Below the pieces are notes generated by a model that had not been told where the DNA came from, did not search any database, and saw only the letters and a program-made list of their open reading frames with translations. From Ylistrum balloti (taxonomy: Eukaryota), in the NCBI RefSeq assembly GCF_031769215.1, contig NW_026782006.1, positions 972,070 through 1,036,069 on the forward strand: a DNA stretch of 64,000 bases, read 5' to 3'. Made by a program: the position numbers and the translations under genes. Of the stretch, positions 1-64,000 are shown one piece after another (positions within the stretch are counted from its first letter, which is position 1; every line of letters starts with the position of its first letter).

Positions 1-231
1 ATGGCAAGAAAAATACATCACTCTCTAGCTCTAAGGTCAGTTTCATATTGATATGAATACATATTGTGTATGTGCTAAAGTCAAAAGCCCCGATTTTGTT
101 ATCAAAGATCATTTGATGTAGTCGTGATGTAAATCACAAATCTGACACCAGAGATGGCAAACTCAGAAAGAATTTGATAGGTAGAAGTGAAAATAGGATA
201 GTAAAACAAAGACATCATTTAATTGTTTTAG

Positions 232-396
232 CACAGACATATAGTGCCTCGTGACACGGTTCTGGACTTCATTAATATGATGCTGAAAAGAGCGATGACT
301 GCACTAGCATGTGTGACGGAGGAGAATCTAGGGCATTGGTACTCACACACAGAGAGGGATGACATAAAACAGGACTACAGAGAAAAGGTCATCAAG
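232..396 (+). CDS. Gene A internal coding exon (alt. start 244). Peptide HRHIVPRDTVLDFINMMLKRAMTALACVTEENLGHWYSHTERDDIKQDYREKVIK
   Basis: Acceptor gttttag|c at 230-231 (alt. atatag| at 242-243). Donor ATCAAG|gtcagt at 397. Open frame. Ends phase 0, matching the next exon. Confidence 0.45.
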
Positions 397-889
397 GTCA
401 GTCTCATTGGCTTAAGGTCATTCTCGGATGTTTAAGATCAATCACAATGTGGTCAAGGTCTATACAAGACTTTACTTGGGTTTTTTTTTTATGTGAATGC
501 ATTATTTACAGACGTTTGAGGCAAACATAACCACTTTAGGATGTCATCACACTGTCATAATCTCTGACTGTCAACCGATTCCTATATTCCTTTATTTTCC
601 TATATTTTGGTTCAAAAACCTGTATTTTGAAAGAAATCCCATATTTCCTATATTTTCCTAGTTTATGAAAAATATTACTATAATTTTCAGGAAATTTGTT
701 GCTGATAAATGTAAAGATTGTAAATATTTCTTTGATACTGCTATTGGCTTCTTTTACAAGTTAGAGAATTCCTAAGTCTTTAACAGCATCACCAGCCACC
801 AGAAAATGATTCAGTGCATCTCTTTATCACCTGTATGGGCACCTTGCAAGGCAGTGCAACAGGATATTGGCCTTTTAGGTGCCCATTCA

Positions 890-890
<1 letters not shown>

Positions 891-921
<31 letters not shown>

Positions 922-930
922 GCTATACAG
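891..930. repeat. (GAT)n microsatellite, about 13 units
   Basis: gatgatgatgatgat…. It produces the spurious poly-His minus ORF 789-995. Confidence 0.9.
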
Positions 931-1453
931 CAGCTCTCTGCCTGGATTGTGATGCTGTTGAAGTGAATGGTTACTTTAACGTAGTTTTCAATCATTGATT
1001 ATTATAGAAACAGTAAGTGAAGGTAAAAATTGTTAGCATATATGCCTTTGAATGAAACAATTTTCGTTTGAAAAACTTATATGTCTTGCCTCAAAACTAG
1101 CAAAAAGCTCCAATATTTGTTGAAAAAATGTTCCTATATTCCTCCTATATTTTAAAGAAGATTTGGTTGACAGCCTGTAATCTGGACATGTTACCATGAC
1201 AATCCAGCAGGTGACATTATACTGAAAAGTGCTTTGCACTTGTGAAAAAAATATTCTGTCATACTCCTGAAATATATATGATAATAAATGGTATAGTTTT
1301 AATTAAATACTCTTCTTTATTATTGACCCTCACATGGTTTTATGACTTTATCAATTAATCTTAGGGTCTGAAAAAGTGAATTATTAAAAATTCACAAGCA
1401 TAGTATAGGATTCTTTATCAAAATACACCAGTGCACTTGTCTATACATTGTAG

Positions 1454-1559
1454 GCTGTCCCTGAGATTAAATCTCTGTTGGTGTGTTGGGACCATGCGAC
1501 AACACTTGGTTCCGAGGTCAAGACACAGGAGCTTGATAACGATGAAAGCAAAATCACAG
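1454..1559 (+). CDS. Gene A exon. Peptide AVPEIKSLLVCWDHATTLGSEVKTQELDNDESKIT
   Basis: Acceptor cattgtag|GCT. Donor CACAG|gtaaaag. Phase 0 in, phase 1 out, consistent with its neighbours. Confidence 0.55.
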
Positions 1560-1820
1560 GTAAAAGTTCTATAGGTCGTCAATAGTTATTTGTTGAAATC
1601 AAAGTGACGTCTTTCATAGTGTTGTCAATTAACAGTTGTTGTGGGAGTTTTTGTCAAAATTCAGGTGTAGTTAAAGTCCATTTGGCCACTTGTTTACATG
1701 ATGGAAGAATTTTTTTATCATTTGTGACATCATTAGATAAAATGTTGACTTGGTAGCTAATTTGATCCTTTTAGAAATAAATCATAATAATTGTTAAAAT
1801 GAAATGTGATCTTTCTGCAG

Positions 1821-2206
1821 ATGTGACCTTTGTGACCCCTCTTCAACACATGATCAAGATACAACAGACACTGTGCCTATATCAAGACCTTGTGCCCTCT
1901 GTGCTTGTGGATGACCCTGTTATTATCTATAAGCTCCTGGGTGGTGTCAAAAAATTGTCCCAGAAAACTGCCGTGAAAAATGATGAGCTAAAGATGGATA
2001 CAGATGACAATGGCAACCAGTCAGAAAAGAATGATACTAAAAGTGACCAATCAACAGAAGCTAATGATCACCATGACCAATCAGAAAAATCAGCTGAAAC
2101 GATTGACCAATCAGATTCCAAAACATTTGATCACATGCTTCCTCAGTTATACCTTCTCAAACTTTTATCTAGGACAGATGCACGCAAGCTGCCCTGGGGT
2201 AAAGAT
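1821..2206 (+). CDS. Gene A exon. Peptide DVTFVTPLQHMIKIQQTLCLYQDLVPSVLVDDPVIIYKLLGGVKKLSQKTAVKNDELKMDTDDNGNQSEKNDTKSDQSTEANDHHDQSEKSAETIDQSDSKTFDHMLPQLYLLKLLSRTDARKLPWGKD
   Basis: Acceptor ctttctgcag|AT. Donor GAT|gtatgt at 2207. The alternative donor G|gtaaag at 2199 breaks phase with the next exon. Phase 1 in, phase 0 out. Confidence 0.65.
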
Positions 2207-2807
2207 GTATGTATGACACATTTTAGGTTTTAACTTGTGTTGACAGCATTGTCAGTATATATGGAGGTTAGAGAAGATTAGAAATATTTATGATTACGAG
2301 GGTATTATTGTTCTGTCAGTAAAATCAAATTTAATGTAAACCAGTAATCCTTCATCACATAGTAGTTCAGGTCCCATTGTATGCTGTCATTTTCAAAACA
2401 ACTTGAAAGAGTGAAGTGTGATGTGTACTACCCTGTTCTGACATAAGATTTAGGTAATGAATGACATCACACACACTGTTTGCATTATGGCATAACAATA
2501 GAGACCGTATCTATGACTTGAAGTTTGAGGTGGAAATGTTTCTACAATATTTCCCTGAATAGTCACTGCTGTGATGAAATGGATCTTAAATTTGGTTCCG
2601 TATGATATATATAATTTATATTTGGTCACTAATCATTCAATATGGCTATTCTTATTGACTCTCTAGAAAAAAAATGTTATTGTGCTTAATGATCACTCGA
2701 GAAACTTGTATATCAATAAATTTGTTATTGTGATAATGTAGAATTTTAAGTTAACTAATTTAAGATGGTTGATTTTCGTTTGAAAAAAAATTTATGCATA
2801 TTTCTAG

Positions 2808-2915
2808 AGTCAAGATGGTCGCTCCCTGATGCACATATTATTAGAGATAATGATGGAGGTCAGTTCTATCTGCCAGAATGATTTGACACTCACAACAAGG
2901 GACCTTATATCCCAG
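2808..2915 (+). CDS. Gene A exon. Peptide SQDGRSLMHILLEIMMEVSSICQNDLTLTTRDLISQ
   Basis: Acceptor tttctag|AGT. Donor CCCAG|gtaaat. Phase 0 in and out. This donor motif is then copied about 9 times in the tandem array that follows. Confidence 0.65.
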
Positions 2916-3420
2916 GTAAATATTTACAGACCCATGTCACTACCAGGGACCTTATATCCCAGGTAAATATTTACAGACCCATGTCACTACCAGGGACCTT
3001 AATTCACAGGTAAATACATACATCTCCCAGGTAATTATTTACAGACCTGTGTCTCTACAAGGGACCTTAGATAACAGGTAAATACATACATCTCCCGGGT
3101 AATTATTTACAGACCTGTGTCTCTACAAGGAACCTTAGATAACAGGTAAATACATACATCTCCCAGGTAAATATTTACAGACCTGTGTCTCTACCAGGGA
3201 CCTTAGATAACAGGTAAATACATACATCTCCCAGGTAATTATTTACAGACCTGTGTCTCTACCAGGGACCTTATATCACAGGTAAATATTTACAGACTCA
3301 TGTCACTACCAGGGACCTTAATTCACAGGTAAATACATACAGACCCATGTCATTACCAGGGACTTTAATTCACATATTAATACATACATCTCCCAGGTAA
3401 ATATTTACAGACTCTTGTCG
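2899..3420. repeat. Tandem array of about 9 units of 47-65 bp. Each unit contains caggtaaata(t/c)…tttacag, a copy of the donor of exon 2808-2915
   Basis: Direct repeats gggaccttatatcccaggtaaatatttacagacccatgtcactaccag and a longer variant. Confidence 0.85.
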
Positions 3421-3805
3421 ATGCAAGTGGCCTTAATTAACTCCCAAGTAAAGATATTGTTTACAGACACATTGCACAGGTAAAGCATGGGTTAAGAAAA
3501 TACCCTCTTTTCTGTCAATAGTTTCATATTATGTCCTTAAATTTCTCTGTGTTGAGGTATAGTACCAAGCTTTTTTGTGTAGGAAAGGATGTACGCTATC
3601 ACTTCTCTCGTAGGATTTCTTTTTCTGACAGCCTTCCCCTTACAGGGTAGTGGTGTTATAAGATTTTAGCTAGGTAGAAAGGCAGACTCTCTAAACAAAT
3701 ACTGTGTAGGAGATCAGGTATAACAAACACTGTAAAAATCATAGTATTTTACAGCCATATTTTGTGTATATATTTTTTATTACAATATGTTTTCCTTTCT
3801 AACAG

Positions 3806-4079
3806 TTGCTGTTTAGCACCGGTTTATTTGAGTACCACCAGGGAGAGCTACAGTTATGGATCAGACAGTTCAGTGTGTCCATGAAGAACCTCACTACTAA
3901 TGAAGACAAGGTCGAAGTTATCAAACTATTGGCTCATGTTTTTACTACCTTCATCAAGAACCCCTATCCCTATGTTGACAAGGTCAGTGACTTCGTATCA
4001 GAGGCCATCACCATGGAGACAACAGGGGGAAGTAACTTAGACAATATTAGTGTTGGAACTCATGACAGCATTATTGATG
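3806..4079 (+). CDS. Gene A exon. Peptide LLFSTGLFEYHQGELQLWIRQFSVSMKNLTTNEDKVEVIKLLAHVFTTFIKNPYPYVDKVSDFVSEAITMETTGGSNLDNISVGTHDSIID
   Basis: Acceptor tttctaacag|TTG. Donor GATG|gtaaat. Phase 0 in, phase 1 out. Confidence 0.7.
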
Positions 4080-4415
4080 GTAAATATCATTATGGCCAAT
4101 ATACCTTTTCTTCCATATTTTGACCTTGTCAAATCTTACCTGGAGGTCATCTTCCTCAGTCAGTACTCCATTCATGTTTTTCAAGCTTGGTAGTCTTTAT
4201 TATAATGACATGAATTTGTATTTTCTCAGTGGTATTTTGATTCATTGATTATAACCTGATGTTGTATATAGAAAGTAGTTTTCACATTTTTTCCATCCCC
4301 TAGTATATCCACATTTTGAGAACATGATTAACAACCATTCACCTGGGAATAATGTAATACAATTAATGCATTGTGTACTAAGTTCATGTTAAGAGAACCT
4401 AACTACTTTTTTAAG

Positions 4416-4500
4416 GAATACTGGACATGGATGAGGATATGGAGCCAGAGGATACCACTGATTCTGTTACTACAGCAGATGTCAATGAGGATGCCTTTAG
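4416..4500 (+). CDS. Gene A exon. Acidic peptide GILDMDEDMEPEDTTDSVTTADVNEDAF
   Basis: Acceptor ttttttaag|GA. Donor TTTAG|gtagtc. The ORF-track frame 4371-4634 is a different, non-protein-like frame. Phase 1 in, phase 2 out. Confidence 0.6.
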
Positions 4501-4965
4501 GTAGTCAAATTCCATTTGTCAATGAAATTAAGAATATACCTCCACCATTTTCTGGGTTAGGTAATCGTGTCAATCTGGTCCTTGTCTTGTACCACACCAT
4601 CTCATCTTGTCTCAAGTTAATGATATCATTGTAATGAATAGTCCAAGCACTTGTGCATGTCATAATTTTAACTTCATTAGATTTTCAAGATGGCTGTTAG
4701 TGACCATTTTGAATTGCAATATTTAAAATTTCTAACCCCTCATCTGAAGAAAAGGAATCTCCTTGTTTCTTAAGGGATTTTGATCTAGCATTGTCCAAAA
4801 AGATCAGTTATGACTACATCCAAATGGATTCCGGCTTCATGGTTATCAGTTGAAGGTACTGTTTAGAGAAATTTGTTAAATGTTGATATTTTTATGCTTA
4901 GAAGTAGGGACTTTCATTGTTAGCTGTTCTGAGTACAGTCAAAGTTAACATGTTATACATTTTAA

Positions 4966-5925
4966 TAGAAATGAATCAAGCATGTATATTGTGATACTTT
5001 GTAATAGAAAGGAATCAAGCTTGTATATTGTGATACTTTGTAATAGAAAGGAATCAAGCTTGTATATTGTGACACTTTGTAATAGAAAGGAATCAAGCTT
5101 GTATATTGTGACACTTTTGTAATAAAGGAATCAAGCTTGTATATTGTGATACTTTTGTAATAAAGGAATCAAGCTTGTATATTGTGATACTTTTGTAATA
5201 AAGGAATCAAGCTTGTATATTGTGTTACTTTGTAATAGAAAGGAATCAAGCTTGTATATTGTGACACTTTTGTAATAAAGGAATCAAGCTTGTATATTGT
5301 GATACTTTGTAATAAAGGAATCAAGCTTGTATATTGTGATACTATTTTAATAAAGGAATCAAGCTTGTATATTGTGATACTTTTGTAATAAAGGAATCAA
5401 GCTTGTATATTGTGATACTTTTGTAATAAAGGAATCAAGCTTGTATATTGTGATACTTTGTAATAGAAAGGAATCAAGCTTGTATATTGTGACACTTTTG
5501 TAATAAAGGAATCAAGCTTGTATATTGTGATACTTTGTAATAGAAAGGAATCAAGCTTGTATATTGTGACACTTTTGTAATAAAGGAATCAAGCTTGTAT
5601 ATTGTGATACTTTGTAATAAAGGAATCAAGCTTGTATATTGTGATACTTTTGTAATAAAGGAATCAAGCTTGTATATTGTGATACTTTTGTAATAAATGA
5701 ATCAAGCATGTATATTGTGATACTTTTGTAATAAAGGAATAAAGCTTGTATATTGTGATACTTTTGTAATAAAGGAATCAAGCTTGTATATTGTGATACT
5801 TTGTAATAGAAAGGAATCAAGCTTGTATATTGTGACACTTTTGTAATAAAGGAATCAAGCTTGTATATTGTGATACTTTGTAATAAAGGAATCAAGCTTG
5901 TATATTGTGATACTTTGTAATGAAG
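4966..5925. repeat. Minisatellite, 38-39 bp unit, about 25 copies (aaaggaatcaagcttgtatattgtgatacttttgtaata)
   Basis: Perfect or near-perfect direct repeats. Intronic. Confidence 0.9.
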
Positions 5926-6020
5926 GAATCTTTTTGTCCTTTCTACATACGTTATGTAAATTTATAAGCTCACATATCTAATGTGCGGTAAATTACTTTT
6001 TATTTTTCCTTTCTTTGCAG

Positions 6021-6088
6021 GTTTCCCTACAGCCCAATGATGGTGATTGCTCTGGAGCATCTGACAAGGACAAAAGATTGGGCACTGA
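6021..6088 (+). CDS. Gene A exon. Peptide RFPYSPMMVIALEHLTRTKDWAL
   Basis: Acceptor ttctttgcag|G. Donor CTGA|gtgagt at 6089. The GT at 6093 would break downstream phase. The exon end and donor are copied into the following 46-bp array. Confidence 0.6.
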
Positions 6089-7225
6089 GTGAGTATAATT
6101 GGTGATGTGACGAGGAAAAATGATTAGCCACTAAGTGAGTATAATTGGTGATGTGAGTAGGACAAAAGATTGGCCACTAAGTGAGTATAATTGGTGATGT
6201 GAGTAGGACAAATGCTCGGCCACTGAGTGAGTATAACTGGTGATGTGATGAGGACAAAAGATTGGCACTAAGCGAGTATATCTAGTGATGTGAGTAGGAC
6301 AAATGATTGGCCACTAAGTGAGTATAATTGGTGATGTGAGTAGGACAAATGCTTGGCCACTGAGTGAGTATAATTGGTGATGTGATAAGGACAAAAGATT
6401 GGCCACTAAGTGAGTATAATTGGTGATGTGATGAGGACAAAAGATTGGCACTAAGTGAGTATATCTAGTGATGTGAGTAGGACAAAGGATTGGGCATTGA
6501 GTGAGTATAATTGGTGATGTGACGAGGAAAAACGATTAGCCACTAAGTGAGTATAATTGGTGATGTGAGTAGGACAAATGCTTGGCCACTGAGTGAGTAT
6601 GATTGGTGATGTGATGAGGACAAAAGATTGGCCACTAAGTGAGTATATCTAGTGATGTGAGTAGGACAAAGGATTGGGCACTGAGTGAGTATAATTAGTG
6701 ATGTGATGAGGACAAAAGATTGGCCACTAAGCGAGTATATCTAGTGATGTGAGTAGGACAAAGGATTGGGCACTGAGTGAGTATAACTGGTGATGTGATG
6801 AGGACAAAAGATTGGCACTAAGCGAGTATATCTAGTGATGTGAGTAGGACAAATGCTTGGCCACTGAGTGAGTATAATTGGTGATGTGATGAGGACAAAA
6901 GATTGGCCACTAAGTGAGTATATCTGGTGATGTGAGTAGGACAAAGGATTGGGCACTGAGTGAGTATAACTGGTGATGTGAGTAGGACAAATGATTGGCC
7001 ACTAAGTGAGTATAATTGGTGATGTGATGAGGACAAAAGATTGGCACTAAGCGAGTATATCTAGTGATGTGAGTAGGACAAAGGATTGGGCACTGAGTGG
7101 GTATAATTGGTGATGTGATGAGGACAAAAGATTGGCCACTAAGTGAGTATATCTAGTGATGTGAGGACAAAGGATTGGGCACTGAGTGAGTATAATTGGT
7201 GATGTGATGAGGACAAAAGACATAT
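6060..7225. repeat. Minisatellite, 46 bp unit, about 25 copies. The unit contains the exon-5 end plus donor (…ggcactgagtgagtataattggtgatgtga…)
   Basis: Direct repeats. Begins inside exon 6021-6088. Confidence 0.9.
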
Positions 7226-7436
7226 ACATCCGTACAAGTCACTAATACTTAAAAAATTTGTAACCTTCTGAGATGATATTGCCACCTACAGTTGTATAAT
7301 AGCCCAGTGGGGAATCTATGACCAATCTATACTTCAAACTTAACAATACTTATAACAGTTTTCAAAACTATCCTAGCTCTGATGATGGATGATAAAATTT
7401 GAGTTAATTTAAGTTTAATTTATTTACCTGTTTATA

Positions 7437-7680
7437 TCTAATTAATAGGTGTAACAAACTTTGTGTCTATATCTAATTAATAGGTGTAACAAACTTTGTG
7501 TCTATATCTAATTAATAGGTGTAACAAACTTTGTGTCTATATCTAATTAATAGGTGTAACAAACTTTGTGTCTATATCTAATTAATAGGTGTAACAAACT
7601 TTGTGTCTATATCTAATTAATAGGTGTAACAAACTTTGTGTCTGTATCTAATTAATAGGTGTAACAAACTTTGTGTCTGG
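7437..7680. repeat. 35-bp tandem repeat of 7 copies (atctaattaataggtgtaacaaactttgtgtctat). Each copy duplicates the acceptor plus the first 22 nt of exon 7659-7810
   Basis: Perfect direct repeats. Confidence 0.9.
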
Positions 7681-7810
7681 TATTGTCCTGGATCTTTTCC
7701 ACTCCCAAATACAACCTCTCCCTTTGGTGTGTATGCTGAATGCTTGTCATGGAGACCAGCTGGACAGTGGAGTCACCAGTTACATATTGTCATGGTTACC
7801 ATCACAAAAG
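7659..7810 (+). CDS. Gene A exon. Peptide SVTNFVSGIVLDLFHSQIQPLPLVCMLNACHGDQLDSGVTSYILSWLPSQK
   Basis: Acceptor aattaatag|GT is the last of 7 identical acceptor-bearing 35-bp units, so an upstream copy could be used instead. Donor CAAAAG|gtatct. Phase 1 in, phase 0 out. The ORF-track frame 7636-7818 is the wrong frame. Confidence 0.55.
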
Positions 7811-8514
7811 GTATCTAAATGATCAGAAAGGAATGTTTAGAACAAAATTCATTGTTTCTTACAGAGGTCATGGATAATTAGCTTTAGTACTTCAGGTAGT
7901 TAGTAAATATAGCTATATTCCTTGAAGTCCTGCATTTCGATTATGAAAGACCCTGATTAATTACATTTTTCATACCTGCTATAATTGATGTATCCTTACA
8001 AATAAACGTCATTCCTCACACAATCACACCACTGTCACACTCAAAATTAGTCCACAATGGTTACATGTTAGTTGATATCTTTCTGCAAACCATACAATTT
8101 TTGTCTTTTTATGATTACTATTGGAGAAGACATTATTTTGGAGAAAGTTCAATACAATTGTCTCTCCTTTTCATCTTGAATCCATATTGCACTAAAATTT
8201 GTGGTTTAGTTTTATGAGGTAGATGCCATCCTGTATTACACACAGATAAATATCTGTTTTGTATTGTAGTTTGTCTTATAGTGATATGTTTTAGTTTCAT
8301 CAAAATTATGCTTTCAAGACACAGTCAATATTCTTGGCATTTAGCTGTTGACAGAGGTGTAAGTGGGTGTTTGGAATGATAGCTGTAGGTAAACATTGTA
8401 TAGGATCAGATTTAGAAATATTGCTAGGTTGAACCTTTTTACTATGACTGATATAAATGGTGCGACTGCAGATCACTGAGATCACAACCTCACAAGAATT
8501 ATGGTTTATTGTAG

Positions 8515-8724
8515 CTCAAGAAGACAAAAATACCTAGTGAAGGTGTACAGATGTTATCCAGTAGAACAATGATGCATGGCTTCATTAGGTTGTGTGCTAC
8601 AACAGAAGAGGTCAAGGTCGCAGAATTATCAAAGAGTCTGGATGACTTGGATGTGGAAGTCATGCTTCTTGTTGCCAAGCAACTGCTGCTGTATTTTGTT
8701 ACTCTTGAGAAAACTTGCAGCAAG
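8515..8724 (+). CDS. Gene A exon. Peptide LKKTKIPSEGVQMLSSRTMMHGFIRLCATTEEVKVAELSKSLDDLDVEVMLLVAKQLLLYFVTLEKTCSK
   Basis: Acceptor ttattgtag|CTC. Donor GCAAG|gtatgc. Phase 0 in and out. Confidence 0.7.
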
Positions 8725-8933
8725 GTATGCTGATTAATCTGTTAAGAATTCTAGAAATTATCGATTGTTGTTACGGTCAATTCTTAAATTGTTAAACATT
8801 GAATGTATTAGCACACACATAACAGTACTCATTGTCGAAGAGAAAATATAACTCAAATATGAAGAAACTATTATAAGATGACAAATTTTTCCATCTTTTT
8901 TCCTCTGATACAACTAATGATAATTTTTTTCAG

Positions 8934-9906
8934 ATGGGCACAAAATCCAGTGATGCTTTAAAAGTACTTTTAGAAACCCTCATTGCATTAATACACTCAA
9001 GTACAACAAGACAAGCCACAGTTTCAAAAGAATGTGATGATCACTTGACTGAAAATGATTTCAATCTTCTGTCTGACCTTGGTCAGAACTCAAGGACAGA
9101 GCCTCTGATTGAAGTGCTACGAACAGTTTTTACCCACCCGGTGCTGCTCCAATGGTTTCTGTATAATCCAGCTGATAAGCTAGTGGATCCTGCTTACCCG
9201 GCTCTGACAGCCAGTTGTCTTCGACATCTTGTCACATCTCACTTGAGCAAGCTCTTCTTGTCCATTGCAGAACAGGATCTCAGTGATTTGGCACTAGTTC
9301 TCAAAAGATATGTTGAGAAAATTACAAATTTCATGGACTCCATCAAAAAGGGAAAGGAACCAAGTTCCACCTACCAAGAATTGGTTGGATTGATCCAGAA
9401 TAATTTAGGATTATTTACCAAATTCTTAGAGAAAGAGACACAATTTTCACTCCTACACACAGTCCTCTATCTACCAAAATCTTTGCTGATTGGCTTGTCA
9501 TCAGAGTTGTCACCCTTGGGAAATTTCCTCATGAATCTGCTAGAGGAAATGTGTAATAATCTGACCACTCACCACCACAGCCTCGCACTTCTACATATCA
9601 GTGATTTTAAAGTGTTATTAGACATGATGTGCAACATAGACTCAACAGTTCTTGACATTAATTGTCAAAATCTTCTGCAAATATTTCCTCATTTCTCTGT
9701 TGCAATTACTAAGTCAACCATGTGGCGCCTGCTGAATAGCTCCTCTAGTGTGAAACAAGGGATTGCCATGATAGTGGTTAAACATAATTCAGTAGCTAGG
9801 TCCTTTCTAGAGGACTGGATTATGGAAACAAATATTGACGGGGAACAGATGTTTGGGAGCATTCCTTTACTGAACTTGTACCTACAGTGTGTTCTGAACA
9901 GAAAAA
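8934..9906 (+). CDS. Gene A long exon (973 nt, 324 codons). Helical, leucine-rich: MGTKSSDALKVLLETLIALIHSS...LYLQCVLNRK
   Basis: Acceptor ttttttcag|ATG. Donor AGAAAAA|gtgagt. 324-codon open frame. Phase 0 in, phase 1 out. Confidence 0.8.
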
Positions 9907-10157
9907 GTGAGTAATATTGAATGTATGAATGAGACAGAGTGTCCAGATTGGGTTATTGACAACTGACAGAGTGTCCAGATTGGGTTATTGAGTACTGACA
10001 GATATGCTATCAAGAATTACAAAACATTATTATGGTTTTATTATTTCTCGTCTTGTGTGTGTCACTAATGTAAATCGTAATTTGACAGACATATGTTCAA
10101 AAACAACCCAGTTCTAAGAGGTTAAAATGATCTTTTGTTTATTAAATTGTTTTCCAG

Positions 10158-10301
10158 CTGAAGGTGGGGAAGCTGTCCACAAAATCTCTAAAGACTATAA
10201 TGATTGCCTTGGAGACTTGATGGCTACATCTAACCTCCACCCAGAGTTTACAGGACATGTGTGTAAAATGCTTATCTTGCTGTGTAAGCTCCAAGTTATT
10301 G
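10158..10301 (+). CDS. Gene A exon. Peptide TEGGEAVHKISKDYNDCLGDLMATSNLHPEFTGHVCKMLILLCKLQVI
   Basis: Acceptor tgttttccag|CT. Donor TTATTG|gtaagt. Phase 1 in, phase 1 out. Confidence 0.7.
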
Positions 10302-10699
10302 GTAAGTCTGCAATAAGTTCAATGAATTAAGGAATATTTGCTTTAGAAAAGAAAACTACAGCTTTTGACTTGGAGACTTTTTGGATGGGGGACTTCTGAG
10401 ATAATTTGAAAAATGTAGTAATAAACAGAACCAGTAACCCCAGTGTCAGTATTAGGGGAATGGTAATAGTCTTTAGGTTAAACAAAAGTCCTTTAAGATG
10501 CAGTCAGATGCTGTTGATTGTTTTTGATTTAGTTATAATTGGATTCAGAATTTTGTATTTACACTTAAGATTAACAGGTTATAGGTATTCATCACAGAAG
10601 CAGAGAGTGGCCATTCTGATGTTAAAACAAGGAGATGTACTGATTATTAGGGATACATCATATATAAGTCAAGTCATTAGATTCTGCTTTGTTTTTTAG

Positions 10700-10956
10700 A
10701 CAAGGAAAAACAGAAAAATGTTTGTCAGAACATTACCAGTGCTATAAAGACCAAAAAGGTAGTCCAAAAGGATCACATCCAGGTGCTTATCTACCTCTCC
10801 TCTGCTCCACTAGGGGACAGCTCAGAGCCTGTCATTTCTGAACCACAAGTGTACAACGTGTGTCGACGATGTTTAATGTATTGTCTACAGAAAAAGGAGA
10901 GACTGGATGGAGACCTCGTTGAATACCTTCTCCATTTTCTTTCTAAAACCACTCAG
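10700..10956 (+). CDS. Gene A exon. Peptide DKEKQKNVCQNITSAIKTKKVVQKDHIQVLIYLSSAPLGDSSEPVISEPQVYNVCRRCLMYCLQKKERLDGDLVEYLLHFLSKTTQ
   Basis: Acceptor gttttttag|AC. Donor ACTCAG|gtaaga. Phase 1 in, phase 0 out. Confidence 0.75.
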
Positions 10957-11883
10957 GTAAGAGTTCATGTAGAAACTGAATTTATCTGAAGAAATGAATC
11001 TCAGTTCTCAGGATGGGACCATTCAAGGTTGGAATTCAGGAATTCCATCCTGAGGGTTAATCATTTCTGTTTCTGAGCTTATGTTATGGTGCAGCATTTG
11101 ACATTTGGTTTCATCAACTTTCCTTTGAACAACTTTTTCTGAAGAACCAAAAGACAAAGTTGTGATGTTTGGTTTGTAGCTTTCTTTGATGGAGTCTGAC
11201 AATGTTTGAAAAAAAAAAAATAAAAAAGGTCTTTGACCTACTTTCAAGGTCAAAACGGTCAAAGATGATGTTGACCTACCTTGGTCCCGGGGCTCAAATA
11301 TGTCAAAACCTTAAAACAACCTAAAATACTGAAATGCCTAGAGGCATGATATTGGACTGATAGTTTCCTTCAAAGGCGCCAAATAATTTTTGAGAATTAA
11401 AGTTCGCCTACTAGTAGCTGCTCTCTGAAAGGGGGCACATTAGAGGCTAGGAAAGGTTGCTCCACACCATGATTTACCCTGGCATTGCTTAAGGAATGAC
11501 TAGTACCATGATTCATCATGATAATATGTTGACGAGAATAGAGTTCACTTATATTTTCCATCTAGTGTCGATAAATGCATTTCATTGTTTAGATTTCAAA
11601 AGTAACAGTAAAATATAGAACTTTTCAATGTTAACAACAGAACAGATAGAAAAGTACATACAGAAATCATATTTTACCTTTTTTGTAGTGTGTGTGTAGC
11701 TTGTCTCAACCCTAATGTAAGACATCTGGTCATGTTGGCACACAGCTGTCTATGGATAGAGAAGTGCTTTATTATTTAAAAGGAAACTGAAGTTTTCTAC
11801 CACAGGTCATGTTCAGAAATAAAAGTGAGTAGCCACAAGGTATCTAGACTAATGAATTTAAACTTATTTGTGATTTTACACAG

Positions 11884-12124
11884 GATGTGATTGAACAAGT
11901 GAAGCCCTCTGAACTCCGTAAAGACTTCTCCTCCTTTGTGAAAGCTTGTTTACGATCACAGTACGCCTGTGCCAGTACTCATAAGATCCTCAACACTCTG
12001 ATGAAGACTGTGTACTCAAATGGAATGACTCTTGATCTTACTCCTAACATGGTCTTTGATATGGTGCTCAGTCATTCCATGTTTTTGTCCATCATACTGA
12101 ACGAGGAAGGATCAGAGGTCAAAG
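11884..12124 (+). CDS. Gene A exon. Peptide DVIEQVKPSELRKDFSSFVKACLRSQYACASTHKILNTLMKTVYSNGMTLDLTPNMVFDMVLSHSMFLSIILNEEGSEVK
   Basis: Acceptor ttttacacag|GAT. Donor GTCAAAG|gtaaac. Phase 0 in, phase 1 out. Confidence 0.75.
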
Positions 12125-12579
12125 GTAAACAGACAGAGTTGGACAATGATTTGGTACAATATATTTACCTGAGTTGTATTCAGACAGTATGATGACAACT
12201 GGCATGCATTAGTTCCTTTTTGTCTTTTTTGTTTTTTTTTATTATTGATATTTTGTTAAAATTAATCATAAGAGTGAAGACACAGGAAAACCTTACAATA
12301 TTAGATATTTCCAGGAATCATTTTGATTTTACAGTGGATGTTTTTTAATGTTTGATAGATGTTTAGTAAAATACAACAAAACACTGTCAGTAATTTTATA
12401 TGAGTTCCATAAAATAACCAACAATTATAAGGTTTGAATCGGAATGTTGTAGAGTGTTTGGTGGATCTGTTGTTGATGCTGGTTGAAATCTGCCCGAACT
12501 GCTGTACCTCCAGCCACATAGGCATATACCTTGGTGCTTACAGTGCAACTCTGTCACAAACAGGTATGTACTTATAATG

Positions 12580-13975
12580 AGGTTGTCCGTAAATATGATG
12601 ATGTAGTCAATACATATGATGATGATGTTGTCAATATAGATGATGATATTGTCAATATAGATGATGCTTTTGCTACAGGACCAAATCTGTTGATTGATTT
12701 GTGTGTCAATACTTATGACATGTGTCACTACTTTATTATATGTGTCAATACTTACAACTTGTGTCACTTCTTTATTATGTGGGTCAATACTTATGACATG
12801 TGTCACTACTTTATTGTATGTGTCAATATTTTTGACGTGTGTCACTACTTTATTATGTGTGTCACTACTTACGGCATGTGTCACTACTTTATTACATGTG
12901 TCAATAATTACAACATGTGTCACTACTTTATTGTATGTGTCACTACTTTATTATGTGTGTCACTACTTACGGCATGTGTCACTACCTTATTATGTGTGTC
13001 AATACTTATGGCATGTGTCACTACTTTATTGTATGTGTCAATAATTACAACATGTGTCATTACTTTATTACATGTGTCAATAATAACGACATGTGTCACT
13101 ACTTAATTACATGTGTCACTACTTTATAGCATGTGTCAAAAATAACGACATGTGTCACTACTTAATGAAATGTGTAAATACTTACAACTTGTGTCACTAC
13201 TTTATTACGTGGATCAATACTTACGACATGTATCACTACTTTATTGTATGTGTCAATACTTTATTACGTGTGTCACTACTTACGGCATGTGTCACTAGTT
13301 TATTATGTGTGTCAATAATTACAACATGTGTCACTACTTAAATGTATGTGTCACTACTTTATTATGTGTGTCACTACTTATGGCATGTGTCAATACTTAT
13401 GGCATGTGTCACTACTTTATTATATGTGTCAATAATTACAACATGTGTCATTACTTTATTACATGTGTCAATAATAACGACATGTGTCACTACTTAATTA
13501 CATGTGTCACTACTTTATAGCATGTGTCAAAAATAACGACATGTGTCACTACTTAATTACATGTGTCAATACATACAACTTGTGTCACTACTTTATTACG
13601 TGGGTCAATATTTACGACATGTATCACTACTTTATTGTATGTGTCAATACTTTATTACGTGTGTCACTACTTACGGCATGTGTCACTAGTTTATTACATG
13701 TGTCAATAATTACGACATGTGTCACTACTTAATTACATGTGTCACTACTTTATAGCATGTGTCAATAATTATGACATGTGTCACTACTCAATTACATGTG
13801 TCAATACTTACGACATGTGTCACTACTTAATTACATGTGTCACTACTTTATAGCATGTGTCAAAAATAACACTACTTTATAGCATGTGTCAATAATTATG
13901 ACATGTGTCACTACTCAATTACATGTGTCAATACTTACGACATGTGTCACTACTTTATCACGTGTCATTGTCTGT
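12580..13975. repeat. Complex satellite: an approximately 39-bp sub-unit (tgtgtcactactttatta[ct]atgtgtcaata…) arranged in a higher-order repeat of about 391 bp
   Basis: Identical ORF-track peptides recur at 12917/13305 and 13093/13484, giving a period of 388-391. Confidence 0.8.
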
Positions 13976-14066
13976 TTATATTTAATACTATGTTGATACA
14001 TGTGATGTGTGTCAATACAGATGATGTGTGTCAACAGTTATATAAATAAGTGTCTTTGGTTTTCAG

Positions 14067-14130
14067 ACCAGAAGTTGTTGAGACTTCTCCATCTGTATGA
14101 GAACTATGAGGTCTCTATGAAAGAGTACAA
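14067..14130 (+). CDS. Gene A short exon. Peptide DQKLLRLLHLYENYEVSMKEY
   Basis: Acceptor ggttttcag|AC. Donor GTACAA|gtaagt. Phase 1 in, phase 2 out. Confidence 0.6.
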
Positions 14131-15026
14131 GTAAGTATTGTACTGACATATATGTGTATATGAAGGAGTGTTAATACACATAAAAACCATGATACAGTCA
14201 CTTGTATACATTTGATCACCTCAGTGTGTGATATTGCACTGTTCAGGGCTATACATTCATGTTTACTGGCTATGTATAAAATGTCTGGTGGGGTAATACA
14301 GCCTTGCATTAATATGAATTAAGATGTAGTTATGATACTTTTTTCAGAAATACTTCAGAAAAATTCAAATACATCAATGTGTTTGTTAAGTGATGGTTTG
14401 ATTTTGAAAAGATGCGTAATGAAAACAAATATGTATTTAAATTTTTGGCTCATAACAAATCAGAACTCCATTTCATTGTTCATGTCCAAAGTTATAGGAA
14501 TGATCTATCCTTGGGGTCACCAGAATGTATTAAACCCCTTAGCAGGGCCTGGGGTTTTACCAATTTATGTGACCCTGGAATTGAAAAGCACTGCCCTATA
14601 ACCATAAAGTTTAGATGGATCCCATGTTTGTCTGTCCCTATGCATCCTGCCCTGTCCTGTTGAGTCCTGTCCCATTCAGAATCAATGACATATCTTGAGA
14701 ACCAGTCTGCAGATTTGGTCTATATTTACTCAGTAATATACCAACTTCAAGTTTTTCACCAATCATATTAAGATGGTCATTGGTAAAGGTTAAAAGGTGA
14801 AAGGTCACATTTGACTTCTGCAAAGTTATCAAACATTCATACTTGAATGCATCATAACAATCATGTCTTACAAACCAGGTTGTGTTTACAAAAAGTCTCA
14901 CTGCTTTTACAATTTAGAAAAAAAATCTTATCTGGTTTATGACTGCATTCAGAATATGAACAGAGATGGTGTAGTTTCTCTCTCTTTTTTTTTCACTGCT
15001 CACTGTCACCACAATAATTTCATTAG

Positions 15027-15189
15027 GCCTTACCTGTGGGGACCAAAGGCAACTGAGCAGCACACTATTAGGAAGTCCATGGGGTCATCGCTATGGAAAC
15101 AGCCATCCACAGATCAGGTGTTAGAGTACATTGACCGTGGCCGGCTAGAGAGGTCCATTTTAAAATTTCCATTGCTGAGGAAACTCCAG
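15027..15189 (+). CDS. Gene A exon. Peptide KPYLWGPKATEQHTIRKSMGSSLWKQPSTDQVLEYIDRGRLERSILKFPLLRKLQ
   Basis: Acceptor tttcattag|G. Donor CTCCAG|gtatga. Phase 2 in, phase 0 out. Confidence 0.7.
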
Positions 15190-15560
15190 GTATGAACTGA
15201 TTAATCCTTGTCTATAACTAAATTATAGTAGTGCTTTGGCATTCTGACTTTGATGATTCAATGTGACATCAAAGTAGAAACCAGCGACATGTCCATCTAA
15301 TGATTTTCTTGTAAATATATCTGTCTCATTTAAGAAAGACAAAATCTGAATTGCCATACATTTTTTTATGCTTGTTATTATGTTTCATAGTCTCAATCTA
15401 TAACAGTGTTGATGATAACACGTCCTTACCTGTGTATACATTCCATTTTTCTTGGTTAAAATATTGATTTCAGTCAGAGACTTTGTAAATTGTTGTTTTT
15501 GGTAATTTCTTACTTCTGTCTACTGTTTGTGAAGTTTTGTGTATTGTTTATGTTGACTAG

Positions 15561-15657
15561 CCGGGCTTGATACAGGATTTGTCTGTGTATGGAGTCACTG
15601 ATGACCTCTATGACCCCTGCTTTATTCTGCCATTGTTCAGTAATCTATTGTCTCCAG
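15561..15657 (+). CDS. Gene A exon. Peptide PGLIQDLSVYGVTDDLYDPCFILPLFSNLLSP
   Basis: Acceptor tgtttatgttgactag|CCG, with an in-frame TAG immediately upstream. Donor TCTCCAG|gtaagg. Phase 0 in, phase 1 out. Confidence 0.6.
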
Positions 15658-15786
15658 GTAAGGTCACAGTTATTTCATATCATTTCACAGTGATGTTTCC
15701 TTTAAAAAGATATCTGTTGTGCTTCATATGAAGTCAATTGAGACGGTAGAATAAATGATAAAGTGCCTTTATTTTGTTCATCATAG

Positions 15787-16059
15787 AATCCTTTGTGGAC
15801 TGCCGGAAGTTTGCAGAGACTTTATGTCTAGGATACACCATTGCTGCTTTGAGTTGCCATGACAATGGTGTCAGAGGTGTTGCCTACCATGTACTAGCAC
15901 GATACCTTCACCATCTGGAGGGTGCACGTTTCCCAGAACAACAGCAAGTGTTGTATCTGGTTAGCCTACTGAGAGACAGTGTGACACGCCCAAACACCAA
16001 ACTAGCCTGTATCATAACAGTGTTTCTGGCAAGGATGGTGCCACTCATGTTCCTGCATG
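15787..16059 (+). CDS. Gene A exon. Peptide ESFVDCRKFAETLCLGYTIAALSCHDNGVRGVAYHVLARYLHHLEGARFPEQQQVLYLVSLLRDSVTRPNTKLACIITVFLARMVPLMFLH
   Basis: Acceptor ttcatcatag|AA. Donor CATG|gtaggt. Phase 1 in, phase 1 out. Confidence 0.75.
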
Positions 16060-16316
16060 GTAGGTCAAAGTTCAGAAGTTTCTAAATGGCCTTTTTAAAT
16101 GTTCTCTACTTTATGAACTAAAGAGTTAGAAATAAAAGCTGGGAGTTAAAAGATCATGTGATTGATGACAGTCGAAGGGCAAATTTGACAGGTCAAGTTT
16201 TTTCAACTTCAAAGTTTATATTCTAAATCTTGAATTTATGCAAGGTGAGATGTTTACAGGTGAGCAGTTCTATATGAAAGGAGTTGAGAAATGATGATTT
16301 CCAATGTTTACTACAG

Positions 16317-16423
16317 ACGACCACATGTACAAGGTGATGAACTACTTCCTGCTCTTGAAACCTGCCATGGACATCACCACAGTGCCAGAGTTCTATAAAC
16401 TGTTCAACAGCTCAGCCTTTGAG
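16317..16423 (+). CDS. Gene A exon. Peptide DDHMYKVMNYFLLLKPAMDITTVPEFYKLFNSSAFE
   Basis: Acceptor tttactacag|AC. Donor TTTGAG|gtaaaa. Phase 1 in, phase 0 out. Confidence 0.7.
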
Positions 16424-16680
16424 GTAAAAGAACATTGCCAGTGATTTACGAAGAACAGATGTAAATAATGATAAAAAATTATGTCATTATCAGATCATTT
16501 CTGAACATTGAATTCAGTCATTTTTTAAAGGACTTTCATTTCTATATTTTGTCAATACCACCAGGGCTTAACCTGGGATCTCTGTATTGGAGTAAATTAG
16601 AATTCCTTTCCTATGTACAACATAACACAATATGGCAGAATAGCTGTGAAGTAAATAAATTTGTATTTTTGTTTTCACAG

Positions 16681-16824
16681 TTTAATGTAGAAAGATCTTG
16701 GATTTTGGATTTATGTAGAGATGGTTTGAGGGAGACTCTGGACTACAAGCTGTTTGAGTCTCGCTATGTCTTCAAGCTTCTGTTAAGTTTTCATGACTCT
16801 GGTATCAGCGATGCCTCGACTCAG
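16681..16824 (+). CDS. Gene A exon. Peptide FNVERSWILDLCRDGLRETLDYKLFESRYVFKLLLSFHDSGISDASTQ
   Basis: Acceptor gttttcacag|TTT. Donor ACTCAG|gtaagg. Phase 0 in and out. Confidence 0.7.
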
Positions 16825-16937
16825 GTAAGGTCTTCTCAACACCTTTACTTTCTAAAAACCTACTCTTAATTAATCTTGTCATATGCAGTAACATAAGGAG
16901 ATCAACTATGGTAATTTGAAACATTTTTATTGAGCAG

Positions 16938-17044
16938 TTACAAGTATTGGACATTCTGAAGTCAGCCTCTCTCCAAAGGACGGTGACCTTTTACCTTGTG
17001 AAGCAGCACGGAATGTTGAGTTGGCTGTCTGGCATGATTAGCAG
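16938..17044 (+). CDS. Gene A exon. Peptide LQVLDILKSASLQRTVTFYLVKQHGMLSWLSGMIS
   Basis: Acceptor ttattgagcag|TTA. Donor TAGCAG|gtatcc. Phase 0 in, phase 2 out. Confidence 0.7.
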
Positions 17045-17269
17045 GTATCCTATTTACTTTAATATAAACATCACCCTTATAACTCCAAATGAATCAAAAA
17101 AAATAATTCTTAAAGATATGAAATATGGAATTCTTTCAAAAAATGAGAATTAAATGTTGATGAAATACCTATATCTCATTCAGTCCTTTAGAATCTGGAT
17201 GGTTTTTTTTTCTTTCCTTTTTTTCTGCCGAAATAGGGATTATCATCTAAACTAAAATACGAAACACAC

Positions 17270-17465
17270 TTCACCCAACCTCACACACTCCACCCATTTT
17301 CATACACTCCACCTATCCTCTACCCATCCTCACACACTCAGCCCATCCTCACACACTCTGCCCATCCTCATACACTCTGCCCATCCTCACACACTCCGCC
17401 CATCCTCGCACACTCCGCCCATCCTCACACACTCCATCCATCCTCATACACTCCATCCATCCTCA
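17270..17465. repeat. 19-bp minisatellite of about 10 copies (gcccatcctcacacactcc)
   Basis: Direct repeats in an intron. Confidence 0.85.
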
Positions 17466-17544
17466 CAATTCTTTAATAATTCACACTTAACAGGCCTTGT
17501 ATACTTCTGCACTAGGATTATTCAGCATTTTATTACTTTCACAG

Positions 17545-17736
17545 AAATATTGGTGGTAGCAAACTGGTCATGGTGTGTGATATACTCTATGGCTTGTGGT
17601 TTTCTATGGTACGCCACCGATCTATCAGGGGAAACAACTATGAAATTAACAAGGAAGGACAAGTCACCAAATGTTTGCCACTGGCCATATCCAGGGAGGT
17701 GTTGACATGTCTCCTGTCCCTAGTGAAGTGCTTTGG
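17545..17736 (+). CDS. Gene A exon. Peptide RNIGGSKLVMVCDILYGLWFSMVRHRSIRGNNYEINKEGQVTKCLPLAISREVLTCLLSLVKCF
   Basis: Acceptor tactttcacag|A. Donor TTTGG|gtaagt. Phase 2 in, phase 2 out. Confidence 0.7.
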
Positions 17737-18238
17737 GTAAGTGTAGATATATAATGTAAGTAATTATAAAAGAAAAACAAAAATGTTAGTGTATTCTTGC
17801 CTTATACTGTTTTGCAGTTAATTCAGAGTATAAGAAATTGTTCTATTATGGCTCTAAAACATAAAAAAATGTCAGAAAAAAAAGACTTACAAATTCCCCT
17901 GTTAGAAAGTCTCTTTTATTGTATTGAATCATGACCAATTTTATAAGAGATTTCATAAACATAAACTTTATTTATTTTACAATAATTACAAATCAAGTTA
18001 TTTCAAATTATACTTATCACTCTTGTTGGCCTGGATGTAAGCACATGATAGGTCATATTGTGGGAGGAAGCTGGATTACCCTGGGAAAACCCACATGGTC
18101 GGACAGGTGACCCTTTACCTTTCCATGTCCATTCCGGGAATGGAACCCCCGGATGGCAAGGTGAAAGGCAAGTGCATTACCACTGTGCCACCAAACCACA
18201 GATTTCATAGTCTGACATAAAACATTGACTTTTTCTAG

Positions 18239-19029
18239 GGAAGAAACAGACGATGAAGTATACCAAAAATGCTTGGAGACCCTTGTGTCAGTGCTGAATC
18301 ACCTGAAGGAAACAGTGGTGCACCTACAAGACAAGGGACATGTTAGAGTTACACCTCTCACTACACACGATGTCTGTCACATCCTAGTCAACTCGGCAAG
18401 AGTCATCAACAACAAAGACATTGAAACAACCTGTACACATGCCTTTAAACTCTTGAATGTAAAGAACAGAAGCATGGGGACAGCAAGACAAGATGGGAAA
18501 CACAAAAAGGATGCAAAAGTCATTATTGAAAAAGAAGTGACATCAGAAAAGACTGACAGACAATTAGAAGAAAGTGAAACAGATAAAAAGATTAGTTTGT
18601 TAAGTGTAGACTTGTTGTTACACTGGAATCCAGATCTTCTTGATGATCCAGGTAGTGATGTTGTTCAGGTCACATGTACTGTTGCCATGGCAGTGATTTC
18701 CTTCTTTATAACTAGTCTTCCATATATGAGTTATGAGACAATGGATAGCATTGTGACTTGGATACACCTACATTTTTACAAAGGATCTCTGGTCAAACAT
18801 TTAAGGGAAACAGATCAGAAGGAATTGGTGAGATGTCTCCTACAGATTTATAATGCACTGTACAACATCACTGGTGACAAGATTTATATAGACTCTGATT
18901 CTTGTGTTAGACCTGATTTGAATCATACTTTGATAAATTTGAATGAGGTGATGTTCAACATTGCTGGTCATGAGAAGGGAGAGATGTTGGCAGTATGGAG
19001 AGAATTCTTCTGCAAATGGAACTCAACAG
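18239..19029 (+). CDS. Gene A long exon (791 nt). GEETDDEVYQKCLETLVSVLNHLKETVVHLQDKGHVRV...EMLAVWREFFCKWNST
   Basis: Acceptor ctttttctag|G. Donor CAACAG|gtacag at 19030. Phase 2 in, phase 1 out, which matches the terminal exon. The ORF-track read-through to 19178 is intronic. Confidence 0.75.
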
Positions 19030-19309
19030 GTACAGTCATGTTGGCTAATTATTCTTATTATTGGTTCCATGTACAATCCTCCTCTGGTCTCACAGCCATG
19101 AATTTTATCCATTTTCCTCTTCAGTCATATGAAGTATGTTTCTTTAAGCATTATTCATGTTTGTATGTCCCAGTATAATTGTTCTATTTTTAATTTTGTT
19201 CTGTGATTCCAGGTACATTGTTTAAGCCTAGGCTTTTTAATGTTATCAACAGTAAATGTCTGTCTGAAGTTTGAACTGAAGAATTGTTCCATTGGTTTCC
19301 TTTCTGTAG

Positions 19310-19452
19310 ACATGTCTTCAGAAGATTCCTCTGTTGCGGGAAGGAGATATTTCCTGGGATGGCCCTCGCCCTTGGACAACCTTAACGACCAGAAGAAGGC
19401 CTTCGATAGCTCAAAGAAAAAACTAAAGAAGAAGAAAGCATCCAAGCTCTAA
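19310..19452 (+). CDS. Gene A terminal coding exon. DMSSEDSSVAGRRYFLGWPSPLDNLNDQKKAFDSSKKKLKKKKASKL, then stop TAA at 19450-19452
   Basis: Acceptor tttctgtag|AC. Phase 1 in. Lysine-rich basic C-terminus. In-frame TAA. Confidence 0.75.
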
Positions 19453-19764
19453 CATTATGTATCTGTAAAGGTTGTGATGTTTTACTAGACCTAGGTGAAG
19501 TGATGGAATTGACGGTATCAGCAAACTCTGAGAAAAATGGTAATATTGACTAGTTATCCAGCCTGTTGATCATCACAAATGTGGAAACTGGTATTTTATC
19601 TCAGTAATCAGCGTCTGTTTGTTAAACGATTCACTCTACATCTGACATGGAGGATTGATTAACTGAACCTGCTGTAAAGGTTTTTTTCAAGGGTTTCAGT
19701 ATTAATTATTACAAATACAGAAAAATAGATATGTTGAAAATGAAATCAATAGTAAGAGGAAAGA

Positions 19765-20075
19765 AGTTTTCTTGATAGGATGTATTAAGGTGTCACACTG
19801 TCTGATAGGACGTAATAAGGTGTCACACTGTCTGATAGGACGTATTAAGGTGTCACACTGTCTGATAGGACGTATTAAGGTGTCACACTGCCTGATAGGA
19901 CGTATTAAGGTGTCACATTGTCTGATAGGACGTATTAAGGTGTCACACTGTCTGATAGGACGTATTAAGGTGTCACACTGTCTGATAGGACGTATTAAGG
20001 TGTCACACTGTCTGATAGGACGTATTAAGGTGTCACACTGTCTGATAGGACGTATTAAGGTGTCACACTGTCTGT
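19765..20075. repeat. 30-bp minisatellite of about 10 copies (tctgataggacgtattaaggtgtcacactg), 3' of the gene A stop
   Basis: Perfect direct repeats. Confidence 0.9.
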
Positions 20076-23000
20076 CTTTCATAAACTTTTCTCTGTCCAG
20101 AGATCTCTTCCCATAGTTTTCAACTGATCTCTTTCAAACTTGGTAGACTCAATCATCTTGACATGAAACTGAGTTTCCCCAAACAGCAGTATGATTGGAT
20201 TGTATTTTCAGGAGTTACTGCCCATTGTTATTTTCCTGATAATAATTTTGTCCAGAGGTCTCCTGTCTTAGTTCTCAATCAATTTCTATCAAGCTTGATA
20301 GGCTTAATCCCCATGGCATGAAGCTGTGTTTTCCTGACTGGCAGTTTGATTTAATGGTAATTCCTTCATTCTTCATGGTCTAAATAATGTCAGGAGATCT
20401 CTCTAGTTTTCATTTTATCTTTTTTAAACTTTGAAGGATTTACAACCATGTCATTAAATTGTGAATATTTCTTTGTCATGGGACAGGCATATATTGTAAC
20501 CCCGCAAGGTTCTTTTGTTGTTTAAAAGAATGGTTATGCTGTGTAGTATTCTGAGTCAGGGAGAAGTAACCTTTATACATTGTAGTTTTCTTATGGGAGA
20601 GGATTTTATTTGTCAGGGAGAAAATGTAACCAATCCATGTTGCCATGTGCCCTCTGAAGCCTTCCTGGACCTACCACTGGGGATGAAACAATTTTCACTA
20701 GATCATTCAAAAATCCCCATTGTTTAGAAAAAGGATTCCTTAAGTTAAGTAAAACAGATAATACAAAATATGTAATAGGCAGAGCTTCAGAGGACATGAT
20801 AGTGCCTTGATATACTTCTTATTGTAGCACGATTCTAGATAATGAATGAGTTTAATATAATTGATATTATATTTACACTTTTTACATAAGGTTCATTACA
20901 ATATATATTACATTATTATATTTTGATATTGTAAAGGGAGGTTACCTTTGTAAATATTTACTTTTGGCCGAGCACATCAGTAAGTTATTGTTGTGCCAAA
21001 TGTCCCCCTGTAATGTATGGTGATAGAATAAGAACATCTCTTGTACATATTACATATATAATGACCTACATTATATATTGTGTAAATGTGAATAAAGAGT
21101 CACAAATCTCCTCTTTCTTTGTGTGTTAATATAGAATCAGTTAATACTAATAAAATACTGGAGGTCACGAGAGTAAGTCTGCCATTGAGCTATTAAAAGG
21201 TTTGAAACATCAAAATCCAGGTTTGCAGTTTGACCTTGAACAAAAACCAGTGAAGTCAAATTTGAATTTGTTTAGTGTCAACAAATTGAAAAATAACAAA
21301 AACAAGGAAAAACTATATCACAATGCCCAGTAGGTTATTTTAATGTCAGATTCTAACATTTGCTGGTTTGATTGGTGTATATAATCTTCGATTATTTGCC
21401 ACATTGAAGACAGGCTCTTTGTAAAACTCCTTAGTGTAGCTGCTTTTTCTTGCCTTTGCTACTGGTTTTCTTTGGAGGTGGAGTATCATCATGTGTTACA
21501 TTAAGGGTACGGTTGTCTCCCTTAGCGGAGTTCTTTCCGTTTCTGAGATTATGTTTGCTTGGAGTTTGGGCTGTGATTGCAATTAAACAAAAATACACAT
21601 TTAAAAATAATGTAATCATACATCTGCCTGTTGTAAAAGAGGAGAATTTATTCAGAATGACTGAAAAACGTCTTGCTTTGGTTTCAATGGGTTACAAATG
21701 GAGAGTGTGTAGTCGTTTACATATATATATATTCCAAAACGTCTATCCAGACAGTTAAGGATTCCATCGTTATCACATTTACATACGTCAGCATGAATGG
21801 TTCACAGAGATCAGAATAAGCTTTCAGATAATGTAATACAGTAAAGAACACAATTCCTTCTAAATTATCCATTAAAAGTAGAAAAAGAACATCACTGATA
21901 CAATCACAATCTTGTTTGAAACCATTTAAACAAAAAAATTCTGAATGTAGTCGTAGCCGACAAGAAATAAAGCACATGACCCTCAATACCAGTGATGTTA
22001 ATTACTTCATAGTTACCAACATGTTAATACCATAAAACATGTTTGGAATGCGATGAACGGTCTATAGATATACCAAATATCCTTTGTTTTCGAAGTATAT
22101 TAGTAATGATTCTATTGAAGGTAGTCTTTCAGTTAAGCTCAGATTTAGAACTGGTCATATTGCTGGATGTCAAAAACGTGGTCATTTTGTTTAGGTCAGG
22201 TGTAGTATCTATAGATTGATGGGACGCTTTCTTACTTCATTTATATTGGTCTGTTAAGTTAAGCACTTTTGTAATGGGACAGCGACAGCCATCATAATTT
22301 ACCAGAGTTCTTTATACCTGCTTTCATTTGTTTGATATCTGAAACTTTCACCTGGACAACCAGAAATGGAAGAACAGATATTTATAGTGTTTTAGGACAC
22401 TAGCCGATTTCCTGACCTCGGTATAATTTCATATACGTACATGTGGGAGAATCACTTTTAACACACAGCTTACTGCCCCGGCCTCCCTTGTTATCCTTCT
22501 CTTGAGCGATAATCTGTTTGGCTTTTTTGTCGCGCTGTCTCAGCTTTCCTAAATAGTATAAAATATATGCATCTTAAATTAGGACACAAATACAAGGTAC
22601 CAAGGCATCATATAATTTGGTTGAAAACTGCAAAATGATATTAAAGTGTGCTTAAGTCCAAAAATCATAATTTGATACAATTGGTTCCCTTAATTATTCA
22701 AGTCACGGAAGGAAATTCATTTCAACAGATGTTTTATCCAATACCCTTACATGCTTCTGGCCAATATCTCAACAAGCCAAACGTCACGAACAAATGAGTT
22801 CTTTCGAGACTGGATCAAACTAAAAACTTTAAAGATCGGTCAGTATCATTCTTTTGAACATAAGAAGCTCTTCAAGTCAGCAAATTTACCAGAAGTGACA
22901 CTACATACATGAACAACATGCATGTTAGATAAATATATATTTGTATACCACAACATTGTGCCGTTTTCTCCCCATATATACACTTCGTCATAAGTTGAAG

Positions 23001-23194
23001 ACCATGAATTTCAGTATCAAAACGGATTTTTACAAACATATAAACCTTGTCGTACTCCTTGCAGTGTCCTTTGTGTTTGGTGCCATATGTTACATACGAT
23101 AATCCAACATGAGGACAACCAGGGTTAAACAGAGATATCCCGTACTCTTACTCAGGCACCATTTTCTCTTGTTTTAAATCATAACCATGCTCAT

Positions 23195-24700
23195 ACTGTA
23201 TTTAAAGATGGCACTTCTAAAAACTGACAATAGCTGAAAGATGACACTTCTAAAAACTGACAACAGCTGAAAGATGACAGTCTAAACCTGACAATAGCTG
23301 AAAGATGGCACTTCTAAAAACTGACAATAGCTGAAAGATGACACTTCTAAAAACTGACAACAGCTGAAAGATGACAGTCTAAACCTGACAATAGCTGAAA
23401 GATGGCACTTCTAAAAACTGACAGCAGCTGAAAGATGACACTTCTAAAAACTGACAACAGCTGAAAGATGACAGTCTAAACCTGACAATAGCTGAAAGAT
23501 GGCACTTCTAAAAACTGACAACAGCTGAAAGATGACACGTCTAAACCTGACAATAGCTGAAAGATGACAGTCTTAACCTGACAATAGCTGAAAGACGACA
23601 CGTCTAAACCTGACAATAGCTGAAAGACGACACGTCTAAACCTGACAATAGCTGAAAGATGACAGTCTTAACCTGACAATAGCTGAAAGATGACAGTCTA
23701 AATCTGACAATAGCTGAAAGATGACAGTCTAAATCTGACAATAGCTGAAAGATGACAGTCTTAACCTGACAATAGCTGAAAGATGACAGTCTAAATCTGA
23801 CAACAGCTGAAAGATGACAGTCTAAATCTGACAATAGCTGAAAGATGACACGTCTAAACCTGACAATAGCTGAAAGATGACAGTCTAAACCTGACAATAG
23901 CTGAAAGACGACACGTCTAAACCTGACAATAGCTGAAAGATGACAGTCTAAATCTGACAACAGCTGAAAGATGACAGTCTAAATCTGACAATAGCTGAAA
24001 GATGACAGTCTTAACCTGACAATAGCTGAAAGATGACAGTCTAAATCTGACAATAGCTGAAAGACGACACTTCTAAACCTGACAATAGCTGAAAGATGAC
24101 AGTCTTAACCTGACAATAGCTGAAAGATGACAGTCTAAATCTGACAATAGCTGAAAGATGACAGTCTAAATCTGACAATAGCTGAAAGATGACAGTCTAA
24201 ATCTGACAATAGCTGAAAGATGACAGTCTTAACCTGACAATAGCTGAAAGATGACACGTCTAAACCTGACAATAGCTGAAAGACGACACGTCTAAACCTG
24301 ACAATAGCTGAAAGACGACACGTCTAAATCTGACAATAGCTGAAAGACGACACGTCTAAATCTGACAATAGCTGAAAGATGACAGTCTAAATCTGACAAT
24401 AGCTGAAAGATGACAGTCTAAATCTGACAATAGCTGAAAGACGACACGTCTAAACCTGACAATAGCTGAAAGATGACAGTCTAAATCTGACAATAGCTGA
24501 AAGATGACAGTCTTAACCTGACAATAGCTGAAAGATGACAGTCTAAACCTGACAATAGCTGAAAGATGACAGTCTTAACCTGACAATAGCTGAAAGATGA
24601 CAGTCTAAATCTGACAATAGCTGAAAGATGACAGTCTAAATCTTACAATAGCTGAAAGACGACACGTCTAAATCTGACAATAGCTGAAAGATGACAAGCT
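23195..24700. repeat. 39-40 bp minisatellite of about 38 copies (ctgacaatagctgaaagatgacagtctaaat, plus variants)
   Basis: Direct repeats with gacacgtc/gacagtct and aacc/aatc variants. Confidence 0.9.
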
Positions 24701-25099
24701 TCTGGAATGGTTCAAGGATGTATAACGTACGGGCAGGTAGCTGTAAATTTTAATGCCCATTTGGTATTTCTTGATATGAACAAAATCAGGCATGTTGACA
24801 GGTCTGACAGACCTTGAAAGACTAAAGATAGAGAAATAGACTTCTCTGTGTAGACAGACAAGGTGAACCAAAGTTACTACTGCTAACAGACTTAGATAGT
24901 GGAACGTCAATGCGTTAACAACAGGCGACCAGTCCTCTGCTGACAGTCACAAGAAAGCAAAACAAGACTGCAATGGACACGTGATCACCGGACATGGAGT
25001 ATAAGGTCTTAGCGAAAAGTTCACTGATTAGATGGAAACCACTTTTTACTTAGTCTGACAGACGTGTTTGGAGACTAAGAAATAAGGCACACCATCACA

Positions 25100-25570
25100 G
25101 TCACATTCTAGGCACATCATTTGGCGCTGGCGATGTTACTGTTTGAGGAAACTTGTCTCTAAACTCTAAGCTTGGTTTGCATTTTCTTGGTGATCAGATC
25201 CTTAGACCTTAGACCTTAAGTCATTCCGCATTTTGATGTCCATCTATTGGCAGGTCGGCCTGCCCTAATGGATGACAATTTCAAACCACACAAAGCTCGC
25301 CGAGTGCAAGGCTATCTTCAACAAAAAGTGATAGGGACGCTTCTATGGCCTGCAATGTCACCAGACATGAATCCAAATGAGCATGTGTGGGACTATCTCG
25401 GGCAATAAAATCAATGCATGGGATCCAAAATGCTATACAATCGGAGAATTACGGGCTGTATTGGTTCAGGATGGCGGAGGTTTCTTCAGAGCAAGTTCCT
25501 GCGTCTGGTCAATGGTATGAGGTGACGGACAATAGAATTGTACCGGGAGCATGGTGGCTATAACCGGTAT
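25100..25570 (+). pseudogene. Tc1/mariner transposase C-terminal fragment, degenerate
   Basis: Translates to ...HFDVHLLAGRPALMDDNFKPHKARRVQGYLQQKVIGTLLWPAMSPDMNPNEHVWDYLGQ* then ...LVNGMR..., which is the DDE third-Asp region (DNA.PH...WPA.SPDLNPIE.W) with stops and frameshifts. Confidence 0.7.
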
Positions 25571-26039
25571 TGACTTTTTCAAACCCAACAGAACTTGCTG
25601 GTCAGTTAATCTGCTTTACAAAGTAACGTTGTGATTTGATCATGTATCTGTTAGTAAGATACATTTAAAGTTGGACCTTTTTCTAGACTTTGGGTATGTC
25701 TTTTTAACATGATACAGCACTTCCGGTTCGGTAACTTTCTTTTCCCGTCGATTGTATATAGCTTTGTTAGCTGTTTAAAACAGTCGTCCATCCTGTTGAG
25801 TTGTTATTGAATATGTTTCTTGAATACAGCGAAAATAATAAGCCAAATCAAAGATATGGATAAGCCTTAAACTTATGGCCGAGATATATTTCGTAATATC
25901 ACATATATTTCGATCAAACTTACTCTCCATAAAAGGATATTTCTTCTCCCAGTCTGTCAGTAGAGGAGTTACCTTTGAGATGCTGCCATCAGCGCCTTCT
26001 AGAAAAACATTTTCAAATTGGTTATAGTAAGTATACGAA

Positions 26040-27225
26040 CGAATCTGAGTGAAATCCTCGAGTGACCTCAAACGTCTTAGTGTAAGTGTCCATTACTTGT
26101 GTCAAACGTCTTAGTGTAAGTGTCCATTAATTGTGTCAAACGTCTTAGTGAAAGTGTCCATTAATTATGTCAAACGTCTTGGTGTAAATGTCCAATAATT
26201 GTGTCAAATTTCTTAGTTAAGTGTCCATTAATTGTGTCAAACGTCTTAGTGAAAGTGTCCATTAATTATGTCAAACGTCTTAGTGTAAGTGTCCATTAAT
26301 TGTGTCAAATTTCTTAGTTAAGTGTCCATTAATTGTGTCAAATTTCTTAGTTAAGTGTCCATTAATTGTGTCAAACGTCTTAGGTAAGTGTCCATTAATT
26401 GTGTCAAACGTCTTAGCGTGTCAATTAATTGTGTCAAACGTCTTAGTGAAAGTGTCCATTAATTATGTCAAACGTCTTGGTGTAAATGTCCAATAATTGT
26501 GTCAAATTTCTTAGTTAAGTGTCCATTAATTGTGTCAAACGTCTTAGTGAAAGTGTCCATTAATTATGTCAAACGTCTTAGTGTAAGTGTCCATTAATTG
26601 TGTCAAATTTCTTAGTTAAGTGTCCATTAATTGTGTCAAATTTCTTAGTTAAGTGTCCATTAATTGTGTCAAACGTCTTAGTTAAGTGTCCATTAATTGT
26701 GTCAAACGTCTTTGTGTAAGTGTCCATTAATTGTGTCAAATGTCTTAGTGAAAGTGTCCATTAATTGTGTCAAATTTCTTAGTTAATGTCCATTAATTGT
26801 GTCAAACGTCTTAGTTAAGTGTCCATTAATTGTGTCAAACGTCTTTGTGTAAGTGTCCATTGTGTCAAATTTCTTAGTTAATGTCCATTAATTGTGCCAA
26901 CGTCTTAGTTAAGTGTCCATTAATTGTGTCAAACGTCTTTGTGTAAGTAGCCTTTAATTGTGTCAAACGTCTTAGTGTGTCAATTAATTGTGTCAAACGT
27001 TTTAGTGTAAGTGTCCATTAATTGTGTCAGATTTATTAGTTAAGTGTCCATTAATTGTGCCAACGTCTTAGTTAAGTGTCCATTAATTGTGTCAAACGCC
27101 TTTGTGTAAGTGTCTATTAATTGTGTCAAATTTCTTAGTTAAGTGTCCATTAATTGTGTCAAACGTCTTTATGTAAGTGTCCATTAATTTCTCAAACTTC
27201 TTAGTGTAAAGGTCCATTAATTGTG
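26040..27225. repeat. 33-37 bp minisatellite of about 33 copies (gtgtccattaattgtgtcaaacgtcttagtgtaa)
   Basis: Direct repeats. Confidence 0.9.
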
Positions 27226-28113
27226 TCAAACATTCATCGCCAACAGATCAAATTCTCACTTAAGCATCTGATTAATAGAGACTTCTACATCAGGACATTG
27301 CACAATACTTGGTAGGAATCATAAGGACTCGGAATGCCGGTACTATGTGGAAATTAAAAGTATCTTTTTGGATTCAATCTTATCCGGTTCTATTACAGTT
27401 ACTAGTATTTTTAATACGAAATGACTGTTAATTAGACATTTACATTATTTATCATTCCTATCTCCTAAACAAATAAGTCGATTGACGAGTTAAAAAGCAG
27501 TGAAACTCACTATCAATTTGTACCAACACAAATGTACTTCGTGGCATGAAGTAGTCGAACATATTCTCGTGTGGGGGTTTGTTGAACAGTTCCACTAGAC
27601 TGGCATGTTCATCACTCAAGTCTACGACCACTGTAACACAACAACCATGCGGTAAATATCATTAAAGAGTGAAGTTCAAAAAGCAGAAGATACCTTTTGG
27701 ACAGAAAAGAATTATCAATGTTGATATTTGATACATCGTTATCATTTTCGTAATTAAACAATCATTTTTTCATGAAAGTCAATTGAGAAATCTTGTATAA
27801 AAACTATAAATATCGTTTGCAGTAAAGTCCGGTCCGTTGGCTTTAAGTTTACAGTAACAAGGCATAAAACATATGAATAAGACTTTTCAATCTCAAGGTG
27901 GATAAACCAGAGTCTGAAATGCTGCATTGTAAAATCTGACTTGCCTTTTGGGCGGATACCACACGCCCTCCTTACATAATCCTGTAACACCACAGCATTA
28001 CAGTCGGGGTTCACCAACAAGGTTTTGCCGTCTTAAACAGAAGAAACATCGGATGAGTTCCATCTCAGTACATAATATATAGCATACACACATATATATA
28101 TATAATGTTCTTA

Positions 28114-28187
28114 AATTTTGGCTAAGTTTAAGATAACGCATTGACTCGTGGAAAGCACATGGACTTGACACGAATTCCTAACCCGCG

Positions 28188-28238
<51 letters not shown>

Positions 28239-28586
28239 ATATGTGTGTGTGTATTTATTATAGTGACTCTATGTTTAGATATATATGTCCTAAATATCAA
28301 AAAATTAACACAATGCATCATATATAGTAATGGTGTTGATTGGAAAGTTCCAAATGTGGATCGAGACACCTAAATTTACACTACCGTTTTCGACTTCAGT
28401 TTATAACTTTGTATCTGTTTTATGCGACGTAATTTATGTGTTTTTTTTTTTTTTTTTTGTCTTGATAAAGGGGTAGATTGCCTTGAATATTTGACAATAT
28501 ATATATATGGTCCGCGGGTTAGGAATTCGTGTCAAATCCATGTGCTTTCCACGAGTCAATGCATTATCTTAAACTTAGCCAAAATT
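28114..28586. mobile_element. Foldback/MITE-like element. Inverted arms of about 90 bp (28114-28200 versus 28497-28586, about 96% identical) abut (TA)n tracts (28196-28236, 28497-28510)
   Basis: The reverse complement of the left arm (aattttggctaagtttaagataacgcattgactcgtggaaagcacatggacttgacacgaattcctaacccgcggacttt) matches the right arm with about 3 mismatches. Confidence 0.6.
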
Positions 28587-30829
28587 GTAAGAAAATTATA
28601 TATATATATATGAAGTACAATTTGTACCGCTCATATGTGGTGATGCGACGTTTCAACTTCAATCATATAAATTTGTATAGACCCCTATACTATGTATGAC
28701 TTACACAACTATCGGACTTGATTAGCAGTTTCTGCATGTATATTACCAATAGAATGTTACGTAAACCTACCTCCGTATTCCACGTTAATGAACATTGTTG
28801 TCAGCGCTCGTAGTATTCGACGTCCCTATAGCTTTGGTAGTTAACTGTCGCTAAGTGCTGCTCTCTAGTGACGTTGATGTATTTATGACGTCGAACTTTG
28901 GACAAGCTACATGTAATTTCATTATGACGTAACAAAGCTGTTTTTTGCAGACGTCCCGTTATCTACCCATCAGTCCATGTCATCTCACAGTAAATAAGTT
29001 TGTCTTCTAATCAAAGTCCTTTAGAGGATTCGAATTTCCGTCTTGAGAAGCTGGATGAAGTATTCCATTGAATCAGGTTTAGATCCTCCGATTTCAGCCA
29101 TGCGTAAAGTTTCATATTTTCAACTTTGTAAGTTCCGCGGTAAGGAAAAGTTCACATATGGAATGAACTTGAGATAATTCAGACCATGTATTCTTATTTT
29201 ACAGGTCGGTCTTTAAATCCAAAATAACAGTAATTTCAAAAATAGTTTAAACCTTATTCTCATGTTGAGAAACTTAATTAGCTATCGGCCACATTGGGAT
29301 AGCAACACGAGGCTTCGACGATCACATGGTTGTTCAATTAGCTGTTTTGTTATTGATACAAGTTAATAGGTAAAAAATAGGCATAACGTGCTGTAATATG
29401 AATGTCTATCTCACCGGCATTTCTTTTAACTAGTGTGAAAATTCCCACACTTTTTGCAATTATTCACGCGGTTACTTACATCATCATTTATTCAATAATC
29501 AAGAAGCATTTTGTAACATACTTGAAGTAACAATGTATATTTTAATTTGATGTGATTAGTAGTATGTTCTGGTAACTTTGATTTTTATCAAACTGAAAAT
29601 ACTATTAGTTCTTTAATAGTATTCAATACAAATAAAAGTGTTTAAAGGGAGATAACTCAAAACAGTATGTAATTTAAATACATGTAACCTATGTCCACGT
29701 GTGGTCAGATAATCTAATTCAGCCAAGAAGTACTCAGATCAGTTGTTGTATCGTGACTACAGTAATAAATATTTAAAAAAGACTGGTTAATATGTAAATA
29801 CTTTATTATTATTATTGCAGGCTAACTGATAATAAGTGTATTCATTGAAGATTTAGAAAAAATATACTTAAGCATTTTGCTACTGGAGGAGGGTTCATTT
29901 TAGATGTCTTTATTGTCTGTCAAGGAATCGCATCAATCCTTGGCAAAATTTTCCGGTTTGATAGGTCATCCTCCTATTTATCTCATGACAAATGATATAA
30001 CGAATGTTATTGATGTTATAATTTTATTTACAAACAAAAAACACTACTGAAAGAACAGTAAAAGAGGATCTACATAGAATTACCAGTAGAATGGACTTAA
30101 TGACTGACATTGTCATAGTAACATATGTATAGGATTGTGCGTGTCTTGTAACAGCGGGAATCAGAGGACAATGTCAAACCTTGTGTTATCTTGTTTTCAA
30201 TTCAGGTAGGTATATACGGTGGACATAACAAATAAATTTCTTGTTATTCAAAAACAAAACAAAAAACAAGTCGATCAAAAAGGGACACCGTTACTATGTA
30301 TTAAAGAAAACAAAGGACTGCAATTATAGTGTTACAGATCAATGAGTTGGTAAACAGTAGGATGGAACCATTCTTACAGTTTACTAATCATAGGATGCAT
30401 CCTTAACGGTCAACTGAGATGATTTTTTGTTTTGTACGAATGACAAGCACAAACTTAACAAAACTGCCTTATCCAATATCTAGCAAATAAATGTATGTCT
30501 GCAGAATGTTGTTTGTAACAAGTGTAGATTTAAAGAACATTGCAGAAATTTGAAAAATCCAACAAGTTTTCAAAACATCGAACCTGCTTTGTGATTCCAA
30601 CTGGAAATGAATACAAATACTAAAACATTTTACCCCTGTAACCTCGAAAGTCAGTCAAGGTTATTAATTTGAACAAACTTGGTAGCCCTTCATCCCAGCA
30701 TGCGAAGGAGACTGTATTCGTTCAAATACTCAGAGGTTACTTAATTGAAACGTAATTATATGTAAAACCATGTCATCATTTCAGGAGAAATATATCAGAG
30801 ATTTTAACACACACCAATTGTAGGTCAAT

Positions 30830-32340
30830 TTTCATACACTCATTCAGCAATGTAATAAAACAGTAACACTCATTTAGCAGTGCAATAAAACAGTAACACT
30901 CATTTAGCAGTGTAATAAAACAGTAACACTCATTCAGCAGTGTAATAAAACAGTAAAACTCATTCAGCAGTGTAATAAAACAGTAACACTCATTCAGCAA
31001 TGTAATAAAACAGTAACACTCGTTTAGCAGTGCAATAAAACAGTAACACTCATTTAGCAGTGTAATAAAACAGTAACACTCATTCAGCAGTGTGATAAAA
31101 CAGTAAAACTCATTCAGCAGTGTAATAAAACAGTAAAACTCATTTAGCAGTGTAATAAAACAGTAACACTCATTTAGCAGTGTAATAAAACAGTAAAACT
31201 CATTCAGCAGTGTAATAAAACAGTAACACTCATTTAGCAGTGTAATAAAACAGTAACACTCATTCAGCAGTGTAATAAAACAGTAACACTCATTCAGCAG
31301 TGTAATAAAACAGTAACACTCATTCAGCAGTGTAATAAAACAGTAAAGCTCATTTAGCAGTGTAATAAAACAGTAAAACTCATTTAGCAGTGTAATAAAA
31401 CAGTAAAACTCATTTAGCTAATTCAGCAGCAATGTAATAAAACAGTAACACTCATTCAGCAATGTAATAAAACAGTAACACTCATTCAGCAGTGTGATAA
31501 AACAGTAACACTCATTTAGCAGTGTAATAAAACAGTAACACTCATTCAGCAGTGTAATAAAACAGTAACACTCATTTAGCAGTGTAATAAAACAGTAACA
31601 CTCATTCAGCAATGTAATAAAACAGTAACACTCATTCAGCAGTGTAATAAAACAGTAAAACTCATTTAGCAGTGTAATAAAACAGTAACACTCATTCAGC
31701 AGTGTAATAAAACAGTAACACTCATTCAGCAATGTAATAAAACAGTAACACTCATTCAGCAATGTAATAAAACAGTAAAACTCATTTAGCAGTGTAATAA
31801 AACAGTAACACTCATTCAGCAGTGTAATAAAACAGTAACACTCATTCAGCAATGTAATAAAACAGTAACACTCATTCAGCAATGTAATAAAACGGTAACA
31901 CTCATTCAGCAGTGTAACAAAACAGTAACACTCATTCAGCAGTGTAATAAAACAGTAACACTCATTCAGCAGTGTAATAAAACAGTAAAACTCATTCAGC
32001 AGTGTAATAAAACAGTAACACTCATTCAGCAGTGTAACAAAACAGTAACACTCATTCAGCAGTGTGATAAAACAGTAACACTAATTCAGCAGTGTAACAA
32101 AACAGTAACACTCATTCAGCAGTGTGATAAAACAGTAACACTCATTCAGCAGTGTAACAAAACAGTAACACTCATTCAGCAGTGTAACAAAACAGTAACA
32201 CTCATTCAGCAGTGTGATAAAACAGTAACACTCATTCAGCAGTGTGATAAAACAGTAAAACTAACTTAGCAATGTGATAAAACAGTAAAACTAATTTAGC
32301 AATGTGATAAAACAGTAAAACTAATTTAGCAATGTAGTAA
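30830..32340. repeat. 30-bp minisatellite of about 50 copies (cattcagcagtgtaataaaacagtaacact)
   Basis: Direct repeats. Confidence 0.9.
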
Positions 32341-32589
32341 AACAAGACTGAAAGGACCGTTTTGCGTCAACTTTAAGTCTGCAAAATAGGGGTATAACTT
32401 TTCAGAATATCTTTTTTTTTCAATTACTATATCAAGAAGCAATTAACAAAAGCAAAACACACAAAAAAATGATACGGAGAATAGATGACCGAAAACGAAA
32501 AATAAAAGAAACAACTTTCACGTGTGTATGAAACATATTCCACTCACGGGAAATTTGTTAAAAGTCATGGCAAAGTCTCAGAGAGAATA

Positions 32590-33665
32590 CTTAACGTACC
32601 TCTGCTGGTAAGAGTACACATACTGTTTACACTGGTGTAGAGTGTACACATACTGTTTATACTGGTGTAAAGTATATACATACTGCTGTAAAGTGTACAG
32701 ATACAGCTGTAAAGTGTACATATACTGGTGTAGAGTGTACATATACTGGTGTAGAGTGTACATATACTGCTGTGAAGTGTACTTATACTGCTGTAGAGTG
32801 TACATATACTGCTGTAAAGTGTACATATACTGGTGTAGAGTGAACATATACTGGTGTAAAGTGTACATATACTGCTGTGAAGTGTACATATACTGCTGTA
32901 AAGTGTACATATACTGGTGTAGAGCGTTCATATACTGGTGTAGAGTGTACATATACTGCTGTAAAGTGTACATATACTGCTGTAAAGTGTACATATACTG
33001 GTGTAGAGTGTACATATACTGCTGTAAAGTGTACATATACTGGTGTAGAGTGTGCATATACTGGTGTAGAGTGTACATATACTGCTGTGAAGTGTACATA
33101 TACTGCTGTAGAGTGTACATATACTGCTGTAAAGTGTACATATACTGGTGTAGAGTGTACATATACTGGTGTAGAGTGTATATATACTGGTGTAGAGTGT
33201 ACATATACTGCTGTAAAGTGTACATATACTGGTGTAGAGTGTACAAATACTGGTGTAGAGCGTTCATATACTGGTGTAGAGTGTACATATACTGGTGTAG
33301 AGTGTACATATACTGCTGTAAAGTGTACATATACTGGTGTAGAGCGTACATATACTGGTGTAGAGTGTACACATACTGCTGTAGAGTGTACATATACTGC
33401 TGTGAAGTGTACATATACTGCTGTAGAGTGTACATATACTGGTGTAGAGTGTACATATACTGGTGTAAAGTGTACATATACTGGTGTAGAGTGTACATAT
33501 ACTGGTGTAGAATGTACATATATGGTGTAAAGTGTACATATACTGGTGTAGAGTGTACAAATACTGGTGTAGAGCGTACATATACTGGTGTAGAGTGTAC
33601 ATATACTGGTGTAGAGTGTACATATACTGCTGTAAAGTGTACATATACTGGTGTAGAGTGTATAC
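32590..33665. repeat. 21-bp minisatellite of about 51 copies (agtgtacatatactgctgtaa / …ggtgtag)
   Basis: Direct repeats. Confidence 0.9.
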
Positions 33666-34079
33666 CTTCAAGTTTACAGTGGACACCCAAGAATACGAAC
33701 AATATGCTTTGACGCATTGATAAACAGTCTCTTGACATTTGTAATCCAGCTTGAATCGCTATATTTTTAAAGCAAGACTTGCTCTCAACTTCTATTAACA
33801 GAAGTTCCCGATTTAAACTTGGGTATATTGATAACGATTCATGTTAATGTTTTAATTATCCAATAAGCCATGTGTCCCGATAGTGATTATCTTATTGTGC
33901 TAGAAAAACAGATGTTATCATTTGTTAAACACGATATATGGATCTGTTAAAATTAACGATATTATAGAAAATCAATATCGCCAAACTATATGTCAAACGT
34001 AATCATCATTATTATATAAAAATAAACATTATTTCTGGTTTTTATATCAATGATGCTACCCTTCAGTTAACACTTCTTG

Positions 34080-34700
34080 GAATGATATATCTAGATATAA
34101 TTTTATTAATGAGATCACTTAACAGAATTCTAGAGATCATGTAACAAAATGCAATTTCAGAGATCTTGTCACTAAATATAATTCTAGGGATCATGTCACT
34201 AAATGTAATTCTAGGTATCATGACACTAAATGTTATTCTAGGGATCATGTCACTAAATATAGTTGTAGGGATCATGTCACTAAACATAATTCTAGAGATC
34301 ATGTCACTAAATGTTATTCTACGGATCATGTCACTAAATGTAATTCTAGGTATCATGTCACTAAATGTTATTCAAGGGATCATGTCACTAAATATAATTA
34401 TAGGGATCATGTCACTAAATATGATTGTAGGGATCATGTCACTAAATATAATTCTAGAGATAACGTCACTAAATGTTATTCTACGGATCATGTCACAAAA
34501 TGTGATTCTAGGTATCATGTCACTAAGTGTAGTTCGACAGATGATATCATTTAACATAAATCTAGGGATGATACTGCAAAATGTAATGGTAGGGAGTAGT
34601 ACACTCCAAATAATGCTAAAAGTGTTATGATTAAATATTATTCTATGGATGGTTTCACCAAACATAACTCTAGGAATGATATCACTTCACAAATTACTCT
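34080..34700. repeat. 30-bp minisatellite of about 20 copies, decaying at its 3' end (gatcatgtcactaaatgtaattctaggtat)
   Basis: Direct repeats. Confidence 0.85.
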
Positions 34701-35022
34701 AAGGAATGTGGCAATACATATCATTCTGAGGTGGTATCACTAAGTATTATTCAAGGAATGATATCTTGAAATATAATTCTAGGGATGGAATCATTTGATA
34801 TAATTCTAGAGATAGCCTCACACAATACAACTCAAAAGATGGTATCACTCAATACATTGATGGCTGTTCATTAACCAATATCCACTTAAAGAAGTGTATC
34901 TGAAAGAAACAATTTTCAAAATGAAAATGATTACTTTAATGACAAAGAGTTTGTCAGAAACATCATATCCCCAACACCTAATATGATCCTTGAGACAAAA
35001 TGAGTTGAGAAGCTTACTTATT

Positions 35023-35237
35023 TTAACTGTCGCTATCAGAATTACAAACATCAGTTTCACGCTGACACCTGTCCTTCTTTCTAACCTTGACCACTGGTTC
35101 TGAGTCACCTTCTCTGCTGTGATCTTCAGGTGTGTTGTCTTTTTTCCGCCCTGTAACGTGAAGGGTCCCCCTATCACTGCTATCTCTGCTTAACCGCTTC
35201 CCCTGGTGTTTATCGACCTGGTGAATACGGCTTCTTC
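35023..35237 (-). CDS. Gene B terminal coding exon (minus). RRSRIHQVDKHQGKRLSRDSSDRGTLHVTGRKKDNTPEDHSREGDSEPVVKVRKKDRCQRETDVCNSDSDS, then stop
   Basis: On the minus strand: acceptor tgtttctgttgacag|GAAGAAG. Phase 1 in, which completes the codon CGA with the C carried from the previous exon. TAA stop at plus 35023-35025. Confidence 0.6.
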
Positions 35238-35759
35238 CTGTCAACAGAAACATTGTTGTGTGCTAAGCTTTTTACTATCTTATTTTTAACATCAGATTAT
35301 TATTGTTACCGTGTGGAAAGATCACATGCATGATTGGAAGACAAATATTATTATCAATACAGTGATTCGGTCCATCATGTTACTTTGTAACCTGTTACTA
35401 AGAAAGACATGTGACGTCATTGATAAAGGAACTCATAACTAGACCAAAGACAGTTACTGTTTAAATGTGAAAGTAGTAAAACCACTGGACTCTCCCTCAC
35501 TTTGGTTTCTCACAGCACTCATTAGTATGACATACTTTTCATAAGCCCTGAATCTTCTAGATAAAGAGTAGGTTCTGCCTTTGACTTAAGATATGTGTAT
35601 TACATAATTTCTGGATAGAGCCTACCAGATTAGTATAAGGTAAACTTTTCTGTAGATATAGGTATTTAAATATTGCAATCAAGATATATCCACGGTTCCT
35701 ACTGAAATCTCTATCAGCATCCATAATTGATTAGTCTTCATTCCCGATGTTTGTAAAAC

Positions 35760-38700
35760 AACTCAGACTCATCAGTATGGACAGATGTCTAGATATAAAA
35801 CAACACTGACTTGTCAGTATGGACAGATGTCTAGATATAAAACAACACTGACTTGTCAGTATGGACAGATGTCTAGATATAAAACAACACTGACTTGTCA
35901 GTATGGACAGATGTCTAGATATAAAACAACACTGACTTGTCAGTATGGACAGATGTCTAGATATAAAACAACACTGACTTGTCAGTATGGACAGATGTCT
36001 AGATATAAAACAACACTGACTTGTCGGTATGGACAGATGTCTAGATATAAAACAACACTGACTTGTCGGTATGGACAGATGTCTAGATATAAAACAACAC
36101 TGACTTGTCAGTATGGACAGATGTCTAGATATAAAACAACACAAAACAACACAGACTTGTCAGTATGGACAGATGTCTAGATATAAAACAACACTGACTT
36201 GTCAGTATGGACAGATGTCTAGATATAAAACAACACTGACTTGTCAGTATGGACAGATGTCTAGATATAAAACAACACTGACTTGTCAGTATGGACAGAT
36301 GTCTAGATATAAAACAACACTGACTTGTCAGTATGGACAGATGTCTAGATATAAAACAACACTGACTTGTCAGTATGGACAGATGTCTAGATATAAAACA
36401 ACACTGACTTGTCAGTATGGACAGATGTCTAGATATAAAACAACACTGACTTGTCAGTATGGACAGATGTCTAGATATAAAACAACACTGACTTGTCAGT
36501 ATGGACAGATGTCTAGATATAAAACAACACAGACTTGTCAGTATGGACAGATGTATAGATATAAAACAACACTGACTTGTCAGTATGGACAGATGTCTAG
36601 ATATAAAACAACACGTGTCAGTGTAGACATATGTCTAGATATAAAACAACACTGACTTGTCAGTATGGACAGATATATAGATATCACACTGACTTGTATG
36701 GACAGATGTCTAGATATAAAACAACACTGACTTGTAGATATATAAAACAACACTGACTTGTCAGTATGGACAGATGTCTAGATATAAAACAACACTGACT
36801 TGTCAGTATGGACAGATGTCTAGATATAAAACAACACTGACTTGTCTGTATGGACAGATGTCTAGATATAAAACAACACTGACTTGTCAGTATGGACAGA
36901 TGTCTAGATATAAAACACACTAGATATAAAACAACACTGACTTGTCAGTATGGACAGATGTCTAGATATAAAACAACACTGACTTGTCAGTATGGACAGA
37001 TGTCTAGATATAAAACAACACTGACTTGTCAGTATGGACAGATGTCTAGATATAAAACAACACTGACTTGTCAGTATGGACAGACTAGATATAAAACAAC
37101 ACTGACTTGTCAGTATGGACAGATGTCTAGATATAAAACAACACTGACTTGTCAGTATAGGACATGTATGGACAGATGTCTAGATATAAAACAACACTGA
37201 CTTGTCGGTATGGACAGATGTCTAGATATAAAACAACACTGACTTGTCAGTATGGACAGATGTCTAGATATAAAACAACACTGACTTGTCAGTATGGACA
37301 GATGTCTAGATATAAAACAACACTGACTTGTCAGTATGGACAGATGTCTAGATATAAAACAACACTGACTTGTCAGTATGGACAGATGTCTAGATATAAA
37401 ACAACACTGACTTGTCAGTATGGACAGATGTCTAGATATAAAACAACACTGACCTGTCATTATGGTCAGATGTCTAGATATAAAACAACACTGACTTGTC
37501 AGTATGGACAGATGTCTAGATATAAAAAAAAACACTGACTTGTCAGTATGGACAGATGTTTAGATATAAAACAACACTGACTTGTCAGTATGGACAGATG
37601 TCTTGATATAAAACAACACAGACTTGTCAGTATGGACAGATGTCTAGATATAAAACAACACTGACTTGTCAGTATGGACAGATGTCTAGATATAAAACAA
37701 CACTGACTTGTCAGTATGGACAGATGTCTAGATATAAAACAACACAGTATGGACAAATGTATAGATATAAAACAACACTGACTTGTCAGTATGGACAGAT
37801 GTCTAGATATAAAACAACACTGACTTGTCAGTACGGACAGATGTCTAGATATAAAACAACACTGACTTGTCAGTATGGACAGATATATAGATATAAAACA
37901 ACACTGACTTGTCAGTGTGGACAGATGTCTAGATATAAAACAACACTGACTTGTCAGTATGGACAGATGTCTAGATATAAAACAACACTGACTTGTCAGT
38001 ATGGACAGATGTCTAGATATAAAACAACACTGACTTGTCAGTATGGACAGATGTCTAGATATAAAACAACACAGACTCATCAGTATGGACAGATATATAG
38101 ATATAAAACAACACTGACTTGTCAGTATGGACAGATGTCTAGATATAAAACAACACTGACTTGTCAGTATGGACAGATGTCTAGATATAAAACAACACTG
38201 ACTTGTCAGTATGGACAGATGTCTAGATATAAAACAACACTGACTTGTCAGTATGGACAGATGTCTAGATATAAAACAACACTGACTTGTCAGTATGGAC
38301 AGATGTCTAGATATAAAACAACACTGACTTGTCAGTATGGACAGATGTCTAGATATAAAACAACACTGACTTGTCAGTATGGACAGATGTCTAGATATAA
38401 AACAACACTGACAGTATGGACAGATGTCTAGATATTGACTTGTCAGTATGGACAGATGTCTAGATATAAAACAACACTGACTTGTCGTATGGACAGATGT
38501 CTAGATATAAAACTAGATATAAAACAACACTGACTTGTCAGTATGGACAGATGTCTAGATATAAAACAAAAACACTGACTTGTCAGTATGGACAGTCTAG
38601 ATATAAAAAAACACTGACTTGTCAGTATGGACAGATGTCTAGATATAAAACAACACTGACTTGTCAGTATGGACAGATGTCTAGATATAAAACAACACTG

Positions 38701-41700
38701 ACTTGTCAGTATGGACAGATGTCTAGATATAAAACAACACTGACTTATCAGTATGGACAGATGTCTAGATATAAAACACACTGACTGATCAGTATGGACA
38801 GATATATAGATATAAAACAACACTGACTTGTCAGTATGGACAGATGTCTAGATATAAAACAACACTGACTTGTCAGTATGGACAGATGTCTAGATATAAA
38901 ACAACACTGACTTGTCAGTATGGACAGATGTCTAGATATAAAACAACACTGACTTGTCAGTATGGACAGATATATAGATATAAAACAACACTGACTTGTC
39001 AGTATGGACAGATGTCTAGATATAAAAAAAAACACTGACTGATCAGTATGGACAGATGTCTAGATATAAAACAACACTGACTTGTCAGTATGGACAGATG
39101 TCTAGATATAAAACAACACTGACTTGTCGGTATGGACAGATGTCTAGATATAAAACAACACTGAATTGTCAGTATGGATAGATGTCTAGATATAAAACAA
39201 CACAGACGTGTCAGTATGGACATATGTCTAGATATATGGACATATGTCTAGATATAAAACAACACTGACTTGTCAGTATGGACAGATGTCTAGATATAAA
39301 ACAACACAGACTTGTCAGTATGGACAGATGTCTAGATATAAAACAACACTGACTTGTCAGTATGGACAGATGTCTAGATATAAAACAACACTGACTTGTC
39401 AGTATGGACAGATGTCTAGAACTTGTCAGTATGGACAGATGATATATAGATATAAAACAACACTGACTTGTCAGTATGGACAGATGTCTAGATATAAAAC
39501 AACACAGACTTTTCAGTATGGACAGATGTCTAGATATAAAACAACACTGACTTGTCAGTATGGACAGATGTCTAGATATAAAACAACACTGACTCATCAG
39601 TATGGACAGATGTCTAGATATAAAACAACACAAACTCATCAGTATGGACAGATATATAGATATAAAACAACACTGACTTGTCAGTATGGACAGATGTATA
39701 GATATAAAACAACACTGACTTGTCAGTATGGACAGATGTCTAGATATAAAACAACACTGACTTGTCAGTATGGACAGATGTCTAGATATAAAACAACACT
39801 GACTTGTCAGTATGGACAGATGTCTAGATATAAAACAACACTGACTTGTCAGTATGGACAGATGTCTAGATATAAAACAACACTGACTTGTCAGTATGGA
39901 CAGATGTCTAGATATAAAAAAAAACACTGACTTGTCAGTATGGACAGATGTCTAGATATAAAACAACACTGACTTGTCAGTATGGACAGATATATAGATA
40001 TAAAACAACACTGACTTGTCAGTATGGACAGATATATAGATATAAAACAACACTGACTTGTCAGTATGGACAGATATATAGATATAAAACAACACTGACT
40101 TGTCAGTATGGACAGATGTCTAGATATAAAACAACACTGACTTGTCAGTATATGGACAGATAGATATAAAACAACACTGACTTGTCAGTATGGACAGATG
40201 TCTAGATATAAAACAACACAGACTTGTCAGTATGGACAGATATATAGATATAAAACAACACTGACTTGTCAGTATGGACTGATATATAGATATAAAACAA
40301 CACTGACCTGTCAGTATGGACAGATATATAGATATAAAACAACACTGACTTGTCAGTATGGACAGATATATAGATATAAAACAACACTGACTTGTCAGTA
40401 TGGACAGATATATAGATATAAAACAACACAGACTTGTCAGTATGGACAGATATATAGATATAAAACAACACTGACTTGTCAGTATGGACAGATATATAGA
40501 TATAAAACAACACTGACTTGTCAGTATGGACAGATGTCTAGATATAAAACAACACTGACTTGTCAGTATGGACAGATGTCTAGATATAAAACAACACAGT
40601 ATGGACAGATGTCTAGATATAAAACAACACTGACTTGTCAGTATGGACAGATGTCTAGATATAAAACAACACTGACTTGTCAGTATGGACAGATGTCTAG
40701 ATATAAAACAACACTGACTTGTCAGTATGGACAGATATCTAGATATAAAACTACACTGACTTGTCAGTATGGACAGATGTCTAGATATAAAACAACACTG
40801 ACTTGTCGGTATGGACAGATATATAGATATAAAACAACACTGACTTGTCAGTATGGACAGATGTCTAGATATAAAACAACACTGACTTGTCAGTATGGAC
40901 AGATGTATAGATATAAAACAACACTGACTTGTCAGTATGGACAGATATATAGATATAAAACAACACTGACTTGTCAGTATGGACAGATGTCTAGATATAA
41001 AACAACACTGACTTGTCAGTATGGACAGATATATAGATATAAAACAACACTGACTTGTCAGTATGGACAGATATATAGATATAAAACAACACAGACTTGT
41101 CAGTATGGACAGATATATAGATATAAAACAACACAGACTTGTCAGTATGGACAGATATATAGATATAAAACAACACTGACTTGTCAGTATGGACAGATAT
41201 ATAGATATAAAACAACACTGACTTGTCAGTATGGACAGATGTCTAGATATAAAACAACACTGACTTGTCAGTATGGACAGATTTATAGATATAAAACAAC
41301 ACTGACTTGTCAGTATGGACAGATGTCTAGTCTATTGATATAAAACAACACTGACTTGTCAGTATGGACAGATATATAGATATAAAACAACACTGACTTG
41401 TCAGTATGGACAGATGTCTAGATATAAAACAACACTGACTTGTCAGTATGGACAGATGTCTAGATATAAAACAACACAAACTCATCAGTATGGACAGATG
41501 TCTAGATATAAAACAACACTGACTTGTCGGTATGGACAGATGTCTAGATATAAAACAACACTGACTTGTCAGTATGGACAGATGTCTAGATATAAAACAA
41601 CACTGACTTGTCGGTATGGACAGATATATAGATATATAACAACACAAACTCATCAGTATGGACAAATGTATAGATATAAAACAACACTGACTTGTCGGTA

Positions 41701-41760
41701 TGGACAGATGTCTAGATATAAAACAACACTGACTTGTCAGTATGGACAGATGTCTAGAAT
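35760..41760. repeat. About 6 kb satellite with a 42-bp unit and about 140 copies (ggacagatgtctagatataaaacaacactgacttgtcagtat). It fills the intron between gene B exons
   Basis: Period 42. Two unit variants (gatgtctag and gatatatag) occur in blocks. Confidence 0.95.
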
Positions 41761-41783
41761 CCGACCATTCCTTATGAACTTAC

Positions 41784-42222
41784 GCTTGCTTGTACTGGCC
41801 ATTATTTCTTCCATTGACATTTCCAGTGAACTTGGTTTCCTTGAAAAGACATCTTCTGAAGACCCTGAAGTATTTGATGTTAGTCTAGGTCGTTCAAGAA
41901 TCTCAAATGATTCTTGTCTGGACAAACGTCGAGAGCGTACACTTGCTCCACTGACGTATCCGGACTCCTGGCGTTCATATCTTTCTTTATTTCGGTAAAC
42001 TGGAGTTGGGAAGTGCTGGGTGTCATCAATAGTCTTCCTTACATCTACTTGTAACTCCTTATTCTTTTTGGAATCAGAAGAGTACTGAGAACTGTCCGTC
42101 TCTTTTTCATTTGTCAGATCGTCACTGCTGTAACTCTCCTCTGCACTATCAAGCAAACTATCAGAATCTTCAGAACTCACGCTACAGTTGGATACAATAG
42201 TCGATGGTATACATTCAAATCT
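41784..42222 (-). CDS. Gene B exon (minus). Ser/Asp/Glu-rich: RFECIPSTIVSNCSVSSEDSDSLLDSAEESYSSDDLTNEKETDSSQYSSDSKKNKELQVDVRKTIDDTQHFPTPVYRNKERYERQESGYVSGASVRSRRLSRQESFEILERPRLTSNTSGSSEDVFSRKPSSLEMSMEEIMASTSK
   Basis: On the minus strand: acceptor tctacatttacag|AGATTTG. Donor AGCAAGC|gtaagtt. 146-codon open frame. Phase 0 in, phase 1 out. Confidence 0.65.
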
Positions 42223-42439
42223 CTGTAAATGTAGAACATAAACATGCATTTTCGTAAGATCGTGCCATATGTGAATGAAATATATAAAATTCTAATTAAG
42301 TCTGTGAATTCCTATCATGTAAATGTATTTATTCATTTGTTCTTTATTTTTCTTTCTAATCATTTAACGAGTTTCGTTTCAGTCCCGCAACATGAAAATG
42401 AAAAAAAACATAAGTCAACCTTCCTGATGTGTCTATGAC

Positions 42440-43900
42440 CTACAACTATAGAAAGGTGTCGACTCTCCTGATGTGTTTATGACCTACAACTATAGGATGG
42501 TGTCGACTCTCCTGATGTCTCTGACCTACAACTATAGGATGGTGTCGACTCTCCTGATGTGTCTATGACCTACAAATATATGATGGTGTCGACTCTCCTG
42601 ATGTCTATGACCTACAACTATAGGATGGTGTCGACTCTCTTGATGTGTCTATGACCTACAACTGTATGATGGTGTCGACTCTTCTGATGTGTATGACCTA
42701 CAACTATAGGATGGTGTCGACTCTCTTGATGTGTCTATGACCTACAACTACAGGATGGTGTCGACTCTCCTGATGTCTATGACCTACAACTATAGGATGG
42801 TGTCGACTCTGCTGATGTGTCTATGACCTACAACTATAGGATGGTGTCGACTCTGCTGATGTGTCTATGACCTACAACTATAGGATGGTGTCGACTCTCC
42901 TGATGTCTATGACCTACAACTATAGGATGGTGTAAGCTCTCTTGATGTGTCTATGACCTACAAATATAGGATGGTGTCGACTCTGCTGATGTGTATGACC
43001 TACAACTATAGGATGGTGTAAGCTCTCTTGATGTGTCTATGACCTACAACTATAGGATGGTGTAAGCTCTCTTGATGTGTCTACGACCTACAACTGTATG
43101 ATGGTGTCGACTCTTCTGATGTGTATGACCTACAACTATAGGATGGTGTCATCTCTCCTGATGTGTATATGACCTACAACTTTATGATGGTGTTGACCCT
43201 CCTAAAGTGTCTGACCTACAACTACAGGAAGGTGTCGACTCTCCTGATGTGTCTATGACCTACAACTATAGGATGGTGTCGACTCTCCTGATGTGTCTAT
43301 GGCCTACAACTATAGAAAGGTGTCGACTTTCTTGATGTGTCTATGATCTACAACTGTAGGATGGTGTCGACTCTCCTGATGTCTATGACTTACAACTATA
43401 GGATGGTGTCGACTCTCCTGATGTCTATGACCTACAACTATAGGATGGTGTCGACTCTCCTGATGTCTATGACTTACAACTATAGGATGGTGTCGACTCT
43501 CCTGATGTCTATGACCTACAACTATAGGATGGTGTCGACTCTCCTGATGTCTATGACCTACAACTATAGGATGGTGTCGACTCTCTTGAGGTGTCTATGA
43601 CATACAACTACAGGATGGTGTCGACTCTCTTGATGTCTATGACCTACAACTGTAGGATTGAGTCGACTCTCTTGATGTGTCTATGACATACAACTATAGG
43701 ATGGTGTCGACTCTCCTGATGTGTCTATGACCTACAACTACAGGAAGGTGTCGAACTCTCTTGATGTGTCTATGACCTACAATTACAGGATGGTGTCGAC
43801 TCTCCTGATGTGTCTATGACCTACAACTATAGGATTGAGTCGACTCTCTTGATGTGTCTACGACATACAACTACAGGATGGTGTCGACTATCCAGATGTT
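42440..43900. repeat. 42-45 bp minisatellite of about 33 copies (ctgatgtgtctatgacctacaactataggatggtgtcgactctc). It fills the gene B X1-X2 intron
   Basis: Direct repeats. Confidence 0.9.
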
Positions 43901-43937
43901 CCCGTGACGCCTTGGATGTTATATGTCTTCTTCTTAC

Positions 43938-44116
43938 CGAATACTCCTGTTGTAACCGGGATTTCCTGTTTGCGTCTGTTCTTTTGACAGCTAGTAGGTG
44001 GAATCTCTTGATGTCAGGATATTCATCATGATCTGTGGGCATCCCTCCTTCCATCATCTTTTCCATTGTTTTGTCATAGTAAGTGACAGATTGTTGAAGG
44101 AGGCTATAACCTTCAG
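43938..44116 (-). CDS. Gene B exon (minus). Peptide ..EGYSLLQQSVTYYDKTMEKMMEGGMPTDHDEYPDIKRFHLLAVKRTDANRKSRLQQEYS
   Basis: On the minus strand: acceptor cttaaacag|CTGAAGG (plus 44117-44118). Donor TATTCG|gtaaga (plus 43932-43937). Ends phase 0, matching the next exon. Confidence 0.55.
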
Positions 44117-45974
44117 CTGTTTAAGACACAAATATTTTATAAAAAAGTTAAGACTTTGTGATATATGATCATTGGTCTGTGATCCATCACTAATTTAACA
44201 TTACGTTCACTTTCAGAGATGATGTAGAACAATTCAAACATTTGTTCCATATCATCTTTGATAGTGAACTTTAACTTTGCACAAAGTCACTGATATAGGC
44301 AACCTCTCTTATTGTTTTCATGTATCTGATCACTTCAAAAGAGCATCAATATCAATCTGCATTGTCTACCGCATGTGATCTGGAAGACTTATAAAAGACA
44401 CACAAGTGAATAACACTTTTTAATACAGATTTAGAACGAGATACATTAGAACCAAAGAAACTGCCATGATCTTCACTCATGCATAGAAACCAATATTTTA
44501 CTTTCACAACAGTAATAACTATGGGCGTACATAGATAACAAGAGTCCTAGTGGACTTGATGGTCTTATCAGATAAGCCCCGTCCTCGGGCCACTGTGGGG
44601 TTGGGAATGTATAATTCACATTTTCGCTCATATTAGGCCTGAGAAGGTTTCTGAAAAATTTCACTGAAACTGATCAGAGGTTTTTGAGAAAAATTCAAAA
44701 ATTGTTTACGGACGCACGGTGCACAGCCCACGATGCACGATGCCGGTCGAAAATGAGCCAATCAGGTCACAGCAGTCTCATTAAATATGTGCAGAATTTG
44801 CCGATAATCAATGGATAAAGGTAACAAGCGTAACAACCCAGTTCCATAAAAACAGTCCCTCAAAAGATATCATGCAGAAAGCAGTATCCGGACGGACGGT
44901 CGGATGGACGAAAGGGACCCATTTGAATACCCCCTCCATATTCGTCGGGCGGGGGATAAAAAGTACGATAACTTGAACTACATTCAATTTGACCGATTTT
45001 TGGCTCCGCCCATCAGCCCCTGGGGTCAACCGAGGTCAATATATGCTTCTCATCAAACTGTCAGTTTTTCTTATAATTCTAACCAAATTTGAACTATTTC
45101 TGAAAGAAAATAAAAAAAATGCTCAAAAATAAAATTTTCCTACATAAAATATTGTAAATTCTATCCCCTCCCCAAGTGGAAATTAGAGACCCTAGGATTA
45201 TGAAATTTACTATTTTGGTAACGCACCGTAAGACACGTCCATGCATGAAGAGTATTTGGTTATATTTTTCTCTGGGTATTGAGAAGAAGATTTAAAAGAA
45301 TTCAGTCAAATTGACCCGTTTTTGACCCCGCCAGTCAGCCGGGGTCACTATAAGCATTTTAAATTGCCATCTTACACTTATAATTCCTACTTAGTCTAAA
45401 ATATTTCCAATAGAAAATAAACAAATTCAAAATGTTCAAAAATATAATTTTCCTATATAAAATATATTAAATTTAACCCCTGTTTCAATCATTCCTACCC
45501 ATTTTTTGCCCCGCCCCTCAGGCTCCTTGGGTTTGGGGACCATACCAATTAGAGTTTGGGAAGCCTTTAGCCATGGATGATTTTTGTTAAATTTCATTGA
45601 AATCGGTTCCGGCGTTTTCCAGAAGAAGTCCGAAATATTAAAAGTTTACGACGCACGTCGCCGGGATCGCAATAAGTCACCCTGAGATTTTGTCATATTA
45701 TTGCATGGCGAGCTCTGGCCACCGGACAATAAAAATTTTCCACTTCTGTATAAGGTTTCTATCTTTTTACCATCAGATATTCGACCCCGTTATGTAAGGA
45801 TTTCGGAATTAGAAAATTGATGCCTTAATCCAGTGCTCCCCATTTTGACCAGTATCAGCAACACTCTGAATTTCTCTGGTCAATTCCAGCGAGTTTGAAG
45901 AAGTAGACAACGTGTTAAGCCGACAAAACCAAATGGTCACATAACCTAACTATGGACACGAAACAAACCATTGA

Positions 45975-47606
45975 TTAAGTGTAACATGAATACGAACCTA
46001 TTTTATCGTCACGGATCCTCTGGTCTCCCCAGTTAAACAGGATACGGGCAATAAGGCTATAACTTAATGTCAAATACACATGGGGCTCCTTCAGAATCTT
46101 TTCTCGTACTTCAAGACTTTTTTTTGCATCAGCTTTTGCTTCCTCATACCTTTTTAATTGAAGGTACAAGATTGATCTGTTTCTCAAAGCTTCAGCATGA
46201 TCGTCTGTGTTATCTGTGCCACGCCTTCTTCCCTCTGCTATTGCCCTGTCGAAATGTTCCAGAGTCTCGTTAATGTACTGATCACGTGATGAATCTTTTG
46301 AAGTATTATCCAATATTTCTTTTAACAAACAAACAGCGCGGTTGTTCCTGAACCGATCTACATCTGGATGCTCTTCTTCAGTAAAACGTCTCCATAGAGA
46401 TGCCCTTTCTATTGCCTCTTCATGATACTTTCTGCATTTGTCATTGTCGTAGAGATAGAAATAACAACCAAGGTCATTAAAGACATTGGCAAGAATCATA
46501 TTTAGATTTTCATTCCTCTCCATTACCTGTTGGAGTTCTTTGTCCTCTAAATACTTCTTTGCTCTGTCCAAGCTTTTTAAGATATCATGTCGTCTTTCAA
46601 TTTTTCTGAAGTAAATAGCTTTCCTGTAGTAGTAGTTTCCTAGAGCTACTTTTATGGCGGTGTCGGATCTGCTGTTGGCCTCATCAAGTTTTTCTTCGGT
46701 AACATGTATAATGTCAGATATGCGTGTAGTATCATCCATTTCAGTCAGCAACTGTATCATGTAGCCACGGAAAAAGAACAATTTATCGATTTCGTTATTT
46801 TGCTCCGCTTTGTGTGTTACCCACTCAAGCCATCGCAGCTGTCTGTTTTGTGTAAGGGTACGTCTTCCTATCGCCAATATTCTGTTTGACGCTTGGATGT
46901 TTGACCGGCCAGTGTCATAATCATCTGTAATTTCCTGTATCATATCAAAATAGCTCTGGACATGTACGTTATACTCTCTCATGTAAGATCCAACACTGTA
47001 GTAAGAATTTTCTTGTTCCTTTCCTATAATTCCAATGATATTTTCCATGTACTCCACAAACCTTATTCTGGCGGGCTCCATGACATTTGAAAACTCACTT
47101 TTACGTTGAATTAGAAATTCAAACATTCGAGGATGAAGAGAGTACAGGATGTTTCTGTCACTGTCTCCCAAACCTGGAGGTCTTTCTTGTGTTGTGTTCC
47201 GCTCCAAGTTTCCCTCTGTCTGAACAGTCATATCGTGGATTTCAATGAGATGACGGCTTTTCAAGTGGAATAGATTCATCTTTGTATTAAGAACTGGTGA
47301 ATATGGAGCATTGTCTTCCTTCAGAACGGCATCGGCTGCATCAATGTCAAAGGATGAGGTCTTGAACAAAGTAAGCTGCATCAGAATGTTCTTCATGTTT
47401 TCGTCAAGTCTATCATAACTCTCCTGGAGGCATTTCTCCATTCTGTCCATGTTGATTACTCTATTTTTTCTCAGATGATTAATAATTTCAACTGGTTTCA
47501 CCTGTCTACAGCAGCTTCTCAGAATACTACATATTGTTCGTAAAGCTAGAGGAATGCCATCAGTCAGTGTAACAAGACTGTCGCATTCTGCTTCTGAGAC
47601 TAAGTC
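45975..47606 (-). CDS. Gene C terminal exon (minus), 543 codons plus stop. DLVSEAECDSLVTLTDGIPLAL (a GxP/GLPL-like motif), a winged-helix-like stretch, then a TPR-like helical repeat region (…ALGNYYYRKAIYFRKI…LGCYFYLYDNDKCRKYHEEAIERA…)
   Basis: On the minus strand: acceptor catgtctcttcag|GACTTAGTC (plus 47607-47608). The ORF-track ATG at 47618 has an in-frame TAA two codons upstream, so the region behaves as an internal exon. Long open frame to the stop at plus 45975-45977. Confidence 0.75.
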   Translation of the reverse strand, partial: DLVSEAECDSLVTLTDGIPLALRTICSILRSCCRQVKPVEIINHLRKNRVINMDRMEKCLQESYDRLDENMKNILMQLTLFKTSSFDIDAADAVLKEDNAPYSPVLNTKMNLFHLKSRHLIEIHDMTVQTEGNLERNTTQERPPGLGDSDRNILYSLHPRMFEFLIQRKSEFSNVMEPARIRFVEYMENIIGIIGKEQENSYYSVGSYMREYNVHVQSYFDMIQEITDDYDTGRSNIQASNRILAIGRRTLTQNRQLRWLEWVTHKAEQNNEIDKLFFFRGYMIQLLTEMDDTTRISDIIHVTEEKLDEANSRSDTAIKVALGNYYYRKAIYFRKIERRHDILKSLDRAKKYLEDKELQQVMERNENLNMILANVFNDLGCYFYLYDNDKCRKYHEEAIERASLWRRFTEEEHPDVDRFRNNRAVCLLKEILDNTSKDSSRDQYINETLEHFDRAIAEGRRRGTDNTDDHAEALRNRSILYLQLKRYEEAKADAKKSLEVREKILKEPHVYLTLSYSLIARILFNWGDQRIRDDKIGSYSCYT

Positions 47607-48099
47607 CTGAAGAGACATGAATTAAGTGCATTTTACTGTCAACCGTACTAAACTGAGCACATTTCAGTCCTTACCTTTACATGCAAATTAATTCAAATCA
47701 GAATAAGTATCAAATTGGTGTTAAAGGCAACACTTATTTACTGGATAACATCTTTTATTTGTTACTTAATATGCTCAACAAAAAAGAAACGCTCAAAGTC
47801 CCCCTGCAGTTCACCTTAGCTGGAAGGAAATACTGAAATATTTGGTCAGATATTACATCAAGAATTATCACCCTTCTCATCATTCTACCCTTGAATCATC
47901 CAAGCATGACGATGTCATTGTCTGATTTAATGAGCTACCTAAGTCCAAATCACGCGGCGTGATCAAACCAAGCCTAATTGGTTTTTCAAACGAATAATTT
48001 CAACGGATACTCTAAGTTCAGCCACGTTGGCATTTTGATTTCTCCATTGACCGAAATGCTATGCTTAACGCAAATTCAGAAGGGTAGCACAACTGCGAT

Positions 48100-48850
48100 G
48101 TTGATGGATGGTCATAGCCAAACTGCTGTCGCACGGTAGTTTGGCAATACCCCGTGTACAATTAACCGTCTATACACTTTTCCATGCTACTGGGTTAGTT
48201 TCCCATCGTCACAGGAGTGGTCTTCCGCGTGTAACGACCGCACGACAAGAGAGGACGATTCGATTGCCGCATTTGCACAACAGATTCAGAACTGCTATAG
48301 AGACTGTGTCGCGTACCTAAGGTACTCATGGCATACTTATTAGTGCTCAAACTTCCAGGAACCGCTTGAGTGCCGATATAATCATTGCGTGCTGACCTTA
48401 TGTCAGGTCACCTCTGACTCCACGGAGGCGGCAAGTGCGTCTTGACTGAATGCGCAGATATGACCCGAATAGGGTTTGGATGCGTCGGTGGAGGCGTGTG
48501 ATGTTCACTGACGAGTCTAGATACTGTCTGTATCGGTCAGACGGAAGAAAAAAAAGCATATCGCAGACGCGTTGAGCGTGTTGCCGACGCATGCGTGGTT
48601 GAACGCGATGTATTCGGTGGGGCTTCTGTAATGGCAAGTGTTGCATATTGCCAGATTCTGACGTACTTTACTCATGGCAACTACGTTCAGCCTCTAGAAT
48701 TGCCCCAAAATAACCCCGACATGTCTCCCATCGAGCATCTGTGGGGTGATCTGGACAGGCGTAGTAGGAAACGTCCAGTTGATCGCAGCATTAACACAAG
48801 AATGGAACAAAATTCCCTTGAGGCGAATTAATGTTCTCATGAATTCAATA
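48100..48850 (+). pseudogene. Tc1-like transposase pseudogene (frameshifted), antisense inside a gene C intron
   Basis: Fragments read GLPRVTTARQERTIRL..NRFRTA; then W..VMFTDESRYCLYRSDGRK..; then GGASVMA...NNPDMSPIEHLWGDLDRR. These are canonical Tc1 motifs, split across three frames. Confidence 0.7.
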
Positions 48851-49313
48851 CATAAGAGACTCCGTGTAGAGAATCGTGTCTCCACACCTGGTACTTAATT
48901 GTCATTTTGTTTTTTGCGGATATCCCACTTTGAGTAACTACTGACGACACGAGCGACGTCACACAGACTTTTCTTCTGCAATATTGTAAATAGTAGACTT
49001 GTCCCTTCATATATTTTAATTGTGCGTTTCTTTTTTGGTTGAGTATATTTTTATGCGATTGTGCTCTACACAGACAGCTACCAAACATCAAATCAAGTTT
49101 ATGAATAAATTTAATACGTTAAAATTGTGTTGAATATTTATTACATTTTCAAGCTTTCTAGACTTTTTCTTCAATTTCTCACAATGTTTTGATAACCATT
49201 TTGGAATATCTAATAACATATTTGATTATATAAAGAAACGAACGTTCAAGCTATAAGGGCAGTGAAATATCTTGCTGATGAAGTCATTCATCGTGCCCAA
49301 ATTGTCTTTATAC

Positions 49314-49460
49314 CTTGGGAGTACACTTTCTGATTAGCTCCTTTGCGGGATGCCTGTCTAACGGTCCAACTTCCAAATTACGTATTAAATCCCTCATGTG
49401 AGGCATTGTTCTTTCGAAGATGTCACGCAGGTTTACACGGTTTGTAACGATGATACGGAC
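49314..49460 (-). CDS. Gene C exon 5 (minus). VRIIVTNRVNLRDIFERTMPHMRDLIRNLEVGPLDRHPAKELIRKCTPK, an RNBS-B-like hhhhTxR motif (VRIIVTNR)
   Basis: On the minus strand: acceptor ttcttttgacag|GTCCGT. Donor CCCAAG|gtataaag. Phase 0 in and out. Its 26-aa spacing from Walker B is typical for an NB-ARC domain. Confidence 0.7.
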
Positions 49461-51714
49461 CTGTCAAAAGAATAACACCAGTGGACTATGATCCCACTCA
49501 TCCTTATATTATCAACACCAACGAACTATGAAACAAGCCAGAGCTATTACTTAAGGAGGGTTGTCAATAACACTATATGTTGGCACGAAAATGGCCCAGA
49601 ATCGTGAATAGAAATGACATAGGGTTGTGAGCAACACCAAAGCACTTCCCTGAAATGACATTAGACAGTGAGAAACACAATACCTGCTCCCGGTAATGAT
49701 ACATGTTTGATAGCAAAACTAGACATGTTCCCAAAAATACCACGATCATTCGAGGAACCTAGCGCAAACGTTAAAAATCATCTCAGGCGGATTTTCAACA
49801 GTACCAAAAAACTGTAAATAAAGGTGGATATTTAGGGTTTAAAAATGAAATGCTTTAATGAAATCAACCCAAGGACAGAAAACAATTCAGGAAAAAAACC
49901 AAATAAGTGACAGGTAACTTTGTTGTAACATGAAGAATTTTAACAAAACTTTAGAAATGAACCGACAGTTAGGATCAAATATGGCGGAATCCCTATGGTG
50001 TTTTTCTGAGAAGTGTCTTTCTTTTGAGAAAGACGGACAGATCCACAATACCGCATGGAATTCCCCTTCCTGACTTCACATTGGACATTTTAAAAACCCA
50101 TCCGAATAGGCTTGACATAGAACACCACAGAGGTAAGAATTAAAACCAAACCTTTGAACAGCAAGGTGCTGATACAACTGGCTATGTAATGCGCCTTACG
50201 CTTTAGAGGCAAATTAGTGAACTGTGACCAGGGGGATCGCTTTGGTATAATTGAAGTCATTTCACTCAAAACCCCTATCCTCCGAAAGTTTCAAATGGGA
50301 AAATGAACAATGGTATTTTATAAGGGATAAATTGTGTCACAAAACAAAGACATATCCGATAAGAAATTCAAAATGCGTACAAGAAGGTCACACATTCTTG
50401 GAATGTCCAAAAGATTGGAAGTGTTGGGTCTGTGGGGATACTGAACACGAACAAACGGACAGTAAGTTCATTTAACAAGTCTACACTCCATTCTCAAACC
50501 TGATAATACAAGCAAGTGCGCTAACACGAGAGACGCAGTCAACGTTGACGAGGTAAACACAGTCGTACCAGGACAGGACGACAAATTATTCAACATATTA
50601 TGAACCTAACGACAACATGACGAAAAGCGTACTCAAGGACAACCTGTCGACAAAATAGCTGGTTAGCGACATGCTCGTTGCATTTTGACCAGACGCAAAG
50701 ACCAAGATATGCCATTCATCAATAAAACATTGCGACCGTAATGAACTCCTGATATACTACTTCCACCCCAGTAAGACGAACGGTATCTACCAACACCTTA
50801 CGAAGACTTCATGAAAATAAAAAAAATACATGACAAATGAACGACAAACACAGGTGTCTTAACAAGAATTCACAAACAAGGCAATATCTTATCGAAGAAA
50901 AAGTACCAATACTAATGTCACCGAGGTCTTCGAAACAAGTGTTTGAATGGTAGTTTCTGAGAAAACAACAGCAGAGGTGTAACAATAATCAGGAACACAC
51001 TCATCAATGTGATTTACAGAAGGAAATCATTGATGGAAAAGGAAGTTGCATTTTATTTCACGGTGACATTAATGATATACTCTTTTTTATCGTGAATGTG
51101 TATGCGATAAATTGCGAGCAAACTGGAAACTTTTTTTACAACAAACAAAAGCAAATAATATCCAATAAAGTAGGTTTTTACTTGTCGGAGATTTTCAGAG
51201 AAATCATCACGAAAGTACAGTATACGTGGCGACGTAACAAAAAGCCAGCAGAATTGATTAATTCTGAGTAAGTAATGATACAATTAACATGGTCAAAAGT
51301 GTAGTTTTCAACAGATCTCAAGCTGTATATCTTAAATTAGAAAGATAGATAGAGGTCCTGGTATATGGAATATAAACACAAGTGCAAAATGAAGGATATA
51401 AGGTACTAATTAGTAGTGATTTAATTGAGAAATATTTCTATGTGCGATCGATATGAAGTTGGACGTGTTTGATACTCGTAAATTTGCCTTTTGGTTCTGT
51501 TGTTGAATGATTTGTATACATGACGCTTACTTTCCCGGAACACCTGGACTTACTCTACTTTTTTTATCTTCTATGTTTATGTTGACATGTTGGTATTTTC
51601 TTCGTCTCCTTGTTTTTTGTTATTGTTGTTTTTTATCTTAGGTTGTACAAAAACACACAAGTGAAAAACACCTTTCCATAATCTAGAGTGAGACACAGCA
51701 GAGCCAAACACTGA

Positions 51715-51990
51715 ATTAAACTGCATCATACAGCTGTTTCGTCTTTCTAGGACTCTTCAGTGATGTTAAGAGCATAAATTTGAAGCCTAGAAGACGATTA
51801 AGGAAAATCAAAAGTGATCAAAAGAAAAGTAAAAATCTAGACGGGAATGTGCAGCAGCCCCATAATTAGAAAAATTTCGTAATTTTGATACATCAGATAA
51901 ATTTAGAATATAGTCAAGTACATGTTTTGCTCTGAACCGTGTCACTATTCGAGTGAATTTAAACGTGGCATGAAGGTTACGTCAAACATC
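51715..51990. repeat. Interspersed repeat, copy 1 (about 270 bp), related to 53285-53560
   Basis: ctgtttcgtctttctaggactcttcagtgatgttaagagcat… aligns with ctttgtttcgttcttctaggactcgccagtaatattaaggacat… at roughly 70-75% identity by eye. Confidence 0.6.
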
Positions 51991-53068
51991 GAGAACTACA
52001 GCTAAAGATATTTGCGTTTTTATAAACAGTGTCAGTAATCAACATATTCATGTATCAAACAAAATACCAAGCTAAAGATGGCTTATCTGCAAATTGCTGC
52101 TCTCACGTGTGTAAATGGTACCCTCTTTTTAAAACCGAAAGTACTGAATGTATACATAATTTGGAAGACGGACAATTTACCCGCATCATGGTTGAAAGTG
52201 TAGCGGTATGTGAGTGTGAATAATTTCTGTATAGTGATTGTATAATCACGAGTTTTTAATGAACATACATTAAATTTACTTTTTATAATTAGAAAAATAT
52301 TTTGGTACATAATTAAAGGTAATAAGGCACTGAATCAATCAGGACAAAGATACAGTGATTTGCTTTCCATCTAGACAACATGTGCAGTATCTAACACCAG
52401 AAAGAGGGTGAATAGAAGTGGGAGATAAACCCGTGTTATCATGAGAATAGTATGCGTATGTTATTATACAAATATGTTTGAACAAAACTTTGATAACACA
52501 AGTTCAAATCTACTAGCACATACAATCAACTTATGATGAAACGGCTCTACGCATAGTTCGTGCTCTGAAGTATGTCCTTTTTCTTGTCACTTTTAGTATA
52601 AATTTTATCTATGTATGAAGAAGAATTGATATGTATCTTAATTAACATTCACCATACTAACAAAAGAAATGAACACATGTTTAGAAATACTGTAAAATCA
52701 TAAAAGATCATAATGAAGATTAGAAATGTGCAATACGTGTAAGGCGTTCCATTGGTATTCTGAACACTCTGTACATTACAGTTGTTAACCTCATGTTATT
52801 GTATTTGTCCATTATATTGAAATGACCATTATAAGCCATTTATAAAACGCCAAATTCGGTGTACAAACACCGACAGTGAATTGCATCAAATGAGTATCCA
52901 TATATTTCATTAGCTTATCAATAACATATTACACAGGTCTGTAAATGTAATACGCTTGAATCTTAATACTTACATAGCTGTGCGGTACATGTTTAAGGAC
53001 AAAAGGGTTCACAAAGTATTAACATTTACATCATTCTGATGGTAAAAGGAAATGTCAAATAATCTTAC

Positions 53069-53175
53069 CTTACAAGTATCTCGTAACTTCTCCAATATCT
53101 TTTGGACGAATTGTAGAAACTGATTTTCATTTTTGTGAATGATATCGTCCACATTATCCAGCATGACAATTGTTC
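53069..53175 (-). CDS. Gene C exon 4 (minus). RTIVMLDNVDDIIHKNENQFLQFVQKILEKLRDTCK, containing Walker B hhhhDD (IVMLDNVDD)
   Basis: On the minus strand: acceptor tctctacag|GAACAATTG. Donor TGTAAG|gtaaga. Phase 1 in, phase 0 out. Confidence 0.75.
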
Positions 53176-53284
53176 CTGTAGAGATAACAATGGTGTTAAA
53201 TAGGTATAATGATTAACGATATCTGAACACCCATTTCACTTATCGTCTTGATCGATTTCACTATTATCATTAATATTGAACTGC

Positions 53285-53560
53285 ACTATACCTTTGTTTC
53301 GTTCTTCTAGGACTCGCCAGTAATATTAAGGACATCCATTTTAAAGACGATTGAGGAAACTCCAAAGTGATCGAAAGAACATTCAAACTCTTGACGGGGA
53401 GGTGCACTAGCCCCATGATTCCAGAAATTTCGCAATTTTCATGTATCTGATAATAACTTAATAACAATGTCTAGTATATGTGTGCATTCTGAATCATGTG
53501 ACTATTGAATTAATTAAAATGTAGCATGCAGGTTACAGCAAACCGAAGTAACGTATATAT
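53285..53560. repeat. Interspersed repeat, copy 2 (about 270 bp), related to 51715-51990
   Basis: As for copy 1. Both copies sit in gene C introns in the same orientation. Confidence 0.6.
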
Positions 53561-54215
53561 GATCCCGAATAGAAAACCAAAAAATATTTTATTAGATTTA
53601 AGGAGGATATAATAGTGTGAACAAATTAAAATAAATCTAAATAACAAATGATTTGTTTAAAAGAGTTGGGGAAATATTGAAATGTTCTTTGACGTCAGAT
53701 AGTTGCACGTAACGCTTGACAACGAAATTTTGAATTTACGTGGTATTTCAACATCTCGTGCTTTTTTTCTTTGGTAATCGCTTACAGATCTGCTTTATAC
53801 ACCAAATTAGAGATAACCAAATAGGCACATGAAAAATATTTGTTAGAAAACCAGCTTAGTTAACCTTTGCCTCGTTTGCGACAGAACAGCAAAACATACC
53901 AACTTCAATGCAGTGACCAAAAACATCGCTCTGATTGGCCAAAACTAAAAAAGGTGATATCATTGCTAGAAAAGTGTTATCATATACGATATCTTATATC
54001 TTAAATGAAATTGATAGATTCCTATATTTCATTAGCAAAAATTAAACCTGATAAATATATTGTGGTGTTTTATAATTAAAACAAAATAAACAAAAAAATG
54101 ACACGAACATCTTCTGACAAAGAATTTTTCTGCCATGTTTTGAAATATGATTATTTATATTATTCATATCGTTATAAATATAGGTAAACACTTTGACACA
54201 TCTGATAATACTTAC

Positions 54216-54376
54216 TGCGAGTGATTTTACTAAGGTGGTCTAAAATGTTGGCTTGCATCTTGCTGTCCTTGGTATCCTTAAGACTGTTTAATAGGTCATC
54301 GGATGACATGCCGTCGTCTTTCAATTGGAGCTCCAAGACAATGTCCTTCAACAAATCCCCCATAGAATCTTTCTCT
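54216..54376 (-). CDS. Gene C exon 3 (minus). REKDSMGDLLKDIVLELQLKDDGMSSDDLLNSLKDTKDSKMQANILDHLSKITR
   Basis: On the minus strand: acceptor cattttattacag|AGAGAAAG. Donor ACTCGCA|gtaagt. Phase 2 in, phase 1 out. Confidence 0.7.
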
Positions 54377-54625
54377 CTGTAATAAAATGCAAGAAAATGG
54401 TGATAAAGTTGGGAATACATAGAAGGCTTTAATAAGTTTCTATATAAATGTTATATGTTTGCATTCATTTAAAATTGTTTGTGTAAGATATTCTCGATTC
54501 AATCACAGATTGTCTCAACAATGCCGTAATGTCTTAATTAAGTTATTTTTCTGACGTGAGATTTCATACCACATCAGAATTTATTTTGATCAAAATATAA
54601 TCTATTAAACAATGGGTTAGTTTAC

Positions 54626-54737
54626 CTTAGATCAATTTTGATAACCTGCCAGTGCTTTTTAGAAGACCATAGTCTACGACAAATTTCATTGCCAATAGCA
54701 GTCTTTCCTATGCCTCCGGCGCCCGAAATGCTCACAG
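54626..54737 (-). CDS. Gene C exon 2 (minus). AVSISGAGGIGKTAIGNEICRRLWSSKKHWQVIKIDL, containing the Walker A P-loop GAGGIGKT
   Basis: On the minus strand: acceptor cttatttacag|CTGTGAGC. Donor CTAAG|gtaaac. Phase 1 in, phase 2 out. Confidence 0.75.
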
Positions 54738-55244
54738 CTGTAAATAAGATCAAATAAAACATTACGTATGAGTTTTTAAAAAAGTTATGATTTCTACGTC
54801 ACTGAAAAACTTTCTAATTATAAATAAGTGATACTCAAATGAACGCTTTACACTCTGGTCTGAACAGTAAAAAGTGTATGGCCCTTCAATTTAAATCATT
54901 TATGTATGTGATTAAAATGTTGATCATGAAAAGAGCGTTAAATACGTACGTTTACGGAATTAGCCAGATATCAATTATCACTTTTCCAATTAATCTCTAA
55001 TGATGCAACCAGCCAGACAAAATATTAGCACTGAAACTTTTAAAACGTGTTTCAATTTTGAGGTGGGGGTATCGATGCAGGAGGTCACTAATTAAGCATA
55101 TCAAATTAACTATAATTACTAAACATTATGCTATAACTTTGATTACTTATTAAAGATATCATTCTACCTTTGAATACTAATTTAACATTATACACTAGAT
55201 ATAATAATTAGTTATAGTACTCCAACCGGAAGAACTCTTCTTAC

Positions 55245-55671
55245 CAGGAACGGTGCTTTCGATGAAATCCTTGATTTGATTTTCCCGTCCAACGAAGTTT
55301 ACATCAAATATGTCCATCTGCATACATCTTCGTTTGTGTTCCACAAACTTCGTTTTGTACTTTTTTAACATATCCGCTACTCTGTTACGGCCTAGGTCAC
55401 GATGCCAGTTTTGAAAATCTGTCACATTGATCAGAAAATCAAGCATGTCTTCTTCTCCGAAATTATTCTTCAGAATTTGGAAATAATGGGTCGCATTTTG
55501 TATATTGTTTTTGGACAACCCGCCGAGTGAAGTCCTCGACAGATTGATAATCTCGTCAAATGTCAAGTCATCGCCATCCAAATCTGAGATGAGATCATTT
55601 ACAATCACATCAAAGGGATCTAACCTAGTTTGATCTCCAAACGCAATACGGTCATCTTTTGTGTAAGCCAT
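55245..55671 (-). CDS. Gene C exon 1 (minus), start codon at 55671-55669. MAYTKDDRIAFGDQTRLDPFDVIVNDLISDLDGDDLTFDEIINLSRTSLGGLSKNNIQNATHYFQILKNNFGEEDMLDFLINVTDFQNWHRDLGRNRVADMLKKYKTKFVEHKRRCMQMDIFDVNFVGRENQIKDFIESTVP. Death-fold-like (CARD/DD-like) N-terminus, then the linker leading into the P-loop
   Basis: First ATG after an in-frame stop. Kozak-like accacaATGG. Donor CCTG|gtaaga (plus 55239-55244). Phase 1 out. Confidence 0.65.
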
Positions 55672-55972
55672 TGTGGTCAGATTCAGCTCGGCTCTGTAGG
55701 TATTTCTCTTTGCCCCAGAGGTGGATTCATATATTTTGACAAACGTCTATATCTGGACCAAGAACTATGGAATATCCATCTACCAAGAAAATAAAAAAAC
55801 AGGCAGGTAATGACAGCTCTGATATATACAATGAGATTTTGTCCCTTATCACGGGCCTTCGGCGTCCATCGGCCGAAAGGATTATCGAGACACCAAAATT
55901 TACACCACTTTTTTCGATTTTAGTTTATAACTTTGTATTTATTTGATGTTCTATGTGAAAATATGACAATGG

Positions 55973-58900
55973 CAGTGGCCCCCTCCAGGGGGACTCAGGA
56001 GGTGGGGTGAGGGCTCCTGGAAAAATTTGTAAACAAAGAAGCCTGTCGGTGCTAACATGGCTTAATTAAATGACCATGAATAACACAATGTTTAATTGTT
56101 GTTAGAAACAAGAAATAAAAGTGGGTGGCTAAAAGGCATCGTCCCATTCAGAATCTTCTTCATCGCTGACAGTGTCCTCTTACCTTTCCTTCATTTCATG
56201 GTCAAGGTTTAGCCGTTGCACAGCCACCCTCACCTGGGACACAGGCTCACCAAGACTGCCAGATACAACAGCTGGGTCAGTTTGTATCCCGGAGTCCTGG
56301 ACCTCGGTCAGAAGTTCCTTATCAATCATGGCATATGAAATATCACGTTTGGGAGGTGGTTTATAACTTTCTATTTATTTGATGTTCTATGTGAAAACTT
56401 GACAATTCGCTTGTCCGTACTGTCGATATTACTTCAGCCATCATATATCTATTCCAGTAACACGCATCCAAAGAACAATTGTTTGTTAGGATCCAGTACG
56501 GATATTAGACCATAACCGTTAATATTACTTACCAGGTTTCATATATGTATATCACTCATACTTATCATTGCAGTCCCATTATCTCTACTTTAATCTACTA
56601 ATCAAACCTCACCTTCCAAGGTTCTGTGATCACATTGGCCTGAATGAATATGACATTTCTCCTTTTTACGTAGTTTACATGTTTATAACATCCTCGGTAA
56701 GTGTAGGACTAGACGCTTTCGTAGAATTCTGATCATTCAGTTTTTATGCAAAGGGGGTTTAATCTGCATTCGGTAAAAATGATATCCGATCTTATTGACA
56801 CATTTTATGGTCTTTACTTGTTCTTTAAACGTTAAGCGATGAAAAAAATTGTTTACAGACCGACGATAGACTACGGACGTAAGGCGACTGTCCAGCATTT
56901 GAACTTGGGCTGAAAAAGATTACATATCAAAGGATGTTCTCAAAAAGATCGCGGTTTTTCTTTTAACACCCTCGACTGTATATGTTAAACGTAGTTACCT
57001 TATATATTTCTGACTACTATTTTTATCATGAATTGTAGGTAACAATATTGTATATATATATACAGTCTACATATCAGGTGATTTCCTAGGTAAATACAGT
57101 CTACATACCAGGTGCTTTCCCAGATAAGTACATTCTACATACCAGTTGATTCCCCAGGTAAGTACCATAATCATACCATTTGATTCCCTAGGTAAGTACC
57201 ATAATCATACCAGGTGATTTCCCAGGTAAGAACAGTCTACATACCAGGTGCTTTCCCAGATAAGTACAGTCTACATACCAGATGATTTCCCAGGTATGTA
57301 CAGCCTACATACCAAATGATTTACCAGGTAAGTACCGTCTACATACACAGGTGATTTTCAGGTAAGTACAGCCTACATAACAGGTGATTTCCCAGGTAAG
57401 TACAGCCTACATACCAAATAATTTCCCAGGTGTTAGTAAATTACAATAATGTCTATATGACATGCCTCGAGAGCGTTGCTCGAAACTATCACTGATACAT
57501 GTTTACCTGCAAATCAACCTCCGACATCAAGGCCTTCCCGTTTTGACTACGGCTATTGGGTCTCCTAGAGAGACTTCTTCAGCAATTATTCAGGCTACAG
57601 CTCCGACAAGCACCTATACATTACAAGCCAATAGATGAAGTTTCAGACTGGGTCCCCTACCTGTTTGTTCTGTCACGAACTATAAAATAGAGAACATTTC
57701 CTTCTATACTGTCCGAAACGGGAACGCAAACATGAAAAACATCTACCACAAATACTTTTAAACACCAGATATATACTATGAGTGTAGCTACTGATCCTGA
57801 AGTCGACAAGATTGTACCTTCCCGATAGTGCAAGAATTGTATAATCCAAGTGAAAACGACACGAGCAAAATCGAAAGAATCAGCCTATTTCTGGAATATT
57901 ACCTTCATCTGCAAAGATCAAGTTTGATGGTCTCCAAATTGAAGCTAACCACTTCAGTGTACTATAACAAATGTCAGTTACTATTATGAGTCCAAGTAGG
58001 GGATATGTTGATTTAATGTAACTTCCTCTTCTAACATACAATTTGTATGACTGCGCATTTAATCTTTCCGTGATGTGCGCAGCGTTGACGTGTGCATCAA
58101 TTAATTTTCATGCGTTAATGTGCATTACCCATTTCTAAACTGGGGTACAAATCCAGTTTTAAGTTTCAGCTAAATTATGACGACCGACACAAAAAATTGA
58201 AAAAATGAGCTGCACTTACATATTTATCTGCTTACATCCCAGTATGTAGGAATAACACTTTAAAAAATTGATAGAACTTCAATATCCAGGGCGTTGGATT
58301 GCAAGGTCAAGACACAAATGAGACAGGATATACAAAAATCCACCAATCATTTGACGAAATCCAAAAAAAAAGACACGCACTTCAACAATAACGGTAACAC
58401 ACAGATGTGTATGTGTATCGTTATATAACAGTGATGTTTATGTATCCAGGGTTTTCTATAAATATTTTAATAATAGGCTGTAAAATGGAGTAGGAGTCTG
58501 GCGAAGCCAGCCGACTGAGCCGTAACGCGGCGAGGCGGGGATGGTTTGAGGAGGGGGCACTGGCCCCCTCCAGGGGGACTCAGGAGGTGGGGTAAGGGCT
58601 CCTGGAAAAAATTGTAAACAAAGAAGCCTGTCGGTGCTAACATGGCTTAATTAAATGACCATGAATAACACAATGTTTAAAAGGCATCGTCCCATTCAGA
58701 ATCTTCTTCATCGCTGACAGTGTCCTCTTACCTTTCCTTCATTTCATGGTCAAGGTTTAGCCGTTGCACAGCCACCCTCACCTGGGACACAGGCTCACCA
58801 AGACCGCCAGATACAACAGCTGGGTCAGTTTGTATCCCAGAGTCCTGGACCTCGGTCAGAAGTGCCTTATCAATCATGGCATATGAAATATCACGTTTGG

Positions 58901-61900
58901 GAGGTGGTTTATAACTTTCTATTTATTTTGATGTTCTATGTGAAAACTTGACAATTCGCTTGTCCGTACTGTCGATATTACTTCAGCCATCATATATCTA
59001 TTCCAGTAACACGCATCCAAAGAACAATTGTTTGTTAGGATCCAGTACGGATATTAGACCATAACCGTTAATATTACTTACCAGGTTTCATATATGTATA
59101 TCACTCATACTTATCATTGCAGTCCCATTATCTCTACTTTAATCTACTAATCAAACCTCACCTTCCAAGGTTCTGTGATCACATTGGCCTGAATGAATAT
59201 GACATTTCTCCTGTTTACGTAGTTTACATGTTTATAATATCCTCGGTAAGTGTAGGACTAGACACTTTCATAGAGTTCTGATCATTTCAGCTTTTATGCA
59301 AAGGGGGTTTAATCTGCATTCGGTAAAAATGATATCCGATCTTATTGACACATTTTATGGTCTTTACTTGTTCTTTAAACGTTAAGCGATGAAAAAATTG
59401 TTTACAGACCGACGATAGACTACGGACGTAAGGCGACTGTCCAGCATTTGAACTTGGGCTGAAAAAGATTACATATCAAAGGGTGTCCTCAAAAAGATCG
59501 CGGTTTTTCTTTTAACACCCTCGACTGTATATGTTAAACGTAGTTACCTTATATATTTCTGACTACTATTTTTATCATGAATTGTAGGTAACAATATTGT
59601 ATATATATATATACAGTCTACATACCAGGTGATTTCCTAGGTAAATACAGTCTACATACCAGGTGCTTTCCCAGATAAGTACATTCTACATACCAGTTGA
59701 TTCCCCAGGTAAGTACCATAATCATACCATTTGATTCCCCAGGTAAGTACCATAATCATACCAGGTGATTTCCCAGGTAAGAACAGTCTACATACCAGGT
59801 GCTTTCCCAGATAAGTACAGTCTACATACCAGATGATTTCCCAGGTATGTACAGCCTACATACCAAATGATTTACCAGGTAAGTACCGTCTACATACACA
59901 GGTGATTTTCCAGGTATGTACCGTCTACATACCAGGTGATTTTCCAGGTAAGTACTTCTTCATACCAGGTGATTTCCCAGGTAAGTACCGTCTACATGCC
60001 AGGTGATTACCCGGAGAAGTACCGTTTACATACCAGATGATTTCCCAGGTAAATATATTCTACATACCACATGATTTCCCAGGTAAATATATTCTACATA
60101 CCAGGTGATTTCTCAGGTATGTACCGTCTACATACCAGTTGATTTCCCAGGTAAGTACCGCCTACATACCAGGTGATTTCCCAGGTAAGTACCGTTTACA
60201 TACCGGTTGATTTCCCAGGAAAGCACCGTTTACGTACCAGTGATTTACCAGGTAAATACAGACTACATACCAGGTGATTTTCAGGTAAGTACAGCCCACA
60301 TACCAGGTGATTTTCAGGTAAGTACAGCCTACATACCAGGTAATTTCCCAGGTGTTAGTAAATTACAATAATGTCTATATGACATGCCTCGAGAGCGTCG
60401 CTCGAAACTATCACTGATACATGTTTACCTGCAAATCAACCTCCGACATCAAGGCCTTCCCGTTTTGACTACGGCTATTGGGTCTCCTAGAGAGACTTCT
60501 TCAGCAATTATTCAGGCTACAGCTCCGACAAGCACCTATACATTACAAGCCAATAGATGAAGTTTCAGACTGGGTCCCCTACCTGTTTGTTCTGTCACGA
60601 ACTATAAAATAGAGAACATTTCCTTCTATACTGTCCGAAACGGGAACGCAAACATGAAAAACATCTACCACAAATACTTTTAAACACCAGATATATACTA
60701 TGAGTGTAGCTACTGATCCTGAAGTCGACAAGATTGTACCTTCCCGATAGTGCAAGAATTGTATAATCCAAGTGAAAACGACACGAGCAAAATCGAAAGA
60801 ATCAGCCTATTTCTGGAATATTACCTTCATCTGCAAAGATCAAGTTTGATGGTCTCCAAATTGAAGCTAACCACTTCAGTGTACTATAACAAATGTCAGT
60901 TACTATTATGAGTCCAAGTAGGGGATATGTTGATTTAATGTAACTTCCTCTTCTAGCATACAATTTGTATGACTGCGCATTTAATCTTTCCGTGATGTGC
61001 GCAGCGTTGACGTGTGCATCAATTAATTTTCATGCGTTAATGTGCATTACCCATTTCTAAACTGGGGTACAAATCCAGTTTTAAGTTTCAGCTAAATTAT
61101 GACGACCGACACAAAAAATTGAAAAAATGAGCTGCACTTACATATTTATCTGCTTACATCCCAGTATGTAGGAATAACACTTTAAAAAATTGATAGAACT
61201 TCAATATCCAGGGCGTTGGATTGCAAGGTCAAGACACAAATGAGACAGGATATACAAAAATCCACCAATCATTTGACGAAATCCAAAAAAAAAGACACGC
61301 ACTTCAACAATAACGGTAACACACAGATGTGTATGTGTATCGTTATATAACAGTGATGTTTATGTATCCAGGGTTTTCTATAAATATTTTAATAATAGGC
61401 TGTAAAATGGAGTAGGAGTCTGGCGAAGCCAGCCGACTGAGCCGTAACGCGGCGAGGCGGGGATGGTTTGAGGAGGGGGCACTGGCCCCCTCCAGGGGAC
61501 TCAGGAGGTGGGGTGAGGGCTCCTGGAAAAAATTGTAAACAAAGAAGCCTGTCGGTGCTAACATGGCTTAATTAAATGACCATGAATAACACAATGTTTA
61601 AAAGGCATCGTCCCATTCAGAATCTTCTTCATCGCTGACAGTGTCCTCTTACCTTTCCTTCATTTCATGGTCAAGGTTTAGCCGTTGCACAGCCACCCTC
61701 ACCTGGGACACAGGCTCACCAAGACCGCCAGATACAACAGCTGGGTCAGTTTGTATCCCAGAGTCCTGGACCTCGGTCAGAAGTGCCTTATCAATCATGG
61801 CATATGAAATATCACGTTTGGGAGGTGGTTTATAACTTTCTATTTATTTTGATGTTCTATGTGAAAATATGACAATTCGCTTGCCCGTACTGTCGATATT

Positions 61901-64000
61901 ACTTCAGCCATCATATATCTACTCCAGTAACACGCATCCAAAGAACAATTGTTTGTTAGGATCCAGTACGGATATTAGACCATAACCGTTAATATTACTT
62001 ACCAGGTTTCATATATGTATATCACTCATACTTATCATTGCAGTCCCATTATCTCTACTTTAATCTACTAATCAAACCTCACCTTCCAAGGTTCTGTGAT
62101 CACATTGGCCTGAATGAATATGACATTTCTCCTGTTTACGTAGTTTGCATGTTTATAATATCCTCGGTAAGTGTAGGACTAGACACTTTCATAGAGTTCT
62201 GATCATTTCAGCTTTTATGCAAAGGGGGTTTAATCTGCATTCGGTAAAAATGATATCCGATCTGATTGACACATTTTAAGGTCTTTACTTGTTCTTTAAA
62301 CGTTAAGCGATGAAAAAATTGTTTACAGACCGACGATAGACTACGGACGATAAGCGACTTGTCCAGCATTTGAACTTGGGCTGAAAAAGATTACATTTCA
62401 AAGGGTGTCCTCAAAAAGATCGCGGTTTTTCTTTTAACACCCTCGACTGTATATGTTAAACGTAGTTACCTTATATATTTCTGACTACTATTTTTATCAT
62501 GAATTGTAGGTAACAATATTGTATATATATATATACAGTCTACATACCAGGTGATTTCCTAGGTAAATACAGTCTACATACCAGGTGCTTTCCCAGATAA
62601 GTACATTCTACATACCAGTTGATTCCCCAGGTAAGTACCATAATCATACCATTTGATTCCCCAGGTAAGTACCATAATCATACCAGGTGATTTCCCAGGT
62701 AAGAACAGTCTACATACCAGGTGCTTTCCCAGATAAGTACAGTCTACATACCAGATGATTTCCCAGGTATGTACAGCCTACATACCAAATGATTTACCAG
62801 GTAAGTACCGTCTACATACACAGGTGATTTTCCAGGTATGTACCGTCTACATACCAGGTGATTTTCCAGGTAAGTACTTCTTCATACCAGGTGATTTCCC
62901 AGGTAAGTACCGTCTACATGCCAGGTGATTACCCGGAGAAGTACCGTTTACATACCAGATGATTTCCCAGGTAAATATATTCTACATACCACATGATTTC
63001 CCAGGTAAATATATTCTACATACCAGGTGATTTCTCAGGTATGTACCGTCTACATACCAGTTGATTTCCCAGGTAAGTACCGCCTACATACCAGGTGATT
63101 TCCCAGGTAAGTACCGTTTACATACCGGTTGATTTCCCAGGTAAGTACCGTTTACATACCGGTTGATTTCCCAGGAAAACACCGTTTACGTACCAGTGAT
63201 TTACCAGGTAAATACAGACTACATACCAGGGGGTTTTCAGGTAAGTACAGCCTACATACCAGGTGATTTTCAGGTAAGTACAGCCTACATAACAGGTGAT
63301 TTCCCAGGTAAGTACAGCCTACATACCAAATAATTTCCCAGGTGTTAGTAAATTACAATAATGTCTATATGACATGCCTCGAGAGCGTCGCTCGAAACTA
63401 TCACTGATACATGTTTACCTGCAAATCAACCTCCGACATCAAGGCCTTCCCGTTTTGACTACGGCTATTGGGTCTCCTAGAGAGACTTCTTCAGCAATTA
63501 TTCAGGCTACAGCTCCGACAAGCACCTATACATTACAAGCCAATAGATGAAGTTTCAGACTGGGTCCCCTACCTGTTTGTTCTGTCACGAACTATAAAAT
63601 AGAGAACATTTCCTTCTATACTGTCCGAAACGGGAACGCAAACATGAAAAACATCTACCACAAATACTTTTAAACACCAGATATATACTATGAGTGTAGC
63701 TACTGATCCTGAAGTCGACAAGATTGTACCTTCCCGATAGTGCAAGAATTGTATAATCCAAGTGAAAACGACACGAGCAAAATCGAAAGAATCAGCCTAT
63801 TTCTGGAATATTACCTTCATCTGCAAAGATCAAGTTTGATGGTCTCCAAATTGAAGCTAACCACTTCAGTGTACTATAACAAATGTCAGTTACTATTATG
63901 AGTCCAAGTAGGGGATATGTTGATTTAATGTAACTTCCTCTTCTAGCATACAATTTGTATGACTGCGCATTTAATCTTTCCGTGATGTGCGCAGCGTTGA
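55973..64000. repeat. Tandem macro-repeat: 3 copies at about 55973-58500, 58500-61420 and 61420 onward, with periods 2548 and 2921 bp. Each copy embeds a 34-bp minisatellite (57060-57440, 59590-60360, 62510-63350)
   Basis: Identical landmarks (gcctgtcggtgctaacatgg) sit at 56041, 58626 and 61555. Identical ORF-track peptides sit at 56172, 58720 and 61641. Copies 2 and 3 are near-identical. Confidence 0.9.

Follow-up and report, generated by a model that had tools for sequence, protein, structure and literature searches.

Splice junctions that have been copied into minisatellites are already described biology. In amphioxus such 'mirage' minisatellites are known in Adh3, in the globin genes BflGb6 and BflGb9, in the troponin C gene and in PGBD5 (Cañestro et al. 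2002, as cited in PMC3087553; PMC3902484). In these cases regular splicing is undisturbed, as judged by RT-PCR, and the length of the repeats is unstable (PMC3087553, PMC3902484). In man, a 37-bp VNTR in intron 7 of F7 presents 5-9 identical donors, only the most upstream of which is used, and this case has been taken to favour 5'->3' scanning as the way in which a donor is chosen (PMC1557585). Similar human minisatellites occur in IFI6 (6-16), in intron 13 of CBS, in LMNB2 and in PDGF. The authentic site alone is used in LMNB2 and PDGF; IFI6 and CBS use it together with the two nearest pseudo-sites (PMC1557585). The Rogers model proposes that an intron is gained when a segment that contains AGGT is tandemly duplicated (Zhuo et al. 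2007, as cited in PMC2812944; PMC4974935). The three arrays described below are repeats of this known kind, the amphioxus mirages and the human F7 type, here in molluscs. The preliminary description of the locus did not mention these precedents.

The window, by which we mean the whole 64-kb stretch of scallop-like bivalve DNA analysed, contains a gene that is recognized from its predicted protein as URB1/NPA1 (nucleolar pre-ribosomal-associated protein 1), a ribosome-biogenesis gene. Two hits to Pfam NopRA1 were obtained (6.9e-16 and 5.4e-11). The closest orthologue found is Pecten maximus XP_033740037.1, with 69% amino acid identity over 1841 residues, while other molluscan URB1 proteins show ~24-31% identity to that of the window. 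Full-length URB1 sequences were recovered with a profile made from the contiguous NopRA1 exon and two Logan hits; when the 337-aa exon or a spliced composite served as query, word-indexed protein searches gave no close orthologue, and PDB gave none either.

Five exons, all on the plus strand like the arrays, are relevant here: exon a (2808..2915, 108 nt, phase 0-0, ending in ...EVSSICQNDLTLTTRDLISQ), exon b (3806..4079, 274 nt), exon c (4416..4500, 85 nt, with an acidic stretch), exon d (6021..6088, 68 nt, RFPYSPMMVIALEHLTRTKDWAL) and exon e (7659..7810, 152 nt). Each is given by an ab initio model and by alignment with P. maximus, and exons d and e by frame logic as well. The orthologous Pecten exons, at 10757-10864, 11529-11802, 12439-12523, 17770-17837 and 18507-18658 of that locus (L001), have identical lengths (108/274/85/68/152 nt), and the alignment with XP_033740037.1 is gapless over all three array-bearing junctions. 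The borders proposed earlier for 2808-2915, 6021-6088 and 7659-7810 are thus right on the ab initio model, on frame logic and, decisively, on the Pecten alignment and exon lengths. An in-frame donor at 2859 (GAG|GTCAGT), which would make the first array purely intronic, is ruled out since the orthologue keeps EVSSLCQTPLTITTRDLISQ and the codon-usage log-odds for 2859-2915 have a typical coding value.

Array 1 (2890..3419) crosses the donor of exon a, CAG|GTAAAT at 2915/2916. TRF (periods 47/68/115, 87-93% matches), unit dissection, motif counts and donor scores resolve it into 9 units, each either 47 or 68 nt long; the longer form differs from the shorter by an internal duplication of 21 nt, which bears a second donor. 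The first, partial unit is the last 26 nt of exon a. The copies read TCACTAC, like the Pecten exon, at a point where the window exon now reads TCACAAC. The motif CAGGTAA[AT]T is counted 12 times, in 10 cases identical to the authentic donor, and beyond that donor there are 9 more identical CAGGTAAAT. One CGGGTAATT and 8 copies of GTAA[AT]TATTTACAG are also present. Units hold both a donor and an acceptor-like TTTACAG, and two in-frame, stop-free 33-nt modules (2930-2962 and 2977-3009) lie between such acceptor-like and donor motifs.

Arrays 2 and 3 lie at opposite ends of a single intron, 6089-7658. Array 2 (6067..7220) crosses the donor of exon d, TGA|GTGAGT at 6088/6089, and its first unit is the last 22 nt of that exon. 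TRF gives 46 bp x 25.2 with 84-89% matches; in the unit table, the 25 units measure 45-46 nt and fall into 3-4 subtypes, and higher-order periods of 183 and 229 nt are seen. By motif count, TGA|GTGAGT is preserved exactly in 10 of the 25 units and T[GA]A|GTGAGT in 20, a GC variant occupies 4 units, and there are 12 extra GAT|GTGAGT motifs (32 GTGAGT hexamers in total). Beyond the authentic donor stand 9 more identical TGAGTGAGT. Array 3 (7429..7678) comprises 7 units of 35 nt (TRF 35 bp x 7.1, 99% identical; motif counts and frame logic) and crosses the acceptor of exon e, aattaatag|GTGTAAC at 7658/7659. Its end is the first 20 nt of exon e, and the authentic site is the last of 7 identical 29-mers, AATTAATAG|GTGTAACAAACTTTGTGTCT, the other 6 being pseudo-acceptors. 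From the sequence and TRF, only 208 nt of the intron (7221..7428) form a non-repeated core; before expansion the whole intron measured ~247 nt. The higher-order structure of array 2 and the 99% identical copies of array 3, both seen in a single haplotype, suggest ongoing turnover.

The boundaries proposed earlier for the arrays (2899-3420, 6060-7225 and 7437-7680) come close to those given by TRF. Two other statements need amendment: the motif counts place a splice motif in most repeat copies, not in all, and the arrays are not in consecutive introns, since arrays 2 and 3 share one and array 1 lies three introns upstream.

Like the mirages, these arrays are tandem duplications whose unit includes an exon-intron boundary, the terminal unit here being the authentic junction. 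Both 5' and 3' boundaries are affected, AG/GT signals are kept in many units, and the host is a minisatellite-rich invertebrate genome. Unit sizes overlap as well, with 10-72 bp given for Adh3 and 35-68 bp here. The host, however, is a bivalve mollusc and not a cephalochordate, which bears on the name and not on the structure, and three arrays are found in one URB1 gene, two of them at opposite ends of one intron. Arrays 1 and 2 resemble the F7-type VNTRs in that the first monomer crosses the exon-intron boundary and is followed by identical 5' pseudo-sites; IFI6, with 25 pseudo-sites, is close to array 2 with its 25 units. The F7 monomer includes 4 nt of exon, against 20-26 nt here, and array 3 is an acceptor-side counterpart not described in PMC1557585. 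In both comparisons behaviour sets the cases apart: splicing behaviour and length instability have been demonstrated for mirages, and upstream-only use was proven experimentally in F7, whereas for the present arrays use of the exon-proximal site is predicted and turnover suggested. As in the Rogers model, splice signals are reiterated by tandem duplication, and array 1 units combine a donor with an acceptor-like TTTACAG. Unlike in that model, no new intron has arisen; ancient, mollusc-wide introns have merely been lengthened.

The exons came first. An exon end in register with an array could equally mean that an exon took its final 22-26 nt, or its initial 20 nt, from a repeat unit through activation of a splice site inside the array, and the pattern alone is silent on direction. 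Within exons d and e, moreover, the residues that lie inside the arrays are locally the least conserved, as such capture might lead one to expect. Yet in each of the seven species compared a variable loop occupies this stretch, and the orthologous exons that lack an array have equal lengths and homologous ends. Comparison of orthologous introns, which the preliminary description had called for, shows homologous single-copy sequence at all three junctions in Pecten, where TRF on the locus finds no array at these positions. URB1 intron positions and phases are common to 7 molluscs, both bivalves and gastropods, those at alignment columns 753 and 902 having the same phase in 7/7. The TCACTAC that the array 1 copies share with the Pecten exon also speaks for this order. 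Single-copy junctions in Pecten and conserved intron positions together mean that the arrays are lineage-specific copies of older junctions. The reverse order is largely refuted and in our judgement scarcely credible, and the earlier proposal that genuine splice junctions seeded the three arrays is borne out. Between species, arrays in orthologous introns show no sequence homology, and their sizes and units differ.

Minisatellites account for 31% of the 64-kb window, and of the repeat classes in scallop genomes the tandem class is the largest (PMC10225492). The units of 17 distinct arrays in the window are mutually unrelated, which indicates that the arrays arose in place. The single exception is a weak similarity between array 1 and a 34-bp unit elsewhere in the window. 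This raised the question of whether array 1 belongs to a dispersed, possibly transposon-borne satellite family, with 34-bp arrays at 57061, 59612 and 62534, that landed beside the exon. The whole units can be aligned (TACCAGG..TCCCAGGTAA..TACAG), with a single-pair shuffle p of 0.0004 that becomes 0.054 after Bonferroni correction. The blocks in common are mostly splice-consensus-like, however, and nhmmer finds no match in the 64-kb window. In Pecten, moreover, TTRDLISQ, which the exon contributes to the unit, is conserved as coding sequence, and the first unit is continuous with it. On the window as searched, a dispersed origin is very improbable.

Four other arrays in the window were considered. 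The intron between that of array 1 and that of arrays 2 and 3 is occupied by a 38-bp x 25 array (4969..5930, plus strand, TRF) whose start is 468 nt past the donor and whose end is 90 nt short of the acceptor. This array is not junction-derived (flank test p=0.06/0.41), and the array that Pecten has in the orthologous intron bears no relation to it. In another gene, 26068-27231 was considered as a fourth junction-spanning array and rejected: the frame-compatible acceptor is ~70 nt off and flank homology is not significant. The arrays at 12577-12666 and 12702-13965 show no similarity to the donor at 12563 and were dropped as its decayed derivatives. Rfam and tRNA scans of the window gave no matches.

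Frame analysis shows that use of any repeat-internal donor or acceptor leads to a premature stop. Where junction-spanning cases are annotated in Pecten, Haliotis and Patella, the models take the exon-proximal copy, and the same choice is predicted for the window arrays. The preliminary description argued that the arrays clearly favour exon extension or a choice between alternative splice sites. Under such a reading the repeated sites would be a functional module through which URB1 exons are extended, alternative 5'/3' sites are chosen or the transcript undergoes regulated unproductive splicing. Dozens of sites are indeed identical or nearly identical to the authentic ones and, on a rough position-weight matrix, of ordinary strength for this gene; the first two pseudo-sites are used in IFI6 and CBS (PMC1557585); and the 33-nt modules of array 1 could in principle be included as micro-exons. 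Against this stand the premature stop from each internal site, the absence of arrays from the Pecten orthologue and the variation of array sizes and units from species to species. F7 and the amphioxus genes use the authentic site only, and the most that the cited analogues add to it is the two nearest pseudo-sites. A functional splicing module is therefore very improbable, and the earlier reading is not supported.

We consider it highly probable that the arrays are near-neutral by-products, 'mirage'-type minisatellites copied from ancient junctions, and not a splicing device. In a scallop-like genome saturated with minisatellites, a 35-47-bp segment with an ancient exon-intron boundary would have been tandemly duplicated on three occasions, probably by replication slippage or by unequal exchange between short direct repeats. 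Expansion on the intron side would then have raised the copy number to 9, 25 and 7. Next to the exon, one copy would stay intact, the first for a donor and the last for an acceptor, so that mRNA could be made as before. The remaining copies would be intronic pseudo-splice sites that, if used as noise or in regulated unproductive splicing, yield transcripts with premature stops. Both the slippage route and the neutrality of the arrays are inferred.

Junction-spanning minisatellites offer a natural series of identical splice sites. The locus might thus be used to study how an invertebrate selects its splice sites: the donor arrays have 9 and 25 units, the acceptor array has 7 identical copies, and the latter shares its intron with one of the donor arrays. 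It also carries a warning for annotation, as in repeat-rich scallop genomes such arrays yield many equally good candidate junctions.

Whether junctions are preferred seeding points is a separate matter. It has been proposed that slippage nucleates on exon-intron boundaries, so that 5' splice sites and, less so, 3' sites would be preferred starts of tandem duplication by a hot-spot rule and not by chance. Such a rule might stem from pausing of the polymerase or the spliceosome or from damage to the DNA at the junction; alternatively, a conserved exon end may act as a permanent master copy for regrowth. In the window alone, 3/8 arrays cross a junction, with ~1 expected (P≈0.06). Over seven mollusc URB1 loci, 11/100 arrays do so where 5.78 are expected (P=0.026), and 8 cross a donor where 2.89 are expected (P=0.008); Pecten alone has 4 donor-spanning arrays against 0.76 (P=0.005). 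Haliotis has two donor-spanning arrays, one at alignment column 1514 and one at column 1635, and both of these junctions are orthologous to ones struck in Pecten (hypergeometric P=0.012). At its counterpart of the exon-d donor, Haliotis carries a 17-bp array that repeats GTCAGT from intron position +1 onwards, and several more arrays begin 0-30 nt past donors. On the other hand, the window was picked for its arrays, and without it the excess falls to 8 against 4.55 (P=0.08), or 6 against 2.28 for donors (P=0.025). Potamilus (0/44), Mactra (0/9) and Gigantopelta (0/8) contribute no spanning array. Nor are donor-like motifs enriched in array units generally (3/17, with ~2.2 expected). These figures come from one gene, with thresholds and the orthology test set after the data were seen.

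Nucleation at exon boundaries thus has modest support: the excess in the full set stands at the level given above and weakens when the window is removed. As a general rule it is a tentative proposal that we think on balance unlikely. Pure chance placement may nevertheless be incomplete as an account, in that spanning arrays reach about twice the uniform-seeding expectation and recur at orthologous donors. The more specific version holds that mollusc 5' splice junctions are preferential, recurrent seeds, with the frozen exon end as master copy or a junction-associated lesion as hot spot, and that the same ancient donor was struck independently in scallops and abalone; this too is possible but doubtful. 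Attraction of tandem duplication to donors, if confirmed genome-wide, would bear on the origin of minisatellites and on intron lengthening. Besides the donors at URB1 columns 1514 and 1635, the exon-d donor is proposed to have been struck by repeats, in both the window species and Haliotis.

Tandem Repeats Finder (TRF), run over the whole 64-kb window, detects 19 tandem arrays covering 31% of it, an extraordinarily rich content. Three of those in gene A, URB1, span splice junctions, and their coordinates agree with those of the preliminary description: array 1 (2890-3419; periods 47, 68 and 115) at the donor of exon 2808-2915, array 2 (6067-7220; 46 bp x 25.2, higher-order periods 183 and 229) at the donor of exon 6021-6088, and array 3 (7429-7678; 35 bp x 7.1) at the acceptor of exon 7659-7810. 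By direct count, array 1 holds twelve CAGGTAA[AT]T donors, ten of them the authentic CAG^GTAAAT (carets mark splice borders), together with one CGGGTAATT and eight GTAA[AT]TATTTACAG. The authentic TGA^GTGAGT is found identically in 10 of the 25 units of array 2, and T[GA]A^GTGAGT in 20; four units have GC variants, and GAT^GTGAGT occurs 12 more times. In array 3 the 29-mer AATTAATAG^GTGTAAC... occurs seven times without change, and the final copy is the authentic acceptor. Copies are 99% identical in array 3, 87-93% in array 1 and 84-89% in array 2, whose units form subtypes with a higher-order structure. This indicates that the three arrays differ in age and that turnover continues. Units of different arrays in the window show no relation to one another, so the arrays arose in place. 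The one weak exception is a whole-unit likeness of array 1 to 34-bp arrays at 57-63 kb (p ~0.05 after Bonferroni correction), a pair for which nhmmer gave no match.

URB1/NPA1 is a plus-strand gene extending from about 230 to 19450, with two Pfam NopRA1 matches (6.9e-16 and 5.4e-11). A small dynamic-programming gene model, using rough generic splice matrices together with codon log-odds derived from the long ORFs, independently gave exons 2808-2915, 6021-6088 and 7659-7810, and in the same run exons 3806-4079 and 4416-4500. A word-indexed protein search found no close relative; a profile search of a representative library returned XP_033740037.1, 'nucleolar pre-ribosomal-associated protein 1-like [Pecten maximus]', 69% identical to the model over 1841 residues, the remaining mollusc orthologues being about 24-31% identical. 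The window therefore derives from a scallop-like bivalve rather than from amphioxus, the host suggested by the literature. The Pecten alignment runs without gaps over all three array junctions (array 1, ...EVSS(I/L)CQ..LT.TTRDLISQ^LLFSTG...; arrays 2 and 3, ...AFR^FPYSPM.VIALEHLT.T.....^SV.N..SGIVLDLF...), and exact mapping of the exons at the Pecten locus gives the five orthologous exons the same lengths, 108, 274, 85, 68 and 152 nt. The exon borders first proposed, donor 2916 included, are thereby confirmed. Frame logic leaves donor 6089 and the acceptor AG at 7657/8 as the sole credible pair that preserves the ORF. Exon 2808-2915 contains a second in-frame donor of equal strength at 2859, and codon usage of 2859-2915 leans coding. 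The Pecten-guided map also supplied a 111-nt exon (12453-12563) overlooked ab initio, and dropped the spurious ab initio exons 16215-16259 and 17342-17572 as well as a poly-Met exon at 890-921, where there is a perfect intronic (GAT)10.7 microsatellite.

The array-embedded ends of exons 6021-6088 and 7659-7810 (6067-6088 and 7659-7678; alignment columns about 895-910) encode the locally least conserved residues, TKDWAL^SVTNFV in the window and TENMPP^SVKNYM in Pecten, within an otherwise highly conserved stretch. This region is a variable loop in every species of a seven-species alignment, so array-driven exchange is not needed to explain its poor conservation.

At all three junctions Pecten has single-copy homologous sequence. 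The window reads TATATCCCAG^gtaaat at the array 1 junction and Pecten TATCTCCCAG^gtaaag; at that of array 3 the two read tatctaattaatag^GTGTAAC and tatctactcaacag^GTGTGAA. TRF found no array at the three orthologous junctions of the Pecten locus. When introns are mapped onto the seven-species alignment (window, Pecten, Mactra, Potamilus, Haliotis, Gigantopelta and Patella), bivalves and gastropods prove to share their positions and phases. Hence the introns and exon ends are old and the arrays recent, lineage-specific copies of both; the original proposal that the arrays were seeded from splice junctions is correct. The opposite order, in which repeats predate the exons and an exon end was captured from one of them, is essentially excluded. 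A small fossil is consistent with the exon-first order: copies in array 1 retain the TCACTAC of the Pecten exon, while the window exon now has TCACAAC, a synonymous change. The intron between exons 4416-4500 and 6021-6088 carries a big array in both species (window, 4969-5930, 38 bp x 25; Pecten locus, 12553-17678, 42 bp x 122), whose units are unrelated (p=0.8 by shuffling); in the window, roughly one unit in three contains the acceptor-like TTTGTAATAG.

The preliminary description took the repeated sites as a setup for alternative splice-site choice or exon extension. This is unsupported. In the confirmed reading frame every repeat-internal donor or acceptor leads to a premature stop, at ...LPGTLYPR* for array 1 donors (donor 2963 via a frameshift), ...LSEYNW* for array 2 donors and ...NFVSISN* for array 3 acceptors, so that productive exon extension is impossible. 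Any splicing at these pseudo-sites would amount to noise or be unproductive. Stop-free alternatives are limited to two phase 0-0 33-nt modules of array 1 (2930-2962 and 2977-3009), encoding THVTTRDLISQ and THVTTRDLNSQ, each bordered by TTTACAG^ and ^GTAAAT; the second, with a 61-nt upstream intron, could in principle be included as a micro-exon. By the rough matrices, none of the three authentic sites stands out in strength within URB1.

Is a junction a preferred seeding point? The null model lets a unit-sized segment seed with equal probability anywhere in the collapsed introns or at positions that overlap a junction. In the window alone, three of eight arrays span a junction (0.98 expected, P=0.06). 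Pecten, an independent test counted conservatively, has four of 11 (1.5 expected, P=0.05), all at donors (0.76 expected, P=0.005). Over all loci, 11 of 100 arrays are spanning (5.78 expected, P=0.026), eight at donors (2.89 expected, P=0.008); when the window is left out, the figures are eight (4.55 expected, P=0.08) and six (2.28 expected, P=0.025). No general enrichment of donor-like motifs was found in array units. For nucleation at exon-intron boundaries, as proposed earlier, the support is no more than suggestive; the donor-sided excess is modest, not yet an established rule, and merits a genome-wide test. Array 26068-27231, suspected as a fourth spanning array, was rejected, and arrays after donor 12563 have no similarity to that junction. 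Several non-spanning window arrays start 13-38 nt 3' of donors: 9933-10002 (+26 from 9906), 12577-12666 (+13 from 12563) and, on the minus strand, 35754-41758 (+25 from a donor near 41783) and 42422-43899 (+38 from one near 43937). In Pecten, the offset is +29 for the array at 12553 and +30 for the one at 20485.

The spanning arrays of Pecten lie at junctions other than the three of the window: 18633-18726 (47 bp x 2; donor of the orthologue of exon 7659-7810), 22501-22577 (38 bp x 2; donor 22508), 24802-27760 (40 bp x 74; donor 24828) and 27952-28075 (63 bp x 2; donor 27963). In addition, a donor-derived array, now decayed, follows position 7743 in Pecten, and another array adjoins acceptor 23953. 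Haliotis asinina has three (20633-20891, 32947-33248 and 36029-36972), one at an acceptor (63 bp x 4) and two at donors (38 bp x 8 and 79 bp x 12), and Patella vulgata one at an acceptor (22243-22439, 64 bp x 3); none was found among 44 arrays in Potamilus, nine in Mactra and eight in Gigantopelta. The junctions of both Haliotis donor arrays are orthologous to ones affected in Pecten: the donors that follow the 257/260-nt exon and the 111-nt exon ending ...LGAYSATLSQT^DQ (columns 1514 and 1635 of the alignment). The unit boundaries of the arrays are unrelated between the species, and the coincidence has a hypergeometric P=0.012 in a test picked after the data were seen. Downstream of the Haliotis orthologue of exon 6021-6088, about 21 copies of a 17-bp unit, GTCAGTGACAGATGTGT, form an array (25845-26197) that starts at intron +1, repeating the intronic donor half.

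Boundary-spanning repeats have been described before. In the 37-bp VNTR of human F7 intron 7, the exon 7 boundary lies in the first monomer, and of five to nine identical donors the most upstream alone is used; IFI6 has 25 pseudo-sites, of which the nearest two are also used, and CBS, LMNB2 and PDGF are listed alongside (Borensztajn et al., PMC1557585). The 'mirages' of amphioxus are tandem repeats across 5' and 3' exon-intron boundaries of Adh3, globins, troponin C and PGBD5, which reportedly leave splicing undisturbed and, it has been proposed, may give rise to new introns (PMC3087553, PMC3902484). We found no report in the literature of junction-spanning repeats in molluscs. Arrays 1-3 belong to this known kind, documented here in molluscs and recurrent across species. 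Among the repeat classes of scallop genomes, tandem repeats are the largest, at 21.7% in Amusium pleuronectes (PMC10225492).

Elsewhere in the window, array 35754-41758 (6 kb; 143 copies of a 42-bp unit with two short hairpins, ACTGAC..GTCAGT and GGACA..TGTCT) takes up the greater part of an intron; the gene, on the minus strand, has an exon at 41784-42222 that codes for a segment rich in serine and acidic residues. At 56130-64000 a macro-repeat unit of about 2.5-2.9 kb recurs in tandem (at least three copies, 94-98% identity), and every copy holds a 34-bp array of 11, 22 or 24 units, the unit carrying a perfect donor consensus, CAG^GTAAGT. On the minus strand, a 547-aa single-exon ORF at 45975-47618 has TPR repeats (Pfam TPR_12, 4e-08), and upstream of it a 158-aa ORF (55195-55671) ends in ...FVGRENQIKDF. 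No identical protein was found on record; taken together, the two look like an NB-ARC/TPR-type immune-receptor-like gene.

Follow-up and report, generated by a model that had tools for sequence, protein, structure and literature searches.

The question raised by the stretch of scallop DNA considered here (64,000 nucleotides of Ylistrum balloti contig NW_026782006.1, positions 972,070 to 1,036,069, hereafter the window) is what kind of gene carries three short minus-strand exons separated by introns that consist almost wholly of tandem repeats, and whether these repeats have any part in what the gene does. An earlier note, made from the sequence alone, had placed such exons at 44116–43938, 42222–41784 and 35237–35023 and had read them as part of a Ser/Arg/acidic low-complexity protein. 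The answer that best accounts for the evidence below is that they form the 3′ third (exons 7–9) of a gene that has nine exons and encodes a STAND NTPase, and that the arrays in the introns grew in place in the Ylistrum lineage; this we hold to be very probable.

The existence of the gene itself is secure. The three exons are correct as proposed in position, boundary and phase, with canonical AG and GT sites, and the peptide quoted for them is obtained. They belong to a nine-exon minus-strand gene extending from 55671 to 35023, the whole of which is already annotated in RefSeq as LOC132545765 of this animal, the saucer scallop. Indeed, a single GT–AG chain in the window gives, residue for residue, the 1137 residues of XP_060065437.1 (‘uncharacterized protein LOC132545765’), to which the product is 100% identical. 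In this chain coding exons 1 to 5 lie at 55671–55227, 54737–54626, 54376–54216, 53175–53069 and 49460–49314 on the minus strand; with introns 1–4 they occupy 55671–49314 and cover the N-terminal helical domain and the part of the NB-ARC domain containing the P-loop and Walker B. Exon 6 (47606–45998, 1609 nt, residues 325–860) supplies the GIPLAL-bearing end of the NB-ARC domain, together with a linker of helices and the TPR repeats, including the TPR_12 match. Exon 7 (44116–43938, 179 nt, residues 861–920), exon 8 (42222–41784, 439 nt, residues 921–1067) and exon 9 (35237–35023, 215 nt, residues 1068–1137 and the TAA stop at 35025–35023) join into 833 nt, open throughout in one frame and encoding residues 861–1137. 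Their acceptors read ...ttaaacag|CTGAAG, ...atttacag|AGATTT and ...gttgacag|GAAGAA, respectively, and the donors of exons 7 and 8 read TATTCG|gtaaga and GCAAGC|gtaagt. Splicing is thereby predicted from the RefSeq model, from the canonical sites and from the conservation of both the exon structure and the protein.

The upstream part of the gene had been sought in a GC-motif region at 45720–44575, which proves to lie inside intron 6 (45997–44117, 1881 nt). No part of database protein P0001 maps to that intron, and the exon preceding exon 7 is instead exon 6, the junction being in phase (G|CT, Ala861). The region, which has short matches to units of ~157 bp repeated within two of the Pecten introns, is a decayed interspersed repeat devoid of exons, a relic that Pecten shares.

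Homology gives the same picture of a genuine gene. The 276-aa tail searched alone, much as had been suggested for the joined peptide, returned no match, which reflects a limit of the word index, since the longer query then matched at 100%: the peptide of exons 6–9 is identical to the RefSeq protein over 100% of its length and is 56% identical, over 94–98% of the query, to orthologs in two other scallop genera. These are Pecten maximus XP_033740036.1 (LOC117327245) and Mizuhopecten yessoensis XP_021359449.1/OWF47468.1, the latter present in UniProt as A0A210QFG1, ‘NB-ARC domain-containing protein’. The same homolog search missed the protein itself when given an N-terminal query, and its null results have been excluded as evidence. 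That the coding reading is no product of chance is shown by these matches and by the exact chain; open reading frame length by itself is a weak argument in this window, because the 42-bp unit of one array is divisible by three and array ORFs, made of repeats, reach 386 aa.

The protein encoded by the full chain is predicted to be a STAND-class NTPase, comprising an N-terminal helical domain, an NB-ARC ATPase, a linker with TPR-like repeats and a disordered tail. Residues 144–387 score 39.7 bits with the Pfam NB-ARC model (PF00931; cut-off 23.5) and span positions 15–245 of the 248 in the model, and the same annotation is precomputed for database proteins P0001, P0002 and P0010. The sequence contains a Walker A P-loop of the GxxxxGKT/S type (GAGGIGKT, residue 154), a Walker B motif of the hhhhDD/N type (IVMLDNVD, residue 242) and the GxP/GLPLA motif that marks the ARC subdomain (GIPLA, residue 341). 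The Pecten ortholog keeps all three; in Mizuhopecten the RefSeq model is missing the N-terminal stretch with Walker A but retains the other two. For the N-terminal half, the next-best match is a plant TIR-NB-ARC protein. By analogy with APAF-1 and NLR-type proteins, the NB-ARC domain would undergo nucleotide-dependent oligomerisation held under the control of the repeat region.

Exon 6 alone passes the Pfam cut-offs for TPR_12 (34.2 against 30.1) and TPR_10 (28.9 against 27.5), and in the full protein the two scores, 28.8 and 26.4, fall just under threshold, such that one repeat pair only is a confident TPR by sequence. A PDB sequence search gave just marginal matches to AAA (Cdc6-type) and kinesin light chain TPR structures. 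The AlphaFold model has helix pairs in series through residue ~925, with a pLDDT of ~31 beyond; exon 7 provides the last helices of this TPR-like region (block-mean pLDDT ~57–80). At the other end, the N-terminal domain of ~125 residues is modelled as all-helical, with about six helices, at a pLDDT of 55, too low for a fold search to be made with it, and a Pfam search of residues 1–158 for CARD, Death, DED or PYD domains returned only noise at E ≤ 1.

The description of the product as a Ser/Arg/acidic low-complexity protein therefore has to be confined to its end: the whole is a 1137-aa NB-ARC/TPR protein in which exon 7 is helical, and it is the tail encoded by exons 8 and 9 that is Ser-rich and charged. 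This tail of ~210 residues (217 as counted) contains 19% Ser, 11% Arg and 19% Asp plus Glu, with an entropy of 3.85 bits against 4.12 for the remaining protein; in other words, it is compositionally biased and yet no true low-complexity sequence. It is predicted, from a three-sequence alignment, to be disordered, and the product of exon 8 has a pLDDT of ~31. Nor is the tail an RS domain, since its 217 residues include no more than two RS and six SR dipeptides. It contains an invariant motif of 30 residues and two conserved sites of the basophilic-kinase type (LxRxxS). The motif, RLSRQESFE(I/V)L..RP..TSNTSGSSEDVF, is in exon 8 and has the form SR(R/H)LSRQESFE(I/V)L(E/D)RP..TSNTSGSSEDVF in the orthologs; exon 9, the tail end, holds the second LxRxxS site (LSRDSS) and shows the weakest conservation of any part, with 30–35% identity to the orthologs. 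The tails of the orthologs run longer at the C-terminus than that of Y. balloti, and in the Mizuhopecten ortholog part of the motif is present a second time, as a degenerate insertion. Pfam matched no family to the tail, and a profile of its alignment, searched exhaustively against 1.84 billion representative proteins, recovered pectinid orthologs only. From these features the tail is most likely a phospho-regulated docking or regulatory segment, and its motif is a candidate short linear motif, without relatives outside scallops in the profile search.

The introns between these exons are indeed nearly pure tandem repeat. Intron 7 (43937–42223, 1715 nt, phase 0) is 86% minisatellite, with a 44-bp unit at 43899–42422 in 34.2 copies at 88% matches according to Tandem Repeats Finder, and intron 8 (41783–35238, 6546 nt, phase 1) is 92% minisatellite, with a 42-bp unit at 41758–35754 in 143 copies, as assembled, at 89% matches. 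The earlier estimate of ~140 copies in a 6.5 kb intron was thus sound, as was the range of 42–45 bp for the units of the other array, in which variants of 42 and 44 nt alternate; that intron is 1.7 kb long, however, 1.5 kb being the length of its array. The term satellite is too strong: with units of 42–44 bp, arrays of 1.5 and 6 kb and each unit found solely in its own array within the window, both are minisatellites by definition (head-to-tail units of 10–100 bp in arrays of at least 0.5 kb), a classical satellite being an abundant family whose very long arrays occupy many loci or heterochromatin. On the gene strand the intron 7 array begins 38 nt past the donor and stops 199 nt short of the acceptor, and the intron 8 array begins 25 nt past its donor. 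When the intron 8 array is parsed into 136 units, 60 are identical and 46 distinct variants are found, one of which clusters toward the donor side. A combination of TACTGAC, a T-rich tract and AG, in that order, recurs with its unit ~100 times; the number of acceptor-like sites by a simple pyrimidine-tract criterion is seven, with nearly zero GTRAG donor cores, and a role of the unit as a source of decoy splice sites was discarded. Hairpin folding was likewise discarded as the driver of expansion, the units of the two arrays folding no better than shuffled sequence (z −1.4 to +1.2).

Comparison with the one orthologous locus studied at the genomic level, that of Pecten, indicates where the arrays came from. 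The Pecten gene has the same nine exons with the same intron phases (1,2,1,0,0,1,0,1), including a 179-nt counterpart of exon 7 in identical phase. DNA conservation between the two loci is confined to exons, and among the matched segments of the gene the highest nucleotide identity (86% over 92 nt) is at 41934–41843, within exon 8. Pecten introns 7 and 8 measure 482 and 978 bp, and Smith–Waterman alignment of both units to these introns and to the whole 17-kb locus gave scores not above those of shuffled sequence. Since the Pecten introns are short and bear no trace of either unit, the arrays are lineage-specific: recent and species-specific minisatellite expansions as opposed to a conserved feature. 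A different minisatellite would have invaded each of introns 7 and 8 and expanded where it stood, through replication slippage or unequal exchange, once the Ylistrum and Pecten lineages had separated, until introns that had measured a few hundred bp reached 1.7 and 6.5 kb; the arrays would be removed by splicing.

Such arrays would be a local sample of a genome with a very high tandem-repeat load. Tandem repeats make up 31% of the window, as 17 arrays of at least 200 bp that occur within introns as well as between genes; the neighbouring gene, URB1/NopRA1, also has arrays in its introns. The arrays of the window are mutually unrelated, save for three copies of a 34-bp array within a 2.9-kb macro-repeat. 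Summed from the Tandem Repeats Finder output, repeat density is ~44% in the introns of the gene and ~38% in the neighbouring intergenic DNA. A related animal, the gliding scallop Amusium pleuronectes, has an assembly of which tandem repeats occupy 21.7%, more than any other class of repeat (PMC10225492). Taken with the absence of the arrays from one ortholog, this regional density suggests that they are probably neutral.

Arrival by insertion has to be weighed against growth in place, in that the arrays could have come with non-autonomous transposons, as tandem repeats internal to elements of the Helentron/HINE type or of a repeat-carrying MITE type, such as bivalves are known to have. Satellite-like arrays are dispersed inside Helentron-derived elements in bivalve genomes (PMC7492417), and a relic of such an element, with ~157-bp repeats beside a CGTC-type microsatellite, is present in intron 6 here and in two Pecten introns. 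The monomers described in oyster, however, are of 140–180 bp and occur mostly in no more than five copies, with a maximum of 29 (PMC7492417), against 42–44 bp and 34 or 143 copies in the present introns. Moreover, no flank or unit is common to other arrays in the window, and with just 25 and 38 nt between exon and array there is no room on the exon side for a transposon flank. An origin by transposition is consequently judged improbable.

That the arrays are functional, either as regulatory or splicing elements or through a length polymorphism that tunes how often the tail exons are included, and with it the balance between tailed and tail-less protein, is very unlikely. In favour of such a role, the exons of the regulatory-looking tail are precisely those bordered by the gene's two largest repeat-filled introns, both arrays adjoin a 5′ splice site, and retention of intron 6 would stop the protein eight codons on and give a tail-less form; the sense strand of the 6-kb array is also free of AATAAA and ATTAAA and has only three matches to the GTRAG donor core. 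Yet the array is one unit repeated, so this absence of motifs is effectively a single observation, and the closeness to the 5′ splice sites (25–38 nt), with n = 2, is treated here as coincidence. The arrays are, moreover, missing from the Pecten ortholog, repeat density in the introns resembles that of the intergenic DNA nearby, the hairpin potential of the units is ordinary, and Rfam found no match across the whole window. A bolder form of the idea would make the tail a phosphorylation-controlled switch of an NB-ARC/TPR cell-death or immune sensor, with hypervariable introns 7 and 8 shifting the ratio of tailed to tail-less isoforms between individuals; were it true, repeat instability would be coupled to the regulation of a STAND protein, but we give this little credence.

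Two further readings have, taken together, next to no chance of being right. One is that assembly errors created the arrays or set their lengths; against it, the 46 variants among 136 units of the 42-bp array, with clustered subvariants and indels, have the look of a genuinely sequenced, evolving array. The other is that the 42-bp array is coding, as its unit, divisible by three and open in one sense-strand frame, might suggest: sense-strand ORFs reach 238 aa (SRHLSILTSQCCFI repeated) and antisense ORFs 381 aa. Read-through of the exon 8 donor, however, enters the TGA frame and stops after 15 codons, indels repeatedly break the open frame, and the ortholog proteins contain no such repeat; the coding reading was rejected.

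Growth of the arrays in place thus remains the preferred reading, and the importance of the locus beyond annotation is small. The existing RefSeq model is shown to be well founded, with a unique canonical splice chain and an exon structure and protein conserved in Pecten, and its product can now be placed in the NB-ARC/TPR class, with a sharply conserved tail motif that may be of use in studies of bivalve STAND proteins. The introns offer a clean example of minisatellite growth alone enlarging an intron ~3.6- to 6.7-fold (482 to 1715 bp and 978 to 6546 bp), in a genome whose dominant class of repeat is the tandem one.

Of the known systems with which the locus may be compared, SR proteins share with the tail an enrichment in Ser and Arg (19% and 11%), but Pfam finds no RRM or other RNA-binding domain in the scallop protein, and acidic residues in the tail are as common as basic ones. 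An SR splicing factor would combine at least one RRM with an RS domain made of consecutive RS/SR dipeptides; with no RRM and a total of eight such dipeptides over the 217 residues of its tail, the scallop protein is not of this kind. The arrays resemble the euchromatic minisatellite and satellite-like arrays of bivalves, which are likewise AT-rich, tandem and dispersed in gene-rich DNA, including introns. They differ from the HINE arrays of the Pacific oyster in unit length (42–44 rather than 140–180 bp) and copy number (34 and 143 rather than mostly five or fewer), and HINEs are recognised by a left flank with a subTIR, an inverted repeat and a microsatellite and a right flank with a subTIR and a palindrome (PMC7492417), a set of flanks that the intron 7 and 8 arrays do not have within the window. 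The protein itself is closest in layout to the NB-ARC/TPR NLR-like STAND proteins of invertebrates such as Hydra and placozoans and, more distantly, to APAF-1. The layout they share is tripartite, with a helical domain at the N-terminus, then an NB-ARC NTPase bearing the Walker A, Walker B and GxP motifs, then, at the C-terminus, repeats of TPR type where LRRs would otherwise stand, as described for the non-LRR NLRs of early-branching animals (PMC6321704). The scallop protein, whose N-terminal domain (pLDDT 55) gave no Pfam match to Death, CARD or DED, adds to the common plan a Ser-rich tail of ~210 residues, predicted to be disordered and bearing the invariant motif, which the profile search recovered in pectinid orthologs only.

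The three minus-strand exons that the earlier note had proposed for a Ser/Arg/acidic protein are exact in their coordinates (44116-43938, 42222-41784 and 35237-35023). Their splice signals are canonical (acceptor ttaaacag/CTGAAG and donor TATTCG/gtaaga for the first, acceptor atttacag/AGATTT and donor GCAAGC/gtaagt for the second, acceptor gttgacag/GAAGAA and a closing TAA for the third), and on joining they yield the quoted peptide in a single open frame only. The upstream exons had been expected within 44575-45720, a stretch which turns out to lie inside an intron; the true upstream exon is 47606-45998, found within a 547-codon minus-strand ORF (47618-45975) directly upstream, with its acceptor at 47606 and its donor, AAATAG/gttcgt, at 45998. 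The leftover G of this exon and the CT at the start of the next form an Ala codon, and the joined product of 813 residues has 100% identity over 100% of its length to RefSeq XP_060065437.1, a 1137-residue protein of the scallop Ylistrum balloti recorded as 'uncharacterized protein LOC132545765'. Proteins from Pecten maximus and Mizuhopecten yessoensis share 56% identity with the joined product, at a query coverage of 94-98%.

From a search for GT/GC-AG chains around tblastn matches, one sole chain in the window has a translation identical to XP_060065437.1 at every residue. Its nine exons lie on the minus strand, with the first six at 55671-55227, 54737-54626, 54376-54216, 53175-53069, 49460-49314 and 47606-45998, such that the three exons of the note are exons 7-9. 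The gene is already annotated, and its class, that of the NB-ARC/TPR STAND proteins, is already known and widespread among invertebrates (PMC6321704). The original observation is confirmed and its interpretation partly supported. A word-indexed protein search with the C-terminal tail or the N-terminal 420 residues alone did not find the RefSeq protein, despite its 100% identity, and the 813-residue query did; a null result from such a search is not evidence of absence.

The class assignment rests on a Pfam NB-ARC match at residues 144-387 (39.7 bits against a cut-off of 23.5), overlain by weaker matches to AAA_22, NPHP3_N and NACHT, on TPR_12 and TPR_10 matches near residues 771-833, and on the Walker A (GAGGIGKT), Walker B (IVMLDNVD) and GxP (GIPLA) motifs. 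For the N-terminal 420 residues, the next-best match after an Argopecten ortholog fragment is a plant TIR-NB-ARC resistance protein. Helices are predicted for residues 1 to ~125 at a pLDDT of 55, which is too poor for the fold to be named. A model of residues 641-1137, built from three orthologs, consists of helix pairs as far as ~residue 925 (pLDDT mostly 60-85), three of the helices coming from exon 7, beyond which the pLDDT lies near 31 and the only secondary structure is one six-residue helix. From this pattern, exon 7 completes the repeat domain and exons 8-9 encode a tail predicted to be disordered. The Ser/Arg/acidic description holds for exons 8-9 but not for exon 7. Were intron 6 retained, the frame would close 8 codons past the donor (45975-45997, …DDKIGSYSCYT*), leaving a product that keeps the NB-ARC and TPR regions but lacks the final helices and the tail.

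The tail is 19% Ser, 11% Arg and 19% Asp+Glu. An SR protein identity can be dismissed, as there are only 8 RS/SR dipeptides in the tail and Pfam finds no RRM in the protein. Alignment of three species reveals an invariant block, S-R-(R/H)-L-S-R-Q-E-S-F-E-(I/V)-L-(E/D)-R-P-x-(L/M)-T-S-N-T-S-G-S-S-E-D-V-F, within an otherwise loosely conserved tail, together with a second conserved site, (K/R)-L-S-R-x-x-S, encoded by exon 9. The DNA of the block (41843-41934) is 86% identical to that of Pecten, the highest value among the matched segments of the gene. A tail profile searched against 1.84 billion representative proteins matched nothing beyond pectinid orthologs. The tail is thus an extension confined to this lineage, on which purifying selection acts locally. 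Several basophilic kinases prefer the pattern L-x-R-x-x-S, which both LSRxxS sites match, and both may accordingly be phosphorylated. The Mizuhopecten yessoensis ortholog (P0003) has an insertion of ~50 residues in its tail, at residues ~870-930 (…TRPRMPSHSSGSLVSRRKRLSRDVSLEEL…), which resembles the conserved motif repeated in degenerate form.

Tandem Repeats Finder places a 44-bp unit in 34 copies (88% matches) at 42422-43899 in intron 7, and a 42-bp unit in 143 copies (89% matches) at 35754-41758 in intron 8. The array makes up 92% of the 6546 nt of intron 8, in keeping with the 6.5 kb of 42-bp repeat first described, and 86% of intron 7, where the 42-45 bp array was correctly recognised and the length was not, the intron measuring 1715 nt (1.7 kb) rather than 1.5 kb. 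When the 42-bp array is parsed, 109 of the 136 intervals are exactly 42 nt, and there are 60 identical units and 46 distinct variants, with subvariants clustered; the intron 7 array is a mixture of 44- and 42-nt variants. On the gene strand the arrays start 38 nt (intron 7) and 25 nt (intron 8) past the donor.

The Pecten maximus ortholog, its exon chain worked out in the same manner from locus L001, also has nine exons, with identical phases (1,2,1,0,0,1,0,1) and equal lengths of exons 2, 4 and 7 (112, 107 and 179 nt). At the DNA level the two loci align in exons only. Its introns 7 and 8 are 482 and 978 bp, and local alignment of the 42- and 44-bp units (as dimers, on both strands) to these introns and to the whole 17-kb locus does not exceed the level of shuffled sequence; without their arrays, the two introns of Ylistrum would shrink to 237 and 541 nt. 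The arrays therefore arose by insertion or expansion on the Ylistrum side alone. Pointing the same way, the hairpin potential of the units is not unusual (z -1.4 to +1.2), a scan of the whole window gave no match to any RNA family, and the ORFs made by the repeats, considered as coding sequence, were rejected as indel-broken and out of frame with the exons. The arrays are young and probably neutral expansions in a repeat-rich genome.

Across the window, 17 tandem arrays of 200 bp or longer, with unit lengths between 19 and 68 bp, bring the share of tandem repeat to 31% (19,975 of 64,000 bases). In a self-comparison of the window, different arrays lack mutual similarity, the sole exception being three copies of a 34-bp minisatellite (57061-57431, 59612-60353 and 62534-63343). 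These lie one in each copy of a macro-repeat at 56100-64000, whose ~2.92-kb unit runs head to tail ~2.7 times at 94-98% identity and continues past the window end. A convergent plus-strand gene at 1-19200 is a homolog of URB1/NopRA1 (nucleolar pre-ribosomal-associated protein 1; ORF 15774-16085, Pfam PF16201, 59 bits), and its introns contain minisatellites at 4969-5930, 6067-7220, 7429-7678, 12702-13965 and 17264-17467. The 15-kb stretch that separates this convergent gene pair is ~38% array, as against ~44% for the NB-ARC gene introns. Since arrays occur likewise in the neighbouring introns and in intergenic DNA, repeat-filled introns are the norm of this genome region and no special property of the NB-ARC gene. 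The assembly of Amusium pleuronectes, a related gliding scallop, is 21.7% tandem repeat, more than any other repeat class (PMC10225492). On the gene's strand, a further 27-bp minisatellite (34126-34786; 15 copies, with degenerate copies out to ~34786) follows the stop codon at a distance of 240-900 nt and, being bracketed by ATTAAA at 34940 and AATAAA at 34107, may belong to the 3' UTR.

Within intron 4, plus-strand sequence at 48100-48900 holds broken ORFs with a Tc1/mariner-type DDE signature (PIEHLWGDLDRR; Pfam DDE_3 E = 0.006, below threshold), and is probably a decayed transposon. As to the arrays themselves, the satellite-like arrays of oysters are carried in Helentron-derived elements, with 140-180-bp monomers, usually in no more than 5 copies, and characteristic flanks (PMC7492417), from which the arrays of introns 7 and 8 differ in unit size, in copy number and in lying too close to the donor for a flank to fit there. 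In intron 6, the GC-motif region (44575-45720) is another matter: it matches ~157-bp tandem units from introns 5 and 8 of the Pecten ortholog (8165-8817 and 13102-13449 of L001). It is a decayed interspersed element that Pecten maximus also has, and looks like what is left of a Helentron-derived element. In Pecten, one of the arrays comes directly after a (CGTC)8 microsatellite, which is the architecture described for the Helentron-derived HINE elements of oysters.

Follow-up and report, generated by a model that had tools for sequence, protein, structure and literature searches.

Near its right end, the window (the whole 64,000-nucleotide stretch of Ylistrum balloti DNA analysed here) carries the first coding exon of a minus-strand gene and, directly upstream of it, an array of large tandem repeats. 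The array consists of at least three contiguous copies of a 2.5–3.0 kb unit, placed head to tail in the same orientation. Each unit is divided into segments A, B and C (Table 1).

Table 1. Coordinates of the features at the locus, numbered within the window
Feature	Position	Strand	Remarks
First coding exon of the neighbouring gene, predicted NB-ARC/TPR STAND	55195..55671	-	ATG at 55671; from ORF listing
L-flank spacer, between ATG and repeat	55672..55922	.	unique, 251 bp; without similarity to unit
B0, isolated 48-bp copy of segment B	55923..55970	+	direct repeat; abuts copy 1
Macro-repeat copy 1, 2585 bp	55971..58555	+	A1 55971-56358, B1 56359-56406, C1 56407-58555
Macro-repeat copy 2, 2922 bp	58556..61477	+	A2 58556-58906, B2 58907-58955, C2 58956-61477
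Macro-repeat copy 3	61478..64000	+	cut by window end; A3 61478-61827, B3 61828-61876, C3 from 61877
Minisatellite of copy 1	57061..57431	+	10.9 units; map cBCdEFGHeab
Minisatellite of copy 2	59612..60353	+	21.9 units, 742 bp; map ABCDEFGHIJKLMNOPQRSTUV
Minisatellite of copy 3	62534..63343	+	23.9 units, 810 bp; map ABCDEFGHIJKLMNOPQWXSYZab
Perfect 9-bp GC hairpin GGAGGGGGC-ACTG-GCCCCCTCC, copy 1/copy 2 junction	58550..58571	+	exact match
Identical 9-bp GC hairpin, copy 2/copy 3 junction	61472..61493	+	exact match
49-codon ORF, one per unit	56180-56329, 58728-58877, 61649-61798	-	judged a chance ORF

The first coding exon of the gene is 56% identical to the NB-ARC protein P0017 of Argopecten irradians, which carries PF00931; the alignment starts from residue 11 at the N-terminus of P0017. 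This is the only homologue found for the gene's N-terminus and, against its locus (L001), only the coding exons align, at 67–73%. The P-loop exon gives weak matches to nSTAND3 and NB-ARC. The large exon contains a GxP-type 'DGIPLAL' motif, with TPR_12 and TPR_10 matches above the Pfam cut-off. By its predicted domains, the neighbour is an NB-ARC plus TPR STAND gene. The initial annotation had called it an NLR-like, immune-type gene, which holds in the broad sense only; a strict NLR assignment, with NACHT and leucine-rich repeats, does not fit its domains. An exon of URB1 is 71% identical to Pecten maximus, in keeping with the genome of a pteriomorph bivalve. Dozens of minisatellite arrays occur within the window.

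On the gene strand, the spacer contains a polypyrimidine stretch and an AG acceptor-like site ending at 55791, 119 nt upstream of the ATG. The corresponding exon would start at 55790, which hints at an upstream non-coding exon and a 5'-UTR intron.

Direct-repeat start-to-start spacings of 2548/2549 and 2921/2922 bp cover the region 55971–64000, with unit lengths of 2549–2990 bp; from copy 2 to copy 3, the spacing is 2921 bp before the minisatellite and 2990 bp after it. The overall order is L-flank, B0, A1 B1 C1, A2 B2 C2, A3 B3 C3, and the array continues past the end of the window, at 64000. The unit is AT-rich (~39% GC), and copy 1 has a private 37-bp insertion at 56093–56129. Copy 1 begins 300 bp from the ATG; repeat-derived sequence already begins 252 bp from it, with B0. 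This short element is 94% identical to B1 and differs from B3 by one mismatch and one indel. Since B0 lies directly to the left of copy 1, the true left end of the array is probably 252 bp from the ATG.

Outside the minisatellite, the three copies show a pairwise identity of 98.0–100%: 98.0–99.2% before it and 99.7–100% after it. Along the 1056 bp that precede it, copy 1 has about 17 private changes, copy 3 about 13 and copy 2 one, whereas the 1124 bp that follow hold only two differences among the copies, a roughly ten-fold greater uniformity. Besides being unevenly spread along the unit, the variants are common to the copies in a mosaic pattern; two variable characters of segment B, for instance, occur in all four combinations among the four B copies. 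Identity at such a level over 2.5 kb cannot have arisen by chance. The presence of three distinct mosaic versions speaks for a genuine duplication with later unequal exchange or gene conversion, and against an assembly stutter.

The main variable part of the unit is the 34-bp minisatellite, immediately preceded by a (TA)6-7 run. The 3' unit composition of the arrays differs between copies 2 and 3, and the 3' units 'a b', found in copies 1 and 3, are absent from copy 2. The minisatellite of copy 1 looks like one of the copy 3 type from which units I to Z have been deleted, the remainder being joined via a hybrid unit.

Much of what the initial annotation described at the locus is thus borne out: a tandem macro-repeat with near-identical copies, the first of them about 300 bp upstream of the ATG, and a copy 1 that is shorter through its shorter minisatellite (10.9 units against ~22–24). 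Its reading as recent duplication or concerted evolution also finds support, in the 0–2% divergence, the uneven differences and the mosaic sharing. Copies 2 and 3 were said to be almost identical with a period of 2921, including the length of their minisatellite; the period and the identity stand, but the minisatellites differ in unit number (21.9 against 23.9) and in length (742 against 810 bp).

The GC hairpin is intact at both unit junctions. It belongs to a 131-nt GC-rich structured stretch and appears in the minimum free energy structure, with z = -4.5 for 58490–58620 (DNA fold). The left edge of copy 1, its breakpoint, falls within this hairpin. A likeness between a G5/C5 palindrome motif and part of a 158-bp satellite at the A. 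irradians locus was considered and dismissed, the alignment score being inside the shuffle range.

We find nothing gene-like in the unit. Rfam gives nothing credible on 52000–64000 (E up to 1) or on a single unit (E up to 10), the hits being noise far under threshold (Yfr1, HYMAI, GIR1), and ARAGORN finds no tRNA; by these two programs, the unit holds no known RNA gene that would make the array a tandem cluster of 5S, snRNA, SL RNA or tRNA genes. Pfam returns 0 matches for ten stop-to-stop ORFs and for the unit without its minisatellite, translated in all six frames. A query of concatenated ORFs retrieves no homologue from 5.8 billion proteins, and exact look-ups in the contig index, made with ORFs of the unit and with the first exon of the gene, give none. 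Strings of the unit have 0 matches in metagenomes and 0 in the full text of the literature. A bacterial promoter and terminator scan is uninformative for a eukaryote. From these searches, we infer that the unit has no coding or known-RNA function, although a lack of matches is no proof that function is lacking.

The 49-codon minus-strand ORF that the initial annotation singled out in each unit is indeed present in all three copies, but its standing as a gene is unsupported. ORFs of that size are expected by chance, and we judge this one to be at chance level. It has no homologue by protein search or Pfam, and its divergence between copies is equal to or greater than that of its surroundings, copy 1 differing at two residues. 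Its conservation in all units would simply reflect the youth of the copies. An in-frame join of this ORF to the ATG of the gene was also considered: it could pass only via a weak acceptor near 55694, since the route through the strong acceptor at 55790 meets a stop before the ATG.

Altogether, the array is real yet ordinary. We consider it probable that it results from a real duplication, a local tandem amplification of non-coding, macrosatellite-type sequence beside the STAND gene. A 2.5–3.0 kb segment directly upstream of the gene would have undergone at least three head-to-tail duplications, by a replication-based mechanism or by unequal exchange. On the simplest view of its left end, the array would start at B0 and its first unit would have lost segment C, with one of the breakpoints inside the GC hairpin; a template switch after stalling at a hairpin would be an equivalent account. 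Unequal crossing-over and gene conversion would then maintain the homogeneity of the copies, and the embedded minisatellite would gain and lose its units at a higher rate. An influence on the neighbouring gene, if any, would be exerted via proximity, copy-number change or chromatin state, and not by a product of the repeat.

It is less likely, in our view distinctly so, that the repeat represents a non-autonomous mobile element whose insertion or replication placed its copies head to tail. The candidates are a Helitron/Helentron relative (HINE-like), Penelope- or LINE-like partial tandems and a TRIM/LARD-type LTR element. When segments are read in the order C-A-B, the array becomes [B0][A1B1][C1A2B2][C2A3B3], a set of nested 5'-truncated copies with the common 3' end ...TGACAAT, and nested truncation is the form taken by retroelement partial tandems. 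The unit also has a central tandem-repeat block, set after a short (TA)n run, and a strong GC hairpin cluster; oyster HINEs have central satellite-like arrays, and whole Helitrons may repeat in tandem (PMC7492417). However, the hairpin lies ~1.1 kb downstream of the minisatellite, compared with a right flank of ~60 bp in Cg_HINE. The 11–12 bp subterminal inverted repeats of HINEs have no counterpart here: there is no inverted repeat of at least 14 nt (seed 10) in 55700–58700, and the best end-to-end inverted match scores 8, against 8.5 ± 1.0 in shuffles. The unit ends can be set in two registers, with ...TGACAAT followed by TCGCTTG... or with ...GAGGAGGG followed by GGCACTGG...; neither has a CTRR after the hairpin, and the canonical Helitron end pair 5'-TC...CTRR-3', with a hairpin 10–12 nt before the end, is absent.

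Of the LTR-type features, only a purine run, GAGGAGGGGG, is seen: it stands before segment A in the manner of a polypurine tract, and the sequence after segment B (ATTCGCTTGTCCGTACTG) has no TGG-type, tRNA-complementary primer-binding site. A tandem of LTR, TRIM or LARD elements, for which one would expect terminal direct repeats with TG...CA ends, a primer-binding site behind the 5' repeat and a polypurine tract ahead of the 3' repeat, was rejected; it also leaves the extra B0 copy unexplained. Against a Penelope-like element or a retrozyme, no RT or GIY-YIG remnant is found by Pfam in six frames, and no hammerhead, HDV-like or other ribozyme by Rfam at E up to 10; remnants of transposase, integrase and endonuclease are equally absent in all frames. 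Nor do we find the terminal inverted repeats and target-site duplication of a MITE or DNA transposon. Elsewhere in the window (1–55900, 56 kb) there is no further copy or fragment of the unit, and no module is common to the flanks of the window's 15 minisatellite arrays.

A functional reading, which we hold to be improbable, sees in the array a series of promoter and non-coding first-exon modules for the STAND gene, whose copy number would alter expression. A TATA-like element in segment B, TTATAAAC on the gene strand, is followed ~30 nt downstream by the ORF region of A. The exon in A would splice from the donor-like AAG/GTAAGA at 56183 (also 58731 and 61652), which on the same strand overlaps the 3' end of the 49-codon ORF, to the acceptor-like site at 55790, whose strength suggests the 5'-UTR intron mentioned above. 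The A. irradians homologue has a similarly placed acceptor-like site upstream of its ATG, but the upstream similarity between the two species is insignificant (score 18 vs 15.3 ± 1.9 in shuffles). Moreover, the unit is absent from the 10 kb upstream of that homologue, where other large tandem arrays are present; donor-like sites that score equally well or better are common in the unit and are no evidence by themselves; and the pace at which segment A diverges between copies matches that of the other parts of the unit. The initial annotation had placed the promoter of the gene on an unstable array. The array does start 252–300 bp from the ATG, and a promoter of this immune-type gene on it is no more than plausible. 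A bolder proposal takes the unit as a promoter and non-coding first-exon module: units and the embedded minisatellite, as they are gained and lost, would tune or diversify how a candidate immune receptor is expressed from one individual to another. This strikes us as very improbable.

Finally, an assembly artefact was raised in the initial annotation; an expansion of a single- or lower-copy locus by mis-joined haplotypes or reads is highly improbable: the copies are very similar, with a 0–2% divergence that falls within the allelic range of highly heterozygous bivalves, and the array touches the window end, but there are three distinct versions with private substitutions and indels and three minisatellite maps, where two haplotypes of a single-copy locus would give at most two, the sequence has 0 Ns or gaps, ordinary long reads span units of ~3 kb, and the truncated first unit with its specific B0/A1 junction has a biological-looking breakpoint.

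On present evidence, the local amplification that we favour matters little: it adds a further large-unit repeat to a bivalve genome saturated with tandem repeats. Its practical value is that of a likely copy-number-variable marker beside a candidate immune gene, and of a locus where assemblies may disagree. It also offers a clear, small example of a minisatellite that changes fast inside a macro-repeat that diverges slowly, with the array edge at a hairpin. The locus would carry greater weight if the STAND gene used the units as alternative promoters or first exons, or if they represented a new family of mobile elements in scallops.

Among known systems, the unit can be compared with Cg_HINE of Crassostrea gigas and DINE-1 (PMC7492417). 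Like them, it has conserved left and right modules around a central array of short tandem repeats, with a simple-repeat run ahead of this array and a hairpin or palindrome within the unit; Cg_HINE is, in addition, a bivalve repeat. In contrast, the unit is much larger than the Cg_HINE flanks, has its hairpin outside such a short right flank and lacks subterminal inverted repeats; Helentron HINEs occur as many dispersed copies, inserted at TT without target-site duplication, whereas no dispersed copies of the unit are seen in the window. With partial tandems of Penelope-like elements and other retroelements, and with tandem TRIMs, the array shares a 5'-truncated copy upstream of fuller copies with a common 3' end (B0, A1B1, full units); unlike them, the unit has no RT or GIY-YIG domain, hammerhead ribozyme, primer-binding site, or poly(A) or simple-repeat tail.

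The human macrosatellites RNU2, DXZ4, D4Z4 and TAF11-like are an established kind of sequence (PMC5687341). Repeats of this kind are GC-rich and include ones that encode U2 snRNA, DUX4 or USP17, whereas the unit described here is AT-rich, belongs to a bivalve, is visible in at least three copies and has no detected gene or RNA. As in these macrosatellites, multi-kb units follow each other head to tail with a very high inter-unit identity of the kind brought about by concerted evolution, here together with mosaic sharing of variants. The units of RNU2 are near-identical except for an embedded microsatellite (PMC5687341); the 34-bp minisatellite embedded in our array is likewise its main variable part.

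The minus-strand STAND gene (ATG at 55671) is flanked upstream by a real, recently amplified, partly homogenised and non-coding array of macro-repeats. Tandem Repeats Finder and a direct-repeat search identified a large direct repeat arranged head-to-tail from 55971, where copy 1 first matches the other copies, up to the window end, confirming a first copy some 300 bp from the ATG. Start-to-start spacing is 2548/2549 and 2921/2922 bp before the internal 34-bp minisatellite, and 2922 and 2990 bp after it.

Features of the macro-repeat array and the neighbouring STAND gene (B0 to B3, copies of unit segment B; in maps, each letter is one version of the 34-bp unit)
Feature	Position	Strand	Details
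Macro-repeat copy 1	55971-58555
Macro-repeat copy 2	58556-61477
Macro-repeat copy 3	61478 to beyond 64000 (window end)
Minisatellite, copy 1	57061-57431		10.9 units; cBCdEFGHeab
Minisatellite, copy 2	59612-60353		21.9 units; ABCDEFGHIJKLMNOPQRSTUV
Minisatellite, copy 3	62534-63343		23.9 units; ABCDEFGHIJKLMNOPQWXSYZab
B0	55923-55970		48 bp; abuts copy 1 on its left
B1	56359-56406
B2	58907-58955
B3	61828-61876
Junction hairpin	58550-58571		copy 1/copy 2
Junction hairpin	61472-61493		copy 2/copy 3
First coding exon	55195-55671	minus
Walker-A exon	~54625-54760	minus	weak nSTAND3 and NB-ARC matches
Walker-B-like exon	~53012-53170	minus
547-codon exon	45975-47618	minus	'DGIPLAL' motif; TPR_12/TPR_10 matches

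Each unit consists of successive segments A, B and C, with B coming after the first ~350-390 bp. Since the lone piece B0 abuts copy 1 and no unit-like sequence was found left of 55923, the layout is L / B0 / A1 B1 C1 / A2 B2 C2 / A3 B3 C3... The unit junction (end of C/start of A) carries a perfect 9-bp GC hairpin, GGAGGGGGC-ACTG-GCCCCCTCC, placed in a 131-nt GC-rich stretch, with folding far better than that of shuffles (z = -4.5); the left boundary of A1 lies inside the hairpin sequence. In the simplest reading, the array would start with B0, its first unit having lost segment C, with one breakpoint in the hairpin; a template switch upon stalling at the hairpin would be equivalent. Alternatively, the left edge may consist of nested 5′-truncated copies with a common 3′ end (B0; A1B1; full units), such as the partial tandems of some retroelements display.

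Uniformity is uneven along the unit. The copies are pairwise 98.0-99.2% identical over the 1.06 kb preceding the minisatellite and 99.7-100% identical over the 1.12 kb following it, a 1124-bp part with two differences in total: a roughly ten-fold contrast. The part preceding the minisatellite groups copies 2 and 3 together, with copy 1 apart; private changes there number ~17 in copy 1 (including a 37-bp insertion at 56093-56129), ~13 in copy 3 and just 1 in copy 2. Cutting each minisatellite into 34-bp units gave the maps of the table, and the equal length initially assigned to copies 2 and 3 proved wrong (21.9 versus 23.9 units). The terminal units 'a b' are common to copies 1 and 3 and absent from copy 2; judging from the maps, the copy 1 minisatellite looks like a copy-3-type array minus units I to Z, via the hybrid unit 'e'. 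This mosaic sharing of variants and the ~ten-fold contrast fit the recent duplication or concerted evolution put forward in the initial annotation, and are what results when genuine paralogues undergo unequal exchange and gene conversion. An assembly artefact is unlikely, because the three versions are mutually distinct, whereas a single-copy locus whose two haplotypes were mis-joined cannot give three, and because the region contains no Ns.

The minisatellite consensus holds TTTCCCAG/GTAAGT, i.e. splice acceptor and donor consensus back to back. It has TCCCAGGTAAATA in common with an unrelated-looking 47/68-bp array at 2890-3419, the blastn similarity covering 17 nt only. In copy 1, the CpG observed/expected ratio goes from ~0.35-0.56 in segment A (55900-56350) to ~1.35 in the 300-bp stretch before the minisatellite (56650-56950), a swing seen again in copy 2.

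With Rfam, 12 kb searched at E up to 1 gave no family, and a single unit searched at E up to 10 gave only noise; no tRNA was found. Neither ten ORF fragments nor six-frame translations of the non-minisatellite parts contain a Pfam domain; the concatenate of all unit ORFs matched no homologous protein in a search of 5.8 billion sequences, and two unit ORFs have no exact match in the contig index. The unit is devoid of inverted and terminal inverted repeats, of Helitron-type TC...CTRR ends in both possible registers, and of a primer-binding site after segment B. No further copy or fragment of it turned up in the window's other 56 kb.

The ORF listing does include a 49-codon minus-strand ORF in each unit, as first described. 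ATG-initiated ORFs of at least 49 codons number 2 in the unit versus 3.0 ± 1.6 in Markov-shuffled versions, where the longest ORF averages 75 codons. Its 150 nt show three differences between copies 1 and 2, two of them amino-acid changing, at a density at least that of the surrounding sequence. The ORF is at chance level, and seems conserved only because the copies are young.

The gene left of the array is an NB-ARC and TPR STAND gene: 'NLR-like' is right in the broad sense, but it is not a NACHT-LRR NLR. The sole detectable relative of its N-terminal half is the Argopecten irradians NB-ARC protein P0017 (56% identity), whose locus L001 (CM084264.1) aligns with the STAND gene locus in coding exons only. 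Because the 10 kb upstream of this homologue lack the macro-repeat unit and hold different tandem arrays, 58 bp x 96 and 155 bp x 7 among them, large tandem repeats beside such genes are commonplace in these genomes, and the unit is not a conserved part of the family's upstream region. The L001 arrays lie at 1-5604, 6047-7196, 7435-8347 and 18799-19812 (58 bp x 96, 155 bp x 7, 77-90 bp x 6 and 158 bp x 6.4); a G5/C5 palindromic motif within the 158-bp unit is similar to the junction hairpin (32/43 columns, a score within the shuffle range).

Repeat-derived sequence begins 252 bp from the STAND gene ATG. The gene strand has a strong polypyrimidine-AG site 119 nt before the ATG, and the downstream exon would begin at 55790; the A. 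irradians ATG is preceded by a similarly placed site, with no significant cross-species similarity. This strong acceptor would put a stop ahead of the ATG, which leaves a 5′-UTR role as the only conceivable one. A 5′-UTR intron, if there is one, would require the gene's first exon to lie within the array or in the 130 bp ahead of B0. Segment B has a TATA-like TTATAAAC, and in segment A the 49-codon ORF ends at a donor-like AAG/GTAAGA; donor-like sites are common throughout the unit. A role for the units as modules supplying a promoter and a first exon to the STAND gene is a speculative idea, to which we give a slim chance.

Elsewhere, the window holds dozens of 20-47-bp minisatellite arrays. 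Such arrays pack the introns of a URB1-like gene (1-42000, plus strand; exons e.g. 8934-9914 and 18225-19178), among them a 6-kb array of 42-bp units at 35754-41758; exon 8934-9914 shares 71% identity with Pecten maximus nucleolar pre-ribosomal-associated protein 1 (URB1, XP_033740037.1), which places the window in the genome of a pteriomorph, scallop-like bivalve. A comparison of the sequences flanking the window's 15 minisatellite arrays revealed no module in common that would point to a single family of repeat-carrying transposons. A 170-codon ORF rich in serine and acidic residues and without Pfam match (41737-42249, minus strand) adjoins the 42-bp array at its end; it may belong to another gene as an exon, or form a 3′ part of the STAND gene. 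An intron of the latter contains a degenerate Tc1/mariner-like transposase remnant (~48100-48830, plus strand; weak DDE_3 match, E 0.006).

Bivalve Helentron-derived HINEs have tandem repeats at their centre as well as palindromes, and a tandem arrangement can occur in Helitrons (PMC7492417). The subterminal inverted repeats and termini that define HINEs were looked for in the unit without success, and tests for the features that define Penelope-like elements, TRIMs and MITEs were likewise negative. Among established categories, the macrosatellite comes closest. The array, of low general interest, is a further case of this known kind, whose kb-sized tandem units are homogenised within an array and, in some cases such as RNU2, are identical except for an embedded simple repeat (PMC5687341).
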